A DNA stretch of 64,000 nt from Patescibacteria group bacterium (lineage in GTDB: Bacteria > Patescibacteriota > Patescibacteriia > JBDRGY01), in NCBI GenBank assembly GCA_043817315.1, contig JBDRGY010000002.1:1046-65045 (forward strand). Direction: 5' to 3'. A model generated the notes under the pieces. The model was not told the origin of the DNA, made no database searches, and saw only the letters and a list, made by a program, of their open reading frames with translations. The translations under genes and the position numbers were made by a program. Below, piece by piece: positions 1 to 64,000 of this stretch; the first letter of the stretch is position 1, and each line of letters begins with the position of its first letter.

Positions 1-3000
1 ACTGTTTCTGAGGCTGCTGAAGTAGCACCAGCGGTATCTTTGGCTTTTACCCGATAATAATAAGTTTTAGTGTTGTCTAGCCCGACATCCAGGTAACCAT
101 AGGTTTCTGTTTCAGCAATTTGAGTAAAGCTATCGTCATCATCTATTGATCTTTCGATAACATAAGCAATTTCCTCATCCGTGGCCTGAGCTCCGTATGA
201 GCTGGCTGAAGTCAAAGGGTCCCAGACAATAGTAATTGTATATGACTGTCTTTCTCGATTGGATGAATCAGTAATAATCATGCCCGTTGGCACAGGCGGG
301 GAAGCGGTATGTGCCTCAAAGTTGACCGAATCGTAATTGTCATAGTTAACATTACTGGCATCATCTACGGCTACTACGTAGAAAGTATTATCTCCTTGTT
401 GAGTGGCATAAGCCCCAGGACCTAAGGTGGTTTGAGTGGTGTAAGAAGTATTGGTTTCGGTGGGAGTCGAATTGACTGAGTAGAAATAACCCTCAATAGT
501 TACTCCTTCATCTACCGGAGCACCCCAGGTGAATTTGAATGAGTTGGTGGTGTTACTGGTTGGCGTAACCGCTAAGTTAGTAGGGGCTGATGGAGCATCT
601 TCTGTAGTAAAGGTGTAATCAGTGGAGTAGCCGGTATTGCTATCACTGTCTGTCCATTTGGTCCGGTAGTGGTAAACGGTATTGGGTTTTAAACCGACTA
701 GAGTTACTTCGTGAGAGGTGACTGAATCTGCTTGACCCTGTTCATTACCATAACTAGTGGTGGTCCCGTATTCCACGAAGGAGGATCCTTCTCTATCAGT
801 CAGCCATTCCACTACCGCTGATTGAATCCTAGTTGCTGCTCCAGGGTTTCCCACCAAATTAGGCGGTTCATAGTACCTGCCCCTGGCTTGTTCACACACT
901 TCTGTCGATAATGCTGAAGTGGCTTCGGCGTTGTCTACTGCGGTAATCCGATAACAATACCAAGCATTTTGGGTTAAACCGGTGTCTAGATAACCGGTTC
1001 CGGTTACTTGAGATATTTCGGCATAGGTATCACTGTCATCTTCTGACCGATTAACGTTGTAATGGTCTACCGTACCAAAAGAAGGAGTATTCCAGGTCAC
1101 AGTTAAAGAATAGGTCTCTAGTTCTTGACTAGAGGTGTCAGTCACAATCACTCCTTGAGGAATACCTGGGGCGGTAGTGGTGGCCGTAAAATCGACTGAG
1201 GAATAGGCTGTCCATTCAATATTATCCACTTCATCAATGGCTACTACGTAGAAAGTGTTTAACCCTTGTCTGGTGGCAAAAGCACCTGACACTTCTGTAC
1301 TGGTTGTGTAGGTGGAATTGTCAGCGGTTGGTTCCTGGTTGACTGAGTAGTAATAACCGGCAATATCATTTTCATGGGTGTCTGGTTCATTCCAGGAAAG
1401 GGTAAATGAGTTAGTGGTTGAAATTTCCGGATCAACGGCTAAATCAGTCGGTTCTGATGGAGCAGAAGCAGACCAGTAGTATTGGACAGAAGTGTAAGAT
1501 GAATTAACATTACCAGCTACGTCCTTTGATCTGACATAAAACTTATTAATACCTTCCTGGTAAGCTTCGATGGAAGATATTGTAGTCTCTGAAATACAAG
1601 TGTCAGTCGCTCCAGCTACTCCTGTTTTGTAGCAATACTGATCAATGCCGGAATGGGCGTCGGAGCCGGCTGACCAGAGAAAGGTAAAATTGTCTTGGTT
1701 ATTAGTATAGCCAGCCGGGTCAGCGGCTACCACTCCGGGGTTAGTGGGCTCTGTACCGTCGTATTTGTAAATAAAAGCAGCCCAAGCTGAATCAGTTACC
1801 TGGCCAGCCGCGTCTCTGGCTTTGATTCTTAAATAGTAAGTAGTGCCATCTACCAAGGAGGAAGCAGTATAGGTGGCTGTGGTTCTAAGAGTTCCTGAAG
1901 TCGGTTCACAATCTACTGCCCCAAAGCACACCCAATACCCGGCATAACCTCCTGACATACCAGAATCACTATCATCATCTCCTGACCAGGTGAAATACGG
2001 TCCGGTGTGGTTGTACCATGTGTCTGTGGTAATGGCATCACCCCCGTTTTCCGAATAGCCATTGACTGTATCTGGATTAGTGGGATCATCCATATCCTTC
2101 ATGTAGTCAAACTGGTAGTCAGCTACCGATGGATTGGAAACACCATCACTACTAGTCAAAGTAATTTTCACTTGAATATATCTATTGGTGATATCACCAA
2201 CTAGGGCCACCATTTCAGTCCTTGTTTTAGTTTTAGTTCCTGATGAAGTATAAGTATCAATAGTGGTCCAAGAAGACCAGCCCGTACTGCCATCTGCGCT
2301 ATGTCTCATTTCAAACTTAGCAGAAGTATTGACTGGAGTAGTCACATTGGTTGTAAAGGCAGTGGAACCTCCAGCACTACCGTCTCCCCAGGTGTAGATG
2401 TATTGGGCATCCAGATTTTGGGAAGTATAGGTGCCGGGGGATTGGAGGGAGGCCAACTCACTGCCCAAAGAAGTGGAAGGCTCTGTAGACATAATTTTAT
2501 GAGCTTGAAAATCATCGAATCTTGCTATACCGGGGTAATGAGAAAATCCAGGATAACCCGAGGCGAAATTAGAATTTGTATCAGTCACCGTAAGTTCCCA
2601 ACTGCCGGGTTCAGCCTGCCCCACTTCCCACACCTTCATTTTCAAATCGTAATTAATAAATTGAACCTTAAAATAGTATTGAGTTTCTACCACATTAACT
2701 GGTGCTGCTGTGCTAGTCATTAGTTGCCAGGCTGCACCTACTCTTCTGTATAAATACAAGTTACTACTCCATCTTCCAACCATATAAGAATTGTTGGCGT
2801 CTTGATATCTGCCGCTAGATGCTAAAAGTTTGTGGCTAGTATCAAACACTTCTCCGGTTACTTTAAATATCTGTTCGTAGTCTGCCAATGTACCGACAGA
2901 GGTGTTCCAGAACGCGTACCAGTTGCTATTAACATCAACCCTATACTCACCGCCAACAACTGTAGCTGATGCCAAGGTTCCTGCCATCGATGCACTTGTC

Positions 3001-3677
3001 CAACCATCTGCATTTCCATCTTCAAAATCATCCCAAAAAGCAAAAACTCCGGTTCTGTCCACTGGAGGACTGACTGCAGAATCATTACCATAATACATAT
3101 AATAATCCGTATCAGTAGACGAGGCCGGAATAGCCGCTTGGGTTTTTAACTGAATTGTTGTATCTGATTGATTCCATGATTCTCCGTCAGCTAATACTCG
3201 ATCAAGTTCGTTGTTGGCACCGCCATCCCAGTAGACAATTCTAATATCATCTCCGGAGACCAATGATTTACTGTTGGTAACTAAGTCATCATGATCTAAT
3301 TCCAGGGAAACAGTATAGTCTGTCGCCATTTCCGATCCAATATTATTGGTAACGGTGATTTGTTTGCGAAAACTATAGGAACCGTTCCACCAATTTGATC
3401 CTCCGTCACCATTGATTTCGATGGCATCACCGGTAACCGTAATATCATCCAATGTGCCTAAGTTCCAATCAGCATCTGATGTAATGGTGACTGAACCGGC
3501 TTGAGGAGCGGCCAGGATAATCGGCCATTGAACTATGGAAACTACAAGGGCTAATAACAAAAATACCGAAATCACCAGCTGAATTCGGTATCTTATTTGG
3601 TAAACTCGAAGTCTATGCAAGGCTTGCTGCAACCTTGTTTTTAACTCGCTAATTTGCGATGTCGGATTTCTCCGCAT
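1..3677 (-). CDS. Giant membrane-anchored surface protein, paralog 3. Only the N-terminal >=1225 aa are present; the C-terminus lies beyond the left window edge.
   Basis: Absent from the ORF track because it has no stop inside the window. My translation of the minus strand from the ATG at 3677 (MRRNPTSQISELKTRLQQALHRLRVYQIRYRIQLVISVFLLLALVVSIVQW...) stays open to position 1. The N-terminus, the FN3-like modules (NTTNSFKFTWGAPVDEGVTIEGYFYSVN...) and the DNA (541-600 vs 5581-5640) are paralogous to the 1688-aa neighbour. The N-terminal part looks DUF2341/LamG-like (YSFRKQITVTNN...DYTVSLELDHDDL...GDDIRIVYWDG). Confidence 0.85.
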   Translation of the reverse strand, partial: MRRNPTSQISELKTRLQQALHRLRVYQIRYRIQLVISVFLLLALVVSIVQWPIILAAPQAGSVTITSDADWNLGTLDDITVTGDAIEINGDGGSNWWNGSYSFRKQITVTNNIGSEMATDYTVSLELDHDDLVTNSKSLVSGDDIRIVYWDGGANNELDRVLADGESWNQSDTTIQLKTQAAIPASSTDTDYYMYYGNDSAVSPPVDRTGVFAFWDDFEDGNADGWTSASMAGTLASATVVGGEYRVDVNSNWYAFWNTSVGTLADYEQIFKVTGEVFDTSHKLLASSGRYQDANNSYMVGRWSSNLYLYRRVGAAWQLMTSTAAPVNVVETQYYFKVQFINYDLKMKVWEVGQAEPGSWELTVTDTNSNFASGYPGFSHYPGIARFDDFQAHKIMSTEPSTSLGSELASLQSPGTYTSQNLDAQYIYTWGDGSAGGSTAFTTNVTTPVNTSAKFEMRHSADGSTGWSSWTTIDTYTSSGTKTKTRTEMVALVGDITNRYIQVKITLTSSDGVSNPSVADYQFDYMKDMDDPTNPDTVNGYSENGGDAITTDTWYNHTGPYFTWSGDDDSDSGMSGGYAGYWVCFGAVDCEPTSGTLRTTATYTASSLVDGTTYYLRIKARDAAGQVTDSAWAAFIYKYDGTEPTNPGVVAADPAGYTNNQDNFTFLWSAGSDAHSGIDQYCYKTGVAGATDTCISETTISSIEAYQEGINKFYVRSKDVAGNVNSSYTSVQYYWSASAPSEPTDLAVDPEISTTNSFTLSWNEPDTHENDIAGYYYSVNQEPTADNSTYTTSTEVSGAFATRQGLNTFYVVAIDEVDNIEWTAYSSVDFTATTTAPGIPQGVIVTDTSSQELETYSLTVTWNTPSFGTVDHYNVNRSEDDSDTYAEISQVTGTGYLDTGLTQNAWYCYRITAVDNAEATSALSTEVCEQARGRYYEPPNLVGNPGAATRIQSAVVEWLTDREGSSFVEYGTTTSYGNEQGQADSVTSHEVTLVGLKPNTVYHYRTKWTDSDSNTGYSTDYTFTTEDAPSAPTNLAVTPTSNTTNSFKFTWGAPVDEGVTIEGYFYSVNSTPTETNTSYTTQTTLGPGAYATQQGDNTFYVVAVDDASNVNYDNYDSVNFEAHTASPPVPTGMIITDSSNRERQSYTITIVWDPLTSASSYGAQATDEEIAYVIERSIDDDDSFTQIAETETYGYLDVGLDNTKTYYYRVKAKDTAGATSAASET

Positions 3678-3773
3678 GGTTGAATCTATTTTTGTTTTCT
3701 TTGGATTAAATACCAAAATACAACGCTCTCGCTATTTAAAGCGAGTCGTCATTGGCGTTCTATATTATATCAC

Positions 3774-3805
3774 AAAAAGGGGCTTAAGTCAAAGTCCCCT
3801 TTTTA
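3774..3805 (-). terminator. Hairpin terminator between giant paralogs 2 and 3
   Basis: AAAAGGGG...CCCCTTTT hairpin directly after the stop at 3825. On the minus strand it is followed by a TATAAT-like box ahead of the 3677 start. Confidence 0.5.
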
Positions 3806-3824
3806 TCTTTTTCCCTATACTTAG

Positions 3825-6800
3825 CTAAAACAAATTTCCCATATTACTCATCCAAGAGAAAGTATCAGACAGATTATCTATTACGATTTGTAAAAATGAT
3901 TCTCTCTTTCTGGAGGTTAGGACAGAGTAGCTATCAGATAGGGTTTCATTGTCTGCTTTATCAGTTGCCACAACGCGGAAATGGTAGGTTCTGGCTGGTT
4001 CCAGGTCTTTGATTACCATGATGTGGTCAATCACTAGTTCTGGATTTACATCGGTTGATCCGGTGTAAGTGGAAGAAGAAAGTCCTTCTCCGTATTCCAA
4101 TTGGGAAGAAGTTGGTTCATTGGTCATCCAGGAGACAATAATCTGGACTGAAGCGGTATCACCAGACCCCACAGTATTAGCCTCATATCTAACATCAGAA
4201 ATAATAGGCGGCGTAGTATCTTCTAAAGTGGTAAAGGATTCTTCGGGGGAAACTGCTTCGTAACCGAATTGATCCCTGCCCCTGACTGTAAACTGGTAGG
4301 TGGTGGCATCTTCCAGTCCAAAGACCAGGACACTGTGATCAGTTACCAGGGCGGTATTGCCTTGAGTTTTGGAAGGTGTGTCTTCATTACCGTATTCCAC
4401 CTCTGAAGTAGTGGGTACGTTGGTGGTCCATTTGACTTCGGTCTGGCCTTCAGCCTTGTTTTCTGATGACACACTTAAAACTCTGGGGAAAGTAAGGGTG
4501 GTAAAAGCATAATCCCCTGATTCCGGTGCATTGTCGGTAGCATCTAAACCAGTAGGCCGAAAATGATAAGTGGTTCCGTCACTTAAGCCTGACAATTTCA
4601 AGGTGTGAGATAGGGTTGAAGAACCGGTAGTGTCGTAAACTACGGAGCCATAATCTGTAGTGGTGCCATAATCAATCAGTGAAGTTGTTTCTTTATTGGT
4701 TTTCCAGGAGATAGTGGCTTCATATAGTTTAATATCACTAACCACAACTTCAGAAACCCGGGGCGCTTCCAGGGTGGTTAAGCTACTGATCGAGGACAGG
4801 GCAATGTTTCCGTCAATATCCCGAGAACGAATACGGTAATAATATTTGGTCTCAGCATTTAGACCCTCCAAAACTACAGTGTGGTCGTCACTCTCTTCAA
4901 TGGTTCCCTGCTCTTCGCCCAAATCTTCAGTCAAGCCATATTCAGCGTGAGAATCCGCCTCTCGGTCTGTTTCCCAAGTAATAGTGGCTGTAAAGGAATC
5001 AGGAGTGACTGTGGGGCCAGCTGAAATCGTAGGCGGCGTCCGGTATCTGCCCTCTGGAATCTCGGAAACTACAGTGGAGGCAGCAGATTGAGCTCCGGCA
5101 TTGTCTTTGGCCGTTACTTTATAGTAATAAGTGGTTTCATTAGATAAACTGGTATCGATGTAGGCAATCGATTGAGTTTCGCTGATATCTTCAAAGGTCT
5201 TATTGTCAGTCGAGCGTTTGATTATATAAGCTACCTCTTCACCTTCACCAGAACTTATAGTAGTCGGTGGGTCCCAAGTTAGGGTCAGCATATACTTTTC
5301 AGTGTATCTGTCAGACGAATCAATGATTAACATATTGGTGGGAGCACCCGGCGCCGCCGTATTAGCCTCGAACTCTATGCTGGCATGATTGTCGTAGTTG
5401 ATGTTACCGGCATCATCGATAGCTACTATGTAAAAAGTGTTAGTACCTTGTTGGGTGGCATAAGGTCCCGGGCCTAAAGTGGTCTGGGCAGTGTAGGAAG
5501 AGTTGGTTACACTTGGCTCCTGATTAATTGAATAGTAGTAGCCCTCTATGGTTACCCCTTCATCAACCGGTTCCCCCCAGGTGAATTTGAAAGAGTTGGT
5601 GGTGTTACTGGTAGGGGCAACTGCCAGGCTAGTTGGAGCTGATGGGGCATCCGCTGTTTCAAAGGTGTAATCACCAGAATAGCCGGTATTGTCGTCCTCA
5701 TCAGTAAACTTTACTCTGTAATGATATGTGGTATCCGGTTCCAAACCGATCAGGTTAACACTGTGAGAGGATAGATGATCATCCTGGCCGGCTTCGCTAC
5801 CATAGGCTGTGGTTTCCCCATATTCCACGAATGAAGAACATTCTCTGTCTGTTAACCATTCAATAGTGGCTGATTGGATCCTGGTTTCTGCCCCTGGGTT
5901 ACCGACCAGGCTGGGAGCTTCATAATATCTGCCTCTAGCTTGTTCACAGACTTCGCTGGAAGCTGCTGAGGCTGCCTCGGCGTTGTCGGTGGCTTTAATC
6001 TGGTAGCAATACCAGGCATTCTGGGTTAAACCGGTATCCAGATAACCGGTTCCTGTTACTTGGGATATTTCGGTGTAAGTATCCCCGCCATCATCTGATC
6101 TTTCTACTTTGTAGTGATCAATTCCTCCGCCTACTTGATCCGGTTCTTCCCAGGTAACGGTTAGTCTAAAGGTGCCTTGTTCTCTGTTAGAAGAATCAGT
6201 GACGATAATTCCGGTAGGAATACCGGGGGCTGAGGTTGAGGCTGTAAATTCTATGGAAGAATAGGAACTCCAGTTCTTATTGCCGGCAGTATCTACTGCC
6301 ACCACGTAGAAAACATTAGCCCCTTGCTGGGTGGCAAAAGCATCTGGGCCAATGGTGGTTTGGGTGGTGTAAGTAACATTGTTAGCGTTAGGAATAGCGT
6401 TAATAGCGTAGTAATAACCAGCTATAGTAGTATCATGGCTGGCTGGTTCCAGCCAGGAGAAAGTAAAGGAATTAGTGGTATTAGAGGCTGGATCTACTTG
6501 TAGATTCTGAGGTTCTGATGGAGCGTTGGCTGAATAATAATAGTTTACTGAAGTGTAGTAATCAAGCAGATTTCCAGCCACATCTTTGGACCTGACGTAA
6601 AAAACATTAGTGCCTTCCTGGTAAGAGGTGATTCCAGAGACAGTGGTTTCCGCAATACAGGTATCGGTGGCAGCCGGTGCCCCTGTTTTGTAGCAGTATT
6701 CACCAATGCCGGAATGGGCATCGGAGCCGGCATTCCAAGTAAAAGAATAACTATCTTCACTGGAAAAACCAGCTGGGTTGGGTAGGATCCCAGAGGGGTT

Positions 6801-8891
6801 GCCGGGGTCAGTGGCGTCGTATTTGAAAGTGAAGGCGGTCCAGGTTGCTACGGCTTTATTTCCGGCAACATCCTGAGTTTTAATCCTTAAATAGTAGGTG
6901 CCTGATGACGAAGGAGCAGCAGTATAATTGGCATCAGTAGAATAACTACCAGCAGTGGGATCACAACTAACTGCCCCAAAACACACCCAATAACCGTGGA
7001 CTCCAGATGGATTACCCTCTGGTCCGGCTGCATCAGCTGCTCCTGCCCATGTAAAATACGGTCCGGTGTGGTTGTACCAAGTGGCCGTAGTAATGGCATC
7101 GCCTCCGTTTTCGGAATAACCATTGATGGTGTCTGGATTGGTTGGCGGGGTAACATCAGAAGGGGTAAAAGCAATGGAATTATCTTCAAAGATTGGAGTG
7201 TTTCCTCCAGAGGGCGTTAAGGTCAACTGATACTGGACATACTGCTCTGTGTCAGTCACGCAGCTGTTGGCGCTCATATCTGAACCGCTTCCTATTGCCG
7301 TGCAAGTTGAAAAATCTGGAGCACCGAACATCACCGCGCTGTCAGAAGTGCGCACTTTGACTGCCACGGTACCTGAGCCCGAAGAATTATAAGCAAGATT
7401 GCCCCAGTCAGCTGAGAATTCAGTGTTAAAAATATTAGAGGTGAGTGTCCCTGTTGATTCATAATCTGATAGACTAAAATCATCGACGTAAACTGTTTTA
7501 CTAGCCTTCACCTGCACTCCATAAGTACGACTAGAAGCAGCCCCGGTTACAGTACCGGTTAGTTTGTACCAACCACCAGCATCGGCAGTGAAGGCTGTGG
7601 TCACAGTTGAGCCGTTGGCATAAAGCTCCACGTCAGCATCAGTTACTTCCGAGCCGTCAGTATAGGCGTAGGCTACTAAAGTATAAGAATTTGTATCTCC
7701 TACATTAACATTCTGTAAAAGTTCCACGGTATTTGTTCCAGAAACTACCTTGGCTGATCCTGCTCCATTTCTTTTGGTGTCGGTATCCAAAGTAAGGGTA
7801 CTGCCCAAGTTAAACTTGTTAGCCAAGAAGTTTTCCACCCCGTGGCGGTCTGCGGCTGAGATCACTTCGTCATAAATCATAAATTCAGCTATACGTCCGT
7901 TAAGATTCCAGGTACCATCGGCCCATTTGCCGATGGCTAGCCGCGGACTGGAAAAAGTGGCCTGGGAACCAATGGCGCTGACGGACTGCGATACACCATT
8001 AAACCAAAGAAAATGGCGGTTTCCAGTATTAGAAACTTGCTGGGAAAAAATCTGGAACCCCGAATCTATATTGGGACCATTGGCCACACCACCGTTGTAA
8101 TAGTTATAGTAGTCATCAGCGGTTCCTCCAGGAGCGTAGCGGGAGATAGACGATCCATTACTTGGACTGGCTGGATTGTAAATGAAGTATAGGTAATCGT
8201 AATTACTAGACGGCTGATTGGTGTAGTCAAACGAGGCCACTGAGATAACAGTGATATCAGTGATCGAAGCAATAGAAGTTAAGTCCACATAAAGCACTTC
8301 TCCGTTGCCAGCTGTATCAACGTCTGGCGAAAATTGGAGAACCGCTCGGCTATTCAACTCATCTGTTTCATAAGTCGGTCGGCGGCTGGCTGACGTTTGG
8401 GAAGCGTCGTTATTGCTGCTCGATTGGTCTCCCCAAACCTGGACGGTCTGTCCGTCTGTGGCCAGGGTTGAACCATTGTCATTATAGGCTTCAGCGTCTG
8501 CTCGCCCATAAAACTCTAAACCGCTGATAGTGGTCGGATCTATGCCCAGCCAGCTGTCTAGATCACTAGAATCATCAACGCCTGTATCAGAAAATTCCTC
8601 AGTGGCTGATACTGATACCTGCCCGGCCGTGGTAGTAGCATCAATATTTGATCCTGAAGCGTATTCGTCTACGGTCGAAGAGCCTACGCCACCACTCCAA
8701 TCAGTCTGCGTCCAGGGTGAATCGGCTGCTCGGGTAAACGGCCATTGGGTAACCAGTACAACTATAACCAATACTAAAAATACCGAGATTATCATTTGGA
8801 TTCGGTACTTAACCCGGTAAATTCTAAGCCTAGCTAAAGCCTCTTTTAGCTGCTTCCTTAAATCAGAGGTTTTACTCTGTCTGGATTTCAT
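3825..8891 (-). CDS. Giant surface protein, paralog 2 (1688 aa). It has a basic N-terminal tail, a single TM anchor, a LamG-like lectin domain, many FN3-like / purple-acid-phosphatase-N-like beta-sandwich modules, and a conserved C-terminal motif.
   Basis: Single 5-kb ORF with TM segment RIQMIISVFLVLVIVVLVTQW. LamG-like signature ...LNGRIAEFMIYDEVISAADRHGVENFLANKF. Internally duplicated ~100-aa modules (NTTNSFTFSWLEP...GYYYAINA...TQQGANVFYVVAVDTAGN and NTTNSFKFTWGEP...GYYYSINQ...TQQGTNTFYIVAIDDAGN). Repeated T.EW.T......VEYG.T..YG....H.V.L.GL...T.Y.FR units. Confidence 0.9.
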   Translation of the reverse strand: MKSRQSKTSDLRKQLKEALARLRIYRVKYRIQMIISVFLVLVIVVLVTQWPFTRAADSPWTQTDWSGGVGSSTVDEYASGSNIDATTTAGQVSVSATEEFSDTGVDDSSDLDSWLGIDPTTISGLEFYGRADAEAYNDNGSTLATDGQTVQVWGDQSSSNNDASQTSASRRPTYETDELNSRAVLQFSPDVDTAGNGEVLYVDLTSIASITDITVISVASFDYTNQPSSNYDYLYFIYNPASPSNGSSISRYAPGGTADDYYNYYNGGVANGPNIDSGFQIFSQQVSNTGNRHFLWFNGVSQSVSAIGSQATFSSPRLAIGKWADGTWNLNGRIAEFMIYDEVISAADRHGVENFLANKFNLGSTLTLDTDTKRNGAGSAKVVSGTNTVELLQNVNVGDTNSYTLVAYAYTDGSEVTDADVELYANGSTVTTAFTADAGGWYKLTGTVTGAASSRTYGVQVKASKTVYVDDFSLSDYESTGTLTSNIFNTEFSADWGNLAYNSSGSGTVAVKVRTSDSAVMFGAPDFSTCTAIGSGSDMSANSCVTDTEQYVQYQLTLTPSGGNTPIFEDNSIAFTPSDVTPPTNPDTINGYSENGGDAITTATWYNHTGPYFTWAGAADAAGPEGNPSGVHGYWVCFGAVSCDPTAGSYSTDANYTAAPSSSGTYYLRIKTQDVAGNKAVATWTAFTFKYDATDPGNPSGILPNPAGFSSEDSYSFTWNAGSDAHSGIGEYCYKTGAPAATDTCIAETTVSGITSYQEGTNVFYVRSKDVAGNLLDYYTSVNYYYSANAPSEPQNLQVDPASNTTNSFTFSWLEPASHDTTIAGYYYAINAIPNANNVTYTTQTTIGPDAFATQQGANVFYVVAVDTAGNKNWSSYSSIEFTASTSAPGIPTGIIVTDSSNREQGTFRLTVTWEEPDQVGGGIDHYKVERSDDGGDTYTEISQVTGTGYLDTGLTQNAWYCYQIKATDNAEAASAASSEVCEQARGRYYEAPSLVGNPGAETRIQSATIEWLTDRECSSFVEYGETTAYGSEAGQDDHLSSHSVNLIGLEPDTTYHYRVKFTDEDDNTGYSGDYTFETADAPSAPTSLAVAPTSNTTNSFKFTWGEPVDEGVTIEGYYYSINQEPSVTNSSYTAQTTLGPGPYATQQGTNTFYIVAIDDAGNINYDNHASIEFEANTAAPGAPTNMLIIDSSDRYTEKYMLTLTWDPPTTISSGEGEEVAYIIKRSTDNKTFEDISETQSIAYIDTSLSNETTYYYKVTAKDNAGAQSAASTVVSEIPEGRYRTPPTISAGPTVTPDSFTATITWETDREADSHAEYGLTEDLGEEQGTIEESDDHTVVLEGLNAETKYYYRIRSRDIDGNIALSSISSLTTLEAPRVSEVVVSDIKLYEATISWKTNKETTSLIDYGTTTDYGSVVYDTTGSSTLSHTLKLSGLSDGTTYHFRPTGLDATDNAPESGDYAFTTLTFPRVLSVSSENKAEGQTEVKWTTNVPTTSEVEYGNEDTPSKTQGNTALVTDHSVLVFGLEDATTYQFTVRGRDQFGYEAVSPEESFTTLEDTTPPIISDVRYEANTVGSGDTASVQIIVSWMTNEPTSSQLEYGEGLSSSTYTGSTDVNPELVIDHIMVIKDLEPARTYHFRVVATDKADNETLSDSYSVLTSRKRESFLQIVIDNLSDTFSWMSNMGNLF

Positions 8892-8894
8892 TTA

Positions 8895-11800
8895 TTAAAA
8901 CAAATTGCCGATGTTTCCTAACCAGGAGAAAGTCTGTTCTAGGTTGGAGATAACTATCTGCAAGAAAGATTCTCTGGCCCTGGAAGTTAACACTGAATAA
9001 TCGTCCGATTTAGTTTCGTTTCCAGCTTTATCTACAGCTATTGTTCTAAAATGGTAAGTTCGGGCCGGCTCCAGGTCGGGTATAATCATCAAGTGATCCT
9101 GCACCAGTTCCGGATTAATATCGGTCGAAGCTGAATATGAAGTTGACCCCAGCCCCTCCCCAAAATCAGCCGCGGTAGTGGTTGGCTCATCAGTTCTAAA
9201 GGAGACAATAATCTGAATTCTGGCTGCATCACCCGATCCCACTGTATTGGACTCATACTTGACGTGAGAAATGGTAGGCGGCGTAGTATCCTCTAAGGTT
9301 CTAAAGTTGTTTTCTACTGAAACGGCCTCGTAGCCGAATTGGTCGCGGCCCCGAACCACAAAATTGTAAATAGTTGCATCATTTAAGCCAAAAAGCAAGA
9401 CGGAGTGATCGGTTACCAGGGCAGTATTACCTTGAGTTTTGGACGGTTCATTTTCATTGTAGTATTCCACTTCCGAAGTAGTGGGCACATTGGTGGTCCA
9501 CCTAATCTCTGTTTGACCTTCGGCTTTGTTTTCCGAGGTAACATCAGACACTCGCGGAAAGGTTAGGGTAGTAAAGACATAATTATCCGAATTAAATTTA
9601 TTGCCGGAAGCATCTTCTGCATAAACTCTCAAATTATAGGTGGTTCCGTCTGCTAATCCTGTCAGTTTAATAGTGTGAGTAAAGCTAGTAGAGCCAGAGG
9701 TGTCAGTGTAGGTTAAACCATAATCCGTAGTAGTCCCATATTGAATCTGGGTAGTCGTTTCTTTATTAGTTTTCCAGGAAATTGTCGCTTCATACAACCT
9801 AATATCAGTAATCTCCATTTCCGATACCCGCGGCGCTTCTAGAGTAATAAATGAGGTTACGTCGGAATAGGCTTCATTTTCATCTCGGTCAATGGATTTT
9901 ACCTGGTAGTAATAAGTAGTTTCTGGATCTAAACCGGTAATCGTCACCGAATGATCATCAATTAAGTCAGAAGTTCCCTGTTCTCGATCATAATCTGTAG
10001 CCGAAGTTCCAAACAGGACAAAGGAGGAGGCCGGTCTTTCTGTTTTCCAGGTGACGGTGGCCGCAAAGGAATCAGGTACTATGGCCGGTCCAGCTGTAAT
10101 TTCCGGCGGAGTGGTATAACGACCGTCAGCTATTTCTTCAACTGGATCAGTGGCCGCTGAAGCGGATCCGGCTTTGTCAGCTGCTTTTACCTTGTAAAAA
10201 TATAATGTCTCAAATTCTAAATCAGTATCGATATAGGCAGTAGATTTGGTGGTGGCAATAACCTCATAGTCATTGTCCTCTTCAACCGCTCTATATATTG
10301 TATAGGTAATTTCTTCTTCCAGATCTTCTTCGACTGCATCTTTTACGATTCCAGAGGCACTGGGAGGATCAACCGAATTCCAACTGACCATTATTCGATA
10401 TTCTTTATCGGCCCGGTTGGAGACATCAAAGACTTCAGGATTAAGAGGAGCATCCGGCGGGATGGTATGAGCTTCAAAATCCACTACCGCATAATTGGCA
10501 TAATTTACATTACCGGCATCATCAGTGGCCACTACGTAGAAATTATTTATTCCCTGTTGAGTGGCTGCCGCAATCGGGCCTACTTCCGTATGAGTAGTAT
10601 AATAGACATTATCTTCGTTGGGCGGGGCATTAATACTGTAGTAATAACCTCCGACCGTAATTCCCTCGTCTACCGGCTCGGCCCAAGAGAAAGTGAAGCG
10701 ATTAACCATGTTTGATTCCGGATCAACTGCCAGATTGACCGGAGCGGAAGGGGCACCCAAGGTGGTTACTTCGTATATGGCTGATTCCCCGGTATTTCCA
10801 TCTTGGTCCACCCAGACTAATTTATAGTAATAAAGGGTGTCCGGTGATAGTCCAGTGACTAAAACCTCATGCTCGTCAACCAACTCTGAGGTGCCGGTTT
10901 CTTCTCCCAAACCTTCAGTCGTTCCGTATTGGACAAAAGAGGTAGCCGGATGAGGAATAACATTACCCAAACGATCTTGATCTGGCAAAGTCAGCCACTC
11001 GACCAAAACGGACCTGATGTAAGGAGTTACCGTCGGCTGACCGGACATAGTTGGGGCAAATTTAAATTTACCTTCCGGCTTAATACTTTCTACTGCCGAA
11101 TTACCGGAAGCGGCATTCCCACTGCCAACCGCTCTGATGAAATAACTATAGGTAATGGTGTTGTCCAAACTGGTATCTAAATAACCCAAAGTGGTAGTTG
11201 TAGCAATGTTGGTGTAATTATCTGGGGGATCAGCTACTGTGGATGGATTCTCACAATCTTCCTCACAACGATAAACTTTAAAGTTCTCGGCATTGGCCGT
11301 TTCATCCCAAGTCAGAGTGACTGAATATTTTTGAGTGGAACGATCAGAGGAGTCAGTCGCCTGCAAACTGGCTGGCGGATCTGGAGCAGTAGAAGTGAAG
11401 TCATAAGTTGTAGAGGTATAATTATCGTAATCAATGTTATTAATCACATCAGCTGCCACCAGATATAAAGTATTAGTCCCTTGTTGGGTAGCCGCTGAAA
11501 AACCAGGTAATAATCTGTTGTCAGTCTGATAGGCCGAGGTCCAACCACCGTCCGGACTGGGGGTAGTATTGCCGGCCGTATTGGTACCACAATTTTCGGC
11601 GCTAGGTAATTCATTGATTGTGAAACAATAACGTAAAATTTCATTAACATCACAAGGAGTCTGACCCAAACAGGTAGCCGGTAAGCTCCAGGAAAAGGAA
11701 AAAGTGTTATTGTTTGTGGCTGAAGTAGGCGTCGCCACTAAATTTTGCGGGGCTGTTGGCGGACTACCGGCATAGTAATAAGTAGTAGTGGCATAAGAAG

Positions 11801-14800
11801 AATAGTTGCCCGCCTCATCCAGGGCTCTAACATAGAAAATATTACCTCTGGTTCGATAAGCGGTAATTTCGGTTATGTGATTGTCATCAATGCAGGTATC
11901 AACAGCGCCGGGGGCCCCGGTTTTATAACAATAATACTCAACCCCGGAACCACCGCCATCAGTTGACACGTCCCAAGAAAAATCAAAGTCATTAGTTGAG
12001 GTGTAACCCGAGGGTGTGGCCGATACGTCAGATGGGTTAGAGGGATCAATAATATCTAATTTATAGGTAAAAGTATTAGTCGGATTAGTAGTGATATTAC
12101 CGTTATTATCGACAGTTTTTATTATCAAATAATAAGTATCGGAGGTGAGGGCAGAGGCCGCCTGGGTAGCTGCATTCCAGGAACCGTCATTGCCGGAGGC
12201 TGAATATAAATTAGTGCCGGAAACATAAGCCAGGTTAGTGGGATCGCTGGCATCATCAACCGGATCTTTGCCGCTGTCATTCCCAAAATAGACATAAAAT
12301 CCTGACAATCCAATTCCGCCGGCATTATCTGCGCCGGTCCATTCAAAGTAAGGTGTAGCGTCATTAACCCAAGTATCAGTCGCAATCTCTGTTCCCCCAT
12401 CTTCGGTATAGCCGGTTGCTGAAGTCGGGTTGGTTGGGGCCGTTCCGTCAGTATAATAACTCCAAGTTAGATCATCGACCGTCGGTGAATAAAGTTGGTC
12501 AGTCACAAAATAAATTCTAACTTGTCCATACTGAGCCACGGTAGAATCAATGCTGTAATAATTAGTGCTACTAATTTCCCGATTATTGGAAACCGCTGTC
12601 CAGTCCCCCCAATTGACGTCATCTTCATCATCAGCGCAGCCGGCATTAGAACAAGTTCTAGTTTCTATACTAATAGAAGTATTAGCCGGTTCGGTTACAT
12701 TGACCGTTAGTCCTCCGTAGCCATAAACCCCAGCCTCAAAATCCAGAATTTCTGAAGTCCAATAACCGTTACCCTCAAAACCGGTGCTGGAAGTGGCCAC
12801 CACGTAACGTTCCATTGAAGTGGTATATTCTCCGCGGAAACCCAAGACCACATTATTGCCGGTCATTACCAGGTCACCGTATTCGAAGAAAGAAGTTGTG
12901 TCTCGTGTACTCCAACTATCTTCCGAGATGTCATAAACGTACATTTCATTGCCATTGGGCTCATCACCGCGCGGGATTAAAATATTTCCCTGACCGTCCG
13001 GCACGCAGGCATCGCCGTAGCGCATATTACCCGGAGCCAATGACAGAGTACCGGCCACGTCCCAAGTTTGTGAACCGATATTAAATCGATAGATATCGTC
13101 TTGATTGTTACCACGCACCATATAAATATAACCATCTCCGCCGTTAGCAGCACAACCACCAGTATAAACAGTTCCGGGGATAGCCGAGGCAACTGTCTCC
13201 CAGATATCTGTATCAATTGTGTACTTATAAAATTCTGTGGTGTTGGCGCCTCGGGCCGTATAGATAGTATTGGTTCCATCAAACACCAAATCCGATCCGT
13301 AATTAGTTTCGTTAGCCGCCGTATTGGTGTTATCCAATCTAGTCCACTTATCATCATTTATATCGTAGCGCCAAAAGGTTCCTTCATTTTCCGTTAAGCC
13401 GCTTTCTCCCGGTAATAGATAGACTCCATCATATTGGTCACTGCTATGATTTATATATTGGGCTGACGCTCCCGGTCTAACCCGCATAGGTGCATTGGCT
13501 CTGCGCTTCCAAACATCATTGGCGATATCATAAGACCACCACTCATTGGAATTACCGCCCCTGGCCACATACAGCATATCGTTATCATTATCATAAGCCA
13601 CGGCTCCGTAGTAAAAACCATAGTTGGTATATGTATGAGGCAAGGTCGGAGTTTTCCAGCGATTTTCAGAAACGTCATAGGCCAGCAGGGCATAATCAAC
13701 CTGATAGCCCCGAATGGTGTACATGGTGTCATTAGAAGGAACGTAAACCAGGTTGCCAGCCCCTCCCTGGTATTGAGTAGTCGGCAAATCATCCAACCAT
13801 TCCCAGTTTTCATTGGCAATGTCATAACGCAGAAAACCGTTAGCTGCATAACCCCGCACTAGGTAAAAATAACCATCCAAATAATAGGCGGAGGCACCAT
13901 AATGGGTCCAGATGGGCACGCTTTTTTCATAAGACCAGGTGTTGGCCGAGACCCTATAGGAATAAAAATCGGTATCGCCATAACCTCTGGTGGCATACAG
14001 ACAGCCACCTTCGTCACTGCAATAATCACCATTGGGCACATATACTAAAGTACCGCCATAATAAACCAATTGGTCAAAACCGGTCAGCTGAGTCCAATCA
14101 TCAGCCGTTTCTCCTTCTCCGACATCGGTAATAATGTTGTATTTCCAGAACTCATTGGTGGCATCTCCCCTGGTGGCATAAATAGCATTGGCGCCATCAT
14201 AGGCCAGTTGACTACCATAATAGATTTGGGACCCTTCGAAATCACTCAGGTCTGTCCAGGTGCCGGCATTAACGTTGTAGCGGCGGAAAGTGGCGGTGTT
14301 GTTACCGCCGGTGGCAAAAACACAACCTGCCGAATCGGCACAATAGGTACCGGTTGGCACATAGACCATACTGGCGCCACCGTAAACCCCCGATCCGTAA
14401 TTGGCCAGTTGAGAATAAGTTTTATCGGCTACCGAGTAAGCGTAAAATTCCTGGCGGTTGTAACCGCGGAACATAAAAATGGTGTCATCGCCGTCATAGG
14501 ACAATCCCGATCCGTAGTAACCGCCGACATTATTGGCCACCCAGGGAATGGGTGCTTCGTTGGTCCAGATGCCGTTGCTGACTGAATCCAAAGTCAGGCT
14601 GGTCCCGGATTCAGCCGCCGTATTGATATTGGTCTCCAAAGTTCCGGTCGCTTGGAAATCGGCCTGGACCGTCCAGGTATTGGTACCGGCCGGAGAAATA
14701 CCGTTATAGGTATAAGTAAAGATAGTCTCTACATCATCCGTATTGCCGGCATCATCCTTGGCCGCCACCCGCAAATAATAAGTACTGCTGTTGGTCAGAT

Positions 14801-17800
14801 CGGTATTGACTTCGTAAGTGGTTCCGGTTTGAAAATAATCTTCGGAACTGGTCGGATCGTGAGAGGCGTTGGTAGTCCAGGACAAGTAATACCCGGCCAA
14901 GCCTGATTCGGCGTCCACAGCCCCGGTTAGTTCGAAGTAAGGATTAATATAATAGTAGGAATTGCCGGTGGTTAAAGCAGTTCCCTTGGTTGAATCAGCG
15001 TAACCGACCACAGTCGGGTTAGTCGGATTGACTGAATCCTTTTCGTAGTTAATCGTAAATTCAGAAACAGTTGGAGTATTATCGTCATCCGAATTTAAAA
15101 CCACTTTGACCTGAATATAACGATTAGCCGAAGAACCAATGGTGGTGCCGGAAACTTGAGTCCAGTCCTCCCAGGAAACTTGGTCATCAGAAGTCCTGGT
15201 GTAGTAGTCAATTGTACTACCCCCCGGCTCTAAATCAGTGGCCGTAAAACTGTTAAACGAGGTAGCGTAAGTCAGATCGTAAGTCGGAGAAATCCAACTG
15301 GCTGTGGGAATGTAATCATCAGAATCGGTAGTAAATTTATAAATGGAATTGGTATCAAACCCTCGGCGAATGTACATGGTATCAGTGGCATCATCATGAG
15401 CCATGCCAATGCCACGGACAAAATTATCAGGAGTATCACTGGCCCGGCTCCAACTATCTCCCGAGATGCTGTAGCGCCACATAGAGGTGCCGAAATTGCC
15501 GGTAATGGCGTAGATACTGTCATCTCCGTCATAGGCCAACACTGCGTTGTAATAGGAACCTTCCGGTAAGTCGGCCAATTCGGTGAAGTCATCGCCAACC
15601 GGATCGTATTCGTAAAATTGAGCCCGATAATAACCGGCTAGCATATACACTTTGTTGCCATCGTTGGTTATTCCTGCACCATAATAAGCGGTCACCGGTA
15701 GATCTTCTGTAGTCCAACTGCCATCATAATGATAAATATCGTCAGTATTGTTGCCTGCCTGAATATAGACGTCACCATCACCAAAACAGGTGATTCCCCC
15801 TCCTTCTTCCACCGCTCCCGGCATACTGCCAATACTGGACCAGCCTCCGGCATCATTGCTGATGTCATAACTGTAAAAATTAGTTGTGTTAATACCCCTG
15901 GTCAAATACAGTTCTCCATTGCCGTCATAACACAGCGAGCCGCCCCGGCTGATATTGGCTAAGCCGGTCGAGGTCATGGTGTTCCAGGCTCCATCGGCAA
16001 TATCATAACGATAGAAAATGGTGGTATTTCTACCCTGGGCCATAAACAAACACCCGGTGGCATCAGAACAACCGTCTTCACTGTTGGGCACAAAGGTGAT
16101 CAGATCGCTGTCGTAATCATTGCTGGCAATAGCCGGGGTGGCAATAGAGTCCCAAGCCCCGGCAGTAATGTCATAACGCAAGAATTCCGGCCGGTTGATT
16201 CCGGGCAGAGCATATATATAGCCGTCAAAGTAGAGGAGAGTACCGCCTTCATCAACCGTTAACCCCCCCGGCATATCCGGCGGATTATCAAGATCTTCCT
16301 GCCATTCCTGGTCAGCAATATCGTACATCATAAACTCGTCATTGTTGTAACCGGTCATGGCGTAGATATTTCCGTTGACAGCGTCAACCGCCATGGAACT
16401 GCCGTAGCTAATCCGGCCGCTGTTGCCCAGGGTGGTCGGTACATTGGCAAAATTGTAAGACCATTGAGCCAGGCTGATATCATAACGGAAAAACTCGCGA
16501 TTGTTGCTGCCCCGAAAAGCGTAGATACAACCGGTCTCACAATAAACCGGACTAGTGCCATAAGAAACCGCTGAATAGACCAAGGGGTGGCCGTTGCCGG
16601 TATAAATCTGATAAGGATAGGGAATTGAAGAAATGGTGTCGTTCCAAGTATCAGTGGCAATGTTGTATGACCAAAACCCGTCCCGGCTGTTACCTTGCGT
16701 GGCGTACAGTTTACCGTTATTGCCACTGACCAGATCCGAACCCAAACCCCAGATGTCCGGCGCATCGCTTAATTGGGTCCAAATATTATTGGCAATATCA
16801 TAGCGAAACAGAAAGGGCACGCCGTTGGTGTCGTCCGAACCGTCCTGCCCGTTGATGGCATAAATATAACCGTCATAATAAGCTAGCGAGCCTCCGTAAT
16901 AGAAACCGGTTGGCGCATCAATCAGTAATTTCCAGATATTTAACTCCGGATTATAACGAAAGAAGCCCGGTTGGTTGCCACCCACGATCATGTAGATGTA
17001 AGTACCATCAGTGGTTAAATCTGCTCCATAATTGGCGCCTTCGTAAGTATAGATGCCATAGCCACGCTGATTGGTGGGATAACCCGGAGTATCTGCACTC
17101 CAAGAACCAACTCCGCCACTGGCAATTTGCAGATCACCAGAGGTTGTGGTCATGTCTAGTTGGTTAGGATAATATTGCCCGGCTTGCCACTCGGTTTGGG
17201 AAGAGACTGTGTAGGTAGCTGCCGTAGCGTGTACCAACAGTTGCTGAATTGATCCGGCCACTAGGGTGCCAATAATCAAAATTACAAAAATCGAAATAGG
17301 AGAAAAGTGCCACCACTTCTTTTTTCTAAGAACAATTAAAGGTTTTATTTTACTTTTTTCTTTTTTACGACGTTGCTGGGCCGATTTGCTAATTGCCTTT
17401 TGCCAACTGGCATGTTTTTGGGAAATTCTACCCGGGATAGCTATTATTGTTTTTATAAATCCAGTAGTTAATCCAATAACCCGCCGCCATCTGGCCTGAT
17501 TTACCTTTTTGGTAGTTTGAATGTCTTTTTTAAGATATCTCTTGGCTTTCAACTGACGGGCTCTAACGACACTTTTAACTTGCTCTCGTTTTTTAACCGG
17601 TTTAACAAAAATACTGGCTGTCTTCTCAAAGCCAGAACGCATAAGCTGGGGAATTTCTAATTTATCTTTTAGATTGAAAGAGTATTTAAAACCCTTGGGA
17701 CGACTAAAAACTTTACCGGAGTAACTGTTTCCTCCAGTTTTTTTGGACGTTTTCCCCAGAAATCTACGTGTCCCCATAGATTTCAACTTGTTTTTTTGGT

Positions 17801-17813
17801 TTGTATTTTTCAC
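8895..17813 (-). CDS. Giant surface protein, paralog 1 (2972 aa). It has a ~165-aa Lys/Arg-rich cytoplasmic N-terminus, a single TM, about 24 Kelch-like propeller blades in two blocks, FN3-like modules, and the same C-terminal region as paralog 2.
   Basis: Single 8.9-kb ORF with TM WHFSPISIFVILIIGTLVAGSIQQLL. I counted ~24 recurrences of the blade motif (F/W/M)(F/Y/W)(R/S/K)Y(D/N)I....W (FFRYNPELNIWKLL, LFRYDIANNIWTQL, FWRYDINDDKWTRL and others). The C-terminal ~700 aa align with paralog 2. The stop lies 3 nt before the paralog 2 start, so the two look like an operon. Confidence 0.9.
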   Translation of the reverse strand: MKNTNQKNKLKSMGTRRFLGKTSKKTGGNSYSGKVFSRPKGFKYSFNLKDKLEIPQLMRSGFEKTASIFVKPVKKREQVKSVVRARQLKAKRYLKKDIQTTKKVNQARWRRVIGLTTGFIKTIIAIPGRISQKHASWQKAISKSAQQRRKKEKSKIKPLIVLRKKKWWHFSPISIFVILIIGTLVAGSIQQLLVHATAATYTVSSQTEWQAGQYYPNQLDMTTTSGDLQIASGGVGSWSADTPGYPTNQRGYGIYTYEGANYGADLTTDGTYIYMIVGGNQPGFFRYNPELNIWKLLIDAPTGFYYGGSLAYYDGYIYAINGQDGSDDTNGVPFLFRYDIANNIWTQLSDAPDIWGLGSDLVSGNNGKLYATQGNSRDGFWSYNIATDTWNDTISSIPYPYQIYTGNGHPLVYSAVSYGTSPVYCETGCIYAFRGSNNREFFRYDISLAQWSYNFANVPTTLGNSGRISYGSSMAVDAVNGNIYAMTGYNNDEFMMYDIADQEWQEDLDNPPDMPGGLTVDEGGTLLYFDGYIYALPGINRPEFLRYDITAGAWDSIATPAIASNDYDSDLITFVPNSEDGCSDATGCLFMAQGRNTTIFYRYDIADGAWNTMTSTGLANISRGGSLCYDGNGELYLTRGINTTNFYSYDISNDAGGWSSIGSMPGAVEEGGGITCFGDGDVYIQAGNNTDDIYHYDGSWTTEDLPVTAYYGAGITNDGNKVYMLAGYYRAQFYEYDPVGDDFTELADLPEGSYYNAVLAYDGDDSIYAITGNFGTSMWRYSISGDSWSRASDTPDNFVRGIGMAHDDATDTMYIRRGFDTNSIYKFTTDSDDYIPTASWISPTYDLTYATSFNSFTATDLEPGGSTIDYYTRTSDDQVSWEDWTQVSGTTIGSSANRYIQVKVVLNSDDDNTPTVSEFTINYEKDSVNPTNPTVVGYADSTKGTALTTGNSYYYINPYFELTGAVDAESGLAGYYLSWTTNASHDPTSSEDYFQTGTTYEVNTDLTNSSTYYLRVAAKDDAGNTDDVETIFTYTYNGISPAGTNTWTVQADFQATGTLETNINTAAESGTSLTLDSVSNGIWTNEAPIPWVANNVGGYYGSGLSYDGDDTIFMFRGYNRQEFYAYSVADKTYSQLANYGSGVYGGASMVYVPTGTYCADSAGCVFATGGNNTATFRRYNVNAGTWTDLSDFEGSQIYYGSQLAYDGANAIYATRGDATNEFWKYNIITDVGEGETADDWTQLTGFDQLVYYGGTLVYVPNGDYCSDEGGCLYATRGYGDTDFYSYRVSANTWSYEKSVPIWTHYGASAYYLDGYFYLVRGYAANGFLRYDIANENWEWLDDLPTTQYQGGAGNLVYVPSNDTMYTIRGYQVDYALLAYDVSENRWKTPTLPHTYTNYGFYYGAVAYDNDNDMLYVARGGNSNEWWSYDIANDVWKRRANAPMRVRPGASAQYINHSSDQYDGVYLLPGESGLTENEGTFWRYDINDDKWTRLDNTNTAANETNYGSDLVFDGTNTIYTARGANTTEFYKYTIDTDIWETVASAIPGTVYTGGCAANGGDGYIYMVRGNNQDDIYRFNIGSQTWDVAGTLSLAPGNMRYGDACVPDGQGNILIPRGDEPNGNEMYVYDISEDSWSTRDTTSFFEYGDLVMTGNNVVLGFRGEYTTSMERYVVATSSTGFEGNGYWTSEILDFEAGVYGYGGLTVNVTEPANTSISIETRTCSNAGCADDEDDVNWGDWTAVSNNREISSTNYYSIDSTVAQYGQVRIYFVTDQLYSPTVDDLTWSYYTDGTAPTNPTSATGYTEDGGTEIATDTWVNDATPYFEWTGADNAGGIGLSGFYVYFGNDSGKDPVDDASDPTNLAYVSGTNLYSASGNDGSWNAATQAASALTSDTYYLIIKTVDNNGNITTNPTNTFTYKLDIIDPSNPSDVSATPSGYTSTNDFDFSWDVSTDGGGSGVEYYCYKTGAPGAVDTCIDDNHITEITAYRTRGNIFYVRALDEAGNYSSYATTTYYYAGSPPTAPQNLVATPTSATNNNTFSFSWSLPATCLGQTPCDVNEILRYCFTINELPSAENCGTNTAGNTTPSPDGGWTSAYQTDNRLLPGFSAATQQGTNTLYLVAADVINNIDYDNYTSTTYDFTSTAPDPPASLQATDSSDRSTQKYSVTLTWDETANAENFKVYRCEEDCENPSTVADPPDNYTNIATTTTLGYLDTSLDNTITYSYFIRAVGSGNAASGNSAVESIKPEGKFKFAPTMSGQPTVTPYIRSVLVEWLTLPDQDRLGNVIPHPATSFVQYGTTEGLGEETGTSELVDEHEVLVTGLSPDTLYYYKLVWVDQDGNTGESAIYEVTTLGAPSAPVNLAVDPESNMVNRFTFSWAEPVDEGITVGGYYYSINAPPNEDNVYYTTHTEVGPIAAATQQGINNFYVVATDDAGNVNYANYAVVDFEAHTIPPDAPLNPEVFDVSNRADKEYRIMVSWNSVDPPSASGIVKDAVEEDLEEEITYTIYRAVEEDNDYEVIATTKSTAYIDTDLEFETLYFYKVKAADKAGSASAATDPVEEIADGRYTTPPEITAGPAIVPDSFAATVTWKTERPASSFVLFGTSATDYDREQGTSDLIDDHSVTITGLDPETTYYYQVKSIDRDENEAYSDVTSFITLEAPRVSEMEITDIRLYEATISWKTNKETTTQIQYGTTTDYGLTYTDTSGSTSFTHTIKLTGLADGTTYNLRVYAEDASGNKFNSDNYVFTTLTFPRVSDVTSENKAEGQTEIRWTTNVPTTSEVEYYNENEPSKTQGNTALVTDHSVLLFGLNDATIYNFVVRGRDQFGYEAVSVENNFRTLEDTTPPTISHVKYESNTVGSGDAARIQIIVSFRTDEPTTTAADFGEGLGSTSYSASTDINPELVQDHLMIIPDLEPARTYHFRTIAVDKAGNETKSDDYSVLTSRARESFLQIVISNLEQTFSWLGNIGNLF

Positions 17814-17995
17814 AAATACAACGTTAATTAACCAACTTCCACCTTTTTCAAAAAAGCTGGTTAATTCTTTATCATTATATCATTATTTCTGTATTTAGTC
17901 AACTAGGTAAAAATTGACCATTCCTGTTTAGACAGCCGATTTTTAGCAATCCCCCAGGTCTGCTATACTATAGGTATTAATCCTAAATATATCCT

Positions 17996-18148
17996 ATGAA
18001 TAACCAAAAAGAGAAAAAGAAAGTAAGCGTTAAAACCAGCAAAAAACTGGGCATTTCTACTAAAGTACTGCTCGGCTTAGGAGTTCTTTGTGCTTTTGCC
18101 ATCGTTACTGTCGGTATTATTAGCATGTTAGCGGAACGAGCCCGCTAG
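17996..18148 (+). CDS. Possible small membrane protein (50 aa)
   Basis: ATG-to-TAG ORF below the track cutoff: MNNQKEKKKVSVKTSKKLGISTKVLLGLGVLCAFAIVTVGIISMLAERAR. It has a basic N-terminus and one hydrophobic helix. No homology evidence. Confidence 0.3.
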   Translation: MNNQKEKKKVSVKTSKKLGISTKVLLGLGVLCAFAIVTVGIISMLAERAR

Positions 18149-18379
18149 GGTAAAAACATTGACTTTTGCCCGATTCTGTGCTAAAATAAAGGTAGGAATT
18201 AAGAAATAAAAATGAAAAACAAAAACGAAATCCAAAGCGAAAAGTTTGTTTTTGACAACTATTTGGTTGTTGAAAGGTATTCAGTAACCACACCGTGGTA
18301 TGAAAACGTTTGGCAATTAATGATTGAGACTCCCAAGCGTTTTTTTCTTAGTTTATTCTAGATCCCTTTTCCAAAAACC

Positions 18380-19420
18380 ATGCATATAGACGAATTATTT
18401 AAGATTGCCGTAAAAAAAGGAGCCTCTGACCTGCATTTAGTGGCCAATATGCCCCCTGTTTTAAGGATGGATGGAGAATTAACAGAAATCCCGGACAAGA
18501 GCCCTCTCTCTTCCGAGGAAACCAAGGCTTTGGTTTTTGATATTCTAACTGACAGGCAAAGGGAGAAATTCATCGCTGAAAGAGAACTGGATATGTCTTA
18601 TGAGATAAAAGGAGTATCTCGTTTCAGGGTCAATGTTCACTGGGAAAGAGATAATGTCGGGCTGGTAGCTCGCGTTATTTCCTCTAAAATCCCCAGCATG
18701 GAAGAGGTAATGATGCCCGAAATAGTTTACGAACTTTGCCGTTTGAAACAGGGTATGATCCTCTTAACCGGGCCTACTGGCTGCGGCAAGTCAACTTCTT
18801 TAGCAGCCATGGTCAACTTGATAAATAATGAGCGCCGTTGTCATATCGTTACTCTTGAAGATCCTATTGAATTTTTATTTACATCCAGTAAAAGTGTAGT
18901 GAAACAGCGTCAGATGGGCACTGACTTTCTCTCTTTTGCCCAAGCCTTAAAAAGAGTAGTCAGGCAGGACCCCAATGTTATTATGGTTGGCGAGATGCGA
19001 GACTTAGAGACAATTGCTGCCGCTATTACCTTGGCAGAAACCGGTCACCTGGTCTTGGCCACCCTACACACTTACAACGCTTCCCAAACTATTGACCGTA
19101 TCATTGACGTCTTCCCGCCCCATCAGCAAACCCAAGTCAGACTACAGTTATCTCTGTTTTTAAGAGGTATTATTTCCCAACAGCTCCTACCAAAATTGAG
19201 GGGCGGCAGAATCGCCTCTCGTGAAATTCTAATTAACTCCCCAGCTATTGCTAATCTAATTAGAGAAAACAAAATCGCTCAAATAAAAACGGTAATCCAG
19301 ACTTCGGTTGACAGGGGCATGTTTACCATGGACCAAGGCATCCGTGATTTGTTTGAAAAAGGCTTGATTAGAGAAGACGTGGCCACTGCTCACATGGTCA
19401 ATCCGGAAATGCTACGGTAA
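18380..19420 (+). CDS. pilT: Type IV pilus retraction ATPase PilT
   Basis: 346 aa. Walker A GPTGCGKST, VGEMRDLETI, TGHLVLATLHT, and an N-terminus MHIDELFKIAVKKGASDLHL typical of the PilT/PilU family. Confidence 0.9.
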   Translation: MHIDELFKIAVKKGASDLHLVANMPPVLRMDGELTEIPDKSPLSSEETKALVFDILTDRQREKFIAERELDMSYEIKGVSRFRVNVHWERDNVGLVARVISSKIPSMEEVMMPEIVYELCRLKQGMILLTGPTGCGKSTSLAAMVNLINNERRCHIVTLEDPIEFLFTSSKSVVKQRQMGTDFLSFAQALKRVVRQDPNVIMVGEMRDLETIAAAITLAETGHLVLATLHTYNASQTIDRIIDVFPPHQQTQVRLQLSLFLRGIISQQLLPKLRGGRIASREILINSPAIANLIRENKIAQIKTVIQTSVDRGMFTMDQGIRDLFEKGLIREDVATAHMVNPEMLR

Positions 19421-19509
19421 ATTATTATTAAAAGGTCCGGCCAATTTTGGCTGGATTTTTGTTTTGCCTTGATGCTAAAAAGATTATATGATATAGTCAT
19501 CTGACTTAA

Positions 19510-19586
19510 GCGCCCGTAGCTCAATTGGATAGAGCGCTTGGCTTCGGACCAAGAGGTTGGGGGTTCGACTCCCTCCGGGCGTACCA
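19510..19586 (+). tRNA. tRNA-Arg(TCG), CCA encoded
   Basis: Hand-folded cloverleaf: GCGCCCG/CGGGCGT acceptor (G1-U72), D arm GCTC..GAGC, anticodon stem CTTGG/CCAAG with loop CTTCGGA, T arm GGGGG TTCGACT CCCTC, then ACCA. Confidence 0.9.
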
Positions 19587-19599
19587 GCCAGAAAATTAG

Positions 19600-19675
19600 G
19601 CGCCCATAGCTCAATTGGTAGAGCGCCTGCCTCTTAAGCAGGGTGTTGCAGGTTCGAGTCCTGCTGGGCGTACCA
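19600..19675 (+). tRNA. tRNA-Lys(CTT), CCA encoded
   Basis: Acceptor GCGCCCA/TGGGCGT, anticodon stem CCTGC/GCAGG with loop CTCTTAA, T arm GCAGG TTCGAGT CCTGC, then ACCA. Confidence 0.9.
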
Positions 19676-19694
19676 CAATATTTAACGAAGAATA

Positions 19695-20156
19695 ATGAAC
19701 AGGGAAAGATCCATTGAATCATCCCATGGAGTTGAGGATGAGAAGGAGCCCTGTTTTTATCATGGAACGACCGAGCCAAATATTGACGAATTTGAACCAA
19801 GAAAGCGCTTAACGCCTGGCGGCGTAGATCATTAAGAACAGCCAGCTGCCATCTACGCCGGTGATAATCCGGCCTTTGCAGCTGGGCATTCTATTCCCTG
19901 GTCTAGTGAAGAGGGATTTAAATTGGGTTTTGAAAATGATCAAGTTGTTTTTTGTGTACCAAAAGAGCATAAGCATCGCCTTGACCACAAAGTATTCATA
20001 TATCAACTACCAAGAGAGGGGTTTTCTCTAACTCGGGGAGAGGGCACGGGGCATTCTTTTCAGACAGAGAAAAAAGTAAAACCACTTATGGTTCAAGAAT
20101 TTGGTACAGTCACCGAAGCCATTGAGTATTTTGGGGGTACCGTAATTATTGAATAA
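19695..20156 (+). pseudogene. 154-codon reading frame interrupted by one in-frame TAA (19833-19835). Possible minimal H-Y-E ADP-ribosyltransferase-like protein.
   Basis: ATG at 19695 opens MNRERSIESSHGVEDEKEPCFYHGTTEPNIDEFEPRKRLTPGGVDH, followed by TAA. The same frame continues EQPAAIYAGDNPAFAAGHS... into the track ORF 19923..20156, which ends ...TVTEAIEYFGGTVIIE. I checked that the frame is continuous: 19836 to 19923 is 87 nt. Confidence 0.5.
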
Positions 20157-20196
20157 GGTATTCTATTTTTAAAACACTTTGGCAGCAAAGAGTTTT

Positions 20197-21021
20197 TCAA
20201 TTTATTATTGAGTTTTTAGTGCCTCTACCAACATTTAATCTGGTAATCCAAAGCGATACTAAAAAAATCGGTACTAAGACAATCAAAAAAGGAAATGAGG
20301 TTGTCGAACCGGGAATATACTTCTGAATTAATAAAGCAATTGGCAGGGAAAGGCTAAGAATTAAAGCTGACCAAATTACAACTTTTTGGGAAAAACGTTT
20401 AGTCAGAATAAGAATGGCTAATAACAAAAAGACGACATCTCCAGCCCCCAGGCTGATATCCCCCACTTTAACCAGTAAGCTAAATATCAATGGTCGAACT
20501 TGAGCTTCTGCTTGAGGAACAACAGGGATAAGCCAAACGAAAATGGCGTCTAGGCCTGCCATAATTAGTAATAGGGAAATCCAAATCCAATCATTAATCT
20601 TCAATCTCTTATATACTAGGGCCGCAGCGGCCATCAAGGCCAGGATTAAAAGAAGATTGTTGAGATATTCTGATTGGGTCAAATATACAATTAGTAGAAT
20701 AACTTGGGATAGTAAGGTGGCCAGCAGAATCGCTCTGGAGGCGCCGTGATGTTTTATTAATACTAAGAAGAAGAAGATGATATTAAGCCACAGTAACAGA
20801 ACGGCTATCAATGATTCAACTGGCGAACTAGGGTTTAGCAAAAAAAGATTTATTACTGTTATAAGAAACGGGGCAAGTAAAAACCCATTAACTCGCCTGT
20901 CTTGCTCTGTCGCTTTTTGAACCTCTTTAATGTTCAATTTACTAAAATAAAAAGAGGCCACTATTAACATCGTTAGAATTAAAAGGGTAAAAACCAATAT
21001 AGCCATATACTCATTATCCAA
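20197..21021 (-). CDS. Polytopic intramembrane aspartyl protease, GxGD type (presenilin / signal-peptide-peptidase-like)
   Basis: 274 aa with about 8 hydrophobic helices. MAGLDAIFVW corresponds to the YD motif position, ISLGAGDVVFL is a GxGD motif, and SFPFLIVLVP sits at the PAL-motif position. Confidence 0.55.
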   Translation of the reverse strand: MDNEYMAILVFTLLILTMLIVASFYFSKLNIKEVQKATEQDRRVNGFLLAPFLITVINLFLLNPSSPVESLIAVLLLWLNIIFFFLVLIKHHGASRAILLATLLSQVILLIVYLTQSEYLNNLLLILALMAAAALVYKRLKINDWIWISLLLIMAGLDAIFVWLIPVVPQAEAQVRPLIFSLLVKVGDISLGAGDVVFLLLAILILTKRFSQKVVIWSALILSLSLPIALLIQKYIPGSTTSFPFLIVLVPIFLVSLWITRLNVGRGTKNSIIN

Positions 21022-21096
21022 TAGTTTTGCAGAGGATACAAGCCAAGAAAATTCAAAAATGTTATAATAAATAAACTTAATATTAACTAAAAAACC

Positions 21097-21855
21097 ATGG
21101 AATTCATATGGCCAATTATCGTCATCGTGGTCATCATCCTCTTTATCAGCATCCGGCAGATCAACCAGTACCAGCGAGGAGTGATGTTCACTTTCGGAAA
21201 ATACACCGGGACCAAGGAACCGGGGTGGAGACTGGTTATTCCCATTTTTCAGATGATGAAACGGGTGGATATTCGGGTTTCAGTTGTCGACGTACCGGAT
21301 CAGGACGCTATTACCAAAGACAACGTTACCATTAAGGTAAATGCCGTACTCTATTACAAAGTAAGTGACGTCAGGGCAGCTATTATTGAAGTGGAAAACT
21401 TTCACTATGCCGTTTCCCAGTTGGCTCAAACTACCATGAGAGATATCGTCGGTGAAACTGATTTGGATAGTTTACTGACCAATCGTGAGGAAATTTCCGG
21501 TAAGATTCAAAGTATTGTTGATAAGGCCACCGATCCCTGGGGCATTAAAGTGGTAGCAGTGGAACTAAAGCATATTGAGCTGCCCGAAGAAATGAGAAGA
21601 ACTATCGGTAAACAAGCTGAAGCCGAAAGAGAAAAAAGATCGGTCATTATTAAGGCCGAAGGTGAGGTAATCGCCGCCGACAACATGGCAAAGGCCGCAA
21701 AAATAATGGGGGAGGCACCAGGGTCCCTCCATTTGAGAACTCTGCAATCAATTAACGACCTGTCTTCTGATCAATCCAATACTGTAATTTTTGCCATTCC
21801 GCTAGAAGTGCTGCGCGCCTTGGAGGGTGTAGTCAAAAAATTCGGACCGAAATAA
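21097..21855 (+). CDS. SPFH/band-7 (stomatin/prohibitin-like) membrane protein
   Basis: N-terminal TM followed by the typical band-7 core (QYQRGVMFTFGKY...DNVTIKVNAVLYYKV...TMRDIVGETDLDSLL...AEAEREKRSVIIKAEGE). Confidence 0.85.
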   Translation: MEFIWPIIVIVVIILFISIRQINQYQRGVMFTFGKYTGTKEPGWRLVIPIFQMMKRVDIRVSVVDVPDQDAITKDNVTIKVNAVLYYKVSDVRAAIIEVENFHYAVSQLAQTTMRDIVGETDLDSLLTNREEISGKIQSIVDKATDPWGIKVVAVELKHIELPEEMRRTIGKQAEAEREKRSVIIKAEGEVIAADNMAKAAKIMGEAPGSLHLRTLQSINDLSSDQSNTVIFAIPLEVLRALEGVVKKFGPK

Positions 21856-21867
21856 AGTATAAAATTA

Positions 21868-21903
21868 CAAAATCCCCAATCGTCCTCGGCTGGGGATTTT
21901 TTT
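21868..21903. terminator. Bidirectional hairpin terminator between the SPFH gene and hup
   Basis: AAATCCCCA...TGGGGATTT followed by a T-run, with an A-run on the other side. Confidence 0.6.
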
Positions 21904-21920
21904 ATCTTGAAAAACCTAGA

Positions 21921-22196
21921 TTATTTTAAAGCTTCTTTTAAATTTTTACCTGCTTTGAATTTGGGTATGGTTACAGTGGGGATTTGGATTCTTTCAGATG
22001 GATTCTGGGGATTGACGCCCATCCTGGCCTCTCTTCTTTTCGCCATGAATGTGCCAAAACCGGTCAAGGTAACTTCACCTCCTGATTTTAGGGTGTCCAT
22101 GACAATTTGTTCAAAACTATCCAAGACATCCTCCACTTGCTTTTTAGATAATCCGGCCTTTTCGGCAATTCTATCGGCCAATTCCGCTTTATTCAT
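21921..22196 (-). CDS. hup: DNA-binding protein HU
   Basis: 91 aa. MNKAELADRIAEKAGLSKKQVEDVLDSF...GFGTF...R.ARMGVNPQNP...IP....PKFKAGK is the classic HU/IHF fold signature. Confidence 0.9.
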   Translation of the reverse strand: MNKAELADRIAEKAGLSKKQVEDVLDSFEQIVMDTLKSGGEVTLTGFGTFMAKRREARMGVNPQNPSERIQIPTVTIPKFKAGKNLKEALK

Positions 22197-22227
22197 GAAC
22201 CCTCACCTCCTTTCAAAATTAGTTATA

Positions 22228-23034
22228 TTAAACTGTCGTTTCTTTATCGGCTCGCTCGATTTTTGTGGTCTTCTTGGTTTTGGGATCAACCTCTAGATAA
22301 ACTGCATTAATAACGGCTTTGCCTTCTTCGGGAATTTCAAAAGTGTAATTTACAGAGTCTAGAAACATCTTGATAACGTTTTCTTTGTCTACTCCAATCA
22401 CCGAATCCAGGGCTCCTATCATGCCGATATCGGAAACATATCCGGTGCCTTCTTTTAAAATCTTCTGGTCAGCAGTTCCAATGTGGGTATGAGTACCCAT
22501 GACCGCTGAAGCTCTACCGTCTAAGTAATGCCCTAGGGCGTTTTTCTCCGAGGTGGCTTCAGCGTGAAAATCAACTATCACAGCGGCAAACTTGGGCCAA
22601 TCTTTTTCCAGTTGTTCAAATATTTCATCAAACTTGCGAAAGGGGCAATCGAAGCTTTCTGTGAAAAAAACTCTACCTATTAAGTTTATCACAAGTACTT
22701 TTTTCGTGCCAACGTCTATCACCTTGTGACCAAATCCGGGTACATTTGGCGGATAATTGGCCGGACGCAGCACCTTACTGCCCTCTTCCATGACAATATC
22801 TCCCACCTCTTTTTTTCTCCAGATATGATTGCCTGAAGTAAACAAATCAAAACCAAGTTCTTCCATTTCTGCTAATGTTTTTTTAGTCACCCCTTTGCCG
22901 TGTGCCAGATTCTCCACATTTAGCAACATCAAATCAGGATCATATTGTTCCCGGTATTCTGGCACTACTTTAGTTAGTGCCGCTCTGCCTATCTTGCCGA
23001 CCACGTCGCCAAAAAACAATATTTTTAGTTTCAT
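22228..23034 (-). CDS. ymdB: YmdB-family metallophosphoesterase (2',3'-cyclic-nucleotide phosphodiesterase-like)
   Basis: MKLKILFFGDVVGKIGR..., NVENLAHGKG, GNH. It lies immediately downstream of rny, as in Firmicutes. Confidence 0.8.
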   Translation of the reverse strand: MKLKILFFGDVVGKIGRAALTKVVPEYREQYDPDLMLLNVENLAHGKGVTKKTLAEMEELGFDLFTSGNHIWRKKEVGDIVMEEGSKVLRPANYPPNVPGFGHKVIDVGTKKVLVINLIGRVFFTESFDCPFRKFDEIFEQLEKDWPKFAAVIVDFHAEATSEKNALGHYLDGRASAVMGTHTHIGTADQKILKEGTGYVSDIGMIGALDSVIGVDKENVIKMFLDSVNYTFEIPEEGKAVINAVYLEVDPKTKKTTKIERADKETTV

Positions 23035-23067
23035 ATGTACCTTTCTAGGGCGAGTTATTTCGCCAGA

Positions 23068-24600
23068 TTATCTTGCGTAATCAATTACTCTGGTTTCTCT
23101 AATGACATTTACTTTAATTTCGCCAGGATATCTCAATTCCTCTTCGATTTTCTTAGCCACTTCTTTGGCCAATTTTATAGCTCCCAGATCATCAATCTCA
23201 TTGGGCATCACAAACACTCTGACTTCTCGTCCTGCCTGGATAGCATAAGACTTCTCAACTCCTGGGAAGGAGGTGGCTACTTTCTCCAGTTCATCTAAGC
23301 GCTGCAAATACTGTTCGTAGGTGTCTTTTCTGGCCCCTGGCCTGGATCCGGAAATAGCATCAGCTACTTTTACAATAATACCTTCCAGGGTAGTGGGGTG
23401 ATCCTCGTGATGTTCCACGATCGGTTTTATAATCTCTTCGGGTAGTCCAAATTTCTTGGCAATGTCCCGACCAATTTCAGGATGAGTGCCCTGTACTTCA
23501 TGGTCTACTGCCTTTCCTATATCATGTAACAGTCCGGCCTTTTTAGCGACTGCCGCATTGGCTCCTAGCTCCTCGGCCAATAAGGCAGAGAGGTTGGCCA
23601 CTTCAACGGAGTGACGCAGTACGTTTTGGCCATAGGAAGTACGATATTTGAGCCGACCCAAGATTCTGACTAGCTTAGGATCGATGCCGGTTACTCCCAC
23701 TTCGTACGTGGCATCTTCACCGGCTTTTCGAATATCCTGAGCCAATTCTTTTTTGGATATCTCGATGGCCTCTTCAATCTTGGAAGGATGAATGCGTCCA
23801 TCAGCTATTAGTTTGTCCAAGGCTCTTTTAGCCAAGTGGCGACGGATGGGACTAAACCCAGAGATAACGATAGCTTCAGGAGTATCGTCTACCACAATCT
23901 CTACTCCGGTTAGCTGTTCAATAGCCTTGATGTTTCTTCCTTCACGGCCGATAATCCTTCCCTTCATGTCATCAGAGGGCAGAGAAACTATGGTTGTAGT
24001 AGTCTCGGCTGCATGTGAGGTGACACAGCGCTGAATAGCAGTGGTTAATAAATCTCGGGCCTTGATGTCGAATACTTCTTGGTTTTCTCTCTCTAACTTG
24101 CGAATGCGTTCCACTAAATCCTCTTTCATTTCTTTCTCGGTCATTTCCATCAATTCATTTTTAGCGTCCTCCTTGGACATCGAAGCTACCGTTTCTAATT
24201 TTTTGATCTGGTCTTGTTGAATTTCTAATACTTTCTTCTTTATTGACTCTACTTGTCGGGCTTTGTCATATACTTTCTGCTGGCGGTTCTCCAGGTCTAA
24301 CAACTTCTGATCAAATAAACTTTCTCTTTTTTCTAAACGATTTTGCAGAGATTTTAATTCTCGGCGCCTGGCCGCTTCTTCCTTTTTGGCCTCCTCAATC
24401 ATGGTGATGGCTTTGTCTTTGGCTCGTAATAAAATCTCTCTTTCTTTTGACCGGGCGTCATCAACTATTTTTTTGGCTTTAGCGTCTGCTGAATCAATTT
24501 GCCGTGCCGCCATCGATTTTCTCACCCAGTAACCGATAATCATACCACCTGGCACAGCCAGTGCCAGAAAGATGATGTACAACAGATTTAGTTCATTCAT
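23068..24600 (-). CDS. rny: Ribonuclease Y
   Basis: 510 aa. N-terminal TM, long coiled coil, KH domain (GRIIGREGRNIKAIE) and HD domain (LLHDIGKA). Confidence 0.9.
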   Translation of the reverse strand: MNELNLLYIIFLALAVPGGMIIGYWVRKSMAARQIDSADAKAKKIVDDARSKEREILLRAKDKAITMIEEAKKEEAARRRELKSLQNRLEKRESLFDQKLLDLENRQQKVYDKARQVESIKKKVLEIQQDQIKKLETVASMSKEDAKNELMEMTEKEMKEDLVERIRKLERENQEVFDIKARDLLTTAIQRCVTSHAAETTTTIVSLPSDDMKGRIIGREGRNIKAIEQLTGVEIVVDDTPEAIVISGFSPIRRHLAKRALDKLIADGRIHPSKIEEAIEISKKELAQDIRKAGEDATYEVGVTGIDPKLVRILGRLKYRTSYGQNVLRHSVEVANLSALLAEELGANAAVAKKAGLLHDIGKAVDHEVQGTHPEIGRDIAKKFGLPEEIIKPIVEHHEDHPTTLEGIIVKVADAISGSRPGARKDTYEQYLQRLDELEKVATSFPGVEKSYAIQAGREVRVFVMPNEIDDLGAIKLAKEVAKKIEEELRYPGEIKVNVIRETRVIDYAR

Positions 24601-24695
24601 AGTTTTATTTCCTTATTTTGACCTTTATTTTTATAGTAATTGGCAAATAAATAAGACCGAGGAACTCGGTCATTTATTAAGTTTTATTAGCAAAT

Positions 24696-25271
24696 CTAGG
24701 AGATGATCTTGTCTATCAGCCCGTATTTCTTAGCCTCTTCCGCTGTCATAAAAAAATCTCTGTCAGTGTCTTCTTCAATTTTCTTTAAGGGTTGTCCTGT
24801 GTGGTGAGCTAATATCTTGTTTAAACGATCACGGATTTTCAAAATATGCTCTGCTCTAATTTTAATGTCTTGGGCTTGTCCTTCTGCTCCGCCCATAACC
24901 TGATGCAGGAGTACTTCTGAATTGGGCAAGGTAAATCTTTTACCCTTCTGGCCGGCTGATAAGAGCACTGCTCCCATTGAACCGGCTAGACCGACACAGA
25001 TAGTCACCACGTTTGGTTTAACATACTGCATGGTGTCATAGATAGCCATCCCGGCAGTGACCGAACCGCCAGGAGTGTTGACATAGAGTTTTATATCTTT
25101 ATTTTTGTCTTCCGATTCTAAAAAAAGAAGTTGAGCAATTACCGTATTGGCTACATTGTCATCTATCAAATCACCTAAAAAGATTATTCTCTCTTTTAAA
25201 AGTCGAGAATAAATATCATAGGCGCGCTCCCCTCTTGTAGATTTTTCTATTACTGTGGGTATTAATCTCAT
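24696..25271 (-). CDS. clpP: ATP-dependent Clp protease proteolytic subunit
   Basis: 191 aa. ERIIFLG..I....[20 protein letters not shown]-like [23 protein letters not shown]. Confidence 0.9.
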
Positions 25272-25277
25272 AGGGAT

Positions 25278-26249
25278 TTAGACAATTTGCCAACCGTTTG
25301 CTGTTTCTTTCAGCTTTCCTTTTACGGTAAATCCAGCTGCTTTTTTATGCCCTCCACCACCAAACATTGTAGCAATCTTTGAAACATCTATCAAGTCATC
25401 GGTGGATCGCAGACTACCTTTGATCTTACCGCCGGGTACTTCCCGCAAAACCAGCACTGCTTTGGTGTCAGACAGATTATTTAGGAAATTAGCTACTCCT
25501 TCGGTGCCCTCGTCGTCTGTTTGGCATTCCTCCAGGTCCTTTTGGGTGATGATAGTGGTGATAAAACCAGTTTCTTGATTCTTCTTCAATCGAGAGAGGG
25601 CCCTGCCCCACAGTTTGAGAGTACTTATTTGTTTATTTTTCAGAACATGAGTTACTATTTTTTTGAGGTCAGCTCCCTGAATCAAAAGTTTGGAAGCGCT
25701 ACGTAGCGAAGCAATGTTGGTGGCCGGATTAGTAAAGGCGCCAGTGTCCAGCAAGATGCCCGTTAGTAGGCAAGTAGCCATTTCTTTATCAACACTAATT
25801 CTCAGGTCGTCGAAATAATTGAAAAGGATTTCCGAAGTGGAAGAGGCTCCCGGATCAACCAAGTTTAGATCGCCAAACATCTGATTAGTATGGTGGTGAT
25901 CGATATTTACCAGCAAGGGCCGACGATAGGTAAATTCTTTAAAATACTCTTGCACTCCGGCATACATCAAATCACCAGAATCTAAGACCAGAATTGTATC
26001 GTAAATATCTTGAGAGAAAATCTGTGGATTGGTTTCTACCGACTCCACGAAAGGCAGAAAATCAAACTGGCCCGAGGGACAATCCAGGGCAAATAAGGTG
26101 TGTTTTCTCTTTTCCCTCTTTAAGTAGTTGGCTAATGATAAACCAGCTCCGATAGCATCACCATCCGGATTCTGATGAATAACCAAAAGGATGTTTTTTG
26201 ATCTATCAATATTATAGTTTATCTCTTTGTGAATACGGGAAAAATCCAT
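25278..26249 (-). CDS. DHH/DHHA1 phosphoesterase (NrnA-like oligoribonuclease / pAp phosphatase)
   Basis: 323 aa. HQNPDGDAIGA, DHHHTN and C-terminal GGGHKKAAG motifs. Confidence 0.8.
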   Translation of the reverse strand: MDFSRIHKEINYNIDRSKNILLVIHQNPDGDAIGAGLSLANYLKREKRKHTLFALDCPSGQFDFLPFVESVETNPQIFSQDIYDTILVLDSGDLMYAGVQEYFKEFTYRRPLLVNIDHHHTNQMFGDLNLVDPGASSTSEILFNYFDDLRISVDKEMATCLLTGILLDTGAFTNPATNIASLRSASKLLIQGADLKKIVTHVLKNKQISTLKLWGRALSRLKKNQETGFITTIITQKDLEECQTDDEGTEGVANFLNNLSDTKAVLVLREVPGGKIKGSLRSTDDLIDVSKIATMFGGGGHKKAAGFTVKGKLKETANGWQIV

Positions 26250-26280
26250 ATATTACCTGGTAAATTTTCAACAGACCAGT

Positions 26281-26622
26281 TTAACGGGATTTCTTTTGTT
26301 TGTCAAGGATGCGAAAAATGCGGTCGGCTTTTTCTTCTGAAGTATCGATTTTAAAAGCAATCTTAGGTACAAATTTTAAGTGCAGTTTTTTAAACAAGAG
26401 TGATTGAATATTGAAAATATCGGAGTTTACTAAATCGAGTGCCGCCTTGCGATAAGTTATGGGTAGGACCGAGAGCCAGATAGTACAGTTTTTTAGATCA
26501 GGAGCCGTGTCCACTTTTTCTACAGTTACCAAATACTCCCGGGGAAACTCAATCTCCTTTAGCACGATCACATTAAACTGTTGCCGGATCAGTTCGTTGA
26601 TCCGGTCGGTTCTTATGCTCAT
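26281..26622 (-). CDS. rbfA: Ribosome-binding factor A
   Basis: 113 aa. R..R...LI...........P......VT...V....DL..C.IW.S motif pattern. Overlaps the infB stop by 1 nt. Confidence 0.8.
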   Translation of the reverse strand: MSIRTDRINELIRQQFNVIVLKEIEFPREYLVTVEKVDTAPDLKNCTIWLSVLPITYRKAALDLVNSDIFNIQSLLFKKLHLKFVPKIAFKIDTSEEKADRIFRILDKQKKSR

Positions 26623-28607
26623 TAAAGTTCCAATTTTTTGGCTAACTTTTGTTCTTGGTAGACTGTTAGCTTATCTCCCTCGGTAATGTCAGTAAAGCCG
26701 GATAGCCGTAACCCAAACTCATTGCCCTCTTTGACTTCGTCAACATTCTTCTTTTGAATCTGCAGCTGAGTAATCTTACCTTCTCCCAGTGGTTCTTTTC
26801 TGCGGAAGGCCTCGAATTTGGTCTTAGATAAAATTTTACCCTTAATTACCCGGCCACCCACAATGGCACTGTTTTTGTCTTTACGAAATACCGCTAATAT
26901 TTCTAGCTTGCCTAAATCTTCGCGCACCACTTCGTGCTCTAATAGTTCTTCCAGCCTATCTTTGGCTTCATCAATTAATTTATAAATAACCGAGAAAGTT
27001 TTTAAGTTCTCGTATTTGCGGCCGCGAATGACCTCTTGAGCCTCATTGGTAAAGGCAACGTGAAAACCGTAGAGATGGGCATCAGTAGTATCTGCCTGAA
27101 TAATATCCTGGCCCGAGATATTGCCTAATCCTTTTTTAACCACGTTGACCGCTACCTGGTCTGTTTTCAATTTTCGCAAAGAATTTATTATTGCTTCTAG
27201 GGAACCCAAAGTATCTGCTTTGATAATCAGATTCAGGTATGTAATTTTCGATTTTTTATTGGTTGACTTCTGGGGCATTATCTTTACCTGTTCCTTGATC
27301 ACTCTTAGTTTCTCTTTCTGTTGCTCCTTCAGCCCTCTCTTTAGTAATTTCTGATCTTCGATCACATGAAGAATGTCTCCCACCTTGGGACATCCCTTCA
27401 GGCCTATTATCTTGACCGGTTGGGCCGGTTCTGCTTCTTTGATGGTTTTTCCATTATGGTCATTCAATGATTTTATTTTTCCGGCTATCTCTCCTACCGA
27501 GACCAGGTCACCCCGACGCAGGGTACCGGTGTTGATCACGACCGTGGCCACGGCCCCTTCGCCTTTATCGATATGTGACTCAATAACGATACCGACTGCT
27601 TCCCTTTTGGGATTGGCTAGCAACTTATCTTTTTCCATGTCGGCTACCAACAATATCATATCCAGGAGTTCGTCCAGACCTTTCTTTTCTTTGGCCGAAA
27701 CCTCCTGACAGACTATCTTGCCTCCCCACTCTTCGGGATTTAAATCCTTTTGAGTCAACTGTTGTTTAACTTTTTGACAGTCAGCCTCTGGTTTATCAAC
27801 TTTATTAATGGCAACTAGCAGGGGGATTTTTGCTTTATTGATGATATCGATTGCCTCATCGGTTTGGGGCTTAATCCCATCATCCGCCGCAATAACTAAA
27901 ACGGCAATATCGGCGACTTTGGCTCCTCGGGAACGCATTTTATTAAAAGCTTCATGCCCGGGTGTGTCTATAAATGTAATCTTTTTACCCTTATGTTCTA
28001 CCTGATAGGCACCAATATGCTGAGTAATTCCTCCACTCTCTTGGGCCACTACGTTAGTTTCCCTGATAGCATCCAGCAGAGCTGTTTTTCCGTGATCCAC
28101 GTGTCCCAGCACTACTACAGTTGGTGGTTTGGGCTTAAGTCTGGAGGAATCATCCTTTAAAAGCTTAGCCAGGCTATCGTCCTGCATTTCCTCGTCAATG
28201 GTAGATTCCTCTTTAGCCAAAACGGCATCATAGCCCAAGTCTTCGGTAATAATGGCTGCTGTCTCAAAATCAATTTCTTCATTTTGAGAAGAGGCAATTC
28301 CGTTTTTCATTAAAATTCCCAATAAATCAACTACAGTCATGTCCAGTTTTTCGGCAAAGTCTCGGATAATTATCCTGCTGGGTAGATTTATCTTTTCGCC
28401 CTGGCTCAATTCTACAGCTTCCTCTTCCTCTTCCTCGGCTTCTTTTTTTAGACTAACTTTACCCTCAAGAGCTTCGTAAATTTTTTGAGCTTGTCTGTCG
28501 TCAATTTTTATGGCTCGGCGGCCCACATCAAAACCTAGCTCTTCGATTTCGTCAAAAAGTTGTTTCTTGGTAATTTTTAATTTTCTGGCTAGTTCGGTTA
28601 CGTTCAT
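26622..28607 (-). CDS. infB: Translation initiation factor IF-2
   Basis: 661 aa. G domain [21 protein letters not shown]. The C-terminal domains are typical of IF-2. Confidence 0.95.
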
Positions 28608-28712
28608 AGGTAAGTTATTTTACTTGCTTGCTGGCTGCCAGTCAAGGCCCAAACTTTTCAAAAAATCGCCAGACATGCGGCGACTCTTTCAAATAATGAA
28701 AATAGTCGAAGT

Positions 28713-29474
28713 CTAAAACATCCTTTTCTTTCCAACAATAATTTTTAATTTTTTAGGTGCTACTTCGATAGAAACCGGGGTCTTGGTTATTTTCTGGCCA
28801 TCGGCCAATACGGTGACTGAGTCAGCTCGGCTGACTATTTTCAACCGGCGGGCCGGGAATACGCTTTTCTTGGAATCTGATTTCAACCAGCGGCCCAACA
28901 GCCCCCTGGGTTCATCTTTAGAGGTAATCACTGTTTCTAAAATTCCGTCTTGGGGATTGGAGGCGGCTCCTTTTTCTGATAAATAGTCGAAATTGCAAAT
29001 TTGTACGTAACTATTTTGGGAGGTTGGGGTCACCCAGTAACGACCGTCGCATTCTATAGAAACTGCTCCCGAGGGAACTTCAACCGATGACAGAAAGAAA
29101 TGTTTGTTGATCTTGCCAATATCTATCTGCTCACACAAACGAGCCGAGAGAACATCACAAGCCTTTTCATCGTGAGGAATGTCCAGGATCTGGGCAATCT
29201 TACTTTTGGTATCAACCGGTATATAACCTATGGTAGCGGGTTTGCCAGCCACGATTTTAATAACATCGAATAAGGTCTGATCATTTCCGACAGCCACTAT
29301 TGTCTCCGCTCCTTTTCTAAGTCCATCATCGATGGTCTCTTTCATGTTTTTGAGGAGCGTCATCTTTGCTGTCCGTCCGTTTAAACTCAAATCTGCCAAA
29401 CGAGCCTCTATCCGGTTTAAAACGGGCTCGTATTTCTTGTCGTTTAAATAGGAATCGTAAATGTAGAGATACAT
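28713..29474 (-). CDS. Diacylglycerol-kinase-catalytic-domain-like protein (YegS/LCB5 family) with a degenerate nucleotide motif
   Basis: 253 aa. The overall DAGK_cat layout is present, but AVGNDQT replaces the canonical GGDGT. Confidence 0.45.
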   Translation of the reverse strand: MYLYIYDSYLNDKKYEPVLNRIEARLADLSLNGRTAKMTLLKNMKETIDDGLRKGAETIVAVGNDQTLFDVIKIVAGKPATIGYIPVDTKSKIAQILDIPHDEKACDVLSARLCEQIDIGKINKHFFLSSVEVPSGAVSIECDGRYWVTPTSQNSYVQICNFDYLSEKGAASNPQDGILETVITSKDEPRGLLGRWLKSDSKKSVFPARRLKIVSRADSVTVLADGQKITKTPVSIEVAPKKLKIIVGKKRMF

Positions 29475-29492
29475 AAATCGCCAAAGCGCCCG

Positions 29493-29918
29493 CTATTTTT
29501 TATTGTTGTTACGTCCTTTTTGATTGTTGGTCCTGGGGTCAATCTCCATGTCCTCTTTAACATCTGCTTCAGAAACCATCATGCACTTACCGTTAAATTG
29601 AGCTCCAGCGGCAATAGAAATTACTTTTGTTTCCAGGTTACCGATCAGTTTGGCGGTCTCAGCCAATTCGATTTTTTCCCTGGCTTTCACATTGCCTCTA
29701 ATTTGACCCGACAGGTGGATATTTTCTGCTGCCACGTCGGCCTTTATCTTGGCACCGGATCCTACTCTTAAGTTCTTGGCAGTTCGTAGGGTGCCCTGGA
29801 CTTCGCCCTCCACTACCACATCACCCTTACCATAAAAATTTCCTTCTACCTTAACCGAGGGTCCGATTAAGGTTTCTGTTTCTTTTAATTCGCGGTCATC
29901 TTTGGGAAAAATTGCCAT
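29493..29918 (-). CDS. Bactofilin (polymer-forming cytoskeletal protein)
   Basis: 141 aa. Beta-helical repeat core LIGPSVKVEGNFYGKGDVVVEGEVQGTL....L.V...AKIKADV.AENI.L.G.I.GNV.A...IEL...AKL.GN. Confidence 0.8.
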   Translation of the reverse strand: MAIFPKDDRELKETETLIGPSVKVEGNFYGKGDVVVEGEVQGTLRTAKNLRVGSGAKIKADVAAENIHLSGQIRGNVKAREKIELAETAKLIGNLETKVISIAAGAQFNGKCMMVSEADVKEDMEIDPRTNNQKGRNNNKK

Positions 29919-30051
29919 AATTTTGGTCCTTTTTTGAAAAAAATGCTAATTGGTAATCTAATCTTAGGCAAAATATGGGAAAATGTAAAGGAAATCTTGT
30001 TGTATGAGGCTTATTATTATAAACTAAAGACAAGATTATTAGATTATTCTC

Positions 30052-30216
30052 ATGTCTGAAGAAGAAATTAACCCAACCTACCTAAAAAGGGATTTGATCT
30101 TTACTCTGATTTTGTCTCTGGTTGTGGTCATGATTTTCGCCGGCCTGGTATTGATGGAGAGCAGTACCGGCCAAATCAGCCAAGTTGCCCACAAATTGAT
30201 GAATTACTTGATATAG
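30052..30216 (+). CDS. Possible small membrane protein (54 aa)
   Basis: ORF below the track cutoff: MSEEEINPTYLKRDLIFTLILSLVVVMIFAGLVLMESSTGQISQVAHKLMNYLI. One TM helix. No homology evidence. Confidence 0.3.
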   Translation: MSEEEINPTYLKRDLIFTLILSLVVVMIFAGLVLMESSTGQISQVAHKLMNYLI

Positions 30217-30297
30217 CTCTATTTTACGAAGCTTATTTTTGGCTATTATTAGGTAAAAGTCTGCATATTTTTTCTAATATTGACGTTTTGCTGACAA

Positions 30298-30317
30298 GAT
30301 GTTCCACGTGGAACATC
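30298..30317. promoter_or_regulatory. Perfect 20-bp palindrome GATGTTCCACGTGGAACATC upstream of tRNA-Arg(CCT)
   Basis: Read directly. It has a CACGTG core. A related palindrome GTTTCACGTGAAAC lies at 37225-37238. Confidence 0.4.
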
Positions 30318-30349
30318 ATCTGTATTTTTAGCTAAGGTTAGGCAAATTT

Positions 30350-30421
30350 GCCCTTGTAGCTCAATGGATAGAGCAGATCCGTCCTAAGGATAAGATGGGG
30401 GTTCGATTCCCTCCAAGGGCA
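30350..30421 (+). tRNA. tRNA-Arg(CCT), no encoded CCA
   Basis: Acceptor GCCCTTG/CAAGGGC, D arm GCTC AATGGATA GAGC, anticodon loop GTCCTAA, T arm GGGGG TTCGATT CCCTC. Confidence 0.8.
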
Positions 30422-30501
30422 TATTACAGCGAATTCTTAAGGTCTTGAGCCGTATGAAAGGCCGAAATCCCGCCGATTGGCGGGGCCTCTCGGGAGACCA
30501 T

Positions 30502-30539
30502 GGGCCGTTAGCTCAGTTGGCTAGAGCGTCACTTTCGCA
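30502..30539 (+). other. 5' fragment of a tRNA-Ala(CGC)-like gene (positions 1-37: acceptor 5' strand, D arm, anticodon stem 5' strand and CGC loop) with no matching T arm downstream
   Basis: GGGCCGT TA GCTC AGTTGGCTA GAGC G TCACT TTCGCA. It is followed at once by the GC-rich bracket motif CCCGCCTATCGGAGTGCGG. Confidence 0.6.
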
Positions 30540-30556
30540 CCCGCCTATCGGAGTGC

Positions 30557-30628
30557 GGGCCAGTAGCTCAGTGGTAGAGCACTGCATTCGCATTGCAGGG
30601 GTCAGGGGTTCGACTCCCCTCTGGTCCA
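30557..30628 (+). tRNA. tRNA-Ala(CGC), no encoded CCA
   Basis: GGGCCAG/CTGGTCC acceptor with G3-U70, anticodon stem CTGCA/TGCAG with loop TTCGCAT, T arm AGGGG TTCGACT CCCCT. Confidence 0.9.
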
Positions 30629-30802
30629 TTTCCGCACGGCGGGCAGGTGGCGAAAGTCGCCCCGCTTTTTGGCGGAGCACGGCACCAAATCAAAAAAATG
30701 CCTAAAATCAGCCAAATTTTGGCTTGATTGTTTTTACAAAATGTGTTAGAATTAAGTTGTCCTTAATTTAGAAAAAATCCAAATTGAAAGGGGGTGAACT
30801 AA

Positions 30803-31492
30803 ATGGATACTTTTACATCATGGGGAGACGCCCTAAATAACTCATTAGATAATATCTGGACAGGTTTCCTTGATTTTCTGCCCAAATTCGTAGGGGCAGT
30901 TTTAATCTTCGTAATTGGCTGGATCGTTTCAGTTCTGATCGGAAATTTGGTATCAAGAGTAGTCAAATACCTTTGGGTAGATCGCCTATTACAAAGAATT
31001 AAGGTTAAGGAGGCAGTAGAAAAAGCCGGTATAAAGGTTGATATTGCCAAAAGTATGGGGTTGATAGTTAAGTGGTTTTTGATCTTTGTTTTTCTAACTG
31101 CCGCTACTGATGTTGTGGGTTGGACTGAAGTTACTCTGTTTTTGCGTAAATTCGTCGGTTATCTGCCAAATGTGATTATTGCCGTCATCATCTTCACCTT
31201 GGGCTTAATGTTTGCTAATTGGGTCCAAAGTGTGGTCAAAAAGTCAATTTCCGCCTATAAATTGCTCTCTCCTGAATTAGTATCAGCCATAGCTAAGTGG
31301 TCCATCGTTGTTTTCAGTCTGCTGGCCGCCTTAATCCAGTTAAGGGTCGCTCCTTCACTATTACAAACCTTATTCACAGGTATTGTTGCCATGATCGCTA
31401 TTGCCGGAGGCCTGGCTTTTGGCTTGGGTGGCAAGGAATATGCCCGGAACCTTTTAGAAAAAGTCCAAAAAGACGTCCATCCTAAAGAATAA
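30803..31492 (+). CDS. Multi-pass membrane protein with repeated conserved TM-helix units (MscS-N-terminal-like)
   Basis: 229 aa. Repeats of the ...LPKFVGAVLIFVIGWIVS... / ...LPNVIIAVIIFTLGLMFANWV... type. RBS GGGGGTG lies upstream. Confidence 0.45.
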   Translation: MDTFTSWGDALNNSLDNIWTGFLDFLPKFVGAVLIFVIGWIVSVLIGNLVSRVVKYLWVDRLLQRIKVKEAVEKAGIKVDIAKSMGLIVKWFLIFVFLTAATDVVGWTEVTLFLRKFVGYLPNVIIAVIIFTLGLMFANWVQSVVKKSISAYKLLSPELVSAIAKWSIVVFSLLAALIQLRVAPSLLQTLFTGIVAMIAIAGGLAFGLGGKEYARNLLEKVQKDVHPKE

Positions 31493-31560
31493 AGACTAAA
31501 AACGCTTGCTAGTATTTCTCTTTTTAAGCTATAATCTTTCTAGTAAGCGTTTTTGTTTAT

Positions 31561-31690
31561 GGGCCGGTCCCTAGGTCCCGCACTGCGGGACCGGGATCCC
31601 GATCACCAAAAGTGACTTAGGGATAGTTCAGTTTCCGCCAAAGGCGGACCAGCCTCTGGCTGGGGCTATCATCTCTTTGCGATAAAAAGT
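31561..31690 (+). other. Structured GC-rich segment that contains a split copy of the first 17 nt of the downstream tRNA-Ala(GGC)
   Basis: GGGCCGG plus a 56-nt stem-closed insert (TCCCTA...TAGGGA, with inner hairpins GGTCCCGC ACT GCGGGACC and TCAC CAAAA GTGA) plus TAGTTCAGTT. Further hairpins follow: CCGCC AAA GGCGG and CCAGCC TCT GGCTGG. Confidence 0.4.
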
Positions 31691-31707
31691 ATTATATTAA
31701 TCAATTT

Positions 31708-31891
31708 GGGCCGGTAGTTCAGTTAGCTAGAATGCCTCCATGGCATGCCTGCCCGCCAGGACCCATGGGCCGTTGGCTCAGTTGGTAGAGCGTCTCCATG
31801 GCATGGAGAAGGTCACCGGTTCGAATCCGGTCCGGTCCATAGGCTCTGGCAGGCGGGGAGGAGGTCAGGGGTTCGAGTCCCCTCCGGTCTA
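31708..31891 (+). tRNA. Interrupted outer tRNA-Ala(GGC). 5' part 31708-31746, 3' part about 31857-31891, with a ~110-nt intervening sequence at the 3' side of the anticodon loop.
   Basis: The two parts have complementary acceptor strands (GGGCCGG/CCGGTCT, with G1-U72 and G3-U70) and anticodon-stem strands (CCTCC/GGAGG), plus a canonical T arm AGGGG TTCGAGT CCCCT. Joined in silico they give a 74-nt cloverleaf. The D loop AGTTAGCTA lacks the usual GG. Confidence 0.5.
31767..31839 (+). tRNA. tRNA-Ala(GGC), complete, located inside the interruption of the outer tRNA-Ala(GGC)
   Basis: GGGCCGT TG GCTC AGTTGGTA GAGC G TCTCC ATGGCAT GGAGA AGGTC ACCGG TTCGAAT CCGGT CCGGTCC A. G3-U70 is present. There is one 7-66 mismatch. 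Confidence 0.85.
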
Positions 31892-31899
31892 TTTTTTAT

Positions 31900-31928
31900 T
31901 TGACCAACCGTTAAGCATTTGTTAAGTT
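31900..31928 (+). promoter_or_regulatory. Sigma70-like promoter (TTGACC-17-TAAGTT) within a recurring TTTTTATTTGAC module
   Basis: The same module lies at 36279-36307 (TTGACT-17-TAAGCT) and 37030-37058 (TTGACG-17-TAGCAT). Confidence 0.5.
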
Positions 31929-31967
31929 TATATACTTTAAGAGTTGCTCTTTCCCCAGGGAGGGCGT

Positions 31968-32462
31968 ATGCGCGAGATGATCGTGGAGACAGTTCCGGTT
32001 GTTCCGGACCTAGGCAATATGGGTTGCCCTGATTGGTTTCACCACCACGGCCGTAAGATGCGGTTAACTGTGGCCGATACGACCAAGCAAGTAGTGGTCA
32101 TATCTGCTTCAGCGGCCACCTTGACCATCTCTGTCAAGGAAGTAGGTAGGGGCGACGAGTGGTTTGTGGCCTGGGAAGTTGTCCAGTCGCAGCTGGCGAA
32201 GACCAACGGACGCGTTGTCATGTCCTGCGATGAATTGAGTGCTGCCTTCGGCATTGCCGATCATTCTTACCGATACGGTGGTTGGGTCATCGAAAGATTC
32301 GGCGGCGACTCTGCCAATCAAGGCCAGTACCTTCGCTACCAGGATTTTCTCAACATCCCTTGTCCCGGCACCGGGCATGATGGTGATCCCAACATCTCTG
32401 TGGAGCTGGATGACGAGATTAAGGATGCCATTCGTCAACTAGTCAGAGCCCGCATGGGCTAA
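31968..32462 (+). CDS. Hypothetical protein (164 aa from the ATG), G+C-rich relative to its neighbours
   Basis: Track ORF 31944..32462. I prefer the ATG at 31968 (MREMIVETVPVV...). It has its own promoter and a hairpin terminator near 32470-32500. I recognise no motifs. Confidence 0.6.
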   Translation: MREMIVETVPVVPDLGNMGCPDWFHHHGRKMRLTVADTTKQVVVISASAATLTISVKEVGRGDEWFVAWEVVQSQLAKTNGRVVMSCDELSAAFGIADHSYRYGGWVIERFGGDSANQGQYLRYQDFLNIPCPGTGHDGDPNISVELDDEIKDAIRQLVRARMG

Positions 32463-32568
32463 GAGAACAGAGCCGATTCCATTAATGGATTGGCTCTTTT
32501 AAATTGCCCGGCCCTGCACCGAATTTGGTGCGGGTTGACATTATTTCTAGCTGTGTTATTATATCAAT

Positions 32569-32585
32569 ATACCCCCTGGGGGTAT
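32569..32585. promoter_or_regulatory. CsoR-type operator palindrome ATACCCCC-T-GGGGGTAT overlapping a TTGACA-N16-TATTAT promoter
   Basis: Read directly. The -35 box is at 32535-32540 and the -10 near 32557-32562. The palindrome is of the GC-core TACCC...GGGTA type known for CsoR-family repressors. Confidence 0.6.
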
Positions 32586-32602
32586 GTGGATAACTATATT
32601 AT

Positions 32603-33145
32603 ATGGCTGTCTTAAGAAATTTCAGTATCAAATTTGTCGATATAATGATTGGTGTTGTTTTGGGTGTTGGTTTTCAGTGGTGGCCCGACCTCAAAGAGGT
32701 CTGGCAGTATCTAGCATTCCTGTTTGTTTACTTAAATTTAATCGATTATTGGATTGACTATTCCCCTACTATCAAGAAATTCCCCTTAAAGAGAGAGTTA
32801 GACGTCATCCTTCATACTTTTATAATTTTCTCCATGTTTTTCCTGATATTTAACACCAGTAATTCTTTGTCTGCCTTTTTATTAGCGTTCGTTCTTTACC
32901 GCATTCTAGATATTGTGTGGATCTGGAGAATGAAAACCGTTTACAGGGCAAGCGCTTATGATAAAAAATTTCTCAATTCCTGGGGTTTACAAGATATTTA
33001 CGAAGTAGCCTTCACCTTGCTCCTGCTATTGGCTTTCTGGATGTGGAAAGGACAGCCGTTGTATTATTTACTTATTTTTATCGCCTTGAGAGTGCTTACT
33101 AGAATTATGGCTAGCTTGCGTTATAAAAAAATATATTATTCTTAG
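32603..33145 (+). CDS. Hypothetical polytopic membrane protein (180 aa), putatively CsoR-regulated
   Basis: About 5 hydrophobic helices. It is preceded by the operator at 32569-32585 and followed by the csoR operator and gene. Confidence 0.6.
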   Translation: MAVLRNFSIKFVDIMIGVVLGVGFQWWPDLKEVWQYLAFLFVYLNLIDYWIDYSPTIKKFPLKRELDVILHTFIIFSMFFLIFNTSNSLSAFLLAFVLYRILDIVWIWRMKTVYRASAYDKKFLNSWGLQDIYEVAFTLLLLLAFWMWKGQPLYYLLIFIALRVLTRIMASLRYKKIYYS

Positions 33146-33150
33146 TGTAA

Positions 33151-33167
33151 ATACCCCTCCGGGGTAT
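33151..33167. promoter_or_regulatory. Second CsoR-type operator ATACCCC-TCC-GGGGTAT, directly upstream of csoR
   Basis: Read directly, 14 nt before the csoR start. Confidence 0.6.
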
Positions 33168-33180
33168 ATCCATAGCTAAT

Positions 33181-33420
33181 ATGTCCAAACAATCTCCTCT
33201 GATTAGTCAAATCAATCGCACTTGTGGCCAGCTGGAAGGCCTGGCCCGGTTAACTAAGGACAAAAGAGCTTGTCCTGAAGTGATAAACCAGTTTTTGGCG
33301 ATCAAGGCTGGTCTTAACCGCATCGGCATGTTAATTTTAAGTGACGAATATAAAAACTGTTCACTGAAAGACCGTAAAAGAATGGAAGTATTAATAAAAA
33401 ACATATTCAAAATTAAATAG
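33181..33420 (+). CDS. csoR: CsoR/RcnR/FrmR-family metal-sensing transcriptional repressor (DUF156)
   Basis: 79 aa. INRTCGQLEGLARLTKDKRACPEVINQFLAIKAGLNRIGMLILSDEYKNC matches the family pattern (R..G.L.G......D..C.....Q..A...AL........L..H...C). Candidate ligand residues are Cys31 and Cys59. Confidence 0.8.
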   Translation: MSKQSPLISQINRTCGQLEGLARLTKDKRACPEVINQFLAIKAGLNRIGMLILSDEYKNCSLKDRKRMEVLIKNIFKIK

Positions 33421-33434
33421 AAAGGTGATAAAAA

Positions 33435-33764
33435 ATGGCAGAAATGCAATTTACCGATGACAACTTCGAACAAGAAGTATTAAAGGAGGAAACCATGCCG
33501 GTCTTGGTAGATTTCTTCGCTACTTGGTGCCCGCCTTGCAAAATACTGGGCCCCATCATTGAAGAATTGGCCAAAGACTTTGAAGGCAAAGTAAAGATTG
33601 GCAAGATAGACGTGGATCAAAATAAAAAGTACGCGGCCCAATACGGTGTCCAGAGTATTCCAACAACTATCCTTTTTCAGAACGGGGAGGTCCTGGAAAC
33701 ATTGATGGGCTTACAGCAAAAGGACAAATTAGAAGAACTATTGAACAAACAGCTAAAAGCTTAA
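33435..33764 (+). CDS. trxA: Thioredoxin
   Basis: 109 aa. WCPPCK active site and VDFFATWC context. Confidence 0.95.
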   Translation: MAEMQFTDDNFEQEVLKEETMPVLVDFFATWCPPCKILGPIIEELAKDFEGKVKIGKIDVDQNKKYAAQYGVQSIPTTILFQNGEVLETLMGLQQKDKLEELLNKQLKA

Positions 33765-33774
33765 TTCTAAAACA

Positions 33775-33969
33775 ATGCCAATATTCGAATACCAATGTCG
33801 TGACTGCGATCTTAGCTTTGAAAAATTAGTTAAGGATTCGGACACCAAGGTCATCTGTCCCAATTGTAAAAAGACCAACAACCAGAAGCTGGTCTCCTCT
33901 TTCAGTTCCAAGCAACCCGGCTGTTCCGGCTGTGGCCATGATTGTTCGGCCTGCTCTAAAGATTTATAA
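33775..33969 (+). CDS. FmdB-family zinc-ribbon protein
   Basis: MPIFEYQCRDCDLSFE......CPNCK. A Cys-rich tail follows. Confidence 0.8.
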   Translation: MPIFEYQCRDCDLSFEKLVKDSDTKVICPNCKKTNNQKLVSSFSSKQPGCSGCGHDCSACSKDL

Positions 33970-33987
33970 GCAATAACAATAAATAAT

Positions 33988-34938
33988 ATGTATGATGTCA
34001 TAATAGTCGGTGCCGGGGCATCCGGTCTTACGGCTGCTATCTATGCCAGTCGCCGCAATTTAAAAACTTTAGTGATCTCCCAAGATATCGGTGGCCAGGC
34101 GGCCACTACTCCTGAAGTAGAAAATTATCCCGGGTTTGAGGAAATGACTGACGGTTTTGAATTGATGCAAAAATTTAAATCCCAAGCCGAGAAATTCGGT
34201 GCCGAAATAAAAACAGGCGAAGTAACCGGAATCGAGAGGCAAGAGCATAAGTTCATTGTAAAAACTCCGGTGGAAAATTTGGCGACGGAGTCAGTTGTTT
34301 TAGCTTTTGGTCTAACTCATCGTCATCTGGGCGTCCCAGGAGAAGAGAATTTAATTGGCAGAGGGGTAACTTACTGCGCCACTTGTGACGGTCCCCTTTT
34401 CCGAGACAAAACTATCGCAGTTGTCGGAGGTGGAGCTTCCGCCATGGAAACTGCCTTGTATATGTCAGAAATGGCTAAGCAGGTTTATCTGGTCCACCGA
34501 CGTGATCAATACCGTGGCGAAGAAGTGATGCTCAAACGATTAAATGAAGCCAAAAATATTGAGCAAGTATTAAATTCCCAAATTGAAGAAATTAAAGGCC
34601 AAGATAAAGTTGAGGCTATTACAGTCAAAAACAATGAAGGGATAGCTAGAGAAATAAAAGTTGACGGAGTTTTTGTGGAAATCGGCTTGGAAGTAAAATC
34701 AGAGTTTATCAAGGGGTTAGTGGACTTAGATGAGAAAAATCAGATCATAATTGACGCCATCAATCAAACCAATTGTCCTGGAATTTACGCTGCTGGGGAC
34801 GTCACCAATATAGTATATAAACAAATAGTCACTTCGGCCGGTGAGGGCGCTAAAGCTGCTTTGTCAGCCTATCAATACCTGCAAAAGAAGAAGGGGTTGC
34901 CCCCGCAAGTCGATTGGGGTAAAAAGAAAGAAAAATAA
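33988..34938 (+). CDS. trxB: Thioredoxin-disulfide reductase
   Basis: 316 aa. GAGASG FAD site, redox CATCDG, second GGGASA dinucleotide fold, GDV. Confidence 0.9.
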   Translation: MYDVIIVGAGASGLTAAIYASRRNLKTLVISQDIGGQAATTPEVENYPGFEEMTDGFELMQKFKSQAEKFGAEIKTGEVTGIERQEHKFIVKTPVENLATESVVLAFGLTHRHLGVPGEENLIGRGVTYCATCDGPLFRDKTIAVVGGGASAMETALYMSEMAKQVYLVHRRDQYRGEEVMLKRLNEAKNIEQVLNSQIEEIKGQDKVEAITVKNNEGIAREIKVDGVFVEIGLEVKSEFIKGLVDLDEKNQIIIDAINQTNCPGIYAAGDVTNIVYKQIVTSAGEGAKAALSAYQYLQKKKGLPPQVDWGKKKEK

Positions 34939-34940
34939 TA

Positions 34941-36218
34941 ATGAATTCTTTTAGTTCCACTAAAAATTCCATAAAAGAAGCAGCCCGAGTAATTGATTTG
35001 GATAACAATGTCCTGGAGCAGATCCTTTATCCTGACCGCATTATCCAGGTCAAAGTGCCTATTAAAAAAGACGATGGATCAATCAAGATTTATCAGGGCT
35101 ATCGAATTCAATACAATAACGCCCGTGGACCTTACAAGGGCGGTATTCGTTATCACCAGGATGTTAATTTGAACGAAGTGCAGGCCTTGGCCGCTTTAAT
35201 GAGTTTAAAAACTGCAGTAACCGGTATCCCCATGGGAGGTGGCAAGGGGGGCATCAAGGTTAATCCCAAAGAACTAAGTAAACCTGAATTGGAACAGCTG
35301 TCTCGTAATTTTATGCGGGCGCTCTTTGAACACGTTGGCCCCAAAAAGGATGTCTTAGCACCAGACGTTAATACCAACTCCACCATCATGAGTTGGATGA
35401 TGGATGAATATTCCCAAATGGTCGGACACAGTGAGCCAGCCGTCGTCACCGGAAAACCTTTATCGATTGGCGGTAGCGAGGGGAGAGAAGAGGCAACTGC
35501 CCTGGGCGGCTATTACATTATTAAACAACTGGTTAAGAAATATAAACTACAGCCTCAAAAAACCCGGGTGATTATCCAGGGGTTTGGCAATGTAGGTTAT
35601 AACTTGGCGGAAATTTTATTTAAGAAAAAATTCAGGCTGGTTGGTTTTTCTGATTCTCAAAGCGCTCTCTATTCCCAAGAAGGACTAAATCCCGACTCCA
35701 CCATGAGAAGTAAAAAGCATAAAGGCTATATTGATGACTGTTACCTGGCCGGTTCGGTCAAGGATTGCCGCCCCGAATCTGATCACCTAAAACATCATCT
35801 GCATATTACCAACAAGCAGTTACTAACTCAGCCTTGTGATCTTCTAATACCGGCGGCCTTGGGTGGGGTGATTGATTCCAGCAACGTGGGCCGGGTTAAA
35901 GCCAAATACATCGTGGAAATGGCCAACGGTCCCATCACCTTTGAGGCTGACCAAAGGTTGGCCAAGAAAAAAGTAGTGGTAATTCCTGACATCCTTTCCA
36001 ATGCCGGTGGCGTAACGGGATCATATTTCGAATGGCTGCAAAACATCCAGGGGCAATCTTGGACTAAAGCTCAGTTTAACAATAGACTAGAGCAAATTAT
36101 GAAAACTGCTTTTGATCAGGTTGATAAAATTGCTGCTCAATACCAAATCAGTATGCGAACCGCTGCTAACGTTCTGGCTCTGCAAAGAATCGGTCAAGCC
36201 ATCCAAGACAGGCAATAA
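34941..36218 (+). CDS. gdhA: Glutamate dehydrogenase (Glu/Leu/Phe/Val dehydrogenase family)
   Basis: 425 aa. GPYKGGIRYH, GGGKGG, GFGNVG motifs. Confidence 0.9.
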   Translation: MNSFSSTKNSIKEAARVIDLDNNVLEQILYPDRIIQVKVPIKKDDGSIKIYQGYRIQYNNARGPYKGGIRYHQDVNLNEVQALAALMSLKTAVTGIPMGGGKGGIKVNPKELSKPELEQLSRNFMRALFEHVGPKKDVLAPDVNTNSTIMSWMMDEYSQMVGHSEPAVVTGKPLSIGGSEGREEATALGGYYIIKQLVKKYKLQPQKTRVIIQGFGNVGYNLAEILFKKKFRLVGFSDSQSALYSQEGLNPDSTMRSKKHKGYIDDCYLAGSVKDCRPESDHLKHHLHITNKQLLTQPCDLLIPAALGGVIDSSNVGRVKAKYIVEMANGPITFEADQRLAKKKVVVIPDILSNAGGVTGSYFEWLQNIQGQSWTKAQFNNRLEQIMKTAFDQVDKIAAQYQISMRTAANVLALQRIGQAIQDRQ

Positions 36219-36231
36219 TATTAATAAAATG

Positions 36232-36276
36232 AGGTCCGTTGCTTGAGTAGTTCAGGCTCAACCGGGCCTATTTTTT
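36232..36276 (+). terminator. Hairpin terminator after gdh
   Basis: AGGTCCG..TTGAG ... CTCAA CCGGGCCT followed by TATTTTTT. Confidence 0.55.
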
Positions 36277-36278
36277 AT

Positions 36279-36307
36279 TTGACTAAATCGCTCATATAAA
36301 ATAAGCT
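36279..36307 (+). promoter_or_regulatory. Promoter TTGACT-17-TAAGCT (TTTTTATTTGAC module) for adk
   Basis: See 31900-31928. Confidence 0.5.
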
Positions 36308-36356
36308 ATCTTAAAGCTCATTAATAGTCACCCCACCCGCTCCAAGGAGGCAAACA

Positions 36357-36995
36357 GTGAATGTTGTGCTGTTGGGCAAACCGGGCTGTGGTAAGGGCAC
36401 CCAGGCTGAGATGATAATCGAGCCCCTGGGCCTCACCCATCTTTCTACGGGGAATATCTTCCGGGAACACCTGGCACAAGGAACGGAACTGGGCAACCGG
36501 ATAAGATCCATCATGGACGACGGGGAACTGGTAGACGATACTACTACCTGCCAAGTCGTTGCTGACTTCTTGGGACAGCATCAAGGTCAGTATATTCTCT
36601 TTGATGGTTTCCCCCGCACCGTGCCTCAGGCTGACTGGCTTGATAGTGAAGATGGAATTCCTCTTGACCTGATCATATTGATGGATCTACCTGATGAGGA
36701 AGTGATCAGGAGACTAACCTCCAGAAGACAGTGTCGCCAGTGCGGCAAGATCTACAACGTGCTGTTCTTTCCTCCCCAGAAAGAGGGAGTCTGTGACGTC
36801 TGCGGCGGAGAAGTCTATCAGCGTGATGATGACTCTGAGGAAGTGGCCCGCGAGCGGCTAGAGGAATTCTACGAGGAGACAGCCCCTCTAATCGACTACT
36901 ACCGTAATCAGGGCCGCTTGACTCCTGTTGATGCTTCTGGAAGCCGCGAGGAGACTAACGCCAAGATAGTCAGTTTACTGGAGGAAATCAAATAG
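36357..36995 (+). CDS. adk: Adenylate kinase with a zinc lid; stand-alone and G+C-rich
   Basis: GTG start with RBS AAGGAGG. GKPGCGKGTQ P-loop, lid CRQCG...CDVCGG, GFPRT. Confidence 0.9.
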   Translation: MNVVLLGKPGCGKGTQAEMIIEPLGLTHLSTGNIFREHLAQGTELGNRIRSIMDDGELVDDTTTCQVVADFLGQHQGQYILFDGFPRTVPQADWLDSEDGIPLDLIILMDLPDEEVIRRLTSRRQCRQCGKIYNVLFFPPQKEGVCDVCGGEVYQRDDDSEEVARERLEEFYEETAPLIDYYRNQGRLTPVDASGSREETNAKIVSLLEEIK

Positions 36996-37002
36996 CTCTC
37001 AT

Positions 37003-37028
37003 AGTCCCGATTCCATCGGGACTTTTTA
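37003..37028 (+). terminator. Hairpin terminator after adk
   Basis: AGTCCCGA TTCCA TCGGGACT followed by TTTTT. Confidence 0.7.
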
Positions 37029-37029
37029 T

Positions 37030-37058
37030 TTGACGAATCGCCTCAAATCAAATAGCAT
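37030..37058 (+). promoter_or_regulatory. Promoter TTGACG-17-TAGCAT (TTTTTATTTGAC module) for the small peptide gene
   Basis: See 31900-31928. Confidence 0.5.
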
Positions 37059-37130
37059 AGAAGATAGTTTCGCACAAGTTCTTTCCCAGCAGAAGTCACC
37101 TAAAGAAACCTCCACCAAAGGAGGTGTCTG

Positions 37131-37211
37131 ATGAAGAATTGGAGGATTTTTATTATCTTACTTCTGCTGCTATCATCAGGTGGCATTGCCACCGCAGGCC
37201 TGTTCATCTAG
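37131..37211 (+). CDS. 26-aa hydrophobic peptide (MKNWRIFIILLLLLSSGGIATAGLFI) with its own promoter, SD-sequestering hairpin and terminator
   Basis: Strong RBS AAAGGAGG 7 nt upstream. CCTCC (37109-13) can pair with the GGAGG of the SD (37120-24). A 10-bp terminator stem AGGCCTGTTC/GAACAGGCCT plus a T-run (37196-37225) overlaps the stop codon. Confidence 0.5.
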   Translation: MKNWRIFIILLLLLSSGGIATAGLFI

Positions 37212-37334
37212 AACAGGCCTTTTTGTTTCACGTGAAACGGTTTTTGGCCAAAAACATATATTCGTTATATAATCAAAAAACGCTCTTTTAAACAATTAGG
37301 GCAAAACAAGTTTCTTCAGCCACAAGGAGGAGAG

Positions 37335-38087
37335 ATGGATCTGGGCGACAGAGGCATTGATAGGGTCGAATTTCGGCTGCTGGAAGTAAGCAACGGTCAC
37401 AGCTCTGACTGGATGACTTTCTGTGACATCAGATCCTTGTCTGATTTCCTGGACCTGATGGAAGGCTGGCAGGAGTGGCTGGTTCCAGACATTCCCGATC
37501 TTGACCGCTTCCTGGTTTGGGTCTATTTCGAGGATGGAACCAAGCGCACTTTTGAAGTAACTGAGGCCTACGCCGCAGATTACACTAACGCTCCAGAAGA
37601 GGTCACCTACCCCATTTCCTCTGAGGCCTTCTACTTCTTGGCTCGGGCCGTTCAGACTCATAGTTTCAGCTCGCTGGCCAAGCTGTCTCTTGTTCGCTGT
37701 CTGAGCGCTACAACCAAGATAGAGGTCAATAACACTTGGACTTGCGATGACCCGCATGGCTGGAAACAACGCCGAGGCAGCATCGAAGGCGATCTCTTGG
37801 GCCCTATCATCGAAGCCCTTAGGCCAGGCGACCCGGTCGGCTTTTTTATGGCCAGCCCCCAAGTTCCACATTACTGGATCAGCCTGTATGATGCCGACAA
37901 CCATCTCCTGGTTGACTTTCTGGTGTTGGATCGCCTCATCCATCTCGGCGGTCAAGCATCCGACTGGTTCTTCTTCGGCGCTGCTAACCTGCACACCTTA
38001 CTCGATGAAGTCATGCAAGGCTTCCCGGTAACATCAACCGATCTCGACGAAGTTATTGAAGCGCTGGCCCAATCAAGAAGTTACTAG
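37335..38087 (+). CDS. Hypothetical protein (250 aa), G+C-rich
   Basis: RBS AAGGAGGAGAG, TATAAT at 37268-73, strong terminator 38102-38152. The antisense ORF 37296..37994 is judged a shadow ORF. Confidence 0.65.
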   Translation: MDLGDRGIDRVEFRLLEVSNGHSSDWMTFCDIRSLSDFLDLMEGWQEWLVPDIPDLDRFLVWVYFEDGTKRTFEVTEAYAADYTNAPEEVTYPISSEAFYFLARAVQTHSFSSLAKLSLVRCLSATTKIEVNNTWTCDDPHGWKQRRGSIEGDLLGPIIEALRPGDPVGFFMASPQVPHYWISLYDADNHLLVDFLVLDRLIHLGGQASDWFFFGAANLHTLLDEVMQGFPVTSTDLDEVIEALAQSRSY

Positions 38088-38101
38088 ACTGTTCCTTTAG
38101 C

Positions 38102-38152
38102 TCCATCGAGCCTGCCTATCGGCAGACAGGCTGGTCTCGATGGAGTTTTTTA
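38102..38152 (+). terminator. Long hairpin terminator (CTCCATCGAG...CTCGATGGAG plus T6) whose loop carries a CCTGCCTATCGGCAG motif
   Basis: Read directly. The inner motif resembles the tRNA bracket motif CCCGCCTATCGG at 30540. Confidence 0.7.
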
Positions 38153-38171
38153 ATTTGCTATAATAAAGATA

Positions 38172-38774
38172 ATGACTTATCCTAATCGTCAACTAGAAAA
38201 CAAATTGGCTAAAAAGTATCAGCGAATCGCCGGAGTGGATGAAGCCGGTCGAGGTGCTCTGGCCGGACCAATTGTAGCTGGAGCCGTGATTATGCCCCGG
38301 AAAAGAATTTTAGGTATCAAAGACTCAAAGCTGCTTTCGCCCCAAAAACGCCAGATCCTTTTTAAAGAAATTAAAAAAGAAGCGATTGCCTGGGCCATTG
38401 GTTCTGTCTCCAATAAACAAATCGATAAGATCGGTATCGGCCGGGCCAATAAGCTGGCTATTCAAAAAGCAATTGGTAAATTGAATCCTAGACCAGATTA
38501 TGTTTTAATCGACGGTAATTTAAAAATCGATTCTAAGCTTCCCTACCGCTCAATTATTGATGGTGACTATAAAATCTATGTAATTGCCGCTGCTTCTATA
38601 TTGGCCAAAGTCTATCGGGACAATCTTCTCGTCAGCTATCATCGGAAATATCCTAAATATCAACTGTCCAGTCACAAGGGGTATGGCACCAAAACCCATC
38701 TGGTCCAGCTTAAAAAGCTGGGACCGAGTCAGCTGCACCGCCTCAGTTTCCTGTCAGGCCTTTTAAAAAGGTAA
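38172..38774 (+). CDS. rnhB: Ribonuclease HII
   Basis: 200 aa. GVDEAGRGALAGP, DSK.L, SAASILAK-like AAASILAKV. Confidence 0.9.
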   Translation: MTYPNRQLENKLAKKYQRIAGVDEAGRGALAGPIVAGAVIMPRKRILGIKDSKLLSPQKRQILFKEIKKEAIAWAIGSVSNKQIDKIGIGRANKLAIQKAIGKLNPRPDYVLIDGNLKIDSKLPYRSIIDGDYKIYVIAAASILAKVYRDNLLVSYHRKYPKYQLSSHKGYGTKTHLVQLKKLGPSQLHRLSFLSGLLKR

Positions 38775-38807
38775 AAAGTGTGCTATAATGTAAGTGAAAA
38801 TAAGCTT

Positions 38808-39362
38808 ATGACAGTCCAAGTATCCGGGGGAAACGAATTAATAAACCCCGAGAAAATTCTTAAGAAAATCAAAATAGGCTTCGGCGATAAAGTGGCTGAT
38901 TTCGGCTGTGGCGGAGCTGGTTTTTTTACTTTAGCTACAGCCAAAATGGTAGGACAAGACGGGATAGTCTATGCGGTTGATGTCCTTAAACCCGTCCTGG
39001 CCGCCATCGAAAGCAAGGCTTTCTTAAACGGTGTTAAAAATATCAAAACGATTTGGTCTAACTTGGAAGTTTACCAGGCCACTCACATTCCCGACCAAGC
39101 GGTTGACCTGGGGATGTTGATCAATGTTTTATTCCAAGGAACCAAGAAACTGGATATGCTCAAGGAGTGCGCTCGCATTGTTAAAAAGGGTGGACGGTTC
39201 GTAATCATCGATTGGAAGTCAATCGGAGCCCCCTTCGGACCCCCTGCCAAGATGCGGATACCCGAAGAGAAGATTAGGGAGATGACCAAGATGCTAAATC
39301 TCAAAGAAGAAGAATTCTTTGACGCGGGCACTTACCATTATTGCTTCATCTTCAGAAAATAA
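38808..39362 (+). CDS. Class I SAM-dependent methyltransferase
   Basis: Motif I VADFGCGGAGF. I prefer the ATG at 38808 (MTVQVSGG...) to the upstream GTG of the track ORF. Confidence 0.7.
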   Translation: MTVQVSGGNELINPEKILKKIKIGFGDKVADFGCGGAGFFTLATAKMVGQDGIVYAVDVLKPVLAAIESKAFLNGVKNIKTIWSNLEVYQATHIPDQAVDLGMLINVLFQGTKKLDMLKECARIVKKGGRFVIIDWKSIGAPFGPPAKMRIPEEKIREMTKMLNLKEEEFFDAGTYHYCFIFRK

Positions 39363-39410
39363 ATTTGTAATTTAGAAAGTTCAGCGACCAGCAATGGTCA
39401 TTTTTTTATT

Positions 39411-39788
39411 ATGAAGAACTATCGGCAAAATTTAGGCGACTGGGGTGAACAGCTAGCTGTAAAATATTTAGCGAAGCTCGGTTATCGGATATTGAATAGA
39501 AAGTGGCGCGTCCGGGAGGGCGAAATTGATTTGATCGCCCTGGAAGGGAATACTTTGGTTTTTATCGAAGTTAAAACCAGGCGTTCTCATCTTTTTGGCC
39601 TGGCTGTGGAATCTATCACCCCCGGGAAGCAGATGAAAATGATAAAAAGCATTCAGAAATACTTGGCTCAGCATATTAATGCCAAAAAGAGGCAAATTAG
39701 AATTGATGTTATCCTCATTGACCTTGATAAGAATTCAAAAATATATCTGACTCACATGAAAAATCCTGTCATTGACTGTCAGGAATGA
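39411..39788 (+). CDS. YraN-family endonuclease (UPF0102)
   Basis: 125 aa. GE..A..YL...GY.IL..N.R...GEIDLIA......VFIEVKTR. Confidence 0.8.
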   Translation: MKNYRQNLGDWGEQLAVKYLAKLGYRILNRKWRVREGEIDLIALEGNTLVFIEVKTRRSHLFGLAVESITPGKQMKMIKSIQKYLAQHINAKKRQIRIDVILIDLDKNSKIYLTHMKNPVIDCQE

Positions 39789-39876
39789 TACTTGCCAAAT
39801 ATTGACCTTTAATTTATACTAATAATGGACTAGTTTTTAAACTAGTCTTTTTTATTAAGTAATCAATTTAAATCTC

Positions 39877-41169
39877 ATGAAATCAGAAATATCAGCCGCC
39901 ATAAAACAAATATGTCAGGAAAAAAATATATCCTACGAATCGGTAATTGAGACTATCGAGGCAGCTTTGGCTGTGGCCTACCGCAAGGATTTTGGCGAAA
40001 AAGATCAGAATATTATTGTCAATTTTGACCCGGACACCAGTAAGTCTGATGTTTTTGACGTAAAAAAGGTGGTAGCTGACGAGGCTGAAGACTTAGAGAG
40101 CTTTGATCCCAAAGCAGAGATTATTTTAACCGAAGCTCAAAAAATCAAGAAAGGTGCCAAAATTGATGACGAGCTAAAAGAAAAGTTGGTACCACCGACT
40201 GATTACGGACGAATGGCCGCCCAGACCGCTAAGCAGGTTATCATCCAAAAGTTACGAGAGGCCGAAAGAGAAACACTTTACAATGAATATAAGTCCAAAG
40301 AGGGCGAGATCGTTACCGGAATAATCCAGGGCATTGAGGGCCGGGTGGTCTTGGTAGAGTTAGGGCATGCCACCGGTATTATGCCTCCTCAAGAACAGAT
40401 CCGCGATGAAAATTACCGATCAGGCCAAAGGATGAAAATATTTATCGTGTCGGTTAACGCTACTTCCAAGGGTCCGGAGATTATAGTCTCCCGCGCTCAT
40501 CCTGATATGGTAAAACGACTATTTACTCAGGAAGTGCCCGAAATCCAAAATGGGGCTATCGAAATCAAGGCCATTGGTCGAGAAGCTGGTTCTAGAACTA
40601 AAATAGCTGTGCGCTCCAACCAAGCCAACATAGATCCTATCGGATCCTGTGTTGGGCAAAGGGGTAGTCGTGTCCAAACTATTATTGGTGAACTGGGCGG
40701 AGAAAAGGTTGACATTGTCCAGTATGATGATGATCCGATTAAATTTATCGTTAATGCACTTTCTCCGGCAAAAATAATTTCGGTTAAGCTTGATCGCAAA
40801 GAAAAATCGGCAATAGCCGAAGTAAAAGAGGATCAACTCTCTTTAGCTATTGGCAAGGGGGGACAGAACGTTCGTTTATCCGCAAGAATATCCGGATGGA
40901 AAATTGATATTGTACCTGAAGGGGAGAAGAAACCGGCTAGAGCTGACAAAGATGATAAAAAAGATGAGGACAAAGAAGAAAAGGACAAAAAAGAAGATGA
41001 GTCGGAAAAGAAGACCGACAAGAAGGAAAAGAAAGAGACTAAGGAAGATGATGAACCGAAAAAAAAGAAGAAAGAGAAGGCGGAAAAGGAAGAAGAGGAA
41101 AAACCTAATCCCAAGAAAGAGGACAAAGAAGAAAAGGACAAAAAAGAAGAAGGCAAGAAAGGTAACTAA
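39877..41169 (+). CDS. nusA: Transcription termination/antitermination factor NusA with a Lys/Glu-rich C-terminal tail
   Basis: 430 aa. An S1 domain and two KH domains (IGSCVGQRGSRVQ, AIGKGGQNVRL), then about 90 aa of KE low complexity. Confidence 0.9.
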   Translation: MKSEISAAIKQICQEKNISYESVIETIEAALAVAYRKDFGEKDQNIIVNFDPDTSKSDVFDVKKVVADEAEDLESFDPKAEIILTEAQKIKKGAKIDDELKEKLVPPTDYGRMAAQTAKQVIIQKLREAERETLYNEYKSKEGEIVTGIIQGIEGRVVLVELGHATGIMPPQEQIRDENYRSGQRMKIFIVSVNATSKGPEIIVSRAHPDMVKRLFTQEVPEIQNGAIEIKAIGREAGSRTKIAVRSNQANIDPIGSCVGQRGSRVQTIIGELGGEKVDIVQYDDDPIKFIVNALSPAKIISVKLDRKEKSAIAEVKEDQLSLAIGKGGQNVRLSARISGWKIDIVPEGEKKPARADKDDKKDEDKEEKDKKEDESEKKTDKKEKKETKEDDEPKKKKKEKAEKEEEEKPNPKKEDKEEKDKKEEGKKGN

Positions 41170-41209
41170 TAAGTCTGATAAAACATAAATTTAAAAAGGA
41201 GAAACTAAG

Positions 41210-43183
41210 ATGCACCTAGGAATTATCGCCATCATTTTCGGACTAGCTGGTTTATTGGTCGCCTTGATCCTATTCTTTTTGGTCAAGAGGCAGCCGGCTG
41301 GGAATGAAACAATGAAAGACATTTCAGATCAAATCCATCAAGGAGCTATGGTTTTTCTGAAAAAAGAGTATTCAATCCTTTCAATTTTTATTATTGCAAT
41401 ATTTGTTTTGCTTTTCTGGAAAATCGGTCAGTGGACAGCTGTGGCTTATCTAACTGGATCGGTCTGTTCCATGATTGCCGGTTATTTCGGCATGCAGGCA
41501 GCCACCAAGGCCAATGTCAGAACCGCCCAAGCTGCTTCAACTGGCGATCAGGGCAGGGCCTTAACCACTGCCTTTACTGGCGGAGCGGTAATGGGTCTAT
41601 CAGTAGCTGCTTTGGGCATGTTAGGTTTGGGAATATATTATTATTTTTTTCGAGACAGCAATCCAGCCGTTTTATCCGGCTTTTCCATGGGAGCCTCATC
41701 AATCGCCTTATTCGCCAGGGTAGGTGGAGGAATTTTCACCAAATCAGCTGATGTCGGAGCTGATCTGGTCGGTAAGATAGAGGCCGGCATTCCCGAAGAT
41801 GATCCCAGAAATCCAGCTGTTATTGCCGACAACGTCGGTGATAATGTCGGTGATGTTGCCGGAATGGGAGCTGATATTTTTGAATCTTACGTCGGTTCCA
41901 TTGTAGCCACCATCGCTATCGCCGCCACTGCAGCTACTTATGCTGCTTTGAAGCTGGAATATATGGCCCTGCCACTCTGGGTAGTAATTACAGGGCTAGT
42001 GGCCTCTGTTCTGGGGATTCTTTCAGTCCGAGTGTTTAGTAAAATGAATCCTCAGACTGTTTTGCGGCTAGTAACTTATGTGGCAGCTTTGATCCTATTA
42101 ATCGTTTCTTATTTTATTGTGGATAAACTGGGTTTACCGGTGGGTGTTTTTTGGGCCATTCTATCCGGCACCATTGCTGGCATTGTGATCGGCTTATTAA
42201 CTGAGTTTTACACTTCAGGTAGTCCGGTTCGGAAAATCGCTAAAGCTTCGGAAACAGGTGCGGCCACCAATATCATCACCGGCCTAGCTGTCGGCATGGA
42301 AAGCGTAGTGGCGCCGGTCATTATTATCAGCGCTGCGGTTTTTATCTCTTTTCAGATGGCCGGTTTATACGGAATCGGTATTGCTGCCGTAGGAATGCTG
42401 GCCACAATCGGTGTCACCATGTCAGTGGATGCTTACGGCCCGATAGCTGATAATGCTGGCGGCATTTCAGAAATGGCACATCTGCCTCCGGAAACCAGAA
42501 AGGTAACTGATAAACTTGATTCTCTCGGCAATACCACAGCAGCTATTGGTAAGGGCTTTGCCATCGGTTCGGCTGCCCTGACTGCCTTGGCCTTGTTTTC
42601 TGCTTACACAACGGCTGTTGGCTTAGATAGTATTAATCTGACTGAAGCCACAGTGGTAGTCGGTTTATTTATTGGCGGCCTACTTCCCTTCTTTATTGCC
42701 TCTAGTACCATGACGGCCGTGGGCCGAGCCGCCTTTAAAATGGTTAATGAAGTCCGAAGACAGTTTAAAGAAATCTCCGGCTTAATGGAGGGAACGGCCA
42801 AACCAGACTCGGCTCGTTGTGTCTCTATTGCTGCCACGGGGGCTCTTAAAGAAATGATTATACCGGGCTTAGTTGCCATTATTGCGCCTGTACTAGTCGG
42901 CCTATTCTTGGGTAAAGCGGCCTTGGGCGGACTTCTGGCTGGCGCCACCCTGACCGGTGTATTACTGGCTTTGATGATGGCCAACGGAGGCGGTGCCTGG
43001 GACAATGCCAAGAAGTATATCGAGGCTGGTCACCATGGAGGTAAGGGGTCTGCTCCCCATAAAGCTGCAGTGGTTGGTGACACGGTTGGTGATCCCTTTA
43101 AAGACACCTCTGGCCCCTCAATGAATATTCTAATAAAGTTGATGGCAGTAGTGGCACTGGTTCTGGCCCCCCTCTTTATCTAA
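41210..43183 (+). CDS. hppA: Membrane-bound proton/sodium-translocating pyrophosphatase
   Basis: 657 aa. GGG(I)[41 protein letters not shown]. Confidence 0.95.
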
Positions 43184-43195
43184 AATAGTTTTCAT

Positions 43196-43852
43196 ATGGA
43201 AAAAACTTATCCTATCTTTAGACGCACTCTTGGTGCTGCCTTTATGTGGCGACCCGATGAGGTTGTTGGTTATGACAATATTCCAGCTAAAGGCCCCTTC
43301 ATTGTGGCTGTTAACCACATCAGTCATCTAGAGCCGTTTATGGTAGGTGCTCAGGTGGTCAAAAAAACTGACCAAAAAGTTCACTACATAGCTAAGCCAG
43401 AATACTGGAAATGGCCCGGTGCCAAACTGGCTGCTCAATATTCCGGGGCGGTAGTCTACGACAAAAAAGACAAGAAGGGTTGTCTGGACCCAGCCCTCAA
43501 TGTATTGAAGACTGGAGGAATAATGGCAATTTTTCCAGAGGGCACCAGAAATTTTGACTACGCCCTGCTGCGCGGCCATACCGGTGTTGCCAGGATGGTT
43601 TTGGGAGCTAAAGTTCCGGTACTGCCTGTTGGTTTTTTCGGACCCCACACCTACGGCTGGGACACTTTTATTCATCTGTTTTTTAAAGGAACCAAAATAA
43701 AGATTATTTTCGGTCAACTGATGCATTTTGATCAGCATTACGAAAAAAAGGTTACTAAAAAACTGCTTCAGGAAATTACCGATGAAGTTATGAGAGCCAT
43801 TGGCAAGTTGTGCCAAAAATCTTATCCTTATAAAGTAGACGTTTATAAATAA
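43196..43852 (+). CDS. plsC: 1-acyl-sn-glycerol-3-phosphate acyltransferase family protein
   Basis: 218 aa. NHISHLEP (an HX4D-type variant) and FPEGTR motifs. Confidence 0.75.
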   Translation: MEKTYPIFRRTLGAAFMWRPDEVVGYDNIPAKGPFIVAVNHISHLEPFMVGAQVVKKTDQKVHYIAKPEYWKWPGAKLAAQYSGAVVYDKKDKKGCLDPALNVLKTGGIMAIFPEGTRNFDYALLRGHTGVARMVLGAKVPVLPVGFFGPHTYGWDTFIHLFFKGTKIKIIFGQLMHFDQHYEKKVTKKLLQEITDEVMRAIGKLCQKSYPYKVDVYK

Positions 43853-43863
43853 CCAATAAAATT

Positions 43864-45315
43864 ATGGAAAAGTGGGCCAACTTACAAAAAATGCCCCTGG
43901 AAAAAATCCAGGCATTGCAAAACAAAAAACTAAAACGGTTTGTCCGGCATTTTGTCCCATATTCCCCCTACTACCGAGAATTGTTTATAAAAAATAACTT
44001 ATCCTTTTCTGACATCCAAACCACCGATGATTTGGTCAAGCTGCCCTTTACCACTAAAGAGGATTTAGCTCCTTCTGATGATGACCCTGGCCGTCCACGC
44101 AAGTTTATGCTACAGCCTGACGAAGAGCTAATTAAGAAATACGCTTCTAAGGGTGCTTTGCTAAAAATCCTGTGGCAAAAAATCACTAAACAGGATTACA
44201 AAAAAGCGCTGGAGTGGCAGTTTAAACCAATCCATTTACACTTTACGACTGGTCGTACGGCTAAGCCGACTGCTTTCGGTTATTCCGCTTATGACCTGGA
44301 GAATATCAAACAAGCCGGTGAAAGAATGTTTAACGTAGCTGGAGCAACCAGGGATATGACAAGCATTAACGGTTTTCCCTACTCTCCTCATTTAGCTTTC
44401 TGGCAAGCCTTTTTTGGCTTTACTCAAATCGGTTTAACTTCCTTGCAAACCGGCGGCGGCAAAGTGATGGGCACTCAAAAAATTATTGACGCGATCGAAA
44501 GTCTGAAGGCCAAATTGGTTGTCTTTATTCCTGGCTATGCTTATCACCTGATGCGGGAAGCAGCTTCTCAGCAAAAAGACTATTCTAATATTGAACTAGT
44601 TATTACTGGTGGTGAGAAATTAAGTCCTGGCTTCCGCGACAAAATTAGAGAATTCCTTCAGTCAATGGGATCGGCTAATCCTAAAATCTTAGCCACCTAT
44701 GCCATGACTGAAGGGAAAGTGGGCTGGATTCAGTGCCACGAGAAATCCGGCTATCATCTATATCCGGATATTGAATATTTTGAACTGGTTAACGAAGAGG
44801 GGCAGCGCGTTAAAGAAGGAGAAAAGGGCCAGATCGTTTACACCGCCCTTGATTGGCAAAGTTCCATGGTCTTGCGCTACAAAACTGGCGACTTAACCGA
44901 CAATATTGAAACTAACCCCTGCCCGCACTGCCAAAGAACCGTCCCCCGCATTAATCCAAATATTCAAAGATCATCTGAGTTCAAAGAATTCAAATTGGCC
45001 AAGGTTAAGGGCGAGCTGGTTAATTTGAATTTATTCATGCCTTTGATTTCCGGCTTGGCCGAAGTGGAAGAGTGGCAGGTAGAAATTAAAAAGAAAAATA
45101 ATGACCCCTTGGAGTTAGACGAAATTTACCTTTATGTCTCTCCCCGGCCTGGTGTTAATTGGGAATCATTTAAAACCAAGCTGGAGAAATTGGTTTATGC
45201 TGATATTGGGGTGGGCGTTATTATTGAACAGATGGATACCCAGGAAATTCTGGGGCGTCTAGGCATGGAAACCGAACTCAAAGAAAAGAGATTGCTGGAT
45301 TCCAGGCCACAATAA
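43864..45315 (+). CDS. Adenylate-forming enzyme, phenylacetate-CoA ligase / coenzyme F390 synthetase-like
   Basis: 483 aa. Family-typical FTTGRT(A)KP, ..GGEKLS, YKTGD motifs. Confidence 0.6.
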   Translation: MEKWANLQKMPLEKIQALQNKKLKRFVRHFVPYSPYYRELFIKNNLSFSDIQTTDDLVKLPFTTKEDLAPSDDDPGRPRKFMLQPDEELIKKYASKGALLKILWQKITKQDYKKALEWQFKPIHLHFTTGRTAKPTAFGYSAYDLENIKQAGERMFNVAGATRDMTSINGFPYSPHLAFWQAFFGFTQIGLTSLQTGGGKVMGTQKIIDAIESLKAKLVVFIPGYAYHLMREAASQQKDYSNIELVITGGEKLSPGFRDKIREFLQSMGSANPKILATYAMTEGKVGWIQCHEKSGYHLYPDIEYFELVNEEGQRVKEGEKGQIVYTALDWQSSMVLRYKTGDLTDNIETNPCPHCQRTVPRINPNIQRSSEFKEFKLAKVKGELVNLNLFMPLISGLAEVEEWQVEIKKKNNDPLELDEIYLYVSPRPGVNWESFKTKLEKLVYADIGVGVIIEQMDTQEILGRLGMETELKEKRLLDSRPQ

Positions 45316-45329
45316 ATAATATCTAAGAT

Positions 45330-45367
45330 AAAAAAATAGGACATCGATTGAACTCGATGTCCTTTTG
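45330..45367. terminator. Bidirectional terminator between convergent genes
   Basis: A-run, then GGACATCGA TTGAAC TCGATGTCC, then T-run. Confidence 0.7.
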
Positions 45368-45382
45368 TACCTCCTGGATTCG

Positions 45383-45880
45383 CTATCCAGCCATGGCCAG
45401 CTGGCCAGTAGATGCCTCTTTGAGGGCAAGCTCAGGACGGACTAGAACCTGACCCTCCGGGCAGATCTTGATATCCACCTTGCCTTCATTTGGCAAAGGG
45501 GTGATAGTACCGATCTGAGTACTGACATCTCCAGCCCCTTGGAAGACCCAAAGCAGATGGCCACCCGGGCCAACCTCCAGGCCCATGCCCAGGGACTCTA
45601 GTCTTTCCCGAAAGCTTTCAGGGATATCACCAATCAGCTGGAAAGAGTCTCCGGATATGACCAGCTCTCCCCTGGGATGGAAGTGCCACTCCACCTTGCC
45701 GTCATCCGATCGGGGGGTAACATTGCCGATCTGAGTGGTTATGTCCTGACCAACCGTCCGGATCGATATATGCTGACCTTTGTAGCCACGGGCGAACTCG
45801 ATTCCCCGTACCGTCAAGGAATCAGCCAGATCCGACATGCTGCCAACAAAGATGAAGTCCTGATCGCTGGACCAGCTCAT
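45383..45880 (-). CDS. Hypothetical protein (165 aa from the ATG) with an internal two-fold repeat; G+C-rich
   Basis: I prefer the ATG at 45880 (MSWSSDQDFIF...), which has a purine-rich RBS. The repeat is DITTQIGNVTPRSDDGKVEWHFHPRGELV / DVSTQIGTITPLPNEGKVDIKICPEGQVLV. Confidence 0.6.
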   Translation of the reverse strand: MSWSSDQDFIFVGSMSDLADSLTVRGIEFARGYKGQHISIRTVGQDITTQIGNVTPRSDDGKVEWHFHPRGELVISGDSFQLIGDIPESFRERLESLGMGLEVGPGGHLLWVFQGAGDVSTQIGTITPLPNEGKVDIKICPEGQVLVRPELALKEASTGQLAMAG

Positions 45881-45998
45881 TCTTTGCCCCCCTTTCCTTA
45901 GCCTGGACAATACTCCTTTTGGGACTTACCCATCTTAGCAGAAAATTTCAATTTGTCAAGTATACTTTGGTTCCAAAAAATGATAAAATTAAGCCAGC

Positions 45999-46538
45999 AT
46001 GACATTCATTTTCCAATGTATTTGGTATATGCTGCCGGCTGGTTTTGCCAACATGTCACCGGTACTGATGAAATTCGGGTTTAAGAAAATCGCCAAGCCA
46101 GTCGATGGCGGCCACACTTGGCACGGCAAGCCCATTTTGGGTAAAAGCAAAACTTGGCGCGGTTATCTTTTTGCTCCTATTTTCGGCCTGATCATGTTTG
46201 GTTTCCAGCAGTATCTGTATCAATTTGAAGCTATTCAAAGGCTTAGTTTTTTCAACTACCATGAGCAAACCATCTGGTTGGGTGCTTTGCTGGGCGCCGG
46301 AGCTATTTTGGGTGATTCTCTAAAAAGCTTCTTTAAAAGACGGGTCAATCTGCGCCCCGGGCAGAGCTGGATCCCCTTTGATCAGATAGATTACACCCTT
46401 GGGGGCCTGACTCTCGGAGCTATACTTTTCTGGCCTGGCTGGAATGTCTTTGGTACCGTTATCGGGGTTGGACTTTTTCTCCATATGATAGTAAATTTAA
46501 TTGGATATTCTATTAAACTACAAAAAACTAAACTATGA
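45999..46538 (+). CDS. CDP-archaeol synthase-like (DUF46/CarS family) integral membrane protein
   Basis: 179 aa. MLPAGFANMSPVL, GKSKTWRG, and GDSLKSFFKRR (a CDP-alcohol/cytidylyltransferase-type signature). The size fits CarS. Confidence 0.55.
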   Translation: MTFIFQCIWYMLPAGFANMSPVLMKFGFKKIAKPVDGGHTWHGKPILGKSKTWRGYLFAPIFGLIMFGFQQYLYQFEAIQRLSFFNYHEQTIWLGALLGAGAILGDSLKSFFKRRVNLRPGQSWIPFDQIDYTLGGLTLGAILFWPGWNVFGTVIGVGLFLHMIVNLIGYSIKLQKTKL

Positions 46539-47821
46539 AGTACGAAATCAAGAAATTGCCCAAAAACCAAGTTCAGATCGTTGTCGAAATTCCGGTCGAT
46601 GCTCATAAGCCGCATTTGGAAAAGGCGGCTCAGCTTTTAGTTAAAGATTCGAAAATATCAGGCTTCAGACCGGGCAAGGTGCCTTATGATATACTCAAGG
46701 AAAAATTGGGAGAGTCGGCAATATATCAAGAAGCGGCTCACCTGATAGTGGAAAAAACCTATCCTGATATCTGCCAAAAGGAAAAATTACTGACCGTGGC
46801 TTCTCCTAAAGTCGAGGTCATAAAAGTGGCTCCGGGCAATCCATTTATTTACAAAGTAATTGTCCCCTTGTTGCCCAGAGTGACACTGGGTGACTATAAG
46901 AAGTTTAAGTCCCAGAAGAATAAAGTTGAGGTAAAGCCTGAACAAGTGGAAAAGGTGTTGCAGGATTTACGTCAGATGCGCGCCACTGAAGTGGCTGCCG
47001 ACAAAGCCATCGCCAAGGGTGATAAAGCTGAAATTGATTTTCAAATTTTTATGGACAAAGTGGCTATTGAGGGTGGCCAAGGCAATAAGTTTGCCATGAT
47101 TGTTGGCGAGGGGTATTTTATCCCTGGATTCGAAGACCAATTGATTGGCATGACTAAGGGCCAAGAAAAAAAATTCCAGCTAACTTTTCCCAAGAATTAC
47201 TTCCAGAAGAATCTGGCCAACCGAGAAGGTGATTTTCAGGTAAAAGTGGTGGCCGTTTATGAAAGAAAGTTACCCGAGTTAAATGATAATTTTGCCAAGA
47301 CTGTCGGCAACAAATTTTTGTCATTTAATCACCTTAAGCAGGAGCTGACCAAGAATCTGGAGCAAGAGGAACAAAGAAAAGAAGATCAGCGTTTTGAATT
47401 GGCACTTTTGGAAGAAATTATCGGGCGCTCTCAGTTCGAAGAAATTCCGGAGATCCTGATTGAAGCAGAGTTGGATAAAATGATCGCTGAGTTGCGGGCC
47501 GAAATCGAAAGTCGTCAGTTAAAATTCGATGACTACCTCAAAAGCATTAAGCAATCCGTGGAAAACTTAAGGGGAGAATTCAACGACAAAGCCATAAAAA
47601 GAGTAAAAACTGCCCTGGTCAGTCGGGAAATTGCCGAAACAGAGGATATCGATGCCAACGACGAAGAAGTGGCAGCCGAGATCAATAAAACCATGCAACT
47701 CTACGCCGGTGATGAAGATATCAAAAAGCGCCTGGCCACTCCTCAGTATTTTACATATCTCAAGAACGTCATGATCAGTAAAAAAGTCTTTCAGTTCCTC
47801 GATAAATTGGCTTCAAAATAA
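46535..47821 (+). CDS. tig: Trigger factor
   Basis: 428 aa. N-terminal ribosome-binding GFRPGKVP, a central FKBP-like domain, and a helical C-terminal arm. Confidence 0.9.
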   Translation: MKYEIKKLPKNQVQIVVEIPVDAHKPHLEKAAQLLVKDSKISGFRPGKVPYDILKEKLGESAIYQEAAHLIVEKTYPDICQKEKLLTVASPKVEVIKVAPGNPFIYKVIVPLLPRVTLGDYKKFKSQKNKVEVKPEQVEKVLQDLRQMRATEVAADKAIAKGDKAEIDFQIFMDKVAIEGGQGNKFAMIVGEGYFIPGFEDQLIGMTKGQEKKFQLTFPKNYFQKNLANREGDFQVKVVAVYERKLPELNDNFAKTVGNKFLSFNHLKQELTKNLEQEEQRKEDQRFELALLEEIIGRSQFEEIPEILIEAELDKMIAELRAEIESRQLKFDDYLKSIKQSVENLRGEFNDKAIKRVKTALVSREIAETEDIDANDEEVAAEINKTMQLYAGDEDIKKRLATPQYFTYLKNVMISKKVFQFLDKLASK

Positions 47822-47826
47822 TAATT

Positions 47827-48669
47827 ATGAAGTTCGGCGCTCACGTTTCCATTGCGCACGGTATCCAATACGCTCCGCTAAATGCCAACCAGCTAGGCTG
47901 TGAGGTTTTTCAGATGTTCACTCGCCCTCCTCAGGGGGGTCCTGCGTCTAACTTAAACGAACAAGCCATTGAAGATTTTCTTACTAATTGCAGTAAGTTC
48001 CAGTTTACCGACTATTACGTTCATGCCCCTTACTATATAAACCTGGCATCTATAAAAAAGAATATCTATTTTGGTTCGATAGCTGCCATTCGCAAAGAAC
48101 TTGAAGTCGGCGCTAAAATTAAAGCTGAATACGTGATGTTCCATCCGGGCAGCGCCAAGGACGTTACCGAAAAAAAGGGCATCAAGATGGTGATAGAGGG
48201 CCTCAAGAAGATATTAGACGGTTACGACGGAGCTACAGAACTGTTAATCGAAAACTCGGCCGGGGCTGGTTCTGTGGTCGGTGACAAATTTGAGGAAATT
48301 GCCGAGATTATCCAGGAAGTCAATCATCCTAAATTAACCGGTGTTTGCCTGGATACTGCTCATTCTTTTGAATCCGGTTATGATTGGCAAGACAAAAAGG
48401 CAGTTGATAATACCTTGAAGAAGTTCGATAAAACCCTAGGGCTCTCTAAGTTAAAAATGATGCACGGTAATGATTCCAAAACAGTTATCGGCTCTCATTC
48501 GGACAGACATGAACATATCGGCCAGGGAGAAATCGGACTTGGGGGGTTTAAGGCTATTATCAAGCACTCTAAACTACAAAAGATCAATTTAGTTTTAGAA
48601 ACCCCGGCTGATCAAGGTGGTTACAAAACCGATTTAAAAATATTGAAAGACTTAAGGGCGGGCCAATGA
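47827..48669 (+). CDS. nfo: Deoxyribonuclease IV (endonuclease IV)
   Basis: 280 aa. MKFGAHVS, HAPY.INL, HPGS, ENSAG, D.H.F, H.NDS, LETP. Confidence 0.9.
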   Translation: MKFGAHVSIAHGIQYAPLNANQLGCEVFQMFTRPPQGGPASNLNEQAIEDFLTNCSKFQFTDYYVHAPYYINLASIKKNIYFGSIAAIRKELEVGAKIKAEYVMFHPGSAKDVTEKKGIKMVIEGLKKILDGYDGATELLIENSAGAGSVVGDKFEEIAEIIQEVNHPKLTGVCLDTAHSFESGYDWQDKKAVDNTLKKFDKTLGLSKLKMMHGNDSKTVIGSHSDRHEHIGQGEIGLGGFKAIIKHSKLQKINLVLETPADQGGYKTDLKILKDLRAGQ

Positions 48670-49196
48670 AAATACCCTTTTTCGTCACCTTGGGTTTTCC
48701 TGGCTCTGGAAAATCCACTTTAACCAAGGCGTTTATTAAGAAGCATCCTCAGTTTCAACCAATTTTTGTTTCCGATTTTTTCTTTAAAACTAATCTGATT
48801 AACAAAAAAGGGGTGGCTCAAGATAAAGATTATGTCAAAAAGGGCCACCGTTTTCTTTATCAGAGTATCCAGAAAATCACCCAACCAACTATTTTGGAAC
48901 TGGGAACCTCTTTGCCCTCATTTAACACCCAACAAATAAAGAAACTTAAAGATAAGCACCCCATAAAATTGAAAGTGCTTTTTTGTGTCTGCGATCCGGA
49001 AATTGCCCTCAAGCGACACCTTAAAAGACATCGCCCGGTCCCCTATAAACTAAAATATCTGAGAATTCGTTACCAGCGAGACTATCCTGGCGAATATCTG
49101 CGATATTGCAAGAAGCATAAACTTCCTTATCACATGATCGATACCACCAAGCCGGTGGCTGCTAACGTCAAAATCTGGGAAAGCTTGTTAAAATAA
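48666..49196 (+). CDS. P-loop NTPase / small-molecule-kinase-like protein
   Basis: 176 aa. Walker A GFPGSGKST. No further specific motifs. Confidence 0.5.
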   Translation: MKIPFFVTLGFPGSGKSTLTKAFIKKHPQFQPIFVSDFFFKTNLINKKGVAQDKDYVKKGHRFLYQSIQKITQPTILELGTSLPSFNTQQIKKLKDKHPIKLKVLFCVCDPEIALKRHLKRHRPVPYKLKYLRIRYQRDYPGEYLRYCKKHKLPYHMIDTTKPVAANVKIWESLLK

Positions 49197-49867
49197 TGTC
49201 CAATCAAATCCTCTTCATCATAATGTCCTTAATATCCCTGGGCTTTGTCCTTTTGGCTTTTCGTTTGGGCAAGGTCTATCTGATTGGCATGATTGTGGCT
49301 TGTGCTGTTTTAATGAACATTTTCGTGACCAAGGGAATGTATCTGTTCGGCTTGGCTGCTACCGGTGGCAATGTGTTATACGCTTCTATTTTTTTGGGCA
49401 CAGACTTGCTTTCAGAGCACTACGGCAAAAGAGCCGCTTACCAGGCAGTACTAACCGGCTTTTTAGCCTCGCTTTTCTTTTTAGTGACTTCGCAACTGAT
49501 TCTTAAATTCTCTCCGGCTGATTTCGACATAGCCCATAGCGCCTTAAAAACCATATTTACCTTAACTCCCCGGATCGTGACCGGTTCTATGGCGGCTTAT
49601 TTAATCTCCCAGAATCTTGATGTCTGGTTATTCCTAAAAATCAAGAAGAAAACCGGAGACAGGCATCTTTGGCTGCGCAATAACGGGTCCACTTTCGGCT
49701 CTCAGCTGATTGATTCCATTATTTTTACAGTAATCGCTTTCGCCGGAGTCTATCCCGACCTCTTACAACTAATCCTATTTACCTATATAATAAAGGTGGC
49801 GGTGGCTGTTTTGGACACGCCGTTTATTTATCTTTCTAAAAAGCTAAAACCAAAAGAGTTAAGATGA
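49196..49867 (+). CDS. Queuosine-precursor transporter family protein (YhhQ/DUF165)
   Basis: 223 aa, 6 TM. ...R..GST..SQLIDS.IF..IAF motif. Confidence 0.75.
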   Translation: MSNQILFIIMSLISLGFVLLAFRLGKVYLIGMIVACAVLMNIFVTKGMYLFGLAATGGNVLYASIFLGTDLLSEHYGKRAAYQAVLTGFLASLFFLVTSQLILKFSPADFDIAHSALKTIFTLTPRIVTGSMAAYLISQNLDVWLFLKIKKKTGDRHLWLRNNGSTFGSQLIDSIIFTVIAFAGVYPDLLQLILFTYIIKVAVAVLDTPFIYLSKKLKPKELR

Positions 49868-50337
49868 AACCAACCAGATCTCCCTACGCCGTGGCTAGGA
49901 AATCTAAAGTCCACGGCAAGGGCCTTTTTGCCAAAAAAGACATTTGGCCAGGTACCAAGATAATCGAATATGTCGGTAATAAAAATAAAAGCAGTCGCTG
50001 GGAAGATGATGACCATAGTGAAACTATTTATGTTTTCCAATTGAACCGGAAATACGATATCGACGGTGATGTCAACTGGAACACCGCCAAGTATATTAAC
50101 CATTCCTGTGATCCTAATAGTGAGGTCGATATAATAGATGATAGAATCTGGATTATTGCCATTAAAAAGATAAAAAAAGGCCAGGAAATTACCTACAACT
50201 ACGGATTTGACCTCAAAGACTGGCAGGAACATCCTTGTAGGTGTGGGGCTAAAAACTGCGTCGGTTACATCATCGATGATTACTACTGGCCCAAATTGCA
50301 CCGAAAAATTAAAAGGCATAATAAGAAGAAAAAATGA
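49864..50337 (+). CDS. SET-domain protein-lysine methyltransferase
   Basis: 157 aa. GKGLFA, NHSCDPN, EITYNYGF, and a post-SET C.CG...C.G. Confidence 0.85.
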   Translation: MKPTRSPYAVARKSKVHGKGLFAKKDIWPGTKIIEYVGNKNKSSRWEDDDHSETIYVFQLNRKYDIDGDVNWNTAKYINHSCDPNSEVDIIDDRIWIIAIKKIKKGQEITYNYGFDLKDWQEHPCRCGAKNCVGYIIDDYYWPKLHRKIKRHNKKKK

Positions 50338-51104
50338 AGTTAACTATTTTAGGCACTGGTACCTCTACCCCAACTAAAAAACGCAATTCCTCCGGATATT
50401 TCCTAAAGATTAAAAAGAAGAGTGTTTTGCTTGATTGTGGTAGTGGAATAACTAAACAAATGATGTTGGCCGGAAAAAAATACTGGGATATTGATTATAT
50501 CTTCATCACTCATTTACATGCTGACCATATTGCTGATTTGGGCTATCTGCTTCATGGTATTTACATCCGAAGTGACCACAGGGGCCATAAGCGGAATAAA
50601 AAACTAGAAATATATGGACCGCCTGGTTTTGCCAAATCGTATCAATACCAAAGAAAAGCTATTAGCTTCCCGGCGGGTAAAGAATCTTACGAAGTAAAGA
50701 TCTATGAAATCAAAAATAAGAAACTCAATTTTTCTAGTTTCTGCATCGAATCAAGGGAGGTTAAGCATGCACCGAATTTAACTTGTTTGGGCTATCGTTT
50801 TAAAGAAAGAGGTGGTAAAACTCTTGTTTATGGCGGTGATACTGGTTTTTGTAAGGGAATCGTTAAATTAGCAAAAAATGCAGACGCCCTTATTCTGCCT
50901 GTTTCTCTTCCTGAACACATTAAAACCTCCTACCACTTGATTCCCTCTGAAGTAGGGCAAGTTACCCAAGGAGCTAAAGCCAAAAAACTATATTTGACCC
51001 ACTTTTACCCTATTACTGAAAAATATGACGTAAAGAAAATTATCAAGAAATATTATAAAGGTCCAACTACAATAGCTAAAGATCTAATGGAGATTAGAAT
51101 CTAA
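50334..51104 (+). CDS. MBL-fold metallohydrolase (RNase Z/BN-like)
   Basis: 256 aa. LGTG....P...R..S......LLDCG.G, HLHADH. Confidence 0.6.
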   Translation: MKLTILGTGTSTPTKKRNSSGYFLKIKKKSVLLDCGSGITKQMMLAGKKYWDIDYIFITHLHADHIADLGYLLHGIYIRSDHRGHKRNKKLEIYGPPGFAKSYQYQRKAISFPAGKESYEVKIYEIKNKKLNFSSFCIESREVKHAPNLTCLGYRFKERGGKTLVYGGDTGFCKGIVKLAKNADALILPVSLPEHIKTSYHLIPSEVGQVTQGAKAKKLYLTHFYPITEKYDVKKIIKKYYKGPTTIAKDLMEIRI

Positions 51105-51872
51105 ATGCTCAACTTCACCAAAAATTTAGCCAAGGAGGCGGGCAAAATCCCCCGGAAGCACTGGGGCAAACTTAAATCCTATAAATACAAAAGGTCTAGA
51201 GATCTATTGACTATAGCTGACGTCGAGACCAATAAATTTATCGTCAATAAAGTACGCAAGCAGTATCCCGGTCATTCCATTATGGCTGAGGAGTCGGGTA
51301 AAATAATTAATCCGGGCGGTCAATATCTGTGGGTAATTGATCCCATTGACGGCACGGCCGCTTATTCCCGGGGCCTGCCTTATTTTGGCACCTCCATTGC
51401 CTTATTTAAAGACGGTCAGCCGTTTATCGGTGTTATTTATGACCCGCTGCTGGATGAACTTTTCTGGGCTCAGGACAAAAAGGGTGCGTATTTTAATGGT
51501 AAGAAAATCAAGCCGAGCAAAATAAGCATATTAAGCAGAGCAGTAATTGATACTGGTTTTCCTCACCAAAGAAAAAGTATACAGGGTCAGAAGCAACTGA
51601 AAAATACCGGTATTCTCTACAATAAAATTGAAAATTTTATCGTTAACACCTGTGCTGTTTCCGGATTATGTTATGTGGCTTGCGGCAGGTTGGAAGTATA
51701 CTACGAATACATTTTGAATCCTTGGGATTTCGCGGCCGGCGCTATCATCGTAGAACAAGCTGGTGGTAAAGTAACCACTCCAGAGGGTCGACCTTGGACT
51801 TTAAAAGACAAAAGAATCGTAGCCAGTAACGGTTTGATTCATAATAAATTTTTAAAACAATTAACCAAATAA
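51105..51872 (+). CDS. Inositol monophosphatase family protein (copy 1)
   Basis: 255 aa. EE, WVIDPIDGT, W D.AAG motifs. Confidence 0.8.
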   Translation: MLNFTKNLAKEAGKIPRKHWGKLKSYKYKRSRDLLTIADVETNKFIVNKVRKQYPGHSIMAEESGKIINPGGQYLWVIDPIDGTAAYSRGLPYFGTSIALFKDGQPFIGVIYDPLLDELFWAQDKKGAYFNGKKIKPSKISILSRAVIDTGFPHQRKSIQGQKQLKNTGILYNKIENFIVNTCAVSGLCYVACGRLEVYYEYILNPWDFAAGAIIVEQAGGKVTTPEGRPWTLKDKRIVASNGLIHNKFLKQLTK

Positions 51873-51873
51873 T

Positions 51874-52368
51874 ATGCAAGTAGCCATTTTATCCGATCTG
51901 CATGACAATTACACCGCCTGGCAGATTATCCTCAAACAAATACAACAACAAAAAATAGAAACTATACTTTATTGCGGCGATTTGGCCGCTCCCTCCATGC
52001 TTAAAAAAATGATTGAGGAATATGAGGGGCAAGTTCATCTGGTTTTTGGCAACGTGGCCGATCGGGAGACAGAAACTAAGATAGCCGGAACCTCGGATAA
52101 AGTCACTCATTACGGTGACCAAGCAGAGTTAGAAATCGATGGCAAAAAGATTGCTCTCAATCATTTTCCAGATAAAGGTAAAGAGTTGGCGGAGTCTGGT
52201 CAATATGATTATGTTTTTCACGGCCACAATCATCAACAGGCCCAAGCCGAGATTGGGAATACAACCCTTATTAATCCAGGAACTGCTGGCGGAATGTTTC
52301 AGTATCCCAGCTATGCTGTAGTTGATTTTTCTAACGATACGGTTGAGTTTAAGAATATTACTTTATAA
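51874..52368 (+). CDS. YfcE/MJ0936-family metallophosphoesterase
   Basis: 164 aa. SDLHDN, CGD, GN.D, GH.H motifs. Confidence 0.75.
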   Translation: MQVAILSDLHDNYTAWQIILKQIQQQKIETILYCGDLAAPSMLKKMIEEYEGQVHLVFGNVADRETETKIAGTSDKVTHYGDQAELEIDGKKIALNHFPDKGKELAESGQYDYVFHGHNHQQAQAEIGNTTLINPGTAGGMFQYPSYAVVDFSNDTVEFKNITL

Positions 52369-52380
52369 ACCTTGCGTGAG

Positions 52381-53148
52381 ATGAAAAAAACAGCGATCCA
52401 GGCAGCCAAACTAGCCGGAGACTATCTGGCCCAGAACTTCGCTAAAATCAGGCGATCACAGATTTCTGTTAAATCAGCCAGTCAAGTGGTTAGTCGGGCC
52501 GACACCGATGCAGAAAAGATAATTCTTAAGACAATCAGACGGAAGTTTCCCGATCATTCAATATATTCTGAAGAAATCGGCCATATTAAGAAAAAATCGG
52601 ATTATCAGTGGGTTATCGATCCCCTAGACGGTTCCACCAACTTCCTGATGCAAAATCCTTTTTTTGCCACCTCTATCGCCCTGCTTCACAAAGGAAGGGT
52701 TATTTTGGGCGTTGCCAATGCTCCTCTAATGAATCATTTTTATCTGGCGGAAAAAAACAAAGGTGCGTACCGCAACGGAAAAAAGATTAGAGTCTCCAAC
52801 AAGAAAAAGTTGTCGGAATCATTTTTAACCTTCTGTCACGGTAACTCGGTTAAAGACATTAAGCGCTCCATAAAAGTCTACCAAACTTTTAAACTGCTTT
52901 GTGCTGATATGCGGCAACTGGGTTCTGGTATTCTGGAATGTGGCATGGTCGCTTTCGGCTCAACCGAAGATATAATGACTCCTGGCGCTAATTTATACGA
53001 CGTGGCTGCTGGTGCTTTGATGGTAGAAGAGGCTGGAGGCCGGGTTACCGACTTTCAGGGTGATAAATGGAGCGTCAAATCAAAAGACATAGTCTGTTCC
53101 AATAGCCATATTCACAACCAACTGATAAAACACCTGAAGAAAATATGA
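52381..53148 (+). CDS. Inositol monophosphatase family protein (copy 2)
   Basis: SEE, WVIDPLDGSTNF, YD.AAG. I prefer the ATG at 52381 to the TTG at 52372. Confidence 0.8.
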   Translation: MKKTAIQAAKLAGDYLAQNFAKIRRSQISVKSASQVVSRADTDAEKIILKTIRRKFPDHSIYSEEIGHIKKKSDYQWVIDPLDGSTNFLMQNPFFATSIALLHKGRVILGVANAPLMNHFYLAEKNKGAYRNGKKIRVSNKKKLSESFLTFCHGNSVKDIKRSIKVYQTFKLLCADMRQLGSGILECGMVAFGSTEDIMTPGANLYDVAAGALMVEEAGGRVTDFQGDKWSVKSKDIVCSNSHIHNQLIKHLKKI

Positions 53149-53507
53149 TAATCTCCGGCAAGGTAGTTAAAGGATCCGGTCTTTCTACAAAAAAAGGTTT
53201 TCCTACGGCCAATATAAATATTCGTAGAAAATTTCCTAAATGGGTTTCTGTGGCCCAGGCTAAAGTTGGCGAAAAGACTTATCCAGGAATATTAATTGTG
53301 GGAGCCCCGACCCGACATATCAGAAAATTTCCCAAAATCGAATTTTTCTGCTTTTCCCAGAAATGCAAATTTTATGGCCAGTCAATTGAAATTAAAATAT
53401 TAAAGAAAATAAGGGGTACTAAGAAATTCGGTACTCCCAAGGAACTTCTTAAACAAATCAACCAAGACATTCATTTAGCTAAGAAGTATTTCAAAACCCA
53501 TGGATAA
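53145..53507 (+). CDS. Riboflavin kinase domain protein (monofunctional; no FAD synthetase domain)
   Basis: 120 aa. G.VV.G.G...K.GFPTANI.....G.Y.......E......YG..I.......IR....F....L..QI..D pattern of the RibF C-terminal domain. Confidence 0.65.
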   Translation: MIISGKVVKGSGLSTKKGFPTANINIRRKFPKWVSVAQAKVGEKTYPGILIVGAPTRHIRKFPKIEFFCFSQKCKFYGQSIEIKILKKIRGTKKFGTPKELLKQINQDIHLAKKYFKTHG

Positions 53508-54051
53508 TCTGACTAAAATCGCTGAAGAAGTAAATAAATGTCAAAAGTGTCCTCTGGCTAAAGACCGGACTAGGGCAGTGCCTGGTGACGGGTCTAAGAA
53601 ATCCGGCTTGATGTTTATTGGTGAGGGTCCAGGTCGCGAAGAGGACAAGCAGGGATTGCCTTTTGTGGGTACAGCTGGCAAATTTTTGGATGAGCTGCTT
53701 TCTGTGATAAAATTAGAAAGGAAAGAAGTTTTTATTGGTAATGTGGTAAAATGCCGTCCTCCGGGGAATAGAGACCCTTTGCCGGAAGAAATTGCCACCT
53801 GTTTACCTTATCTAGAAAGACAAGTTGAGGCCTTAAAGCCAAAATTGATCGTCCTGCTGGGTCGACATGCTATGTATCGTTTTTTGCCTGAGCAGCTAAA
53901 AATTTCTAAAGTTCACGGTAAGCCCTTCCGTCGCCACAATCAAGTCTATCTTCCCCTTTATCATCCTGCCGCCGCCTTGTATCACGGAAGTCTACGGGAA
54001 ACTATAATTAAAGATTTTAAAAAAATTCCTTTACTATTAAAAAAGATATAA
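53500..54051 (+). CDS. Uracil-DNA glycosylase, family 4
   Basis: 183 aa. C.KCPL, GEGPG..ED..G.PFVG.AG, HPAA. Confidence 0.85.
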   Translation: MDNLTKIAEEVNKCQKCPLAKDRTRAVPGDGSKKSGLMFIGEGPGREEDKQGLPFVGTAGKFLDELLSVIKLERKEVFIGNVVKCRPPGNRDPLPEEIATCLPYLERQVEALKPKLIVLLGRHAMYRFLPEQLKISKVHGKPFRRHNQVYLPLYHPAAALYHGSLRETIIKDFKKIPLLLKKI

Positions 54052-54052
54052 A

Positions 54053-54310
54053 ATGCCGCACAAAGCTCCGCCACCACATAAGCTGCCGGGCGAACCGCCC
54101 AAATTGCCTCATGAGCATCCCAAATTGCCTCCGCCTCATCACAAAAAAGGTAAGATTTTCTGGGCCTTTCTGACCGGTACCATTGCCACGGTCTTTGTAG
54201 GTTTTCTGCTCAGTCTGTTTGATATTTCTATAAATGTTATCCTGCCGGTCTTGGCTCCCATTTGGGTCGGTAGTATTACTCTGATATATACTATCACCAA
54301 AGAACACTAG
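54053..54310 (+). CDS. Small membrane protein with a Pro/His-rich N-terminus
   Basis: 85 aa. PPKLPHEHPKLPPPHH followed by two TM helices. Translationally coupled to udg. Confidence 0.5.
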   Translation: MPHKAPPPHKLPGEPPKLPHEHPKLPPPHHKKGKIFWAFLTGTIATVFVGFLLSLFDISINVILPVLAPIWVGSITLIYTITKEH

Positions 54311-54351
54311 GGCTTGATTTTTAAAAAATTTCTGCTAGAATAGCCTATACT

Positions 54352-54426
54352 GGCCACGTAGCCAAGTGGTAAGGCGGAGGTTTGCAAAACCTTTATTCGG
54401 CGGTTCGATCCCGCCCGTGGCCTCCA
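54352..54426 (+). tRNA. tRNA-Cys(GCA), CCA encoded
   Basis: GGCCACG/CGTGGCC acceptor, loop TTGCAAA, T arm GGCGG TTCGATC CCGCC, discriminator U73. Confidence 0.9.
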
Positions 54427-54427
54427 T

Positions 54428-54482
54428 CCTTCGACAAGCTCAGGATGAGCATTGGAGAAGGATGCCCTGAATTTATTGAAGG
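54428..54482 (+). repeat. 17-bp-arm hairpin between tRNA-Cys and the GIY-YIG start
   Basis: CCTTCGACAAGCTCAGG (54428-44) pairs with CCTGAATTTATTGAAGG (54466-82) at 15 of 17 positions, including two G-U pairs that work only in plus-strand RNA. The 3' arm ends 4 nt before the ATG and covers the only SD-like GAAGG. Confidence 0.6.
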
Positions 54483-54486
54483 GCAA

Positions 54487-54744
54487 ATGAAATATTACGT
54501 CTATATTTTAAAATGTGACGAGGAAAATTTATATACGGGATCGACTTGTGATTTGAAAAATCGGATTGAAAAGCATAAAAAAGGAGAAGGTGCTATATTT
54601 ACCAGAAACAGAAAATCGATTAAACTTGTATATAAAGAACTTTATAAAATAAGGGAGTTGGCTGAAAAAAGAGAAAAGCAGATAAAAGGGTGGTGCAGAA
54701 AAAAGAAGATAAATTTAATCAAATTTGGCCATCCTCTAGGGTAA
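54487..54744 (+). CDS. Small GIY-YIG nuclease-family protein (85 aa)
   Basis: MKYYVYILKCDEENLYTGSTCDLKNRIEKHKKG (GIY-YIG motifs YVYIL / LYTGST, R, E). The longer track ORF overlaps tRNA-Cys and is rejected. Confidence 0.85.
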   Translation: MKYYVYILKCDEENLYTGSTCDLKNRIEKHKKGEGAIFTRNRKSIKLVYKELYKIRELAEKREKQIKGWCRKKKINLIKFGHPLG

Positions 54745-54753
54745 ATAGAATCT

Positions 54754-54827
54754 GCGGATGTCGTATAATGGTTATTATTCATCCTTGCCAAGGATGAGAT
54801 GGCGGTTCGATTCCGCTCATCCGCTCC
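54754..54827 (+). tRNA. tRNA-Gly(GCC), CCA encoded
   Basis: GCGGATG/CATCCGC acceptor, stem CATCC/GGATG with loop TTGCCAA, T arm GGCGG TTCGATT CCGCT. Confidence 0.9.
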
Positions 54828-54854
54828 ATTTTTTAAAAGCCACTTAAGATAAAT

Positions 54855-54941
54855 GCCGCGGTGGCGGAATCGGTATACGCGCTGGACTTAAAATCCAGTG
54901 GTGGCAACACCTTGAGAGTTCGAGTCTCTCCCGCGGCACCA
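54855..54941 (+). tRNA. tRNA-Leu(TAA), long variable arm, CCA encoded
   Basis: GCCGCGG/CCGCGGC acceptor, stem CTGGA/TCCAG with loop CTTAAAA, variable arm TGGTGGCAACACC, T arm GAGAG TTCGAGT CTCTC. Confidence 0.9.
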
Positions 54942-54988
54942 AAATTAAAAACAACCCTGAAATTAGCGGGCTGTTTTTTTATCTATTG

Positions 54989-55516
54989 TTATTTTAGTAT
55001 TTCTACCTTTAAAATCTTAGCACCCCAGGCCTTGGCTTCGGCCTTGCTATGAACCCACATATCAAATAGATACTGGGAGGTATGTCTTTCATGCAATCTA
55101 TCTTGAATCACAAATATCTTATCGCCGAATTGGTCCGGGAATCGGACCTTAGTGCCAAATGGCAAATACTGATGCGCCATTATCCCGTTGGCCGTTCGTT
55201 CGCCAGAGGCAGTGACAAAGGGATCGCCTGAAGTTTCGTCCGGGGAAGATGAATAGGCAGTTACTGTGGTCCAAAAGGTTTTCTTGACCTCATATTCTTT
55301 GGCGGGGATGTCGGGCAAGGCTTCAATTGGAGACATGTTGATTTCTCTGCAGATCAGCTGGGCGTCGTCATAAACCAGGCTCAATTCGGGCTGAGTAGCA
55401 ATAGAATATTGGGGCAGCCAAACAGAAACAAAAGAAACCAACGAAATAATAACAACATAGGTTGCTAATCCGTTGGTTTTGCTTCCCCCTTGAGAAATAT
55501 GCCTCTGAAATCTCAT
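54989..55516 (-). CDS. 3D-domain (MltA/RlpA-like double-psi beta-barrel) cell-wall protein with an N-terminal signal anchor
   Basis: 175 aa. VTAYSSSPDETSGDPFVTASGER...G..A......FGTKV.. is typical of the 3D domain. Confidence 0.75.
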   Translation of the reverse strand: MRFQRHISQGGSKTNGLATYVVIISLVSFVSVWLPQYSIATQPELSLVYDDAQLICREINMSPIEALPDIPAKEYEVKKTFWTTVTAYSSSPDETSGDPFVTASGERTANGIMAHQYLPFGTKVRFPDQFGDKIFVIQDRLHERHTSQYLFDMWVHSKAEAKAWGAKILKVEILK

Positions 55517-55829
55517 AGGTTAACCAATTTAAAATCCCCTTTATTTTGGGGAGTAATTTACATAATAACACGGCTATTTTGCCCTGTCAAGGGATAAAAA
55601 AGGCCTGGAAATCCGCTTCTTCTTTGGTCGTTTTTAAGACTTGTTCTTGATTCCTTTTCCCACCAACCAGATAACTACTATTAAGACAATTGCTGCTGTT
55701 ACCCAAGCCCACCAGTAGTCGATAATTATTTCTTCCATCTTTTTTTGTCGATTACTTTTTTATTTATTAGAGCGAGTGACCCCGCTGTTGGCGGGGCGTC
55801 TTCGGCTCGCTTGTATAACCTGTTCAGTA

Positions 55830-55901
55830 AGCGGGTGAGCGGAATCGAACCGCCGTCTTCAGGTTGGAAACCTGACATAATAGCCACTATACTACACCCG
55901 C
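55830..55901 (-). tRNA. tRNA-Gly(TCC), no encoded CCA
   Basis: Minus strand: GCGGGTG TA GTAT AGTGGCT ATTAT G TCAGG TTTCCAA CCTGA AGAC GGCGG TTCGATT CCGCT CACCCGC T. Confidence 0.9.
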
Positions 55902-55955
55902 CCGCCCAATTCCTGGAACCTACATCTTTCTAGATAAGTTACAAGAATTGGGCGG
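55902..55955 (-). repeat. Perfect 12-bp inverted repeat (CCCGCCCAATTC / GAATTGGGCGGG, 30-nt loop) between the GIY-YIG stop and tRNA-Gly(TCC); its last base is tRNA position +1
   Basis: Read directly on the minus strand: CGCGCCCGCCCAATTC ttgtaacttatctagaaagatgtaggttccag GAATTGGGCGGG CGGGTGTAG. Confidence 0.7.
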
Positions 55956-55962
55956 GCGCGCC

Positions 55963-56220
55963 TTAACGAGACGCTAGATAATTTTTTAAGTTTTTCTTAA
56001 TAAATCTTCTCCCCCAGCCACTTTTATAGTATCTTTCTCTCTGGAGGGCATCTTGCTTGCTCAGGAAAGCTTCGCAATAAATTAACTTCAGTGGTAAGTG
56101 GGGCTGGGTTGAATAAGTTGACCCTTTATTGTGTTCTTTGACTCTCTTCTTTAGATTCTTGGTGAATCCTATATATAACCTGCCATTTTTCTCACTTTGT
56201 AGAATGTACACGTAATACAT
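55963..56220 (-). CDS. Small GIY-YIG nuclease-family protein (85 aa)
   Basis: MYYVYILQSEKNGRLYIGFTKNLKKRVKEHNKG...E. Confidence 0.85.
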   Translation of the reverse strand: MYYVYILQSEKNGRLYIGFTKNLKKRVKEHNKGSTYSTQPHLPLKLIYCEAFLSKQDALQRERYYKSGWGRRFIKKNLKNYLASR

Positions 56221-56247
56221 CTGGGTTTAACGAATAATTAAACCCCG

Positions 56248-56586
56248 TCATTTCTTCTTTTTAGGTTGCCAAAGATACTTATCTAAATCTACATAATAGT
56301 TACCTTCTTTTTCTTTTACCTTCACCCCTTCCTTGATTAGAAGATAGGCCTGTTCCTGGGCCGGGTGAGCTAAATTGACAATACTGATTCGACCCTCCCG
56401 ATTAATCACTCTTTGCCAAGGAACAACCTTGGACTTGGCACCCACCACTTCGTGTAAAGCCCAGCCCACCATCCGGGCGGATCGTGGTGAACCGATAAGG
56501 GCGGCAATTTGTCCGTAGGTGGCTACTTTGCCCTTGGGTACTTTTTTGACCATCTGATAAACATGTTGGTAGAAATTCTGGGCCAT
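56248..56586 (-). CDS. MGMT-family DNA-binding protein lacking the acceptor cysteine (alkyltransferase-like, ATL)
   Basis: 112 aa. VP.GKV.TYGQIA...G.P...R.VG.AL....VPWQRV. The PWQRV replaces the PCHRV active site. Confidence 0.7.
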   Translation of the reverse strand: MAQNFYQHVYQMVKKVPKGKVATYGQIAALIGSPRSARMVGWALHEVVGAKSKVVPWQRVINREGRISIVNLAHPAQEQAYLLIKEGVKVKEKEGNYYVDLDKYLWQPKKKK

Positions 56587-56630
56587 CTTTGTTTAATAAT
56601 ACTACCCGAAAAAAATATATTTTTCAACCC

Positions 56631-58307
56631 CTACTCAATCAAGCGATAGAGATTAACCGCTTGATTGTCTTCCTCAATACCTAAAAGTGGCCAGGACTGG
56701 ATCAGTTCGAAGTTGTCAAAAATTGGATCACCATTTTTTTCCGATTCAGCAATCTCGGCCAGATGCTTACCCCAGATAGCCGGGCCCTGGTCTCCAGTTT
56801 TGGTAATCAGGTAATCAGCTTCAGTGATTACCTCTTGCCAGTCAGTACTTCTTATTCGACTGCTCAAGGCATAATCAACTTGATAATCATGATTAAAAGA
56901 TTCTAACTCCAACAAACGTCCCCAGTATTGAACGGGCTGACCCGACAAAAAGATACTGTTGGGCACTACAGCTATTTTAATCAGATTATGTTCAGATTTA
57001 TTTTGCTGCAAATCAGTTTTTAGGGCTGATGCTACCACCTCAAGGTTGTTGTGATATTGAGTGGGATAAGTAAAACCGTAGCGGACGTCAGAATAGGTTA
57101 CATTTTTATAACCATATTCTTCAGATAACGCCAATTTCTCATAAATGTTGTCTGAAAAGGATTTCACCCCCCAAGAAGTTTCTGTCCAGACAAATACACC
57201 CATTGTCAAGATCAAACCAATGCCTACATGGCGCCAGATTCGATTAACTTTCCAGAAAGAAGTAGCGGCTAAAATAGCTAAAGCCGGAAAAACCGGCAAA
57301 AAGTATCGAGACTCTTTAGAATAAAACAAAAAAGTCATAATTAGATAAGGTACAACGATCCAAGCTAACAAGAACCAGCCGTTTTTGACTCGGTTCTTGA
57401 TAAAGAAAAACAAACCGACCAGAGACCAAGCCGCCAAGGGCCAAGTCAGACTGTTTACAGTCTTGCGAACGTAATAACCGATATTATCTAAGCTAAATAA
57501 ATCTTCGGTGGGCACTGAAAAAATATTCTGCCTTGTTGCTTGGGCTGATTTCCAGATATCCTTAGCGTGAGTCAAATACCAAGGAGCAATCAGGGTTAAG
57601 ATTATAGCAATAAGAATAACTAAATTAATTTTTTTTGTTTTTCTACTTTCTTTATCTTTAAACGATTTTATTAAAATATATATCAAGGGGCCCAAAATGA
57701 AAACGACAGCTGTCCATTTAGTTAATATGGCCAAGGCAGTGGCCAGTCCGAATAAAATTGACCATTTTCTACTTTTAAAACCGTTTGATTTTATCAAGGC
57801 GGCCAACGAAGCCATTGTCATAGCTGTTAAAGGAAAATCCAAATCGTAAATCCGACTGAAATGGGCCAGCAACGGATAAAACAAAGAAATGGCTAGGGCC
57901 AAAATAGCTAGCCAGCGGTTTTTTAATAAGTAATGGGCGATGCCATAAACTGAAAGAATGTAGATTAATAACCAAAATAATAGAGAAATCTGGGGAATAT
58001 CAAAATGTCTACCGCCTATCAAGAAAAAAGTGCCGGTTACTATATAGCTAAATGGGGGATAAATAGTATCCAAATTTAATATAGTTCTGGGCTTGAAATT
58101 GGCCATCAATTCTGAAATCTGTAGGCTGCGTTGGGAGTGGCCCGCAATATCCCACAGGGGTGGACTTTGATCTTGAACCACCCAGACTATATTGACCAGC
58201 ACCGCTGCCAAAGCCACCAGCCCTAAAATTAAAAAAGAAAACCATTTTTCGCGGTACCAAATACTGATGGTTTCCTTTTTGGGTTCAGCTCTATTGTCGA
58301 TATCCAT
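56631..58307 (-). CDS. GT39/ArnT-like (PMT_2) polytopic glycosyltransferase
   Basis: 558 aa. About 11 TM helices in the N-terminal two thirds and a soluble C-terminal domain. The early loop motif (PPLWDIAGHS) fits GT-C enzymes. Confidence 0.65.
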   Translation of the reverse strand: MDIDNRAEPKKETISIWYREKWFSFLILGLVALAAVLVNIVWVVQDQSPPLWDIAGHSQRSLQISELMANFKPRTILNLDTIYPPFSYIVTGTFFLIGGRHFDIPQISLLFWLLIYILSVYGIAHYLLKNRWLAILALAISLFYPLLAHFSRIYDLDFPLTAMTMASLAALIKSNGFKSRKWSILFGLATALAILTKWTAVVFILGPLIYILIKSFKDKESRKTKKINLVILIAIILTLIAPWYLTHAKDIWKSAQATRQNIFSVPTEDLFSLDNIGYYVRKTVNSLTWPLAAWSLVGLFFFIKNRVKNGWFLLAWIVVPYLIMTFLFYSKESRYFLPVFPALAILAATSFWKVNRIWRHVGIGLILTMGVFVWTETSWGVKSFSDNIYEKLALSEEYGYKNVTYSDVRYGFTYPTQYHNNLEVVASALKTDLQQNKSEHNLIKIAVVPNSIFLSGQPVQYWGRLLELESFNHDYQVDYALSSRIRSTDWQEVITEADYLITKTGDQGPAIWGKHLAEIAESEKNGDPIFDNFELIQSWPLLGIEEDNQAVNLYRLIE

Positions 58308-58326
58308 TCTTGATTTATCAATCCAA

Positions 58327-58403
58327 CTGGTCGGGGATGCCGGACTTGAACCGGCGGCCTCCTGCTCCCAAAGCAGGCGCGCTAGCCAACTGCGCCAATC
58401 CCC
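58327..58403 (-). tRNA. tRNA-Pro(TGG), CCA encoded
   Basis: Minus strand: CGGGGAT TG GCGC AGTTGGCTA GCGC G CCTGC TTTGGGA GCAGG AGGCC GCCGG TTCAAGT CCGGC ATCCCCG A CCA. Confidence 0.9.
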
Positions 58404-58404
58404 G

Positions 58405-58770
58405 CTATTTTTTATACCGTTTCTCGTTGGTCCTATATCCTGTATCGGAAGTCCAGTTTAGAAATATTCTTTTTTTAAAACCGCCTTTCTTGGTCATATT
58501 TTTCCGGCGGGCAGTCTTAATCTGTTTGTCGGTGATCTTCTTAACCTTTTTAATCTCCTCGATAACTTCTATTACATCAGCTAATTCGTCAGTTAATTCT
58601 TGTTTGGATTTTGCGGCAGTTAGCCCACTGGCCTCTTCTTCCACTTTCTGGATCAATTTTGCTTCATACTCTTTTTTCTTCAATATCCGATAGAAACCAG
58701 TGCCTCCGGATTTTTCAATCTTTTCCGGAATTTTATCGCGAATCAACTTGTTATAGTAAATTTTTTTCAT
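58405..58770 (-). CDS. MazG-like / phosphoribosyl-ATP pyrophosphohydrolase-like NTP pyrophosphatase
   Basis: 121 aa. YNKLIRDKIPE...E...KL.EE..E......EL.DELADV.EV. pattern. Confidence 0.5.
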   Translation of the reverse strand: MKKIYYNKLIRDKIPEKIEKSGGTGFYRILKKKEYEAKLIQKVEEEASGLTAAKSKQELTDELADVIEVIEEIKKVKKITDKQIKTARRKNMTKKGGFKKRIFLNWTSDTGYRTNEKRYKK

Positions 58771-58781
58771 TCACTTGTCTG

Positions 58782-60008
58782 CTATTTCATAGTATCAGCC
58801 TCGGCTCTTTCAGTCACTGGAATCTCCATTAAAACAACGGCTCTATGTCTACCATTTTCTTCTTGAGTTCCTACTTGTGTAACACTTGCAGAAGAAATGT
58901 TGGTATCATAAAGCAAGTTGCCGTCTGGGGTCTTTACTCCCCCTTGATATTTAGCAATTTCTCCTCTAGCCTGCATCGTTGCTCTATCAACAGCAATCTG
59001 AAAATCACCTGAAGTCATACTTTTTACCACTAATAATTTTCCATCTTTTTCAAAAACCTTATCAATATTATCCCATAGCCAGTCCTCATCAATATCTACA
59101 CCACTCTCTAGTCTCTCAACGTCAATAGTGATCGGTTCATAAACTCTTTCTGCTTCTTTTGCTGCCGCTTCTGATTCAAGCACTGGTGGTTTTAATCCTT
59201 CTTCTCCTATTTCAGTTTGAGCTGCTGATCTGAAGGTGACTTCATTAACCATTTGTTCAAGACCATACTGTAAACTCTTAACTCTAAGGTCTGGGTTGTC
59301 CTCATTTTCCATCATGTACTTAGCGTATTCTATCATCTGGTCACAACTTGCTCTAAATCTGGTTTCTTGGCCGTGCGTTTCAGCTGAAGCAATACCTGCC
59401 TTTATCATGTTGTCCAATAACACTTTTCCTTCTTCCTGAGTTAATCCGTCAATCTCTCCCATTTGAGGTATATATTCTCCGATTACTGACTTCACCGCCT
59501 CGACATCTAAATCAGTTGGCTCTGCCTCTGCTTGTTCTCCTGGAGCGATCTCTTCACCTGCCTCTGAGATTTCTTCTTCGCCTTCACCCTCTTCTGGTTG
59601 ATCTTCATCTCCTGCCTCATATCCACTTCCTGTTTCAGCAGCTGTGGCTACACCAGCAGCTACTCCCAACACCATTGCCGCTAAAACAACAGTTTTAACA
59701 GTCTTACCAAATTTACCCTTCGCTGCTCCACGCAGTTTGCTCAATGCTGATGAAACCTTTTCTTCCACTTCATCTCCAACTTCTTCAGGCGTTCTGCCTT
59801 CAGCATCGATGTCTAATTCATCTAATAACCCTTTAACTGCTTCTTGTTGGGGGCCTAATTGCTCGGCCATCCTTGCTTTGGCATATTGTTCCATGACCAC
59901 CTGTCCTTCAACTGCTTCAGCTAAGGCAGCTGGGTCTATCTCAGGAGTTCCTTCTGTTTCATTGGCTATTTGTTCTTTAACCTCCGATGGGACTTCTCCT
60001 CTTCTCAT
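58782..60008 (-). CDS. Hypothetical highly acidic protein with one internal TM helix
   Basis: 408 aa. TVKTVVLAAMVLGVAAGVATAA is followed by a Glu/Gly-rich stretch. No recognisable domain. Confidence 0.6.
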   Translation of the reverse strand: MRRGEVPSEVKEQIANETEGTPEIDPAALAEAVEGQVVMEQYAKARMAEQLGPQQEAVKGLLDELDIDAEGRTPEEVGDEVEEKVSSALSKLRGAAKGKFGKTVKTVVLAAMVLGVAAGVATAAETGSGYEAGDEDQPEEGEGEEEISEAGEEIAPGEQAEAEPTDLDVEAVKSVIGEYIPQMGEIDGLTQEEGKVLLDNMIKAGIASAETHGQETRFRASCDQMIEYAKYMMENEDNPDLRVKSLQYGLEQMVNEVTFRSAAQTEIGEEGLKPPVLESEAAAKEAERVYEPITIDVERLESGVDIDEDWLWDNIDKVFEKDGKLLVVKSMTSGDFQIAVDRATMQARGEIAKYQGGVKTPDGNLLYDTNISSASVTQVGTQEENGRHRAVVLMEIPVTERAEADTMK

Positions 60009-60030
60009 AATATTTTAGGTTAATAATAGA

Positions 60031-60284
60031 TGGTGCCGAGGGGCAGAATCGAACTGCCGACGCAAGGATTTTCAGTCCTTCGCCCCGCCCGCCGAACAAC
60101 GGCGAACTTGGAAGTAATCTACCTTTGGTGCCTGGGGCCAGAATCGGACTGGCGACGCAAGGATTTTCAGTCCTTCGCTCTACCACTGAGCTACCCAGGC
60201 TTCAAAGACAGACTACAAATTTCTTTTTCAATCAACTATATTCGCTCGGCGTTGCGGACAGGTCTACCACTGAGCTACCTCGGC
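60031..60284 (-). tRNA. Interrupted outer tRNA-Phe(GAA). 5' part 60284-60263 (positions 1-23), 179-nt insert 60262-60084, 3' part 60083-60031 (positions 24-76 including CCA).
   Basis: The 5' part is GCCGAGG TA GCTC AGTGGTA GA. The 3' part is GC G AAGGA CTGAAAA TCCTT GCGTC GGCAG TTCGATT CTGCC CCTCGGC A CCA. The acceptor pairing GCCGAGG/CCTCGGC is perfect and all loops are canonical. The insert ends form a 9-bp helix (CCTGTCCGC / GCGGGCGGG, with 2 G-U pairs). Confidence 0.55.
60126..60200 (-). tRNA. tRNA-Phe(GAA), complete, nested inside the outer tRNA-Phe insert; its T loop is non-canonical
   Basis: GCCTGGG TA GCTC AGTGGTA GAGC G AAGGA CTGAAAA TCCTT GCGTC GCCAG TCCGATT CTGGC CCCAGGC A CCA. 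The T loop reads TCCGATT, so the near-invariant U55 is C. Confidence 0.75.
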
Positions 60285-60356
60285 TAATTTTAAAAAAAAA
60301 CCTATTTGCTATATCAGTTTAGCCGACCAAGGGCAAAAAGTCAACTAGAAAAACTC

Positions 60357-61979
60357 CTATTTTGGGGAATATTTATAGATTCTAACGTAATCACCCTTAA
60401 GCAAATCTACCCGGCAAGTTCTTAAAACCGAAAAGTCGTTACTGTATAAAAGCTGTTCGGGAGTGTATTCCGGGTTAGGTTCTACGGCGTAGATTAATTC
60501 GTTTTGGGAGGTTAGTTGCTGGTACTGTTCCGCCGCCCAGACAAAGTTGGGTTCGGGATCGGGGAAACCAGCCTCCTGAAGAATGCGACCGTGTACCCCT
60601 CCGGAAATGATGAAGTGGGTCGCTCCTTGCTTTTCATATTCTTCTCGGTCTCGCACAGTTAAATTGGGAACCTTTTCGGTAATATATTTATCAGCAGGCA
60701 AATCCGGGGTATACGGTTCTACTACAAATTCAGTACCTTCCGGCATTTCCCGTAATATATATTGGCGTGCTTTCTCAATAGTGTAGTCATCCGCCCAACC
60801 GTACATGGTCCGAGCTAAGCGCCAGGCAGGGGCAGCAAATATGATTATACAGATTAAAACCGCTAACCAGCGGCGGCGACTACAATACTTAAAAATATAA
60901 TCAAGACCGGCTGCTCCCATGATAAATAAGATAGTAACCGCCGGGATCAACCATCTGGCCCAGTGCAGATTAAGAACGGACAGCAATAAAATGTAGCTGA
61001 TGACGCTGATTAACAGAAAGAAAAACTTAAATTCACGCTGGCTATATTTCTTTTTGATTATCTTGTAGCAAATAAAAAATATAATTGCTAGGGTTATCAA
61101 AAATAGAAAGGTGCCCAGTTGCCAGTGTAGAGTATCTATGGTATACCATTTTAAATTGCCCCAAAAACCAAGATCATCATGACCTCCGTGCTCCGTCCGG
61201 TTTTCAATTACCAGATGATAAAGCACACGGTGGAAATTCAAAAATAAAAACGGCCCGGTGACAAAGCTAGCCACAATAGCTGCAAAACCACTGGCCAGCC
61301 AGTTCTTGATAAACAGTTTCTTCTGACGCCACAACCAAACAAATATCATGATTAGTGGCACTACAAAAAATAGAGAAGGATATTTAGTAGCCGCGGCCAC
61401 TCCCAGGCTGGCTCCGACCCCCAGATACCAACCAATTTTGGCCGGCTGATCGATCAAGCGGAAGACAAAAAACAACATCAGCATCAAGAAAAAAGTTTGG
61501 ATAATGTCTGGTCGGATTATATGTGAGTGGTCCACCAGAAAAAATGAGGTGGCCACCAGAATTGCAGCTATAATTCCTGTTCTTTTATTCCAGTGCTTAC
61601 CGACAAAGTAGGCCAACAAAACAGTAGCCGCTCCCAAGAGAGCAGGTAACATCCGGCCGGCTGTCTGAAAAATGGTGGTAAATAACTGGTAGTTTTGGGA
61701 AGCGGCTAAGGCAGTCTCGTGAGCTTGGTTAACAAAAAAGTTAATAATTCTAAAAATAAAACCCATGCCATAGATCAGGGACTGGGCAGGAGCACCAAAC
61801 CAGCCGGGGTTTAAAGCACCGTTGGCAATATTGAGGGCCGGTTCTACGAAAAATTCTTCATCCACCAAATAAAGCCGGGGTAATCCAAAACTGATAAAGA
61901 CCAAACGCAAAATCAGGCCAATTAAAAAAATCGCCATTAGTATGATGAATATCTTGCTGGGCTTGCGAATATGTTTCAT
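60357..61979 (-). CDS. GT39/ArnT-like polytopic glycosyltransferase (second copy)
   Basis: The track ORF starts at a GTG (62003) inside a tRNA fragment. I prefer the ATG at 61979 (MKHIRKPSKIFIILM...). About 12 TM helices plus a C-terminal soluble domain. Confidence 0.65.
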   Translation of the reverse strand: MKHIRKPSKIFIILMAIFLIGLILRLVFISFGLPRLYLVDEEFFVEPALNIANGALNPGWFGAPAQSLIYGMGFIFRIINFFVNQAHETALAASQNYQLFTTIFQTAGRMLPALLGAATVLLAYFVGKHWNKRTGIIAAILVATSFFLVDHSHIIRPDIIQTFFLMLMLFFVFRLIDQPAKIGWYLGVGASLGVAAATKYPSLFFVVPLIMIFVWLWRQKKLFIKNWLASGFAAIVASFVTGPFLFLNFHRVLYHLVIENRTEHGGHDDLGFWGNLKWYTIDTLHWQLGTFLFLITLAIIFFICYKIIKKKYSQREFKFFFLLISVISYILLLSVLNLHWARWLIPAVTILFIMGAAGLDYIFKYCSRRRWLAVLICIIIFAAPAWRLARTMYGWADDYTIEKARQYILREMPEGTEFVVEPYTPDLPADKYITEKVPNLTVRDREEYEKQGATHFIISGGVHGRILQEAGFPDPEPNFVWAAEQYQQLTSQNELIYAVEPNPEYTPEQLLYSNDFSVLRTCRVDLLKGDYVRIYKYSPK

Positions 61980-61993
61980 TCCTTTGGCGATTA

Positions 61994-62034
61994 TGGTGGG
62001 CACGGATGGATTCGAACCATCGACCTCGTCATTA
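61994..62034 (-). other. 3' fragment of tRNA-Ile(GAT), positions 36-76 including CCA
   Basis: Minus strand: T AA TGACG AGGTC GATGG TTCGAAT CCATC CGTGCCC A CCA, directly after the bracket motif ...CCGTACGGCGGGCAGG. Confidence 0.65.
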
Positions 62035-62074
62035 CCTGCCCGCCGTACGGATACACGTATTAATCATCTACTGC

Positions 62075-62151
62075 TGGTGGGCACGGATGGAGTTGAACCA
62101 TCGACCTCGTCATTATCAGTGACGCGCTCTAACCAACTGAGCTACGTGCCC
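62075..62151 (-). tRNA. tRNA-Ile(GAT), complete, CCA encoded
   Basis: GGGCACG TA GCTC AGTTGGTTA GAGC G CGTCA CTGATAA TGACG AGGTC GATGG TTCAACT CCATC CGTGCCC A CCA. The leader CTACTGCTGG pairs with the trailer CCAGCAGTAG, extending the acceptor helix by 10 bp. Confidence 0.9.
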
Positions 62152-62232
62152 CCCAGCAGTAGACAAAAATAAACTTCCTATTGGTTGGGTTAATGTAAAA
62201 GTTCTTTGAGGCACCGTACTCCGGCAGGCGGG

Positions 62233-62379
62233 TCAGTGACCCCGCAACTAGGTTCGTTACACTCGCCAGTGCGGGGCAGGCGCGCTTTCCTATTTGGTGC
62301 TTACAGTAAGTTGGTGCGCTCCCCGTCCGACTGTCTGGCGTCAGTCAAGCTGACGGGTAGCTAACTGAGCTACGTGCCC
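62233..62379 (-). other. tRNA-Ile-derived 5' fragments (positions 1-21 at 62379-62358; positions about 24-35 at 62245-62233) separated by a 112-nt GC-rich structured segment
   Basis: GGGCACG TA GCTC AGTTAGCTA, then nested helices (GTCAG/CTGAC; GCCAG..CGGGG.GCGC...GCGC..CCCCG..CTGGC), then GCGGGGTCACTGA (compare the inner tRNA GCGCGTCACTGA). Confidence 0.45.
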
Positions 62380-62448
62380 AAACTAAAAAGGATTTTCAAT
62401 ATCCAAGTATATACCAATTTATCAGAAAAACTTAGTTTTGACAAGTGT

Positions 62449-63096
62449 TTATAGTCCGGACTTTTCTTCCGGTCTTTCCTGTAAACTGGCGTCAAAAATA
62501 AAGCGATTGAGAATTATGTGCCACTTATCCTTTACTTGCGGCCACTCTGTTTTTATGCCGGAAAAGCGCTTAACTACCACCACCAGTAACAAGCCGATAA
62601 AGACCCAGCCCTGCCAATAAGGAAGCCTAAAGATAACCACAGCTACTGGTAGGCAGGAGAAAAACAAAATCATGGGAATGGGTGTATGTTTGGTTATTAT
62701 CCAAAAAATGATAAAAATTATGAAGCAGTAGAGAAAGGCTTTGGGCGCTAACACGGCAGCCAGGCCAAGGCCAGCTCCACCTCCTCGTCCTTCTCCCCGT
62801 TTTAAGAAAATTGACCAGTTGTGCCCGACCACCCCCAGTACACCACCAATTGCTCCTATCATCGGCCAGCCCAGATAATTGCCGATGAGCACCGGCAAGA
62901 CTCCTTTGGAAATATCCAGAGCCCCGGAAATGATCGCCGGCCCTACTCCGGCTGTCCGGGCTACATTGGACCCGCCCATTTTTCGCCAACCATGTTCGGT
63001 GACATCGATACCTTTGAATATTTTGCCGGCGAAAAAACCAAAAGACATAGCTCCCCAAAGGTAACAAGTGATCAAAAATATTATCTGCCAAATCAT
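62449..63096 (-). CDS. plsY: Glycerol-3-phosphate acyltransferase PlsY
   Basis: 215 aa. ...GSGN.GATN..R-like GGSNVARTAG, D..KG..PV, GH..S.FL.F.GG.G. Confidence 0.85.
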   Translation of the reverse strand: MIWQIIFLITCYLWGAMSFGFFAGKIFKGIDVTEHGWRKMGGSNVARTAGVGPAIISGALDISKGVLPVLIGNYLGWPMIGAIGGVLGVVGHNWSIFLKRGEGRGGGAGLGLAAVLAPKAFLYCFIIFIIFWIITKHTPIPMILFFSCLPVAVVIFRLPYWQGWVFIGLLLVVVVKRFSGIKTEWPQVKDKWHIILNRFIFDASLQERPEEKSGL

Positions 63097-63284
63097 GCAT
63101 TAACTATATCACAAGATAAGAAACTATCCAGGCTCCTGGCCCAATATGGACACCCCTAGCAGGGGTCATGCCACTTTCGCCGATTTCTCCAACCGGTAAG
63201 TCTTTCTTGAGAGAGAAACAGTTGGCTCTAAGGTCAATCAGATTTTAGTCTCTGTGTAGCCATTGGCCATGGGGAAATTGTATC

Positions 63285-63313
63285 AAAAAAAGCCGATTTA
63301 AATAAATCGACTA
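63285..63313 (-). terminator. Hairpin terminator downstream of the 16S rRNA 3' end
   Basis: Minus strand: GTCGATTT ATTT AAATCGGC followed by T7. Confidence 0.55.
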
Positions 63314-63451
63314 ATTTTCTGCCTTTAGCAGCTAAATGGTAACAGAAAGGAAACGTTTTCCCTCCGCCTAAGGCGGGGGGCCGACCTATCTCTAGGTAAA
63401 GAGATTGGATAAAGTGCCGAATTCGGGCACTCTATCAATTATTCTCCCTAG

Positions 63452-64000
63452 AAAGGAGGTGATCCATCCACAGCTTCCGCTACGGATGCCTTGTTACGAC
63501 TTCGTCCCTATTATCGATCCTACCTTCGGCCCAGTAAACTGGGACTTCGGGTATTACCGACTCTCTTGACGTGACGGGCGGTGTGTACAAAACCCGAGAA
63601 CGTATTCAACGCGCCGTGGCTGATGCGCGTTTACTAGTGATTCCAGCTTCATGAGGTCGAGTTTCAGACCTCAATCCGAACTGAGACTAGGTTTGATGGG
63701 ATTAGCTCCACGTTACCGTTTCGCAAGACCCATTGTTACTAGCCATTGTAGCACGTGTGTCGCCCAGGGCGTCAGAGGACCATGCTGATCTGACGTCATC
63801 CCTTCCTTCCTCCCCCTTAAAGGGGGCAGTCTGACATGAACAATTTAACATATCACAGGGGTTGCGCTCGTTTCCGGACTTAACCGTACATCTCACGACA
63901 CGAGCTGACGACGACCATGCAGCACCTGTCACTAGGCTCCTTTGCAGGCACATTCTCCTTTCGGTGAATTTCCTAGGATGTCAAGCCCTGGTAAGGTTTC
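63452..64000 (-). rRNA. 16S rRNA, 3' terminal ~550 nt; the gene continues beyond the right window edge
   Basis: The minus strand ends ...GGATCACCTCCTTTC (anti-SD). Universal blocks are present: AAGTCGTAACAAGGCATCCGTAGC, TTGTACACACCGCCCGTCA, CAACGAGCGCAACCCC. Confidence 0.95.

Follow-up and report, generated by a model that had tools for sequence, protein, structure and literature searches.

A small cassette of about 300 bp, made up of two hairpins (A and B) and a single-domain GIY-YIG nuclease gene (GIY-1), lies directly after the CCA end of a tRNA-Cys gene in the window, the whole 64-kb stretch of Patescibacteria (CPR) DNA analyzed here. It is probably a mobile or once-mobile, Ssn-like selfish unit, and its insertion site would lie inside a Cys-Gly-Leu tRNA operon. 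Hairpins A and B are inverted copies of a repeat found alongside the genes of this clade of single-domain GIY-YIG nucleases. The locus reads as follows:

54314-54341, + strand: candidate promoter TTGATT-16-TAGAAT with TG, 5' of tRNA-Cys (consensus match alone)
54352-54426, + strand: tRNA-Cys(GCA), CCA encoded (ARAGORN; Rfam tRNA, 66 bits)
54425-54447, + strand: hairpin unit A, stem CATCC/GGATG, loop TTCGACAAGCTCA at 54430-54442, the left end of the cassette (sequence; same loop on other stems in 80 related loci)
54428-54482, + strand: long hairpin of the initial annotation, arms 54428-54444 and 54466-54482, an alternative A-B pairing (15 of 17 pairs)
54463-54485, + strand: hairpin unit B, stem TGCCC/GGGCA, loop TGAATTTATTGAA, a degenerate copy of A in inverted orientation (DNA and RNA folds)
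54487-54744, + strand: GIY-1, single-domain GIY-YIG nuclease gene, 85 aa (Pfam)
54729-54735, + strand: CCATCCT, an ambiguous candidate direct repeat of 54424-54430 (tRNA CCA plus TCCT; sequence)
54754-54828, + strand: tRNA-Gly(GCC), 9 nt past the GIY-1 stop codon (tRNA call and Rfam)
54855-54941, + strand: tRNA-Leu(TAA), last gene of the operon (tRNA call and Rfam)
54952-54980, + strand: terminator-like hairpin CAACCC..GGGCTG followed by a T run, 3' of tRNA-Leu (read by eye)

An 85-aa GIY-YIG gene had been placed between tRNA-Cys and tRNA-Gly/Leu in the initial annotation, and both the domain searches and the tRNA calls agree. GIY-1 matches the Pfam GIY-YIG family PF01541 (E = 4.7e-15) over residues 2-76, and Pfam and NCBIfam scans find the GIY-YIG domain alone. 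The catalytic-type residues Y6, Y16, R26, H30, and E63 are intact; all are invariant or nearly so in a 34-sequence alignment. The longer reading frame of 120 aa, which begins at TTG and reads ...PSFDKLRMSIGEGCPEFIEGQ-MKYY, carries an N-terminal extension that is translated spacer, as had been suspected: in the alignment, GIY-1 homologues begin at the MKYY position. The NCBI gene model (99 aa) likewise starts at an ATG, 54445, that falls within the repeat. Indeed, such repeats are routinely translated as false N- or C-terminal extensions in database proteins (FDKLR, SLSKG, PEPVEG, FDSAQPP), the NCBI model of GIY-1 included.

Sequence comparison shows the promoter-like region 5' of tRNA-Cys kept in three related loci (L161, L163, and L165), and the site at 54314-54341 is the probable promoter of the operon that now holds the cassette. 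At the other end of the operon, the hairpin at 54952-54980 escaped the terminator scan because its loop is 10 nt long. That scan found no terminator-like site in the spacer (54427-54486), and no T run follows unit A or unit B. A promoter scan of the locus found no convincing promoter inside the cassette. Lacking any recognizable promoter and facing in every case the same way as the tRNA, the cassette is probably expressed from the tRNA promoter by read-through.

The repeat itself consists of a variable stem of 3-6 bp and a conserved loop of 13-14 nt, TTCGAC-NN-GCTCA (reverse complement, TGAGC-NN-GTCGAA), and it flanks relatives of GIY-1 in many phyla. The locus search used a 12-sequence alignment as query, the 34-sequence alignment being too diverse. 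Eighty GTDB loci (443 kb), mostly from Bacteroidota, encode relatives that are 44-56% identical to GIY-1. These loci hold 239 hairpins that combine the conserved loop with a stem of 4 bp or more, where shuffled sequence has 0-1; 146 of the 239 (61%) lie within 200 nt of the gene. At least one unit stands within 200 nt at 55 of the 80 loci, and units stand on both sides at 32. When loops are picked regardless of stem, 62% turn out to be closed by 4 bp or more without a mismatch (chance expectation, 0.4%). The stems covary locally, with a score of 0.416 compared with 0.157 for shuffled stems (reached in 0 of 500 trials) and 0.06-0.16 for slid partners, and there is no covariation between units A and B. 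The motif occurs downstream of genes as well as upstream, and in both orientations. Two loci (L125 and L138) contain solo hairpins with no gene.

In the window, A and the degenerate B are each present once, with no unit downstream of GIY-1 and a single occurrence of the motif TTCGACAAGCTCAGG, which is thus not high-copy in this stretch. The arrangement of two units upstream of the gene recurs in the CPR loci L001, L003, L084, and L086; homologues of unit B read gcccTGAGTTTACCGAAgggc in L001, gcccTGAGTTTATCGAAgggc in L003, and gcccTGAGTTTATTGATgggc in L086.

The stems also distinguish the two DNA strands. Read as TTCG..CTCA, the non-Watson-Crick stem pairs comprise 100 A-C and 17 G-T, whichever way the motif faces the gene. 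The great excess of A-C in this reading means that wobble is tolerated only on the TGAGC..GTCGAA strand, independently of transcription; in A-oriented copies, the wobble-tolerant strand is the antisense strand. By analogy with Ssn enzymes, GIY-1 would be a structure- and sequence-specific endonuclease of single-stranded DNA that recognizes the hairpins, most likely on the TGAGC..GTCGAA strand.

The identity of the repeat was also sought among known RNA families. The spacer gave no Rfam match up to E = 5, and 20 related loci gave only their tRNAs and one unrelated match, to Flavo-1. This last match (in L009) proved to be a different motif. The idea that a tRNA T-arm fragment gave rise to hairpin A was set aside because the flanks do not fit; the TTCGA resemblance alone remains.

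It had been proposed that relatives of this gene be checked for proximity to tRNA genes and for a shared repeat, and that the hairpin marks the boundary or the target of the cassette. The repeat counts above, and a second set of 80 loci, support such an association and a boundary or target role of the hairpin. The second set was found with an alignment of CPR-type proteins, and comes mostly from low-GC contigs like those of CPR bacteria. A tRNA gene lies no more than 300 nt from the nuclease gene at 32 of these loci, and each of the 41 tRNAs concerned points in the same direction as that gene; within 300 nt there are 0.93 tRNAs per kb, vs 0.12 per kb further away. Outside the CPR-type clade the adjacency is weak (5 of the 80 GTDB loci, mostly Bacteroidota). 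Of 29 loci with a tRNA upstream, 21 have the TTCG of the repeat beginning 0-3 nt past its 3' end, and in 18 of those 21 the terminal bases of the tRNA contribute to a closing stem of at least 3 bp. Such a hairpin junction is present at 23 of 34 tRNAs that are followed by the gene, as opposed to 3 of 75 tRNAs without it.

The window conforms to this rule: the last two bases of tRNA-Cys (CA) are part of the 5' arm of hairpin A, which by itself is marginal as DNA (−1 to −4 kcal/mol). The terminal bases of the tRNA supply one arm of the hairpin. In addition, the loop of the repeat resembles the T-loop (TTCGA), a likeness that could explain the choice of target.

Filled and empty sites both exist, as a comparison suggested with the original observation has revealed. 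The Cys-Gly junction is filled in the window and in L165 and empty in L161 and L163, where tRNA-Gly(GCC) comes directly after tRNA-Cys, 13 and 21 nt away, respectively. (L165 was dropped as a clean comparison, since its tRNA-Cys carries another insertion and the locus may be recombinant or chimeric.) Presence of the cassette is patchy among close relatives. Moreover, cassettes whose proteins are 72-80% identical follow three different tRNAs: tRNA-Gln(CTG), tRNA-Gln(TTG), and tRNA-Met.

Part of the tRNA is also duplicated at some loci. In five of them (L001, L093, L104, L109, and L147), 11-20 nt of the tRNA 3' part, from the T-loop or T-stem to the discriminator, are repeated just 3' of the gene; in several, the repeated part directly follows ..GTCGAA. 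The duplicated parts in L001, L093, L109, and L147 bracket cassettes of about 300-450 bp. No such duplicate was found after GIY-1 in the window, where the ambiguous 7-nt CCATCCT is the sole candidate. The empty site in L163 already reads CCA|TCCT, and has CCATCCT once, then CT...AATCT as in the window; against a target duplication, the CCATCCT codons align with conserved GKP codons of L001 and L003. With neither a downstream unit nor a clear target duplication, the copy in the window may be inactive or fixed.

GIY-1 is not the only nuclease gene of its kind in the window. About 1 kb further along, on the opposite strand, lies a second cassette type:

55829-55902, − strand: tRNA-Gly(TCC) (tRNA call and Rfam)
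55900-55957, − strand: 13-bp perfect hairpin GCCCGCCCAATTC...GAATTGGGCGGGC between GIY-2 and tRNA-Gly(TCC) (sequence)
55963-56220, − strand: GIY-2, a second 85-aa GIY-YIG gene, immediately upstream of tRNA-Gly(TCC) (Pfam, 1e-16)

GIY-2 is 35% identical to GIY-1, and the 3' arm of its hairpin overlaps the first bases of tRNA-Gly(TCC). All six GIY-2-type loci lie in tRNA arrays. L161 retains the 13-bp hairpin and about the last 20 nt of the GIY-2 reading frame, the gene itself being absent; L163 lacks both. A third type, with an 8-nt repeat, GGCCACGT, is seen at the 5' end of tRNA-Cys. Several unrelated cassette types occur at tRNA ends in the same lineage. The NCBIfam model for group I intron endonucleases does not match GIY-1, and scores GIY-2 at 24.8 bits (cut-off, 56). 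The notion of a selfish or mobile nuclease cassette that settles beside tRNA genes is supported by the empty sites, the 32 of 80 loci near tRNAs, the GIY-2-type loci, and the three tRNA targets.

The nearest published counterpart is provided by the Ssn proteins (Chenal et al., Nat Commun 2025, PMC11893778). These single-domain GIY-YIG enzymes cut single-stranded DNA, and neither double-stranded DNA nor RNA, beside hairpin repeats that flank their own genes (PMC11893778). The likeness extends to several features: a protein of about 85-100 aa with a single GIY-YIG domain (the Ssn range being about 80-150 aa, with no additional DNA-binding domain, and GIY-1 having 85 aa); hairpin repeats of 20-50 nt that flank the gene, often on both sides, inverted, and insertion sequence-like; and the pairing of different clades with different repeats. 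The strand asymmetry of the repeat described here fits a single-stranded substrate. Proteins flanked by the Neisseria repeat NTS share 38-43% identity with GIY-1 over 80-82 of its 85 residues (94-96%), with pairwise E values of 3e-15 to 5e-19; the proxies for SsnA in this comparison were three NTS-adjacent IMG/VR proteins, one of them (L263) flanked by NTS on both sides. The family itself is delimited by homology to N. meningitidis SsnA (blastp E < 1e-10, coverage of 75% or more) and placement in CDD cd10448.

There are differences as well. In the repeat described here, conservation falls on the loop and the stem can vary, whereas in NTS the stem and the 5' flank are conserved. Furthermore, the cassettes examined here sit exactly at tRNA gene ends and duplicate the tRNA 3' part, which is not described for Ssn. 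The Ssn SRM consensus, HGTCWYN(0-2)YYVSBRHN(0-5)WNVSBRGN(0-2)RNCYNB, written as a regular expression that does detect a model NTS, was found 0 times in the window and once in the 443 kb of related loci, compared with 0-4 times in shuffles. Neither tRNA nor the names Bacteroidota and Patescibacteria occur in the Ssn paper, whose family phylogeny nonetheless spans a broad range of bacteria; the paper raises, without testing, the idea that repeat-gene-repeat is an insertion sequence-like element (PMC11893778).

GIY-1 is at least as close to two UPF0213 proteins as to Ssn-type proteins. These are its best matches among solved structures, both full length: BH0048 of B. halodurans (PDB 1zg2; E = 1e-13) and EF2693 of E. 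faecalis (PDB 1ywl; E = 6e-9), which resemble it in size and conserved residues. To our knowledge, no repeat or tRNA association has been reported for UPF0213 proteins.

Other repeat-associated elements offer partial parallels. REP/RAYT and IS200/IS605 elements likewise join a small gene to flanking hairpin repeats, with solo copies too, and recognize hairpins in single-stranded form. In IS608, the element recognizes the target bases beside its left end by pairing with them; similarly, the 3' arm of hairpin A pairs here with the terminal bases of the tRNA. Fold and chemistry are wholly different, HUH there and GIY-YIG here, and Pfam and NCBIfam scans found no HUH/Y1 transposase family in the GIY-1 or GIY-2 reading frame. 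IS200/IS605 elements also lack the 11-20 nt duplication seen at these cassettes. We know of no transposition chemistry for GIY-YIG alone. Integrative elements that target tRNA genes use a tyrosine or serine recombinase, which is absent: the sole open reading frame of the cassette is that of 85 aa. Finally, rRNA genes of CPR bacteria contain GIY-YIG reading frames in non-intron insertions, and the insertions in general lie mostly at stem-loops (PMC11270868). The likeness lies in the CPR host and in GIY-YIG reading frames within structured-RNA genes; the differences are the rRNA targets and that no hairpin repeat or boundary analysis is described (PMC11270868).

The Ssn precedent also suggests a quite different role, that of a domesticated host function. 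In this case, nuclease and hairpins would no longer be mobile, and would, for example, restrict incoming single-stranded DNA or modulate recombination around tRNA operons. In Neisseria, NTS/SsnA modulates natural transformation, and domestication of an insertion sequence-like unit has been proposed (PMC11893778). The intact GIY-1 reading frame with its catalytic residues, the degenerate B unit, and the want of a clear duplication in the window are all compatible with such a role. However, the patchy presence of the cassette among close relatives, the several unrelated types at tRNA ends in one lineage, the gene-less remnant in L161, and the solo hairpins in L125 and L138 speak against it, and one or two hairpin copies in 64 kb are too few for genome-wide marking. 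Domestication is an unlikely account of this locus.

Classical homing is a rather improbable one. By this scheme, a free-standing homing endonuclease would cut double-stranded DNA in an empty tRNA spacer and be copied in by repair, the hairpins being incidental or leftovers of the target. The precedent is phage T4 SegB, a GIY-YIG homing enzyme encoded within, and cutting, a tRNA gene region (PMC2330249); there, too, a GIY-YIG gene sits among tRNA genes, and mobility is aimed at the tRNA region. The coexistence of filled and empty sites is as homing would have it. L165 is 99.7% identical to the window over 1.5 kb from inside tRNA-Cys compared with 69% in the upstream flank, which looks like co-conversion, but could equally reflect recombination between strains or a chimeric low-coverage contig. 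SegB, by contrast, is a multi-domain protein that cuts double-stranded DNA, with neither hairpin repeats nor duplication, and GIY-1 is about a third its size. The layout of SegB and I-TevI (GIY-YIG, linker, and carboxyl-terminal DNA-binding domain, about 200-250 aa) is not that of the 85-aa GIY-1, a single domain with no DNA-binding domain of the sort that characterized GIY-YIG homing enzymes carry (PMC11893778). Homing leaves no duplication, yet five loci repeat part of the tRNA; related cassettes stand behind different tRNAs; and the hairpin repeat goes with the gene across phyla, even far from tRNAs.

The initial annotation described a hairpin filling the spacer, and its description stands in part. 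The spacer is 60 nt long; between the arms CCTTCGACAAGCTCAGG (54428-54444) and CCTGAATTTATTGAAGG (54466-54482), 15 of 17 positions are paired, two of them as G-U, and the other two are C-A mismatches; and the second arm stops 4 nt 5' of the ATG. This long hairpin is not, however, the favored fold. Its energy is −14.7 kcal/mol alone and −19.9 with an inner stem, 7.8 kcal/mol worse than the minimum-energy fold of −27.7, which consists of two local hairpins (54427-54462 and 54463-54485; the B hairpin folded alone has z −2.4). The long pairing arises because the spacer carries two inverted copies of one motif. Compared with shuffles, the plus-strand fold is far better (z −4.8), but the minus strand folds equally well (z −4.2), so no feature marks the structure as RNA-specific.

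These results bear on the possibility of an RNA-level regulator, in which the long hairpin in the tRNA-Cys/GIY transcript would hide the SD-like GAAGGG and gate translation, or would set the mRNA 5' end after tRNA 3' processing. The extensive pairing just before the ATG and the strong fold of the spacer RNA are what such a regulator would need, and the cassette, being always co-oriented with the tRNAs, is very probably co-transcribed with them. Nevertheless, such a regulator is most improbable, given that the favored fold is a different one, that the distance from motif to start codon varies (about 4 nt in the window, 17-24 nt in L001 and L003, and 14-80 nt for the B unit in other relatives), that L001 has no SD-like sequence near its start, that the motif also lies 3' of genes and in both orientations, that the wobble asymmetry tracks the motif rather than the sense strand, and that the stems covary locally instead of A with B.

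The preferred reading remains that of an Ssn-like cassette, in which nuclease and hairpins would together act as one selfish element, either spreading to tRNA gene ends or being retained there. Ssn-type GIY-YIG proteins and their hairpin repeats were known; judging from sequence comparison, what is new is the conserved-loop repeat and the apparent targeting of tRNA ends. A survey of the literature on GIY-YIG proteins with tRNA or CPR, on UPF0213/YhbQ, and on the motif sequences yielded nothing describing the repeat or the tRNA junction. It is conceivable, if still speculative, that these cassettes represent a kind of minimal mobile element not described so far: an Ssn-like GIY-YIG nuclease for single-stranded DNA, acting by itself and moving with T-loop-like hairpin ends, the stem being completed by the terminal bases of the target. 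Target choice would then be guided by structure and base pairing, insertion would occur exactly at the tRNA end and duplicate the segment from the T-loop to the 3' end, and several nuclease/hairpin pairs (GIY-1, GIY-2, and the third type) would coexist in CPR genomes.

The description of Ssn-type nucleases dates only from 2025. For mobility, the loci considered here supply evidence of a comparative kind, in that sites occur filled and empty, target segments are duplicated, and one cassette type stands behind different tRNAs. They add a second class of repeat, which has a conserved loop and is very widespread, and they define a target in the tRNA gene ends. They also open to testing how a nuclease of 10 kDa, devoid of a DNA-binding domain, locates its site, and suggest enzyme/hairpin pairs with new specificities for single-stranded DNA.

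The gene GIY-1, from a Patescibacteria (CPR) metagenome-assembled genome, lies within a tRNA array. ARAGORN, Rfam, and Pfam agree with the initial annotation in placing an 85-aa GIY-YIG gene between tRNA-Cys and tRNA-Gly/Leu. The locus and its surroundings comprise:

54314-54341, promoter-like site upstream of tRNA-Cys
54352-54426, tRNA-Cys(GCA), ending in an encoded CCA (ARAGORN, Rfam)
54425-54447, hairpin unit A, catcc-TTCGACAAGCTCA-ggatg
54463-54485, hairpin unit B, tgccc-TGAATTTATTGAA-gggca, an inverted, degenerate copy of A
54487-54744, plus strand, GIY-1, 85-aa ORF between the Cys and Gly tRNAs (Pfam GIY-YIG, E 4.7e-15)
54754-54828, tRNA-Gly(GCC) (ARAGORN, Rfam)
54855-54941, tRNA-Leu(TAA) (ARAGORN, Rfam)
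after tRNA-Leu, terminator-like hairpin
55963-56220, minus strand, GIY-2, a second GIY-YIG gene, 35% identical to GIY-1, directly upstream (5' end) of tRNA-Gly(TCC)

Homologues of GIY-1 share MKYY as their start position, so two longer gene models are over-extended: the listed 120-aa ORF and the 99-aa model (start ATG 54445) of the exact protein recorded at NCBI. Both reach into the spacer, reading FDKLRMS..PEFIEG, the bogus N-terminal extension suspected earlier. Gene models in this family often run into repeats, acquiring spurious sequence at the N or C terminus, such as FDKLR, STGSG, FDSAQPP, SLSEVEG, and PEPVEG (homologues P0009, P0018, P0027, P0054, P0080, P0083, P0092, P0106, and P0112). 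It is a large family, comprising 9232 clusters at 50% identity for E<=1e-3 and 797 for E<=1e-10.

The spacer between tRNA-Cys and GIY-1 had been folded into one long RNA hairpin. Its geometry holds: 15 of 17 positions pair, two of them as G-U, and 4 nt separate the second arm from the ATG. It is not, however, the minimum-energy fold. The long helix, with its two 17-nt arms, has an energy of -14.7 kcal/mol (at best -19.9), whereas two local hairpins reach -27.7 kcal/mol; the complementary strand folds equally well. Judged by sequence, the spacer is two units of a hairpin repeat known from relatives, and the A-then-B order upstream of the gene recurs in CPR loci L001, L003, L084, and L086. The long hairpin is simply A paired with B; because the two copies have diverged, two of its pairs are G-U.

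The repeat was defined around 80 loci encoding GIY-1 relatives, drawn from one-genome-per-species contigs (GTDB) and mostly from Bacteroidota, along with CPR, Planctomycetota, Cyanobacteria, Chloroflexota, and Spirochaetota. At least one copy lies beside nearly every gene. The stem varies by locus; the loop is conserved, as TTCGAC-NN(N)-GCTCA or its reverse complement TGAGC-NN(N)-GTCGAA (for example, ggtggcTGAGCggaGTCGAAgccacc), and at several loci the real stop TGA forms the first three bases of the TGAGC motif. A strict scan of 443 kb found 239 loop-conserved hairpins, where shuffled sequence gives 0-1, and 61% of the 239 are no more than 200 nt from the gene. At least one is nearby in 55 of the 80 loci, and both gene sides carry one in 32. 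When loops were chosen blind to the stem, a perfect stem of at least 4 bp was present in 62% (expected, 0.4%). Among 90 loop-selected sequences, the closing three or four pairs show abundant double changes, giving a stem covariation score of 0.416, compared with 0.157 for shuffles (0 of 500 reach 0.416) and 0.06-0.16 for slid partners. (A Flavo-1 RNA motif, RF01705, 58 bits, occurs at L009 2201-2296 in a Flavobacteriaceae genome, about 700 nt upstream of a GIY-YIG gene; its structure differs from that of the repeat.)

Does the repeat act as RNA, gating translation of GIY-1 as first proposed, or as DNA? Among stems with at least four of six Watson-Crick pairs, read on the TTCG..CTCA strand, the non-standard pairs comprise 100 A-C and 17 G-T. 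A-C pairs become G-T wobbles on the opposite strand. Because this bias is unchanged whether motifs face with or against the gene, the TGAGC..GTCGAA strand appears to be under selection, whatever the direction of transcription. A single-stranded DNA substrate thus fits better than an mRNA element, a preference also favoured by the varying distance between unit and start codon and by units downstream of genes.

A precedent was published in 2025. Proteins of the Ssn family, single-domain GIY-YIG proteins of about 94 aa, cut ssDNA beside a hairpin repeat and are inactive on dsDNA and RNA; the repeat is termed NTS in Neisseria and generalised as "SRM" (PMC11893778). Ssn genes typically are repeat-flanked, and were likened by the authors to insertion sequences and REP/RAYT (PMC11893778). 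Scanning viral contigs for NTS identified three NTS-adjacent GIY-YIG genes, one flanked on both sides. GIY-1 is 38-43% identical to the products of these three over almost the full length (pairwise E 3e-15 and 5e-19), and the uncharacterised UPF0213 structures 1zg2 and 1ywl are about as close. The published SRM consensus was not found around the GIY-YIG genes studied here, and the motif logic differs: NTS conserves the stem and its 5' flank, whereas the GIY-1-type repeat conserves the loop and leaves the stem free. The GIY-1 system is therefore treated as Ssn-like with a distinct repeat class rather than as a proven Ssn member. No description of the repeat, of its sequences, or of the junction at tRNA ends turned up in the literature searched; GIY-YIG ORFs in non-intron insertions are mentioned in a study of CPR rRNA insertions, which contains no repeat or tRNA analysis.

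Association with tRNA genes depends on the sample. In the broad GTDB set, a tRNA lies within 200 nt in only 5 of 80 loci, including three of the five CPR loci. A second sample comprised metagenome loci retrieved with an alignment of CPR-type proteins; most of these contigs lack taxonomic assignment, so the "CPR-type" label rests on query alignment and low GC content. Many of the contigs analysed are short. Here a tRNA lies within 300 nt in 32 of 80 loci, in line with the proposed selfish or mobile nuclease cassette beside tRNAs. Density is 0.93 tRNAs per kb near the gene and 0.12 further away, and all 41 nearby tRNAs share the gene's strand.

The junction itself is precise. Where a tRNA lies upstream (29 loci), TTCG starts 0-3 nt past the annotated tRNA end in 21, and in 18 of those 21 the hairpin 5' arm is the tRNA's last 3-5 bases. 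Matching arms include gacca/tggtc, gaccc/gggtc, gcac/gtgc, and accc/gggt, with catcc/ggatg in the window. Across 109 tRNAs in the fetched DNA, the junction occurs at 23 of 34 with a following gene and at 3 of 75 others, supporting the idea that the hairpin marks a boundary or target. Two of these three gene-less tRNAs carry solo hairpins. Such tRNA-end hairpins (e.g., gcacTTCGACTTTGCTCAgtgc) lie between two tRNAs at L125 1517-1540 and L138 359-385; no GIY-YIG gene directly follows, and both contigs bear such genes elsewhere.

Syntenic contigs, found through the neighbouring uracil-DNA glycosylase, supplied both filled and empty Cys/Gly spacers. Only 13 or 21 nt separate tRNA-Cys from tRNA-Gly(GCC) in L161, L162, and L163 (flanks 67-73% identical), compared with 327 nt in the window and L165. 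CCA|TCCT is already present at the empty L163 site; the target thus contains hairpin A's 5' arm before any insertion. In the window, a second CCATCCT at 54729-54735 may represent a 7-nt duplication, an ambiguous case, since these codons also line up with ones conserved in relatives. Elsewhere, 11-20 nt of the tRNA 3' part, from T-loop or T-stem to discriminator, are repeated right after the gene (L001, L093, L104, L109, and L147; only 5 of 29 loci). At several loci this segment directly follows ..GTCGAA, and thus the right junction mimics the T-loop TTCGAA. Cassettes with the same left-end loop and proteins 72-80% identical lie behind tRNA-Gln(CTG), tRNA-Gln(TTG), and tRNA-Met, the hairpin 3' arm being adjusted to each. 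Separately, L165 1347-2847 and window 54384-55884 share 99.7% identity along 1.5 kb, from within the tRNA-Cys anticodon loop onward, while identity in the upstream flank is just 69%; a recent transfer or recombination tract could account for this, as could a chimeric low-coverage contig.

Other GIY-YIG types adjoin tRNAs as well. Beside GIY-2 a 13-bp hairpin adjoins tRNA-Gly(TCC) (55900-56220, minus strand). Relatives of GIY-2 all lie inside co-oriented tRNA arrays (six of six distinct loci), and their hairpins are of a further kind, ACGT-flanked. At L161 4800-4905 the GIY-2 gene is absent, but its hairpin and the final ~20 nt of its ORF remain; L163 3818-3829 is a bare 12-nt spacer with neither hairpin nor ORF remnant. 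A third cassette type (85 aa) occupies the tRNA-Cys 5' end at L161 4268-4640 and L163 3283-3650. An 8-nt direct repeat, GGCCACGT, flanks it on either side. Its GC-rich hairpins are nested, one of them including GCGAAGC, and its ORF stops at a TAG inside the tRNA.

Some tRNA genes in these contigs are split. At 60030-60290 (minus strand), a resident tRNA-Phe (GCCGAGG...CCTCGGCACCA) is interrupted by a ~190-nt insertion bringing a complete tRNA-Phe of its own (60126-60200) and, as a tail, the GC-rich gttcgccgttgttcggcgggcgggg; the remaining 3' part is listed by ARAGORN as another tRNA-Phe (60031-60103). The same event type affects tRNA-Cys at L165 1090-1350, where an extra complete tRNA-Cys, with GC-rich hairpins and the tail tgttcgccaggcaggcgggc, replaces the old gene's 5' half, the 3' part being kept from the anticodon onward. 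Possibly of the same kind is window 30500-30690, where a full tRNA-Ala(CGC) and GC-rich hairpins come after a tRNA-Ala 5' half. Two giant ORFs, one of 1688 aa and one of 2972 aa, also lie next to each other in the window (3825-17813, minus strand).

These results suggest a model in which the GIY-YIG protein, by analogy with Ssn, would bind and cut the hairpin in ssDNA. Anatomy suggests that targets may be chosen through pairing of the element's 3' arm with the tRNA terminal bases, perhaps guided also by the resemblance between T-arm and repeat. To insert with an 11-20 nt duplication, the element would have to draw on host repair or replication. Expression presumably would come from the tRNA promoter, given the promoter-like site upstream of tRNA-Cys, the absence of a convincing promoter inside the spacer, and the terminator-like hairpin after tRNA-Leu. 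RNA gating of GIY-1 translation, homing of the classical type known from T4 SegB (PMC2330249), and domestication for a host function each fail to account at once for three things: the link between repeat and gene across phyla, the duplications, and the asymmetry between strands. In this clade, a GIY-YIG gene and its cognate hairpins occur or are missing together, as one unit placed precisely at the ends of tRNA genes; the window cassette, because its B unit is degenerate, may be past moving.

Follow-up and report, generated by a model that had tools for sequence, protein, structure and literature searches.

Why should a bacterial genome carry a complete tRNA-Ile(GAT) gene inside the broken pieces of another one? 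The question is posed by the minus strand between positions 62379 and 61994 of a 64,000-nt stretch of Patescibacteria contig JBDRGY010000002.1 (the whole stretch analysed here is referred to as the window). Our analysis indicates that such nests are apparently the work of a mobile element, so far undescribed, that takes the place of the gene it breaks. The arms bracketing the inner gene are the conserved termini of a phylum-wide element family, which is the main point of this study and one that the first-pass annotation of the locus had missed.

Anatomy of the nested tRNA-Ile locus

The first-pass annotation described a complete tRNA-Ile nested in pieces of a second one, and our reanalysis supports this. 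The pieces it listed (62379-62358, GCGGGGTCACTGA at 62245-62233, an arm from 62232, the inner tRNA at 62151-62075, the arm end at 62035 and a 3' fragment at 62034-61994) are all in place, but the outer gene, counted there as three pieces with two interruptions, consists of four pieces with at least three interruptions. All features below are given on the minus strand. Outer exon 1 (GGGCACGTAGCTCAGTTAGCTA, positions 1-21; 62358-62379) is identical to the inner gene at 20 of 22 nucleotides. Immediately 3' of it begins insertion 1, a 36-nt GC-rich hairpin CCCGTC...GACGGG at position 21/22 (62322-62357; -15.6 kcal/mol, z -2.65) that looks like a collapsed-arm hairpin; at this same site (TA/GAGCGC) similar CCCGCC...GGCGGG hairpins occur in locus L024 and arm cassettes in loci L088 and L149. 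The next piece, a micro-exon GAGCGC (62316-62321) that had gone unnoticed, supplies positions 22-27, i.e. the 3' strand of the D stem together with positions 26 and 27, so that the D stem previously thought impossible to complete is present and the outer exons become exactly colinear with the inner gene.

Insertion 2 (75 nt at 27/28; 62241-62315) combines an AT-rich 5' part, weakly similar to the spacer of the main cassette (a similarity reached by 13 of 1000 shuffles), with a 3' hairpin CCTGCCCCGC...GCGGGG that resembles the arm motif (CGCGCCTGCC, one mismatch); parsing it instead as an AGCGC direct repeat plus a 41-nt hairpin leaves the joined exons unchanged. What had been described as a single 112-nt GC-rich segment does contain a hairpin, but it resolves into hairpin insertion, 6-nt micro-exon and 75-nt insertion. 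Outer exon 3 (GTCACTGA, positions 28-35; 62233-62240) adjoins the arm and is identical to the inner gene at 8/8 nucleotides, the seemingly extra G of GCGGGGTCACTGA belonging to insertion 2. Outer exon 4 (61994-62034) carries positions 36-76 including CCA and scores 27.1 bits as a partial tRNA; the GTG start assigned to the adjacent glycosyltransferase was correctly placed within it, at 62003.

Joined across the junctions (...GCTA/GAGCGC/GTCACTGA/TAATGACG), the four exons give 22+6+8+41 = 77 nt, which ARAGORN calls as tRNA-Ile(GAT) and which align to the inner gene without a gap at 73/77 identical positions. All 21 stem pairs are Watson-Crick, and the differences are confined to the D loop (two) and the T loop (two): the outer copy is marked by AGTTAGCTA and TTCGAAT, the inner one by AGTTGGTTA and TTCAACT. 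As already pointed out in the earlier description, the outer D loop lacks GG (the universal G18 G19), while its T loop is canonical. The outer fragments resemble the inner gene far more than chance would allow: aligned locally with the upstream and downstream flanks, the inner tRNA scored 18 and 37, against shuffle maxima of 13 (mean 8.1, sd 1.2) and 12 (mean 7.0), respectively. An independent ENA contig of 1,652 nt contains the entire locus at 99.94% identity. It is the only other contig with this locus and represents the same sequence; the protein collection offered no close relative for comparison (the best other PlsY match was 33% identical).

The main insertion is a 198-bp cassette at anticodon position 35/36, whose ends form the inverted pair CCCGCCTGCC...GGCGGGCAGG. 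Its 5' arm X (CCCGCCTGCC, 62223-62232) is followed on the 3' side by a GGA bulge (62220-62222) and a helix strand GTACGG (62214-62219), then by an AT-rich spacer and a leader CTACTGCTGG(G) (62152-62213) that forms base pairs with the inner tRNA's CCA and trailer. The inner tRNA-Ile(GAT) itself, the cargo of the cassette (62075-62151; ARAGORN, Rfam RF00005), has an encoded CCA and is bracketed by the leader CTACTGCTGG and the trailer CCAGCAGTAG. Downstream of it lie the trailer GCAGTAG, a spacer and the helix strand CCGTAC (62045-62074), and finally the 3' arm Y (GGCGGGCAGG, 62035-62044). The two arms pair in register over 10 positions, eight of them Watson-Crick, with one C.A mismatch and one U.G wobble. 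Arms, spacer and the 77-nt tRNA fill the 198 bp and leave no space for a protein gene; the cassette has no ORF. The inner copy had been taken as the functional one, and we see it as obviously functional: it scores 75.8 bits against RF00005 (cut-off 29), has 21 Watson-Crick pairs in its stems and conforms at all 13 universal positions.

A consensus scan of 61900-62500 found one promoter-like site, TTGTCA-17-TAAATT with TG (62416-62444), a consensus match whose number is not above that in shuffles (mean 0.8, sd 0.8). It lies 37 nt upstream of the 5' end of the outer gene, and the same scan found no such site inside the cassette, which makes it the only candidate promoter for the whole nest.

Recurrence of the layout across Patescibacteria

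The earlier suggestion that the Phe and Ala loci show the same phenomenon is borne out: the window has three further nests (Phe, Ala-CGC and Ala-GGC), and all four have in common the arm motif CCYGCCYGCC...GGCRGGCRGG. Exact copies of arm Y occur in the window only at the nests Ile, Ala-CGC and Ala-GGC, and matches with at most one mismatch number 12 against 2.7 expected. Scans of genomes and metagenomes with the arm motif yielded 38 more arm-bracketed tRNAs, mostly in Patescibacteria MAGs, in a sample biased towards young copies by the requirement for exact arms. A survey of 536 kb of low-GC loci made without the arm motif added three more nests with other arms. Overall, the layout of a tRNA within a split tRNA is found at 40+ loci across Patescibacteria. 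Terminal inverted repeats are common to the four window nests, the 38 cargo elements and about 32 cargo-less copies, a conservation that is partly circular for copies retrieved with the motif itself as query. An initial impression that arms and leader are more conserved than the tRNA was withdrawn, as 24 nt of the arms are fixed by the search pattern and the excess at free positions is not significant. No arm pairs were seen in viral contigs at spacings of 70-100 or 140-170 nt.

These counts bear on the possibility that no element exists and that the nests are local tRNA gene duplications with decay, or assembly chimeras of strain variants. Duplication of tRNA genes and chimerism in MAG assemblies are both real phenomena, yet the same 10-nt arms with exact boundaries at four window loci and at 38 loci from many assemblies and lineages, a chance expectation of zero for the paired-arm pattern in the window, and the independent contig confirming the Ile locus make such an origin very improbable.

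A strict rule connects the cargo with its target. In 38/38 cargo elements the cargo and the split tRNA are of the same type and orientation. When the cassette is deleted exactly, X to Y inclusive and with zero offset, ARAGORN recovers a tRNA with the cargo's anticodon in 26 of the 38, as well as at the window nests Ile, Phe and Ala-GGC; no base is duplicated or lost, i.e. there is no target-site duplication. In the remaining 12, the outer pieces still match the cargo in type but are marked by further insertions or by decay. None of the 32 cargo-less elements (in low-GC hosts) lies inside a tRNA gene, as would be expected if insertion kills the target, and the survey made without the arm motif met no interrupted tRNA lacking an intact same-type copy in its 536 kb.

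Across nests, insertions cluster in the loops of the cloverleaf, chiefly at 35/36, and D-arm and T-loop sites are used as well (the Gln cassette of one element family is found at 56/57 and in the D loop). Relative to the tRNA, the arms can point either way, and the boundaries fall at the tips of the inverted repeats; this fits a DNA element better than an RNA signal. A triple nest (L051) points to serial invasion.

Fate of the outer genes

The decay of some outer genes is clear. The Ala-CGC outer gene of the window has no T arm, that of L024 no D arm, and those of L111 and L132 no anticodon arm. Loci L088 and L149 share an identical 115-nt cassette between flanks that are ~10% divergent; their outer exons show 5 differences in 76 positions and retain no more than 17 and 19 stem pairs. 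Summed over 28 nests, stem pairs number 574 in the outers and 593 in the inners, and G.U pairs 35 and 17, respectively. Presence/absence polymorphism was observed at an orthologous dnaX-tRNA-Gln locus, where among 8 relatives the tRNA is plain in 3, accompanied by decayed relic fragments in 2, joined by a GIY-YIG cassette and a 5' relic in 2, and part of a full nest in 1.

For the Ile locus, the earlier view of a decaying outer gene stands only with regard to the lost GG of the D loop; in the stems and in the T loop we see no decay. Nor did we find support here for placing Ile at a later stage than the Ala and Phe loci, clear outer decay being seen elsewhere instead (Ala-CGC, L024, L088/L149, L111 and L132). 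Some other outer genes have diverged with full pairing. The outer exons of L154 and L172 show 17 mismatches and 3 gaps against 55 identities with 21 pairs in both, and L132/L156 behave likewise; to account for this, the same site must have been hit independently or selection must have persisted. The odd T loop of the Phe nest (TCCGATT, with C at position 55) belongs to the inner copy, and the outer one is canonical.

A proposed mobile cassette that replaces its target

We consider it moderately probable that the nests are the product of a mobile, non-coding cassette, which takes over from the tRNA gene it splits and turns the outer gene into a relic. The resident tRNA-Ile(GAT) would have been invaded between anticodon positions 35 and 36, without target duplication, by the 198-bp cassette carrying a complete tRNA-Ile(GAT) in the orientation of the split gene. 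The cargo would depend on the resident promoter for transcription and be freed by the usual end maturation of tRNAs (5' by RNase P, 3' by trimming), and would then substitute for the split gene, whose own product would no longer be matured. The relic would also have taken up the two smaller hairpin insertions at 21/22 and 27/28. Members of the family would have spread through Patescibacteria, always inside a tRNA gene with the cargo's anticodon; repeated invasion would generate Russian-doll nests, and the relics would then decay and be lost. The observed anatomy, the exact boundaries, the recurrence of the layout and the rule of same anticodon and same orientation all speak for this reading, as do the presence/absence polymorphism at the dnaX-tRNA-Gln locus, the decay of some outers, the orientation of the arms, the triple nest and the position of the sole promoter-like site upstream of the outer gene. 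Several observations count against it: the outer Ile gene shows changes in loops only and no stem decay despite three insertions, the inner Phe copy is odder than the outer one, some diverged outers keep full pairing, neither a transposase nor a target duplication, target motif or autonomous element with these arms was found, and clustering in loops, above all at 35/36, is what would be expected of introns.

The last point leads to the main competing interpretation, namely that the insertions are new protein-dependent bacterial tRNA introns, with an endonuclease recognising the conserved arm helix and cutting at its base and a ligase joining the exons. One transcript would thereby yield both the outer and the inner tRNA, and the small hairpins would represent introns of this class without cargo. 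The valid tRNAs obtained by zero-offset deletion, the intact pairing of the outer Ile gene, the use of 35/36 (a reported group I intron site in Patescibacteria tRNAs; PMC13011429), the resemblance of multiply interrupted outers to archaeal multi-intron tRNAs (PMC4090602) and the more canonical outer Phe copy all agree with it. However, cargo-less arm inserts in sole tRNA genes should then be viable and common, yet none was seen (0/32), and the interrupted genes all contain a same-anticodon copy that makes them redundant. From several outers no tRNA can be obtained at all, and where the arms are flipped relative to transcription, the 3-nt bulge ends up on the opposite strand with a different sequence. 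There is no bulge-helix-bulge, and no group I core was found by Rfam search around the Ile locus. Overall, we regard splicing as unlikely.

Another alternative accepts that the cassette arrived in the way just proposed for a replacing element and holds that the outer halves and arms are now kept as an aid to the inner tRNA, either as a folded leader-trailer scaffold or as an RNase III-type processing stalk like those flanking rRNAs. Indeed, the minimum-energy fold of the 386-nt Ile transcript is a nested cloverleaf (-152 kcal/mol, z -4.5), and the leader-trailer helices lengthen the inner acceptor stem and tolerate sense-strand G.U pairs (13 bp with 3 G.U in the Phe nest). Beyond the arms we counted 36 G.U against 23 A.C, an excess that is weak, comes from a noisy alignment and does not separate RNA-level from DNA-level selection. 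In view of the plain tRNA-Gln genes of relatives, which work without any such scaffold, and of the many loci with lost or decayed outers, this role appears improbable.

Candidate mobility proteins

If the replacing cassette moves as DNA, it would do so with a trans-acting enzyme and may spread by homing-like repair. Small GIY-YIG nucleases are the only candidates seen. Their genes adjoin tRNA genes in the window (54487-54744 and 55963-56220), and GIY-YIG ORFs adjoin some nests or relics (L084, L011, L024, L178 and L185). In the last three of these loci they lie between a 5' tRNA relic and the intact copy, an arrangement that fits nuclease-driven replacement of the tRNA region. The encoded proteins match the catalytic domain and have only 85-120 aa, and their link to the cassettes is circumstantial. 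Within 4 kb of 32 nests, the only recurrent neighbours were synteny blocks, a YraN-like gene (UPF0102-type, assigned by eye from its sequence; 4 loci) and GIY-YIG genes (3 loci). A Pfam scan of ORFs at 18.4-63.1 kb of the window, which left out two giant ORFs (3.8-17.8 kb) and several ORFs of about 100 aa, returned housekeeping genes and no ligase, splicing endonuclease (EndA) or transposase. No transposase or autonomous element with these arms was found.

A speculative extension, which we hold to be rather doubtful, is a self-targeting "tRNA gene drive", in which the tRNA sequence of the cargo would direct insertion into the homologous host tRNA gene. The cargo might pair with its target, the displaced strand might fold into a cloverleaf, and its loops might then be cut by a trans-acting structure-specific nuclease such as the GIY-YIG proteins. 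Such a route would explain the same-type match, the co-orientation, the preference for loops and the variable site of one element family, and would represent a homology-guided mobility mechanism without described counterpart.

Implications

If the replacing-cassette reading is correct, tiny non-coding cassettes repeatedly overwrite the tRNA genes of a minimal-genome phylum while supplying the replacement, which would amount to a compact selfish-gene addiction at the level of the translation apparatus. The nests would then be a fossil record of past tRNA replacements and a route for horizontal tRNA exchange. Should the inserts be spliced, they would form a third, protein-dependent class of bacterial introns and bear on the origin of disrupted tRNA genes. 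The outer and inner tRNAs differ at few bases and are thus distinguishable by tRNA-seq. The layout also accounts for tRNA relics and for spurious tRNA and ORF calls in Patescibacteria MAGs. Such calls in the window include a "second tRNA-Phe" (60031-60103) and the glycosyltransferase's GTG start.

Comparison with known systems

We found no description of nested or arm-interrupted bacterial tRNA genes in the searchable literature. Several familiar identities were considered for the Ile cassette and set aside. A bulge-helix-bulge intron has two 3-nt bulges on opposite strands of a 4-bp helix with a splice site in each; here a 10-bp helix has both junctions at its blunt base, and the only bulge (RGA) is on its inner side. 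By inspection, the sequence of this bulge is also unsuitable for a K-turn. No group I intron core matched in 61800-62600 at E up to 10, or window-wide at the Rfam gathering threshold, and the U expected at the end of the 5' exon is absent (it is A in the outer tRNA-Ile and G, C or A in other nests). Hairpin elements of the IS200/IS605 type (PATEs) have a conserved target motif of 4-5 nt 5' of the left end, and the flanks here vary (CTGA, CGCA, TCTC, TTCG, AATC and others) without a conserved motif. An integrase-type element, with its own integrase and an att repeat of only the 3' part of the tRNA, does not fit the 198-bp length, which has no space for a protein gene, or the presence of both the 5' and the 3' target parts around the insert.

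Among systems with partial likeness, free-standing GIY-YIG homing endonucleases in tRNA clusters, such as T4 SegB (PMC2330249), have small GIY-YIG genes adjoining tRNA genes; in our case the Ile cassette has no ORF, and the GIY-YIG proteins, which match the catalytic domain, have only 85-120 aa. Group I introns in the anticodon loops of bacterial tRNAs, including those at 35/36 in Patescibacteria (PMC13011429), come from the same phylum and have the same unusual site as many of our copies. Unlike them, the cassettes have no core, their copies of about 100 nt are filled by the tRNA, the 5' exon does not end in U, and D-arm and T-loop sites are used too.

The disrupted tRNAs of Archaea (PMC4090602, PMC4390854), with bulge-helix-bulge introns at non-canonical positions and related introns at different sites, are likewise hit by a family of short inserts whose ends are related. 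These occur at many sites in a wide range of tRNAs, a single gene may have several of them, and their removal restores the tRNA precisely. In contrast to these, the nests described here have a bacterial host, no bulge-helix-bulge, a same-anticodon tRNA within the insert and several outers that are plainly dead. For archaeal tRNA disruption a pNOB8-type integration model has been proposed (PMC3293823), and tRNA-targeting integrative elements of this kind (phages, ICEs and plasmids) also insert inside a tRNA gene, often in the anticodon or T loop, with the brought-in tRNA sequence keeping function and a displaced tRNA fragment left behind. The cassettes differ from them in being 100-200 bp long and non-coding, with no integrase and with conserved inverted-repeat ends, in carrying a whole tRNA rather than its 3' part, and in leaving the two halves of the target on either side, as a nest instead of one att repeat. 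Finally, no RAYT or transposase was identified for the cassettes, which nevertheless resemble MITEs and REP/REPIN repeats in being short, non-coding, present in many copies in AT-rich genomes and equipped with GC-rich inverted termini, as well as in having cargo-less versions in intergenic DNA; they are set apart from these repeats by the absence of target duplication, by a functional RNA gene as cargo and by a target that is tied to that cargo.

Anatomy of the interrupted tRNA-Ile locus

All tRNA-Ile pieces listed in the first-pass annotation are present at the positions given there, on the minus strand (62379-61994), around the sole complete tRNA-Ile(GAT) called there by ARAGORN and Rfam (62151-62075, -; 75.8 bits), downstream of which a partial tRNA scored 27.1 bits. 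Local alignment of this inner gene to its upstream and downstream flanks gave scores of 18 (shuffles: mean 8.1, maximum 13) and 37 (mean 7.0, maximum 12), respectively; as both exceed the shuffle maxima, the fragment similarities are formally significant. A second ENA contig (L001) holds the same locus at 99.94% identity.

The outer gene is composed of four exons, all on the minus strand. Upon sequence inspection, the 5' fragment starts at 62379 and extends up to a 36-nt hairpin, CCCGTC...GACGGG (62357-62322; -15.6 kcal/mol, z -2.65), directly followed by a micro-exon GAGCGC (62321-62316), a 75-nt insert (62315-62241), the exon GTCACTGA (62240-62233), a 198-nt insert containing the inner tRNA-Ile (62232-62035) and, directly 3' of it, the last exon of 41 nt. 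The joined exons (77 nt) are gapless and colinear with the inner gene (73/77 identical, with two differences each in the D and T loops), and ARAGORN recognizes them as a tRNA-Ile(GAT) with 21 Watson-Crick stem pairs. The earlier observation is real and highly non-random, and its interpretation as a decaying gene around a functional one was partly right; the claim that the outer D stem cannot be completed was wrong, as GAGCGC supplies tRNA positions 22-27. The outer D loop, AGTTAGCTA, is devoid of the universal GG, an oddity also seen in the outer tRNA-Ala(GGC) of the window.

In the inspected region (62449-64000) the 3' end of 16S rRNA (63452-64000, -) is followed by plsY and then by tRNA-Ile, which places the latter outside any 16S-23S spacer here. 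The protein collection contains no close relative of the organism, a 'Patescibacteria group bacterium' MAG (the best other PlsY is 33% identical). The only promoter-like site seen (62444-62416) lies upstream of the outer gene, the number of such sites being no higher than in shuffles. The GTG start assigned to the adjacent 548-aa ORF (start region 61977-62003, -) indeed falls within the outer 3' exon; the first ATG of this ORF (61979-61977, -; protein MKHIRKPSK...) is more likely the true start.

Bracket arms and other nests in the window

CCCGCCTGCC and GGCGGGCAGG form the 5' and 3' ends of the 198-nt insert. Paired without offset, these arms span 10 positions, of which 8 are Watson-Crick pairs, one is a C.A mismatch and one a U.G wobble; beyond them, a 3-nt GGA bulge on the 5' strand is followed by a 6-bp helix, GTACGG/CCGTAC. 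Exact copies of GGCGGGCAGG in the window are limited to the Ile, Ala(CGC) and Ala(GGC) nests, and the number of chance matches to the paired-arm pattern expected there is zero. The bracket arms are a terminus common to an element family.

The tRNA-Ala(CGC) nest (30502-30687, +) consists of an outer 5' exon (30502-30539), a cassette (30540-30647) with arms CCCGCCTATC...GGCGGGCAGG, and a 3' part that has lost its T arm together with some of the acceptor strand. ARAGORN makes no tRNA call for this outer gene, which is clearly a pseudogene. Its arm subfamily, CGGAGTRCGG / CCGYACGG, is shared with the Ile locus and two retrieved loci (L124/L138). In the tRNA-Ala(GGC) nest (+) the outer gene (31708-31747 and 31858-31891) surrounds a cassette (31748-31857) with flipped, reverse-complemented arms; upstream of it (~31561-31680, +) lies a tRNA-Ala-like 5' relic (GGGCCGGT...TAGTTCAGTT) that GC-rich hairpins interrupt. 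The tRNA-Phe(GAA) nest (-) has variant arms and an insertion within the D stem (23/24): the outer exons (60284-60263 and 60083-60031) flank a cassette (60262-60084) with the inner gene at 60200-60126, and two compensated pairs distinguish the outer acceptor stem from the inner one. A second 'tRNA-Phe' called by ARAGORN (60031-60103; 29 bits with Rfam) is merely the outer 3' exon plus an arm. Throughout the window, anticodon and orientation of the inner gene are those of the outer one, and the arms face either way.

Distribution of the element

The nested layout is widespread. Searching 185,579 species genomes for the pattern CCCGCCTNNCRGAG-N70-100-GGCGGGCAGG returned 107 loci, the majority being chance matches in GC-rich genomes. 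A complete tRNA lies between the arms in 12 of them, from Saccharibacteria (3), Dojkabacteria, Falkowbacteria, Kuenenbacteria, Gottesmanbacteria, Roizmanbacteria, Curtissbacteria, a 'Patescibacteria group' member, another bacterium and a MAG labelled Bacteroidetes (1 each). The metagenome scan added 26 (38 in total), and the cargo types include Cys, Trp, Ile(TAT), Gln, Thr, Pro, Gly, Val, Arg, Glu and Ala. Every one of the 38 lies between co-oriented fragments of a same-type tRNA. In 26/38, exact deletion from first to last base, with no offset, left a sequence that ARAGORN calls as a tRNA of unchanged anticodon; the outers of the other 12 show additional hairpin insertions or decay. The insertion sites are mostly cloverleaf loops, 35/36 being the commonest (others: 34/35, 36/37, 37/38, 39/40, 21/22, 23/24, D loop and 56/57), and a single element family (arms, leader and tRNA-Gln) occupies two different sites in tRNA-Gln genes. 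A Gottesmanbacteria MAG (L051, ~6690-6905) carries a triple nest, in which an intact tRNA-Thr(CGT) sits inside a tRNA-Thr split at 35/36, itself inside one split in the D arm, with arm orientation alternating between layers.

An arm-independent survey of 536 kb, pairing acceptor strands with T arms across <=900 nt, detected three additional nests, whose arms differ, and each interrupted tRNA it found had an intact same-type copy. Viral contigs scanned for arm pairs at 70-100 and 140-170 nt spacing gave no matches.

Several other elements were observed. A highly conserved ~190-nt element in metagenome contigs (L112, in two copies; L131, L133, L135, L145, L155, L175, L176) combines an identical arm pair and conserved flanks with a conserved non-tRNA interior (AGAGAACTCGAGAAATTTTTTGCCCTGGGCACGGAGATCCCCGCTTGCGCAGGG...) having no Rfam match; two smaller families (L014/L167 and L137/L171) have other interiors. 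Downstream nest flanks of L141 and L169 share a ~60-nt conserved insert in the T arm of two unrelated outer tRNAs (Glu and Val), ATTGCAGCAYRAGGCGTGAAYGAATARTTCYGAAAGCCGARTGCTAAAAT within a CCCTCC...GGAGGG helix, that differs from the arm cassettes. Another nest variant (L016, 3376-3700, +) has a tRNA-Pro(GGG) with paired leader and trailer (AAAATCATTAT / ATAATGATTTT), a 3' tRNA relic after it and outward-facing GGCGGGCAGG / CCTGCCCGCC motifs on the flanks.

Fate of the outer genes

DnaX, encoded 90 nt from a tRNA-Gln nest (L044), was used to fetch this locus from relatives (54-74% DnaX identity). Next to the full nest of L044, the relatives show a plain tRNA-Gln (L182, L184, L186), an intact tRNA beside decayed fragments of a 3' relic (L180, L177), or two mini hairpins in a 5' tRNA fragment that precedes a GIY-YIG gene and an intact tRNA-Gln (L178, L185). 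From these allele states the plain gene is likely ancestral, and the locus is invaded repeatedly, its relics decaying and then vanishing. The mini hairpins (CCCGCC...GGCGGG) resemble collapsed arms; they also occur at 21/22 of the L024 relic, and the first hairpin of the window Ile locus occupies this very site, which supports the micro-exon reading. A second architecture (L024 65-493, -; L178 3136-3700; L185 2880-3300) comprises a 5' Val-CAC or Gln fragment interrupted by two to three such hairpins, then a GIY-YIG gene and an intact same-type tRNA, with no 3' relic present in these three loci.

The strongest argument for the outer genes being relics is the cargo rule, by which each interrupted gene brings its own replacement. 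Outright losses affect the D arm (L024) and the anticodon arm (L111, L132). Between L088 and L149, whose flanks are ~10% different, the 115-nt cassette shows no differences, and the outer exons differ at 5/76 positions with just 17 and 19 stem pairs left. Over 28 nests, the outers have 574 stem pairs versus 593 in the inners and 35 G.U pairs versus 17, and violate universal bases more frequently. On the other hand, every stem of the Ile outer is intact, the Phe outer T loop is canonical whereas the inner one (TCCGATT) has C at position 55, some strongly diverged outers (L154/L172, L132/L156) keep perfect pairing, and the sample is biased to young copies, as exact arms were required. The main rival explanation is that the inserts form a new class of spliced introns. 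Splicing of arm inserts would make cargo-less inserts in tRNA genes tolerable, and 0/32 cargo-less elements in low-GC hosts lie within a tRNA gene; we consider this explanation unlikely. Overall, we lean towards the Ile locus being a tRNA-replacing mobile cassette, with the split host gene a relic.

Possible mode of insertion

The element is non-coding, has GC-rich inverted termini, makes no target duplication and always resides in a co-oriented tRNA gene of the same type. A mobile cassette of this kind would have its cargo transcribed from the resident promoter, the sole promoter-like site being upstream of the outer gene, and the cargo tRNA would be freed through normal end-processing, the outer tRNA presumably not being matured. 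Selection alone could match cargo to target, as a single-copy tRNA does not survive a mismatched insertion. This leaves unexplained that intergenic regions hold cargo-less copies but none with cargo among those seen, which makes a cargo-guided or homing-like targeting an attractive hypothesis.

Small GIY-YIG nucleases are the sole enzyme candidates encountered. Both window ORFs (54487-54744, +, and 55963-56220, -; Pfam E 5.6e-15 and 1e-16) adjoin tRNA genes, Cys/Gly(GCC) and Gly(TCC), respectively, and GIY-YIG genes flank nests or relics elsewhere (L084, L011, L024, L178, L185). Downstream of the second ORF (~55890-55975, -), the 5' acceptor strand of tRNA-Gly(TCC) forms a 14-bp CGCCCGCC-type helix with the stretch just past the stop codon. 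Among the window ORFs scanned with Pfam, which lie between 18.4 and 63.1 kb, none encodes a transposase, an integrase, a ligase or a splicing endonuclease, and no gene recurs among the neighbours of nests.

Comparison with known systems

A group I intron (no Rfam match at the locus) and a bulge-helix-bulge intron were both rejected for the Ile insert. Literature searches found no description of nested or arm-interrupted bacterial tRNA genes, and under either reading the phenomenon, which tRNA-seq could test directly, appears undescribed so far. Related inserts, several of them and at many positions, are likewise a feature of archaeal disrupted tRNA genes (PMC4090602, PMC3293823). The closest in working are integrative elements in tRNA genes, which also repair their target with a tRNA sequence of their own; unlike them, the cassette is miniature and non-coding, carries a whole tRNA and leaves a nest.
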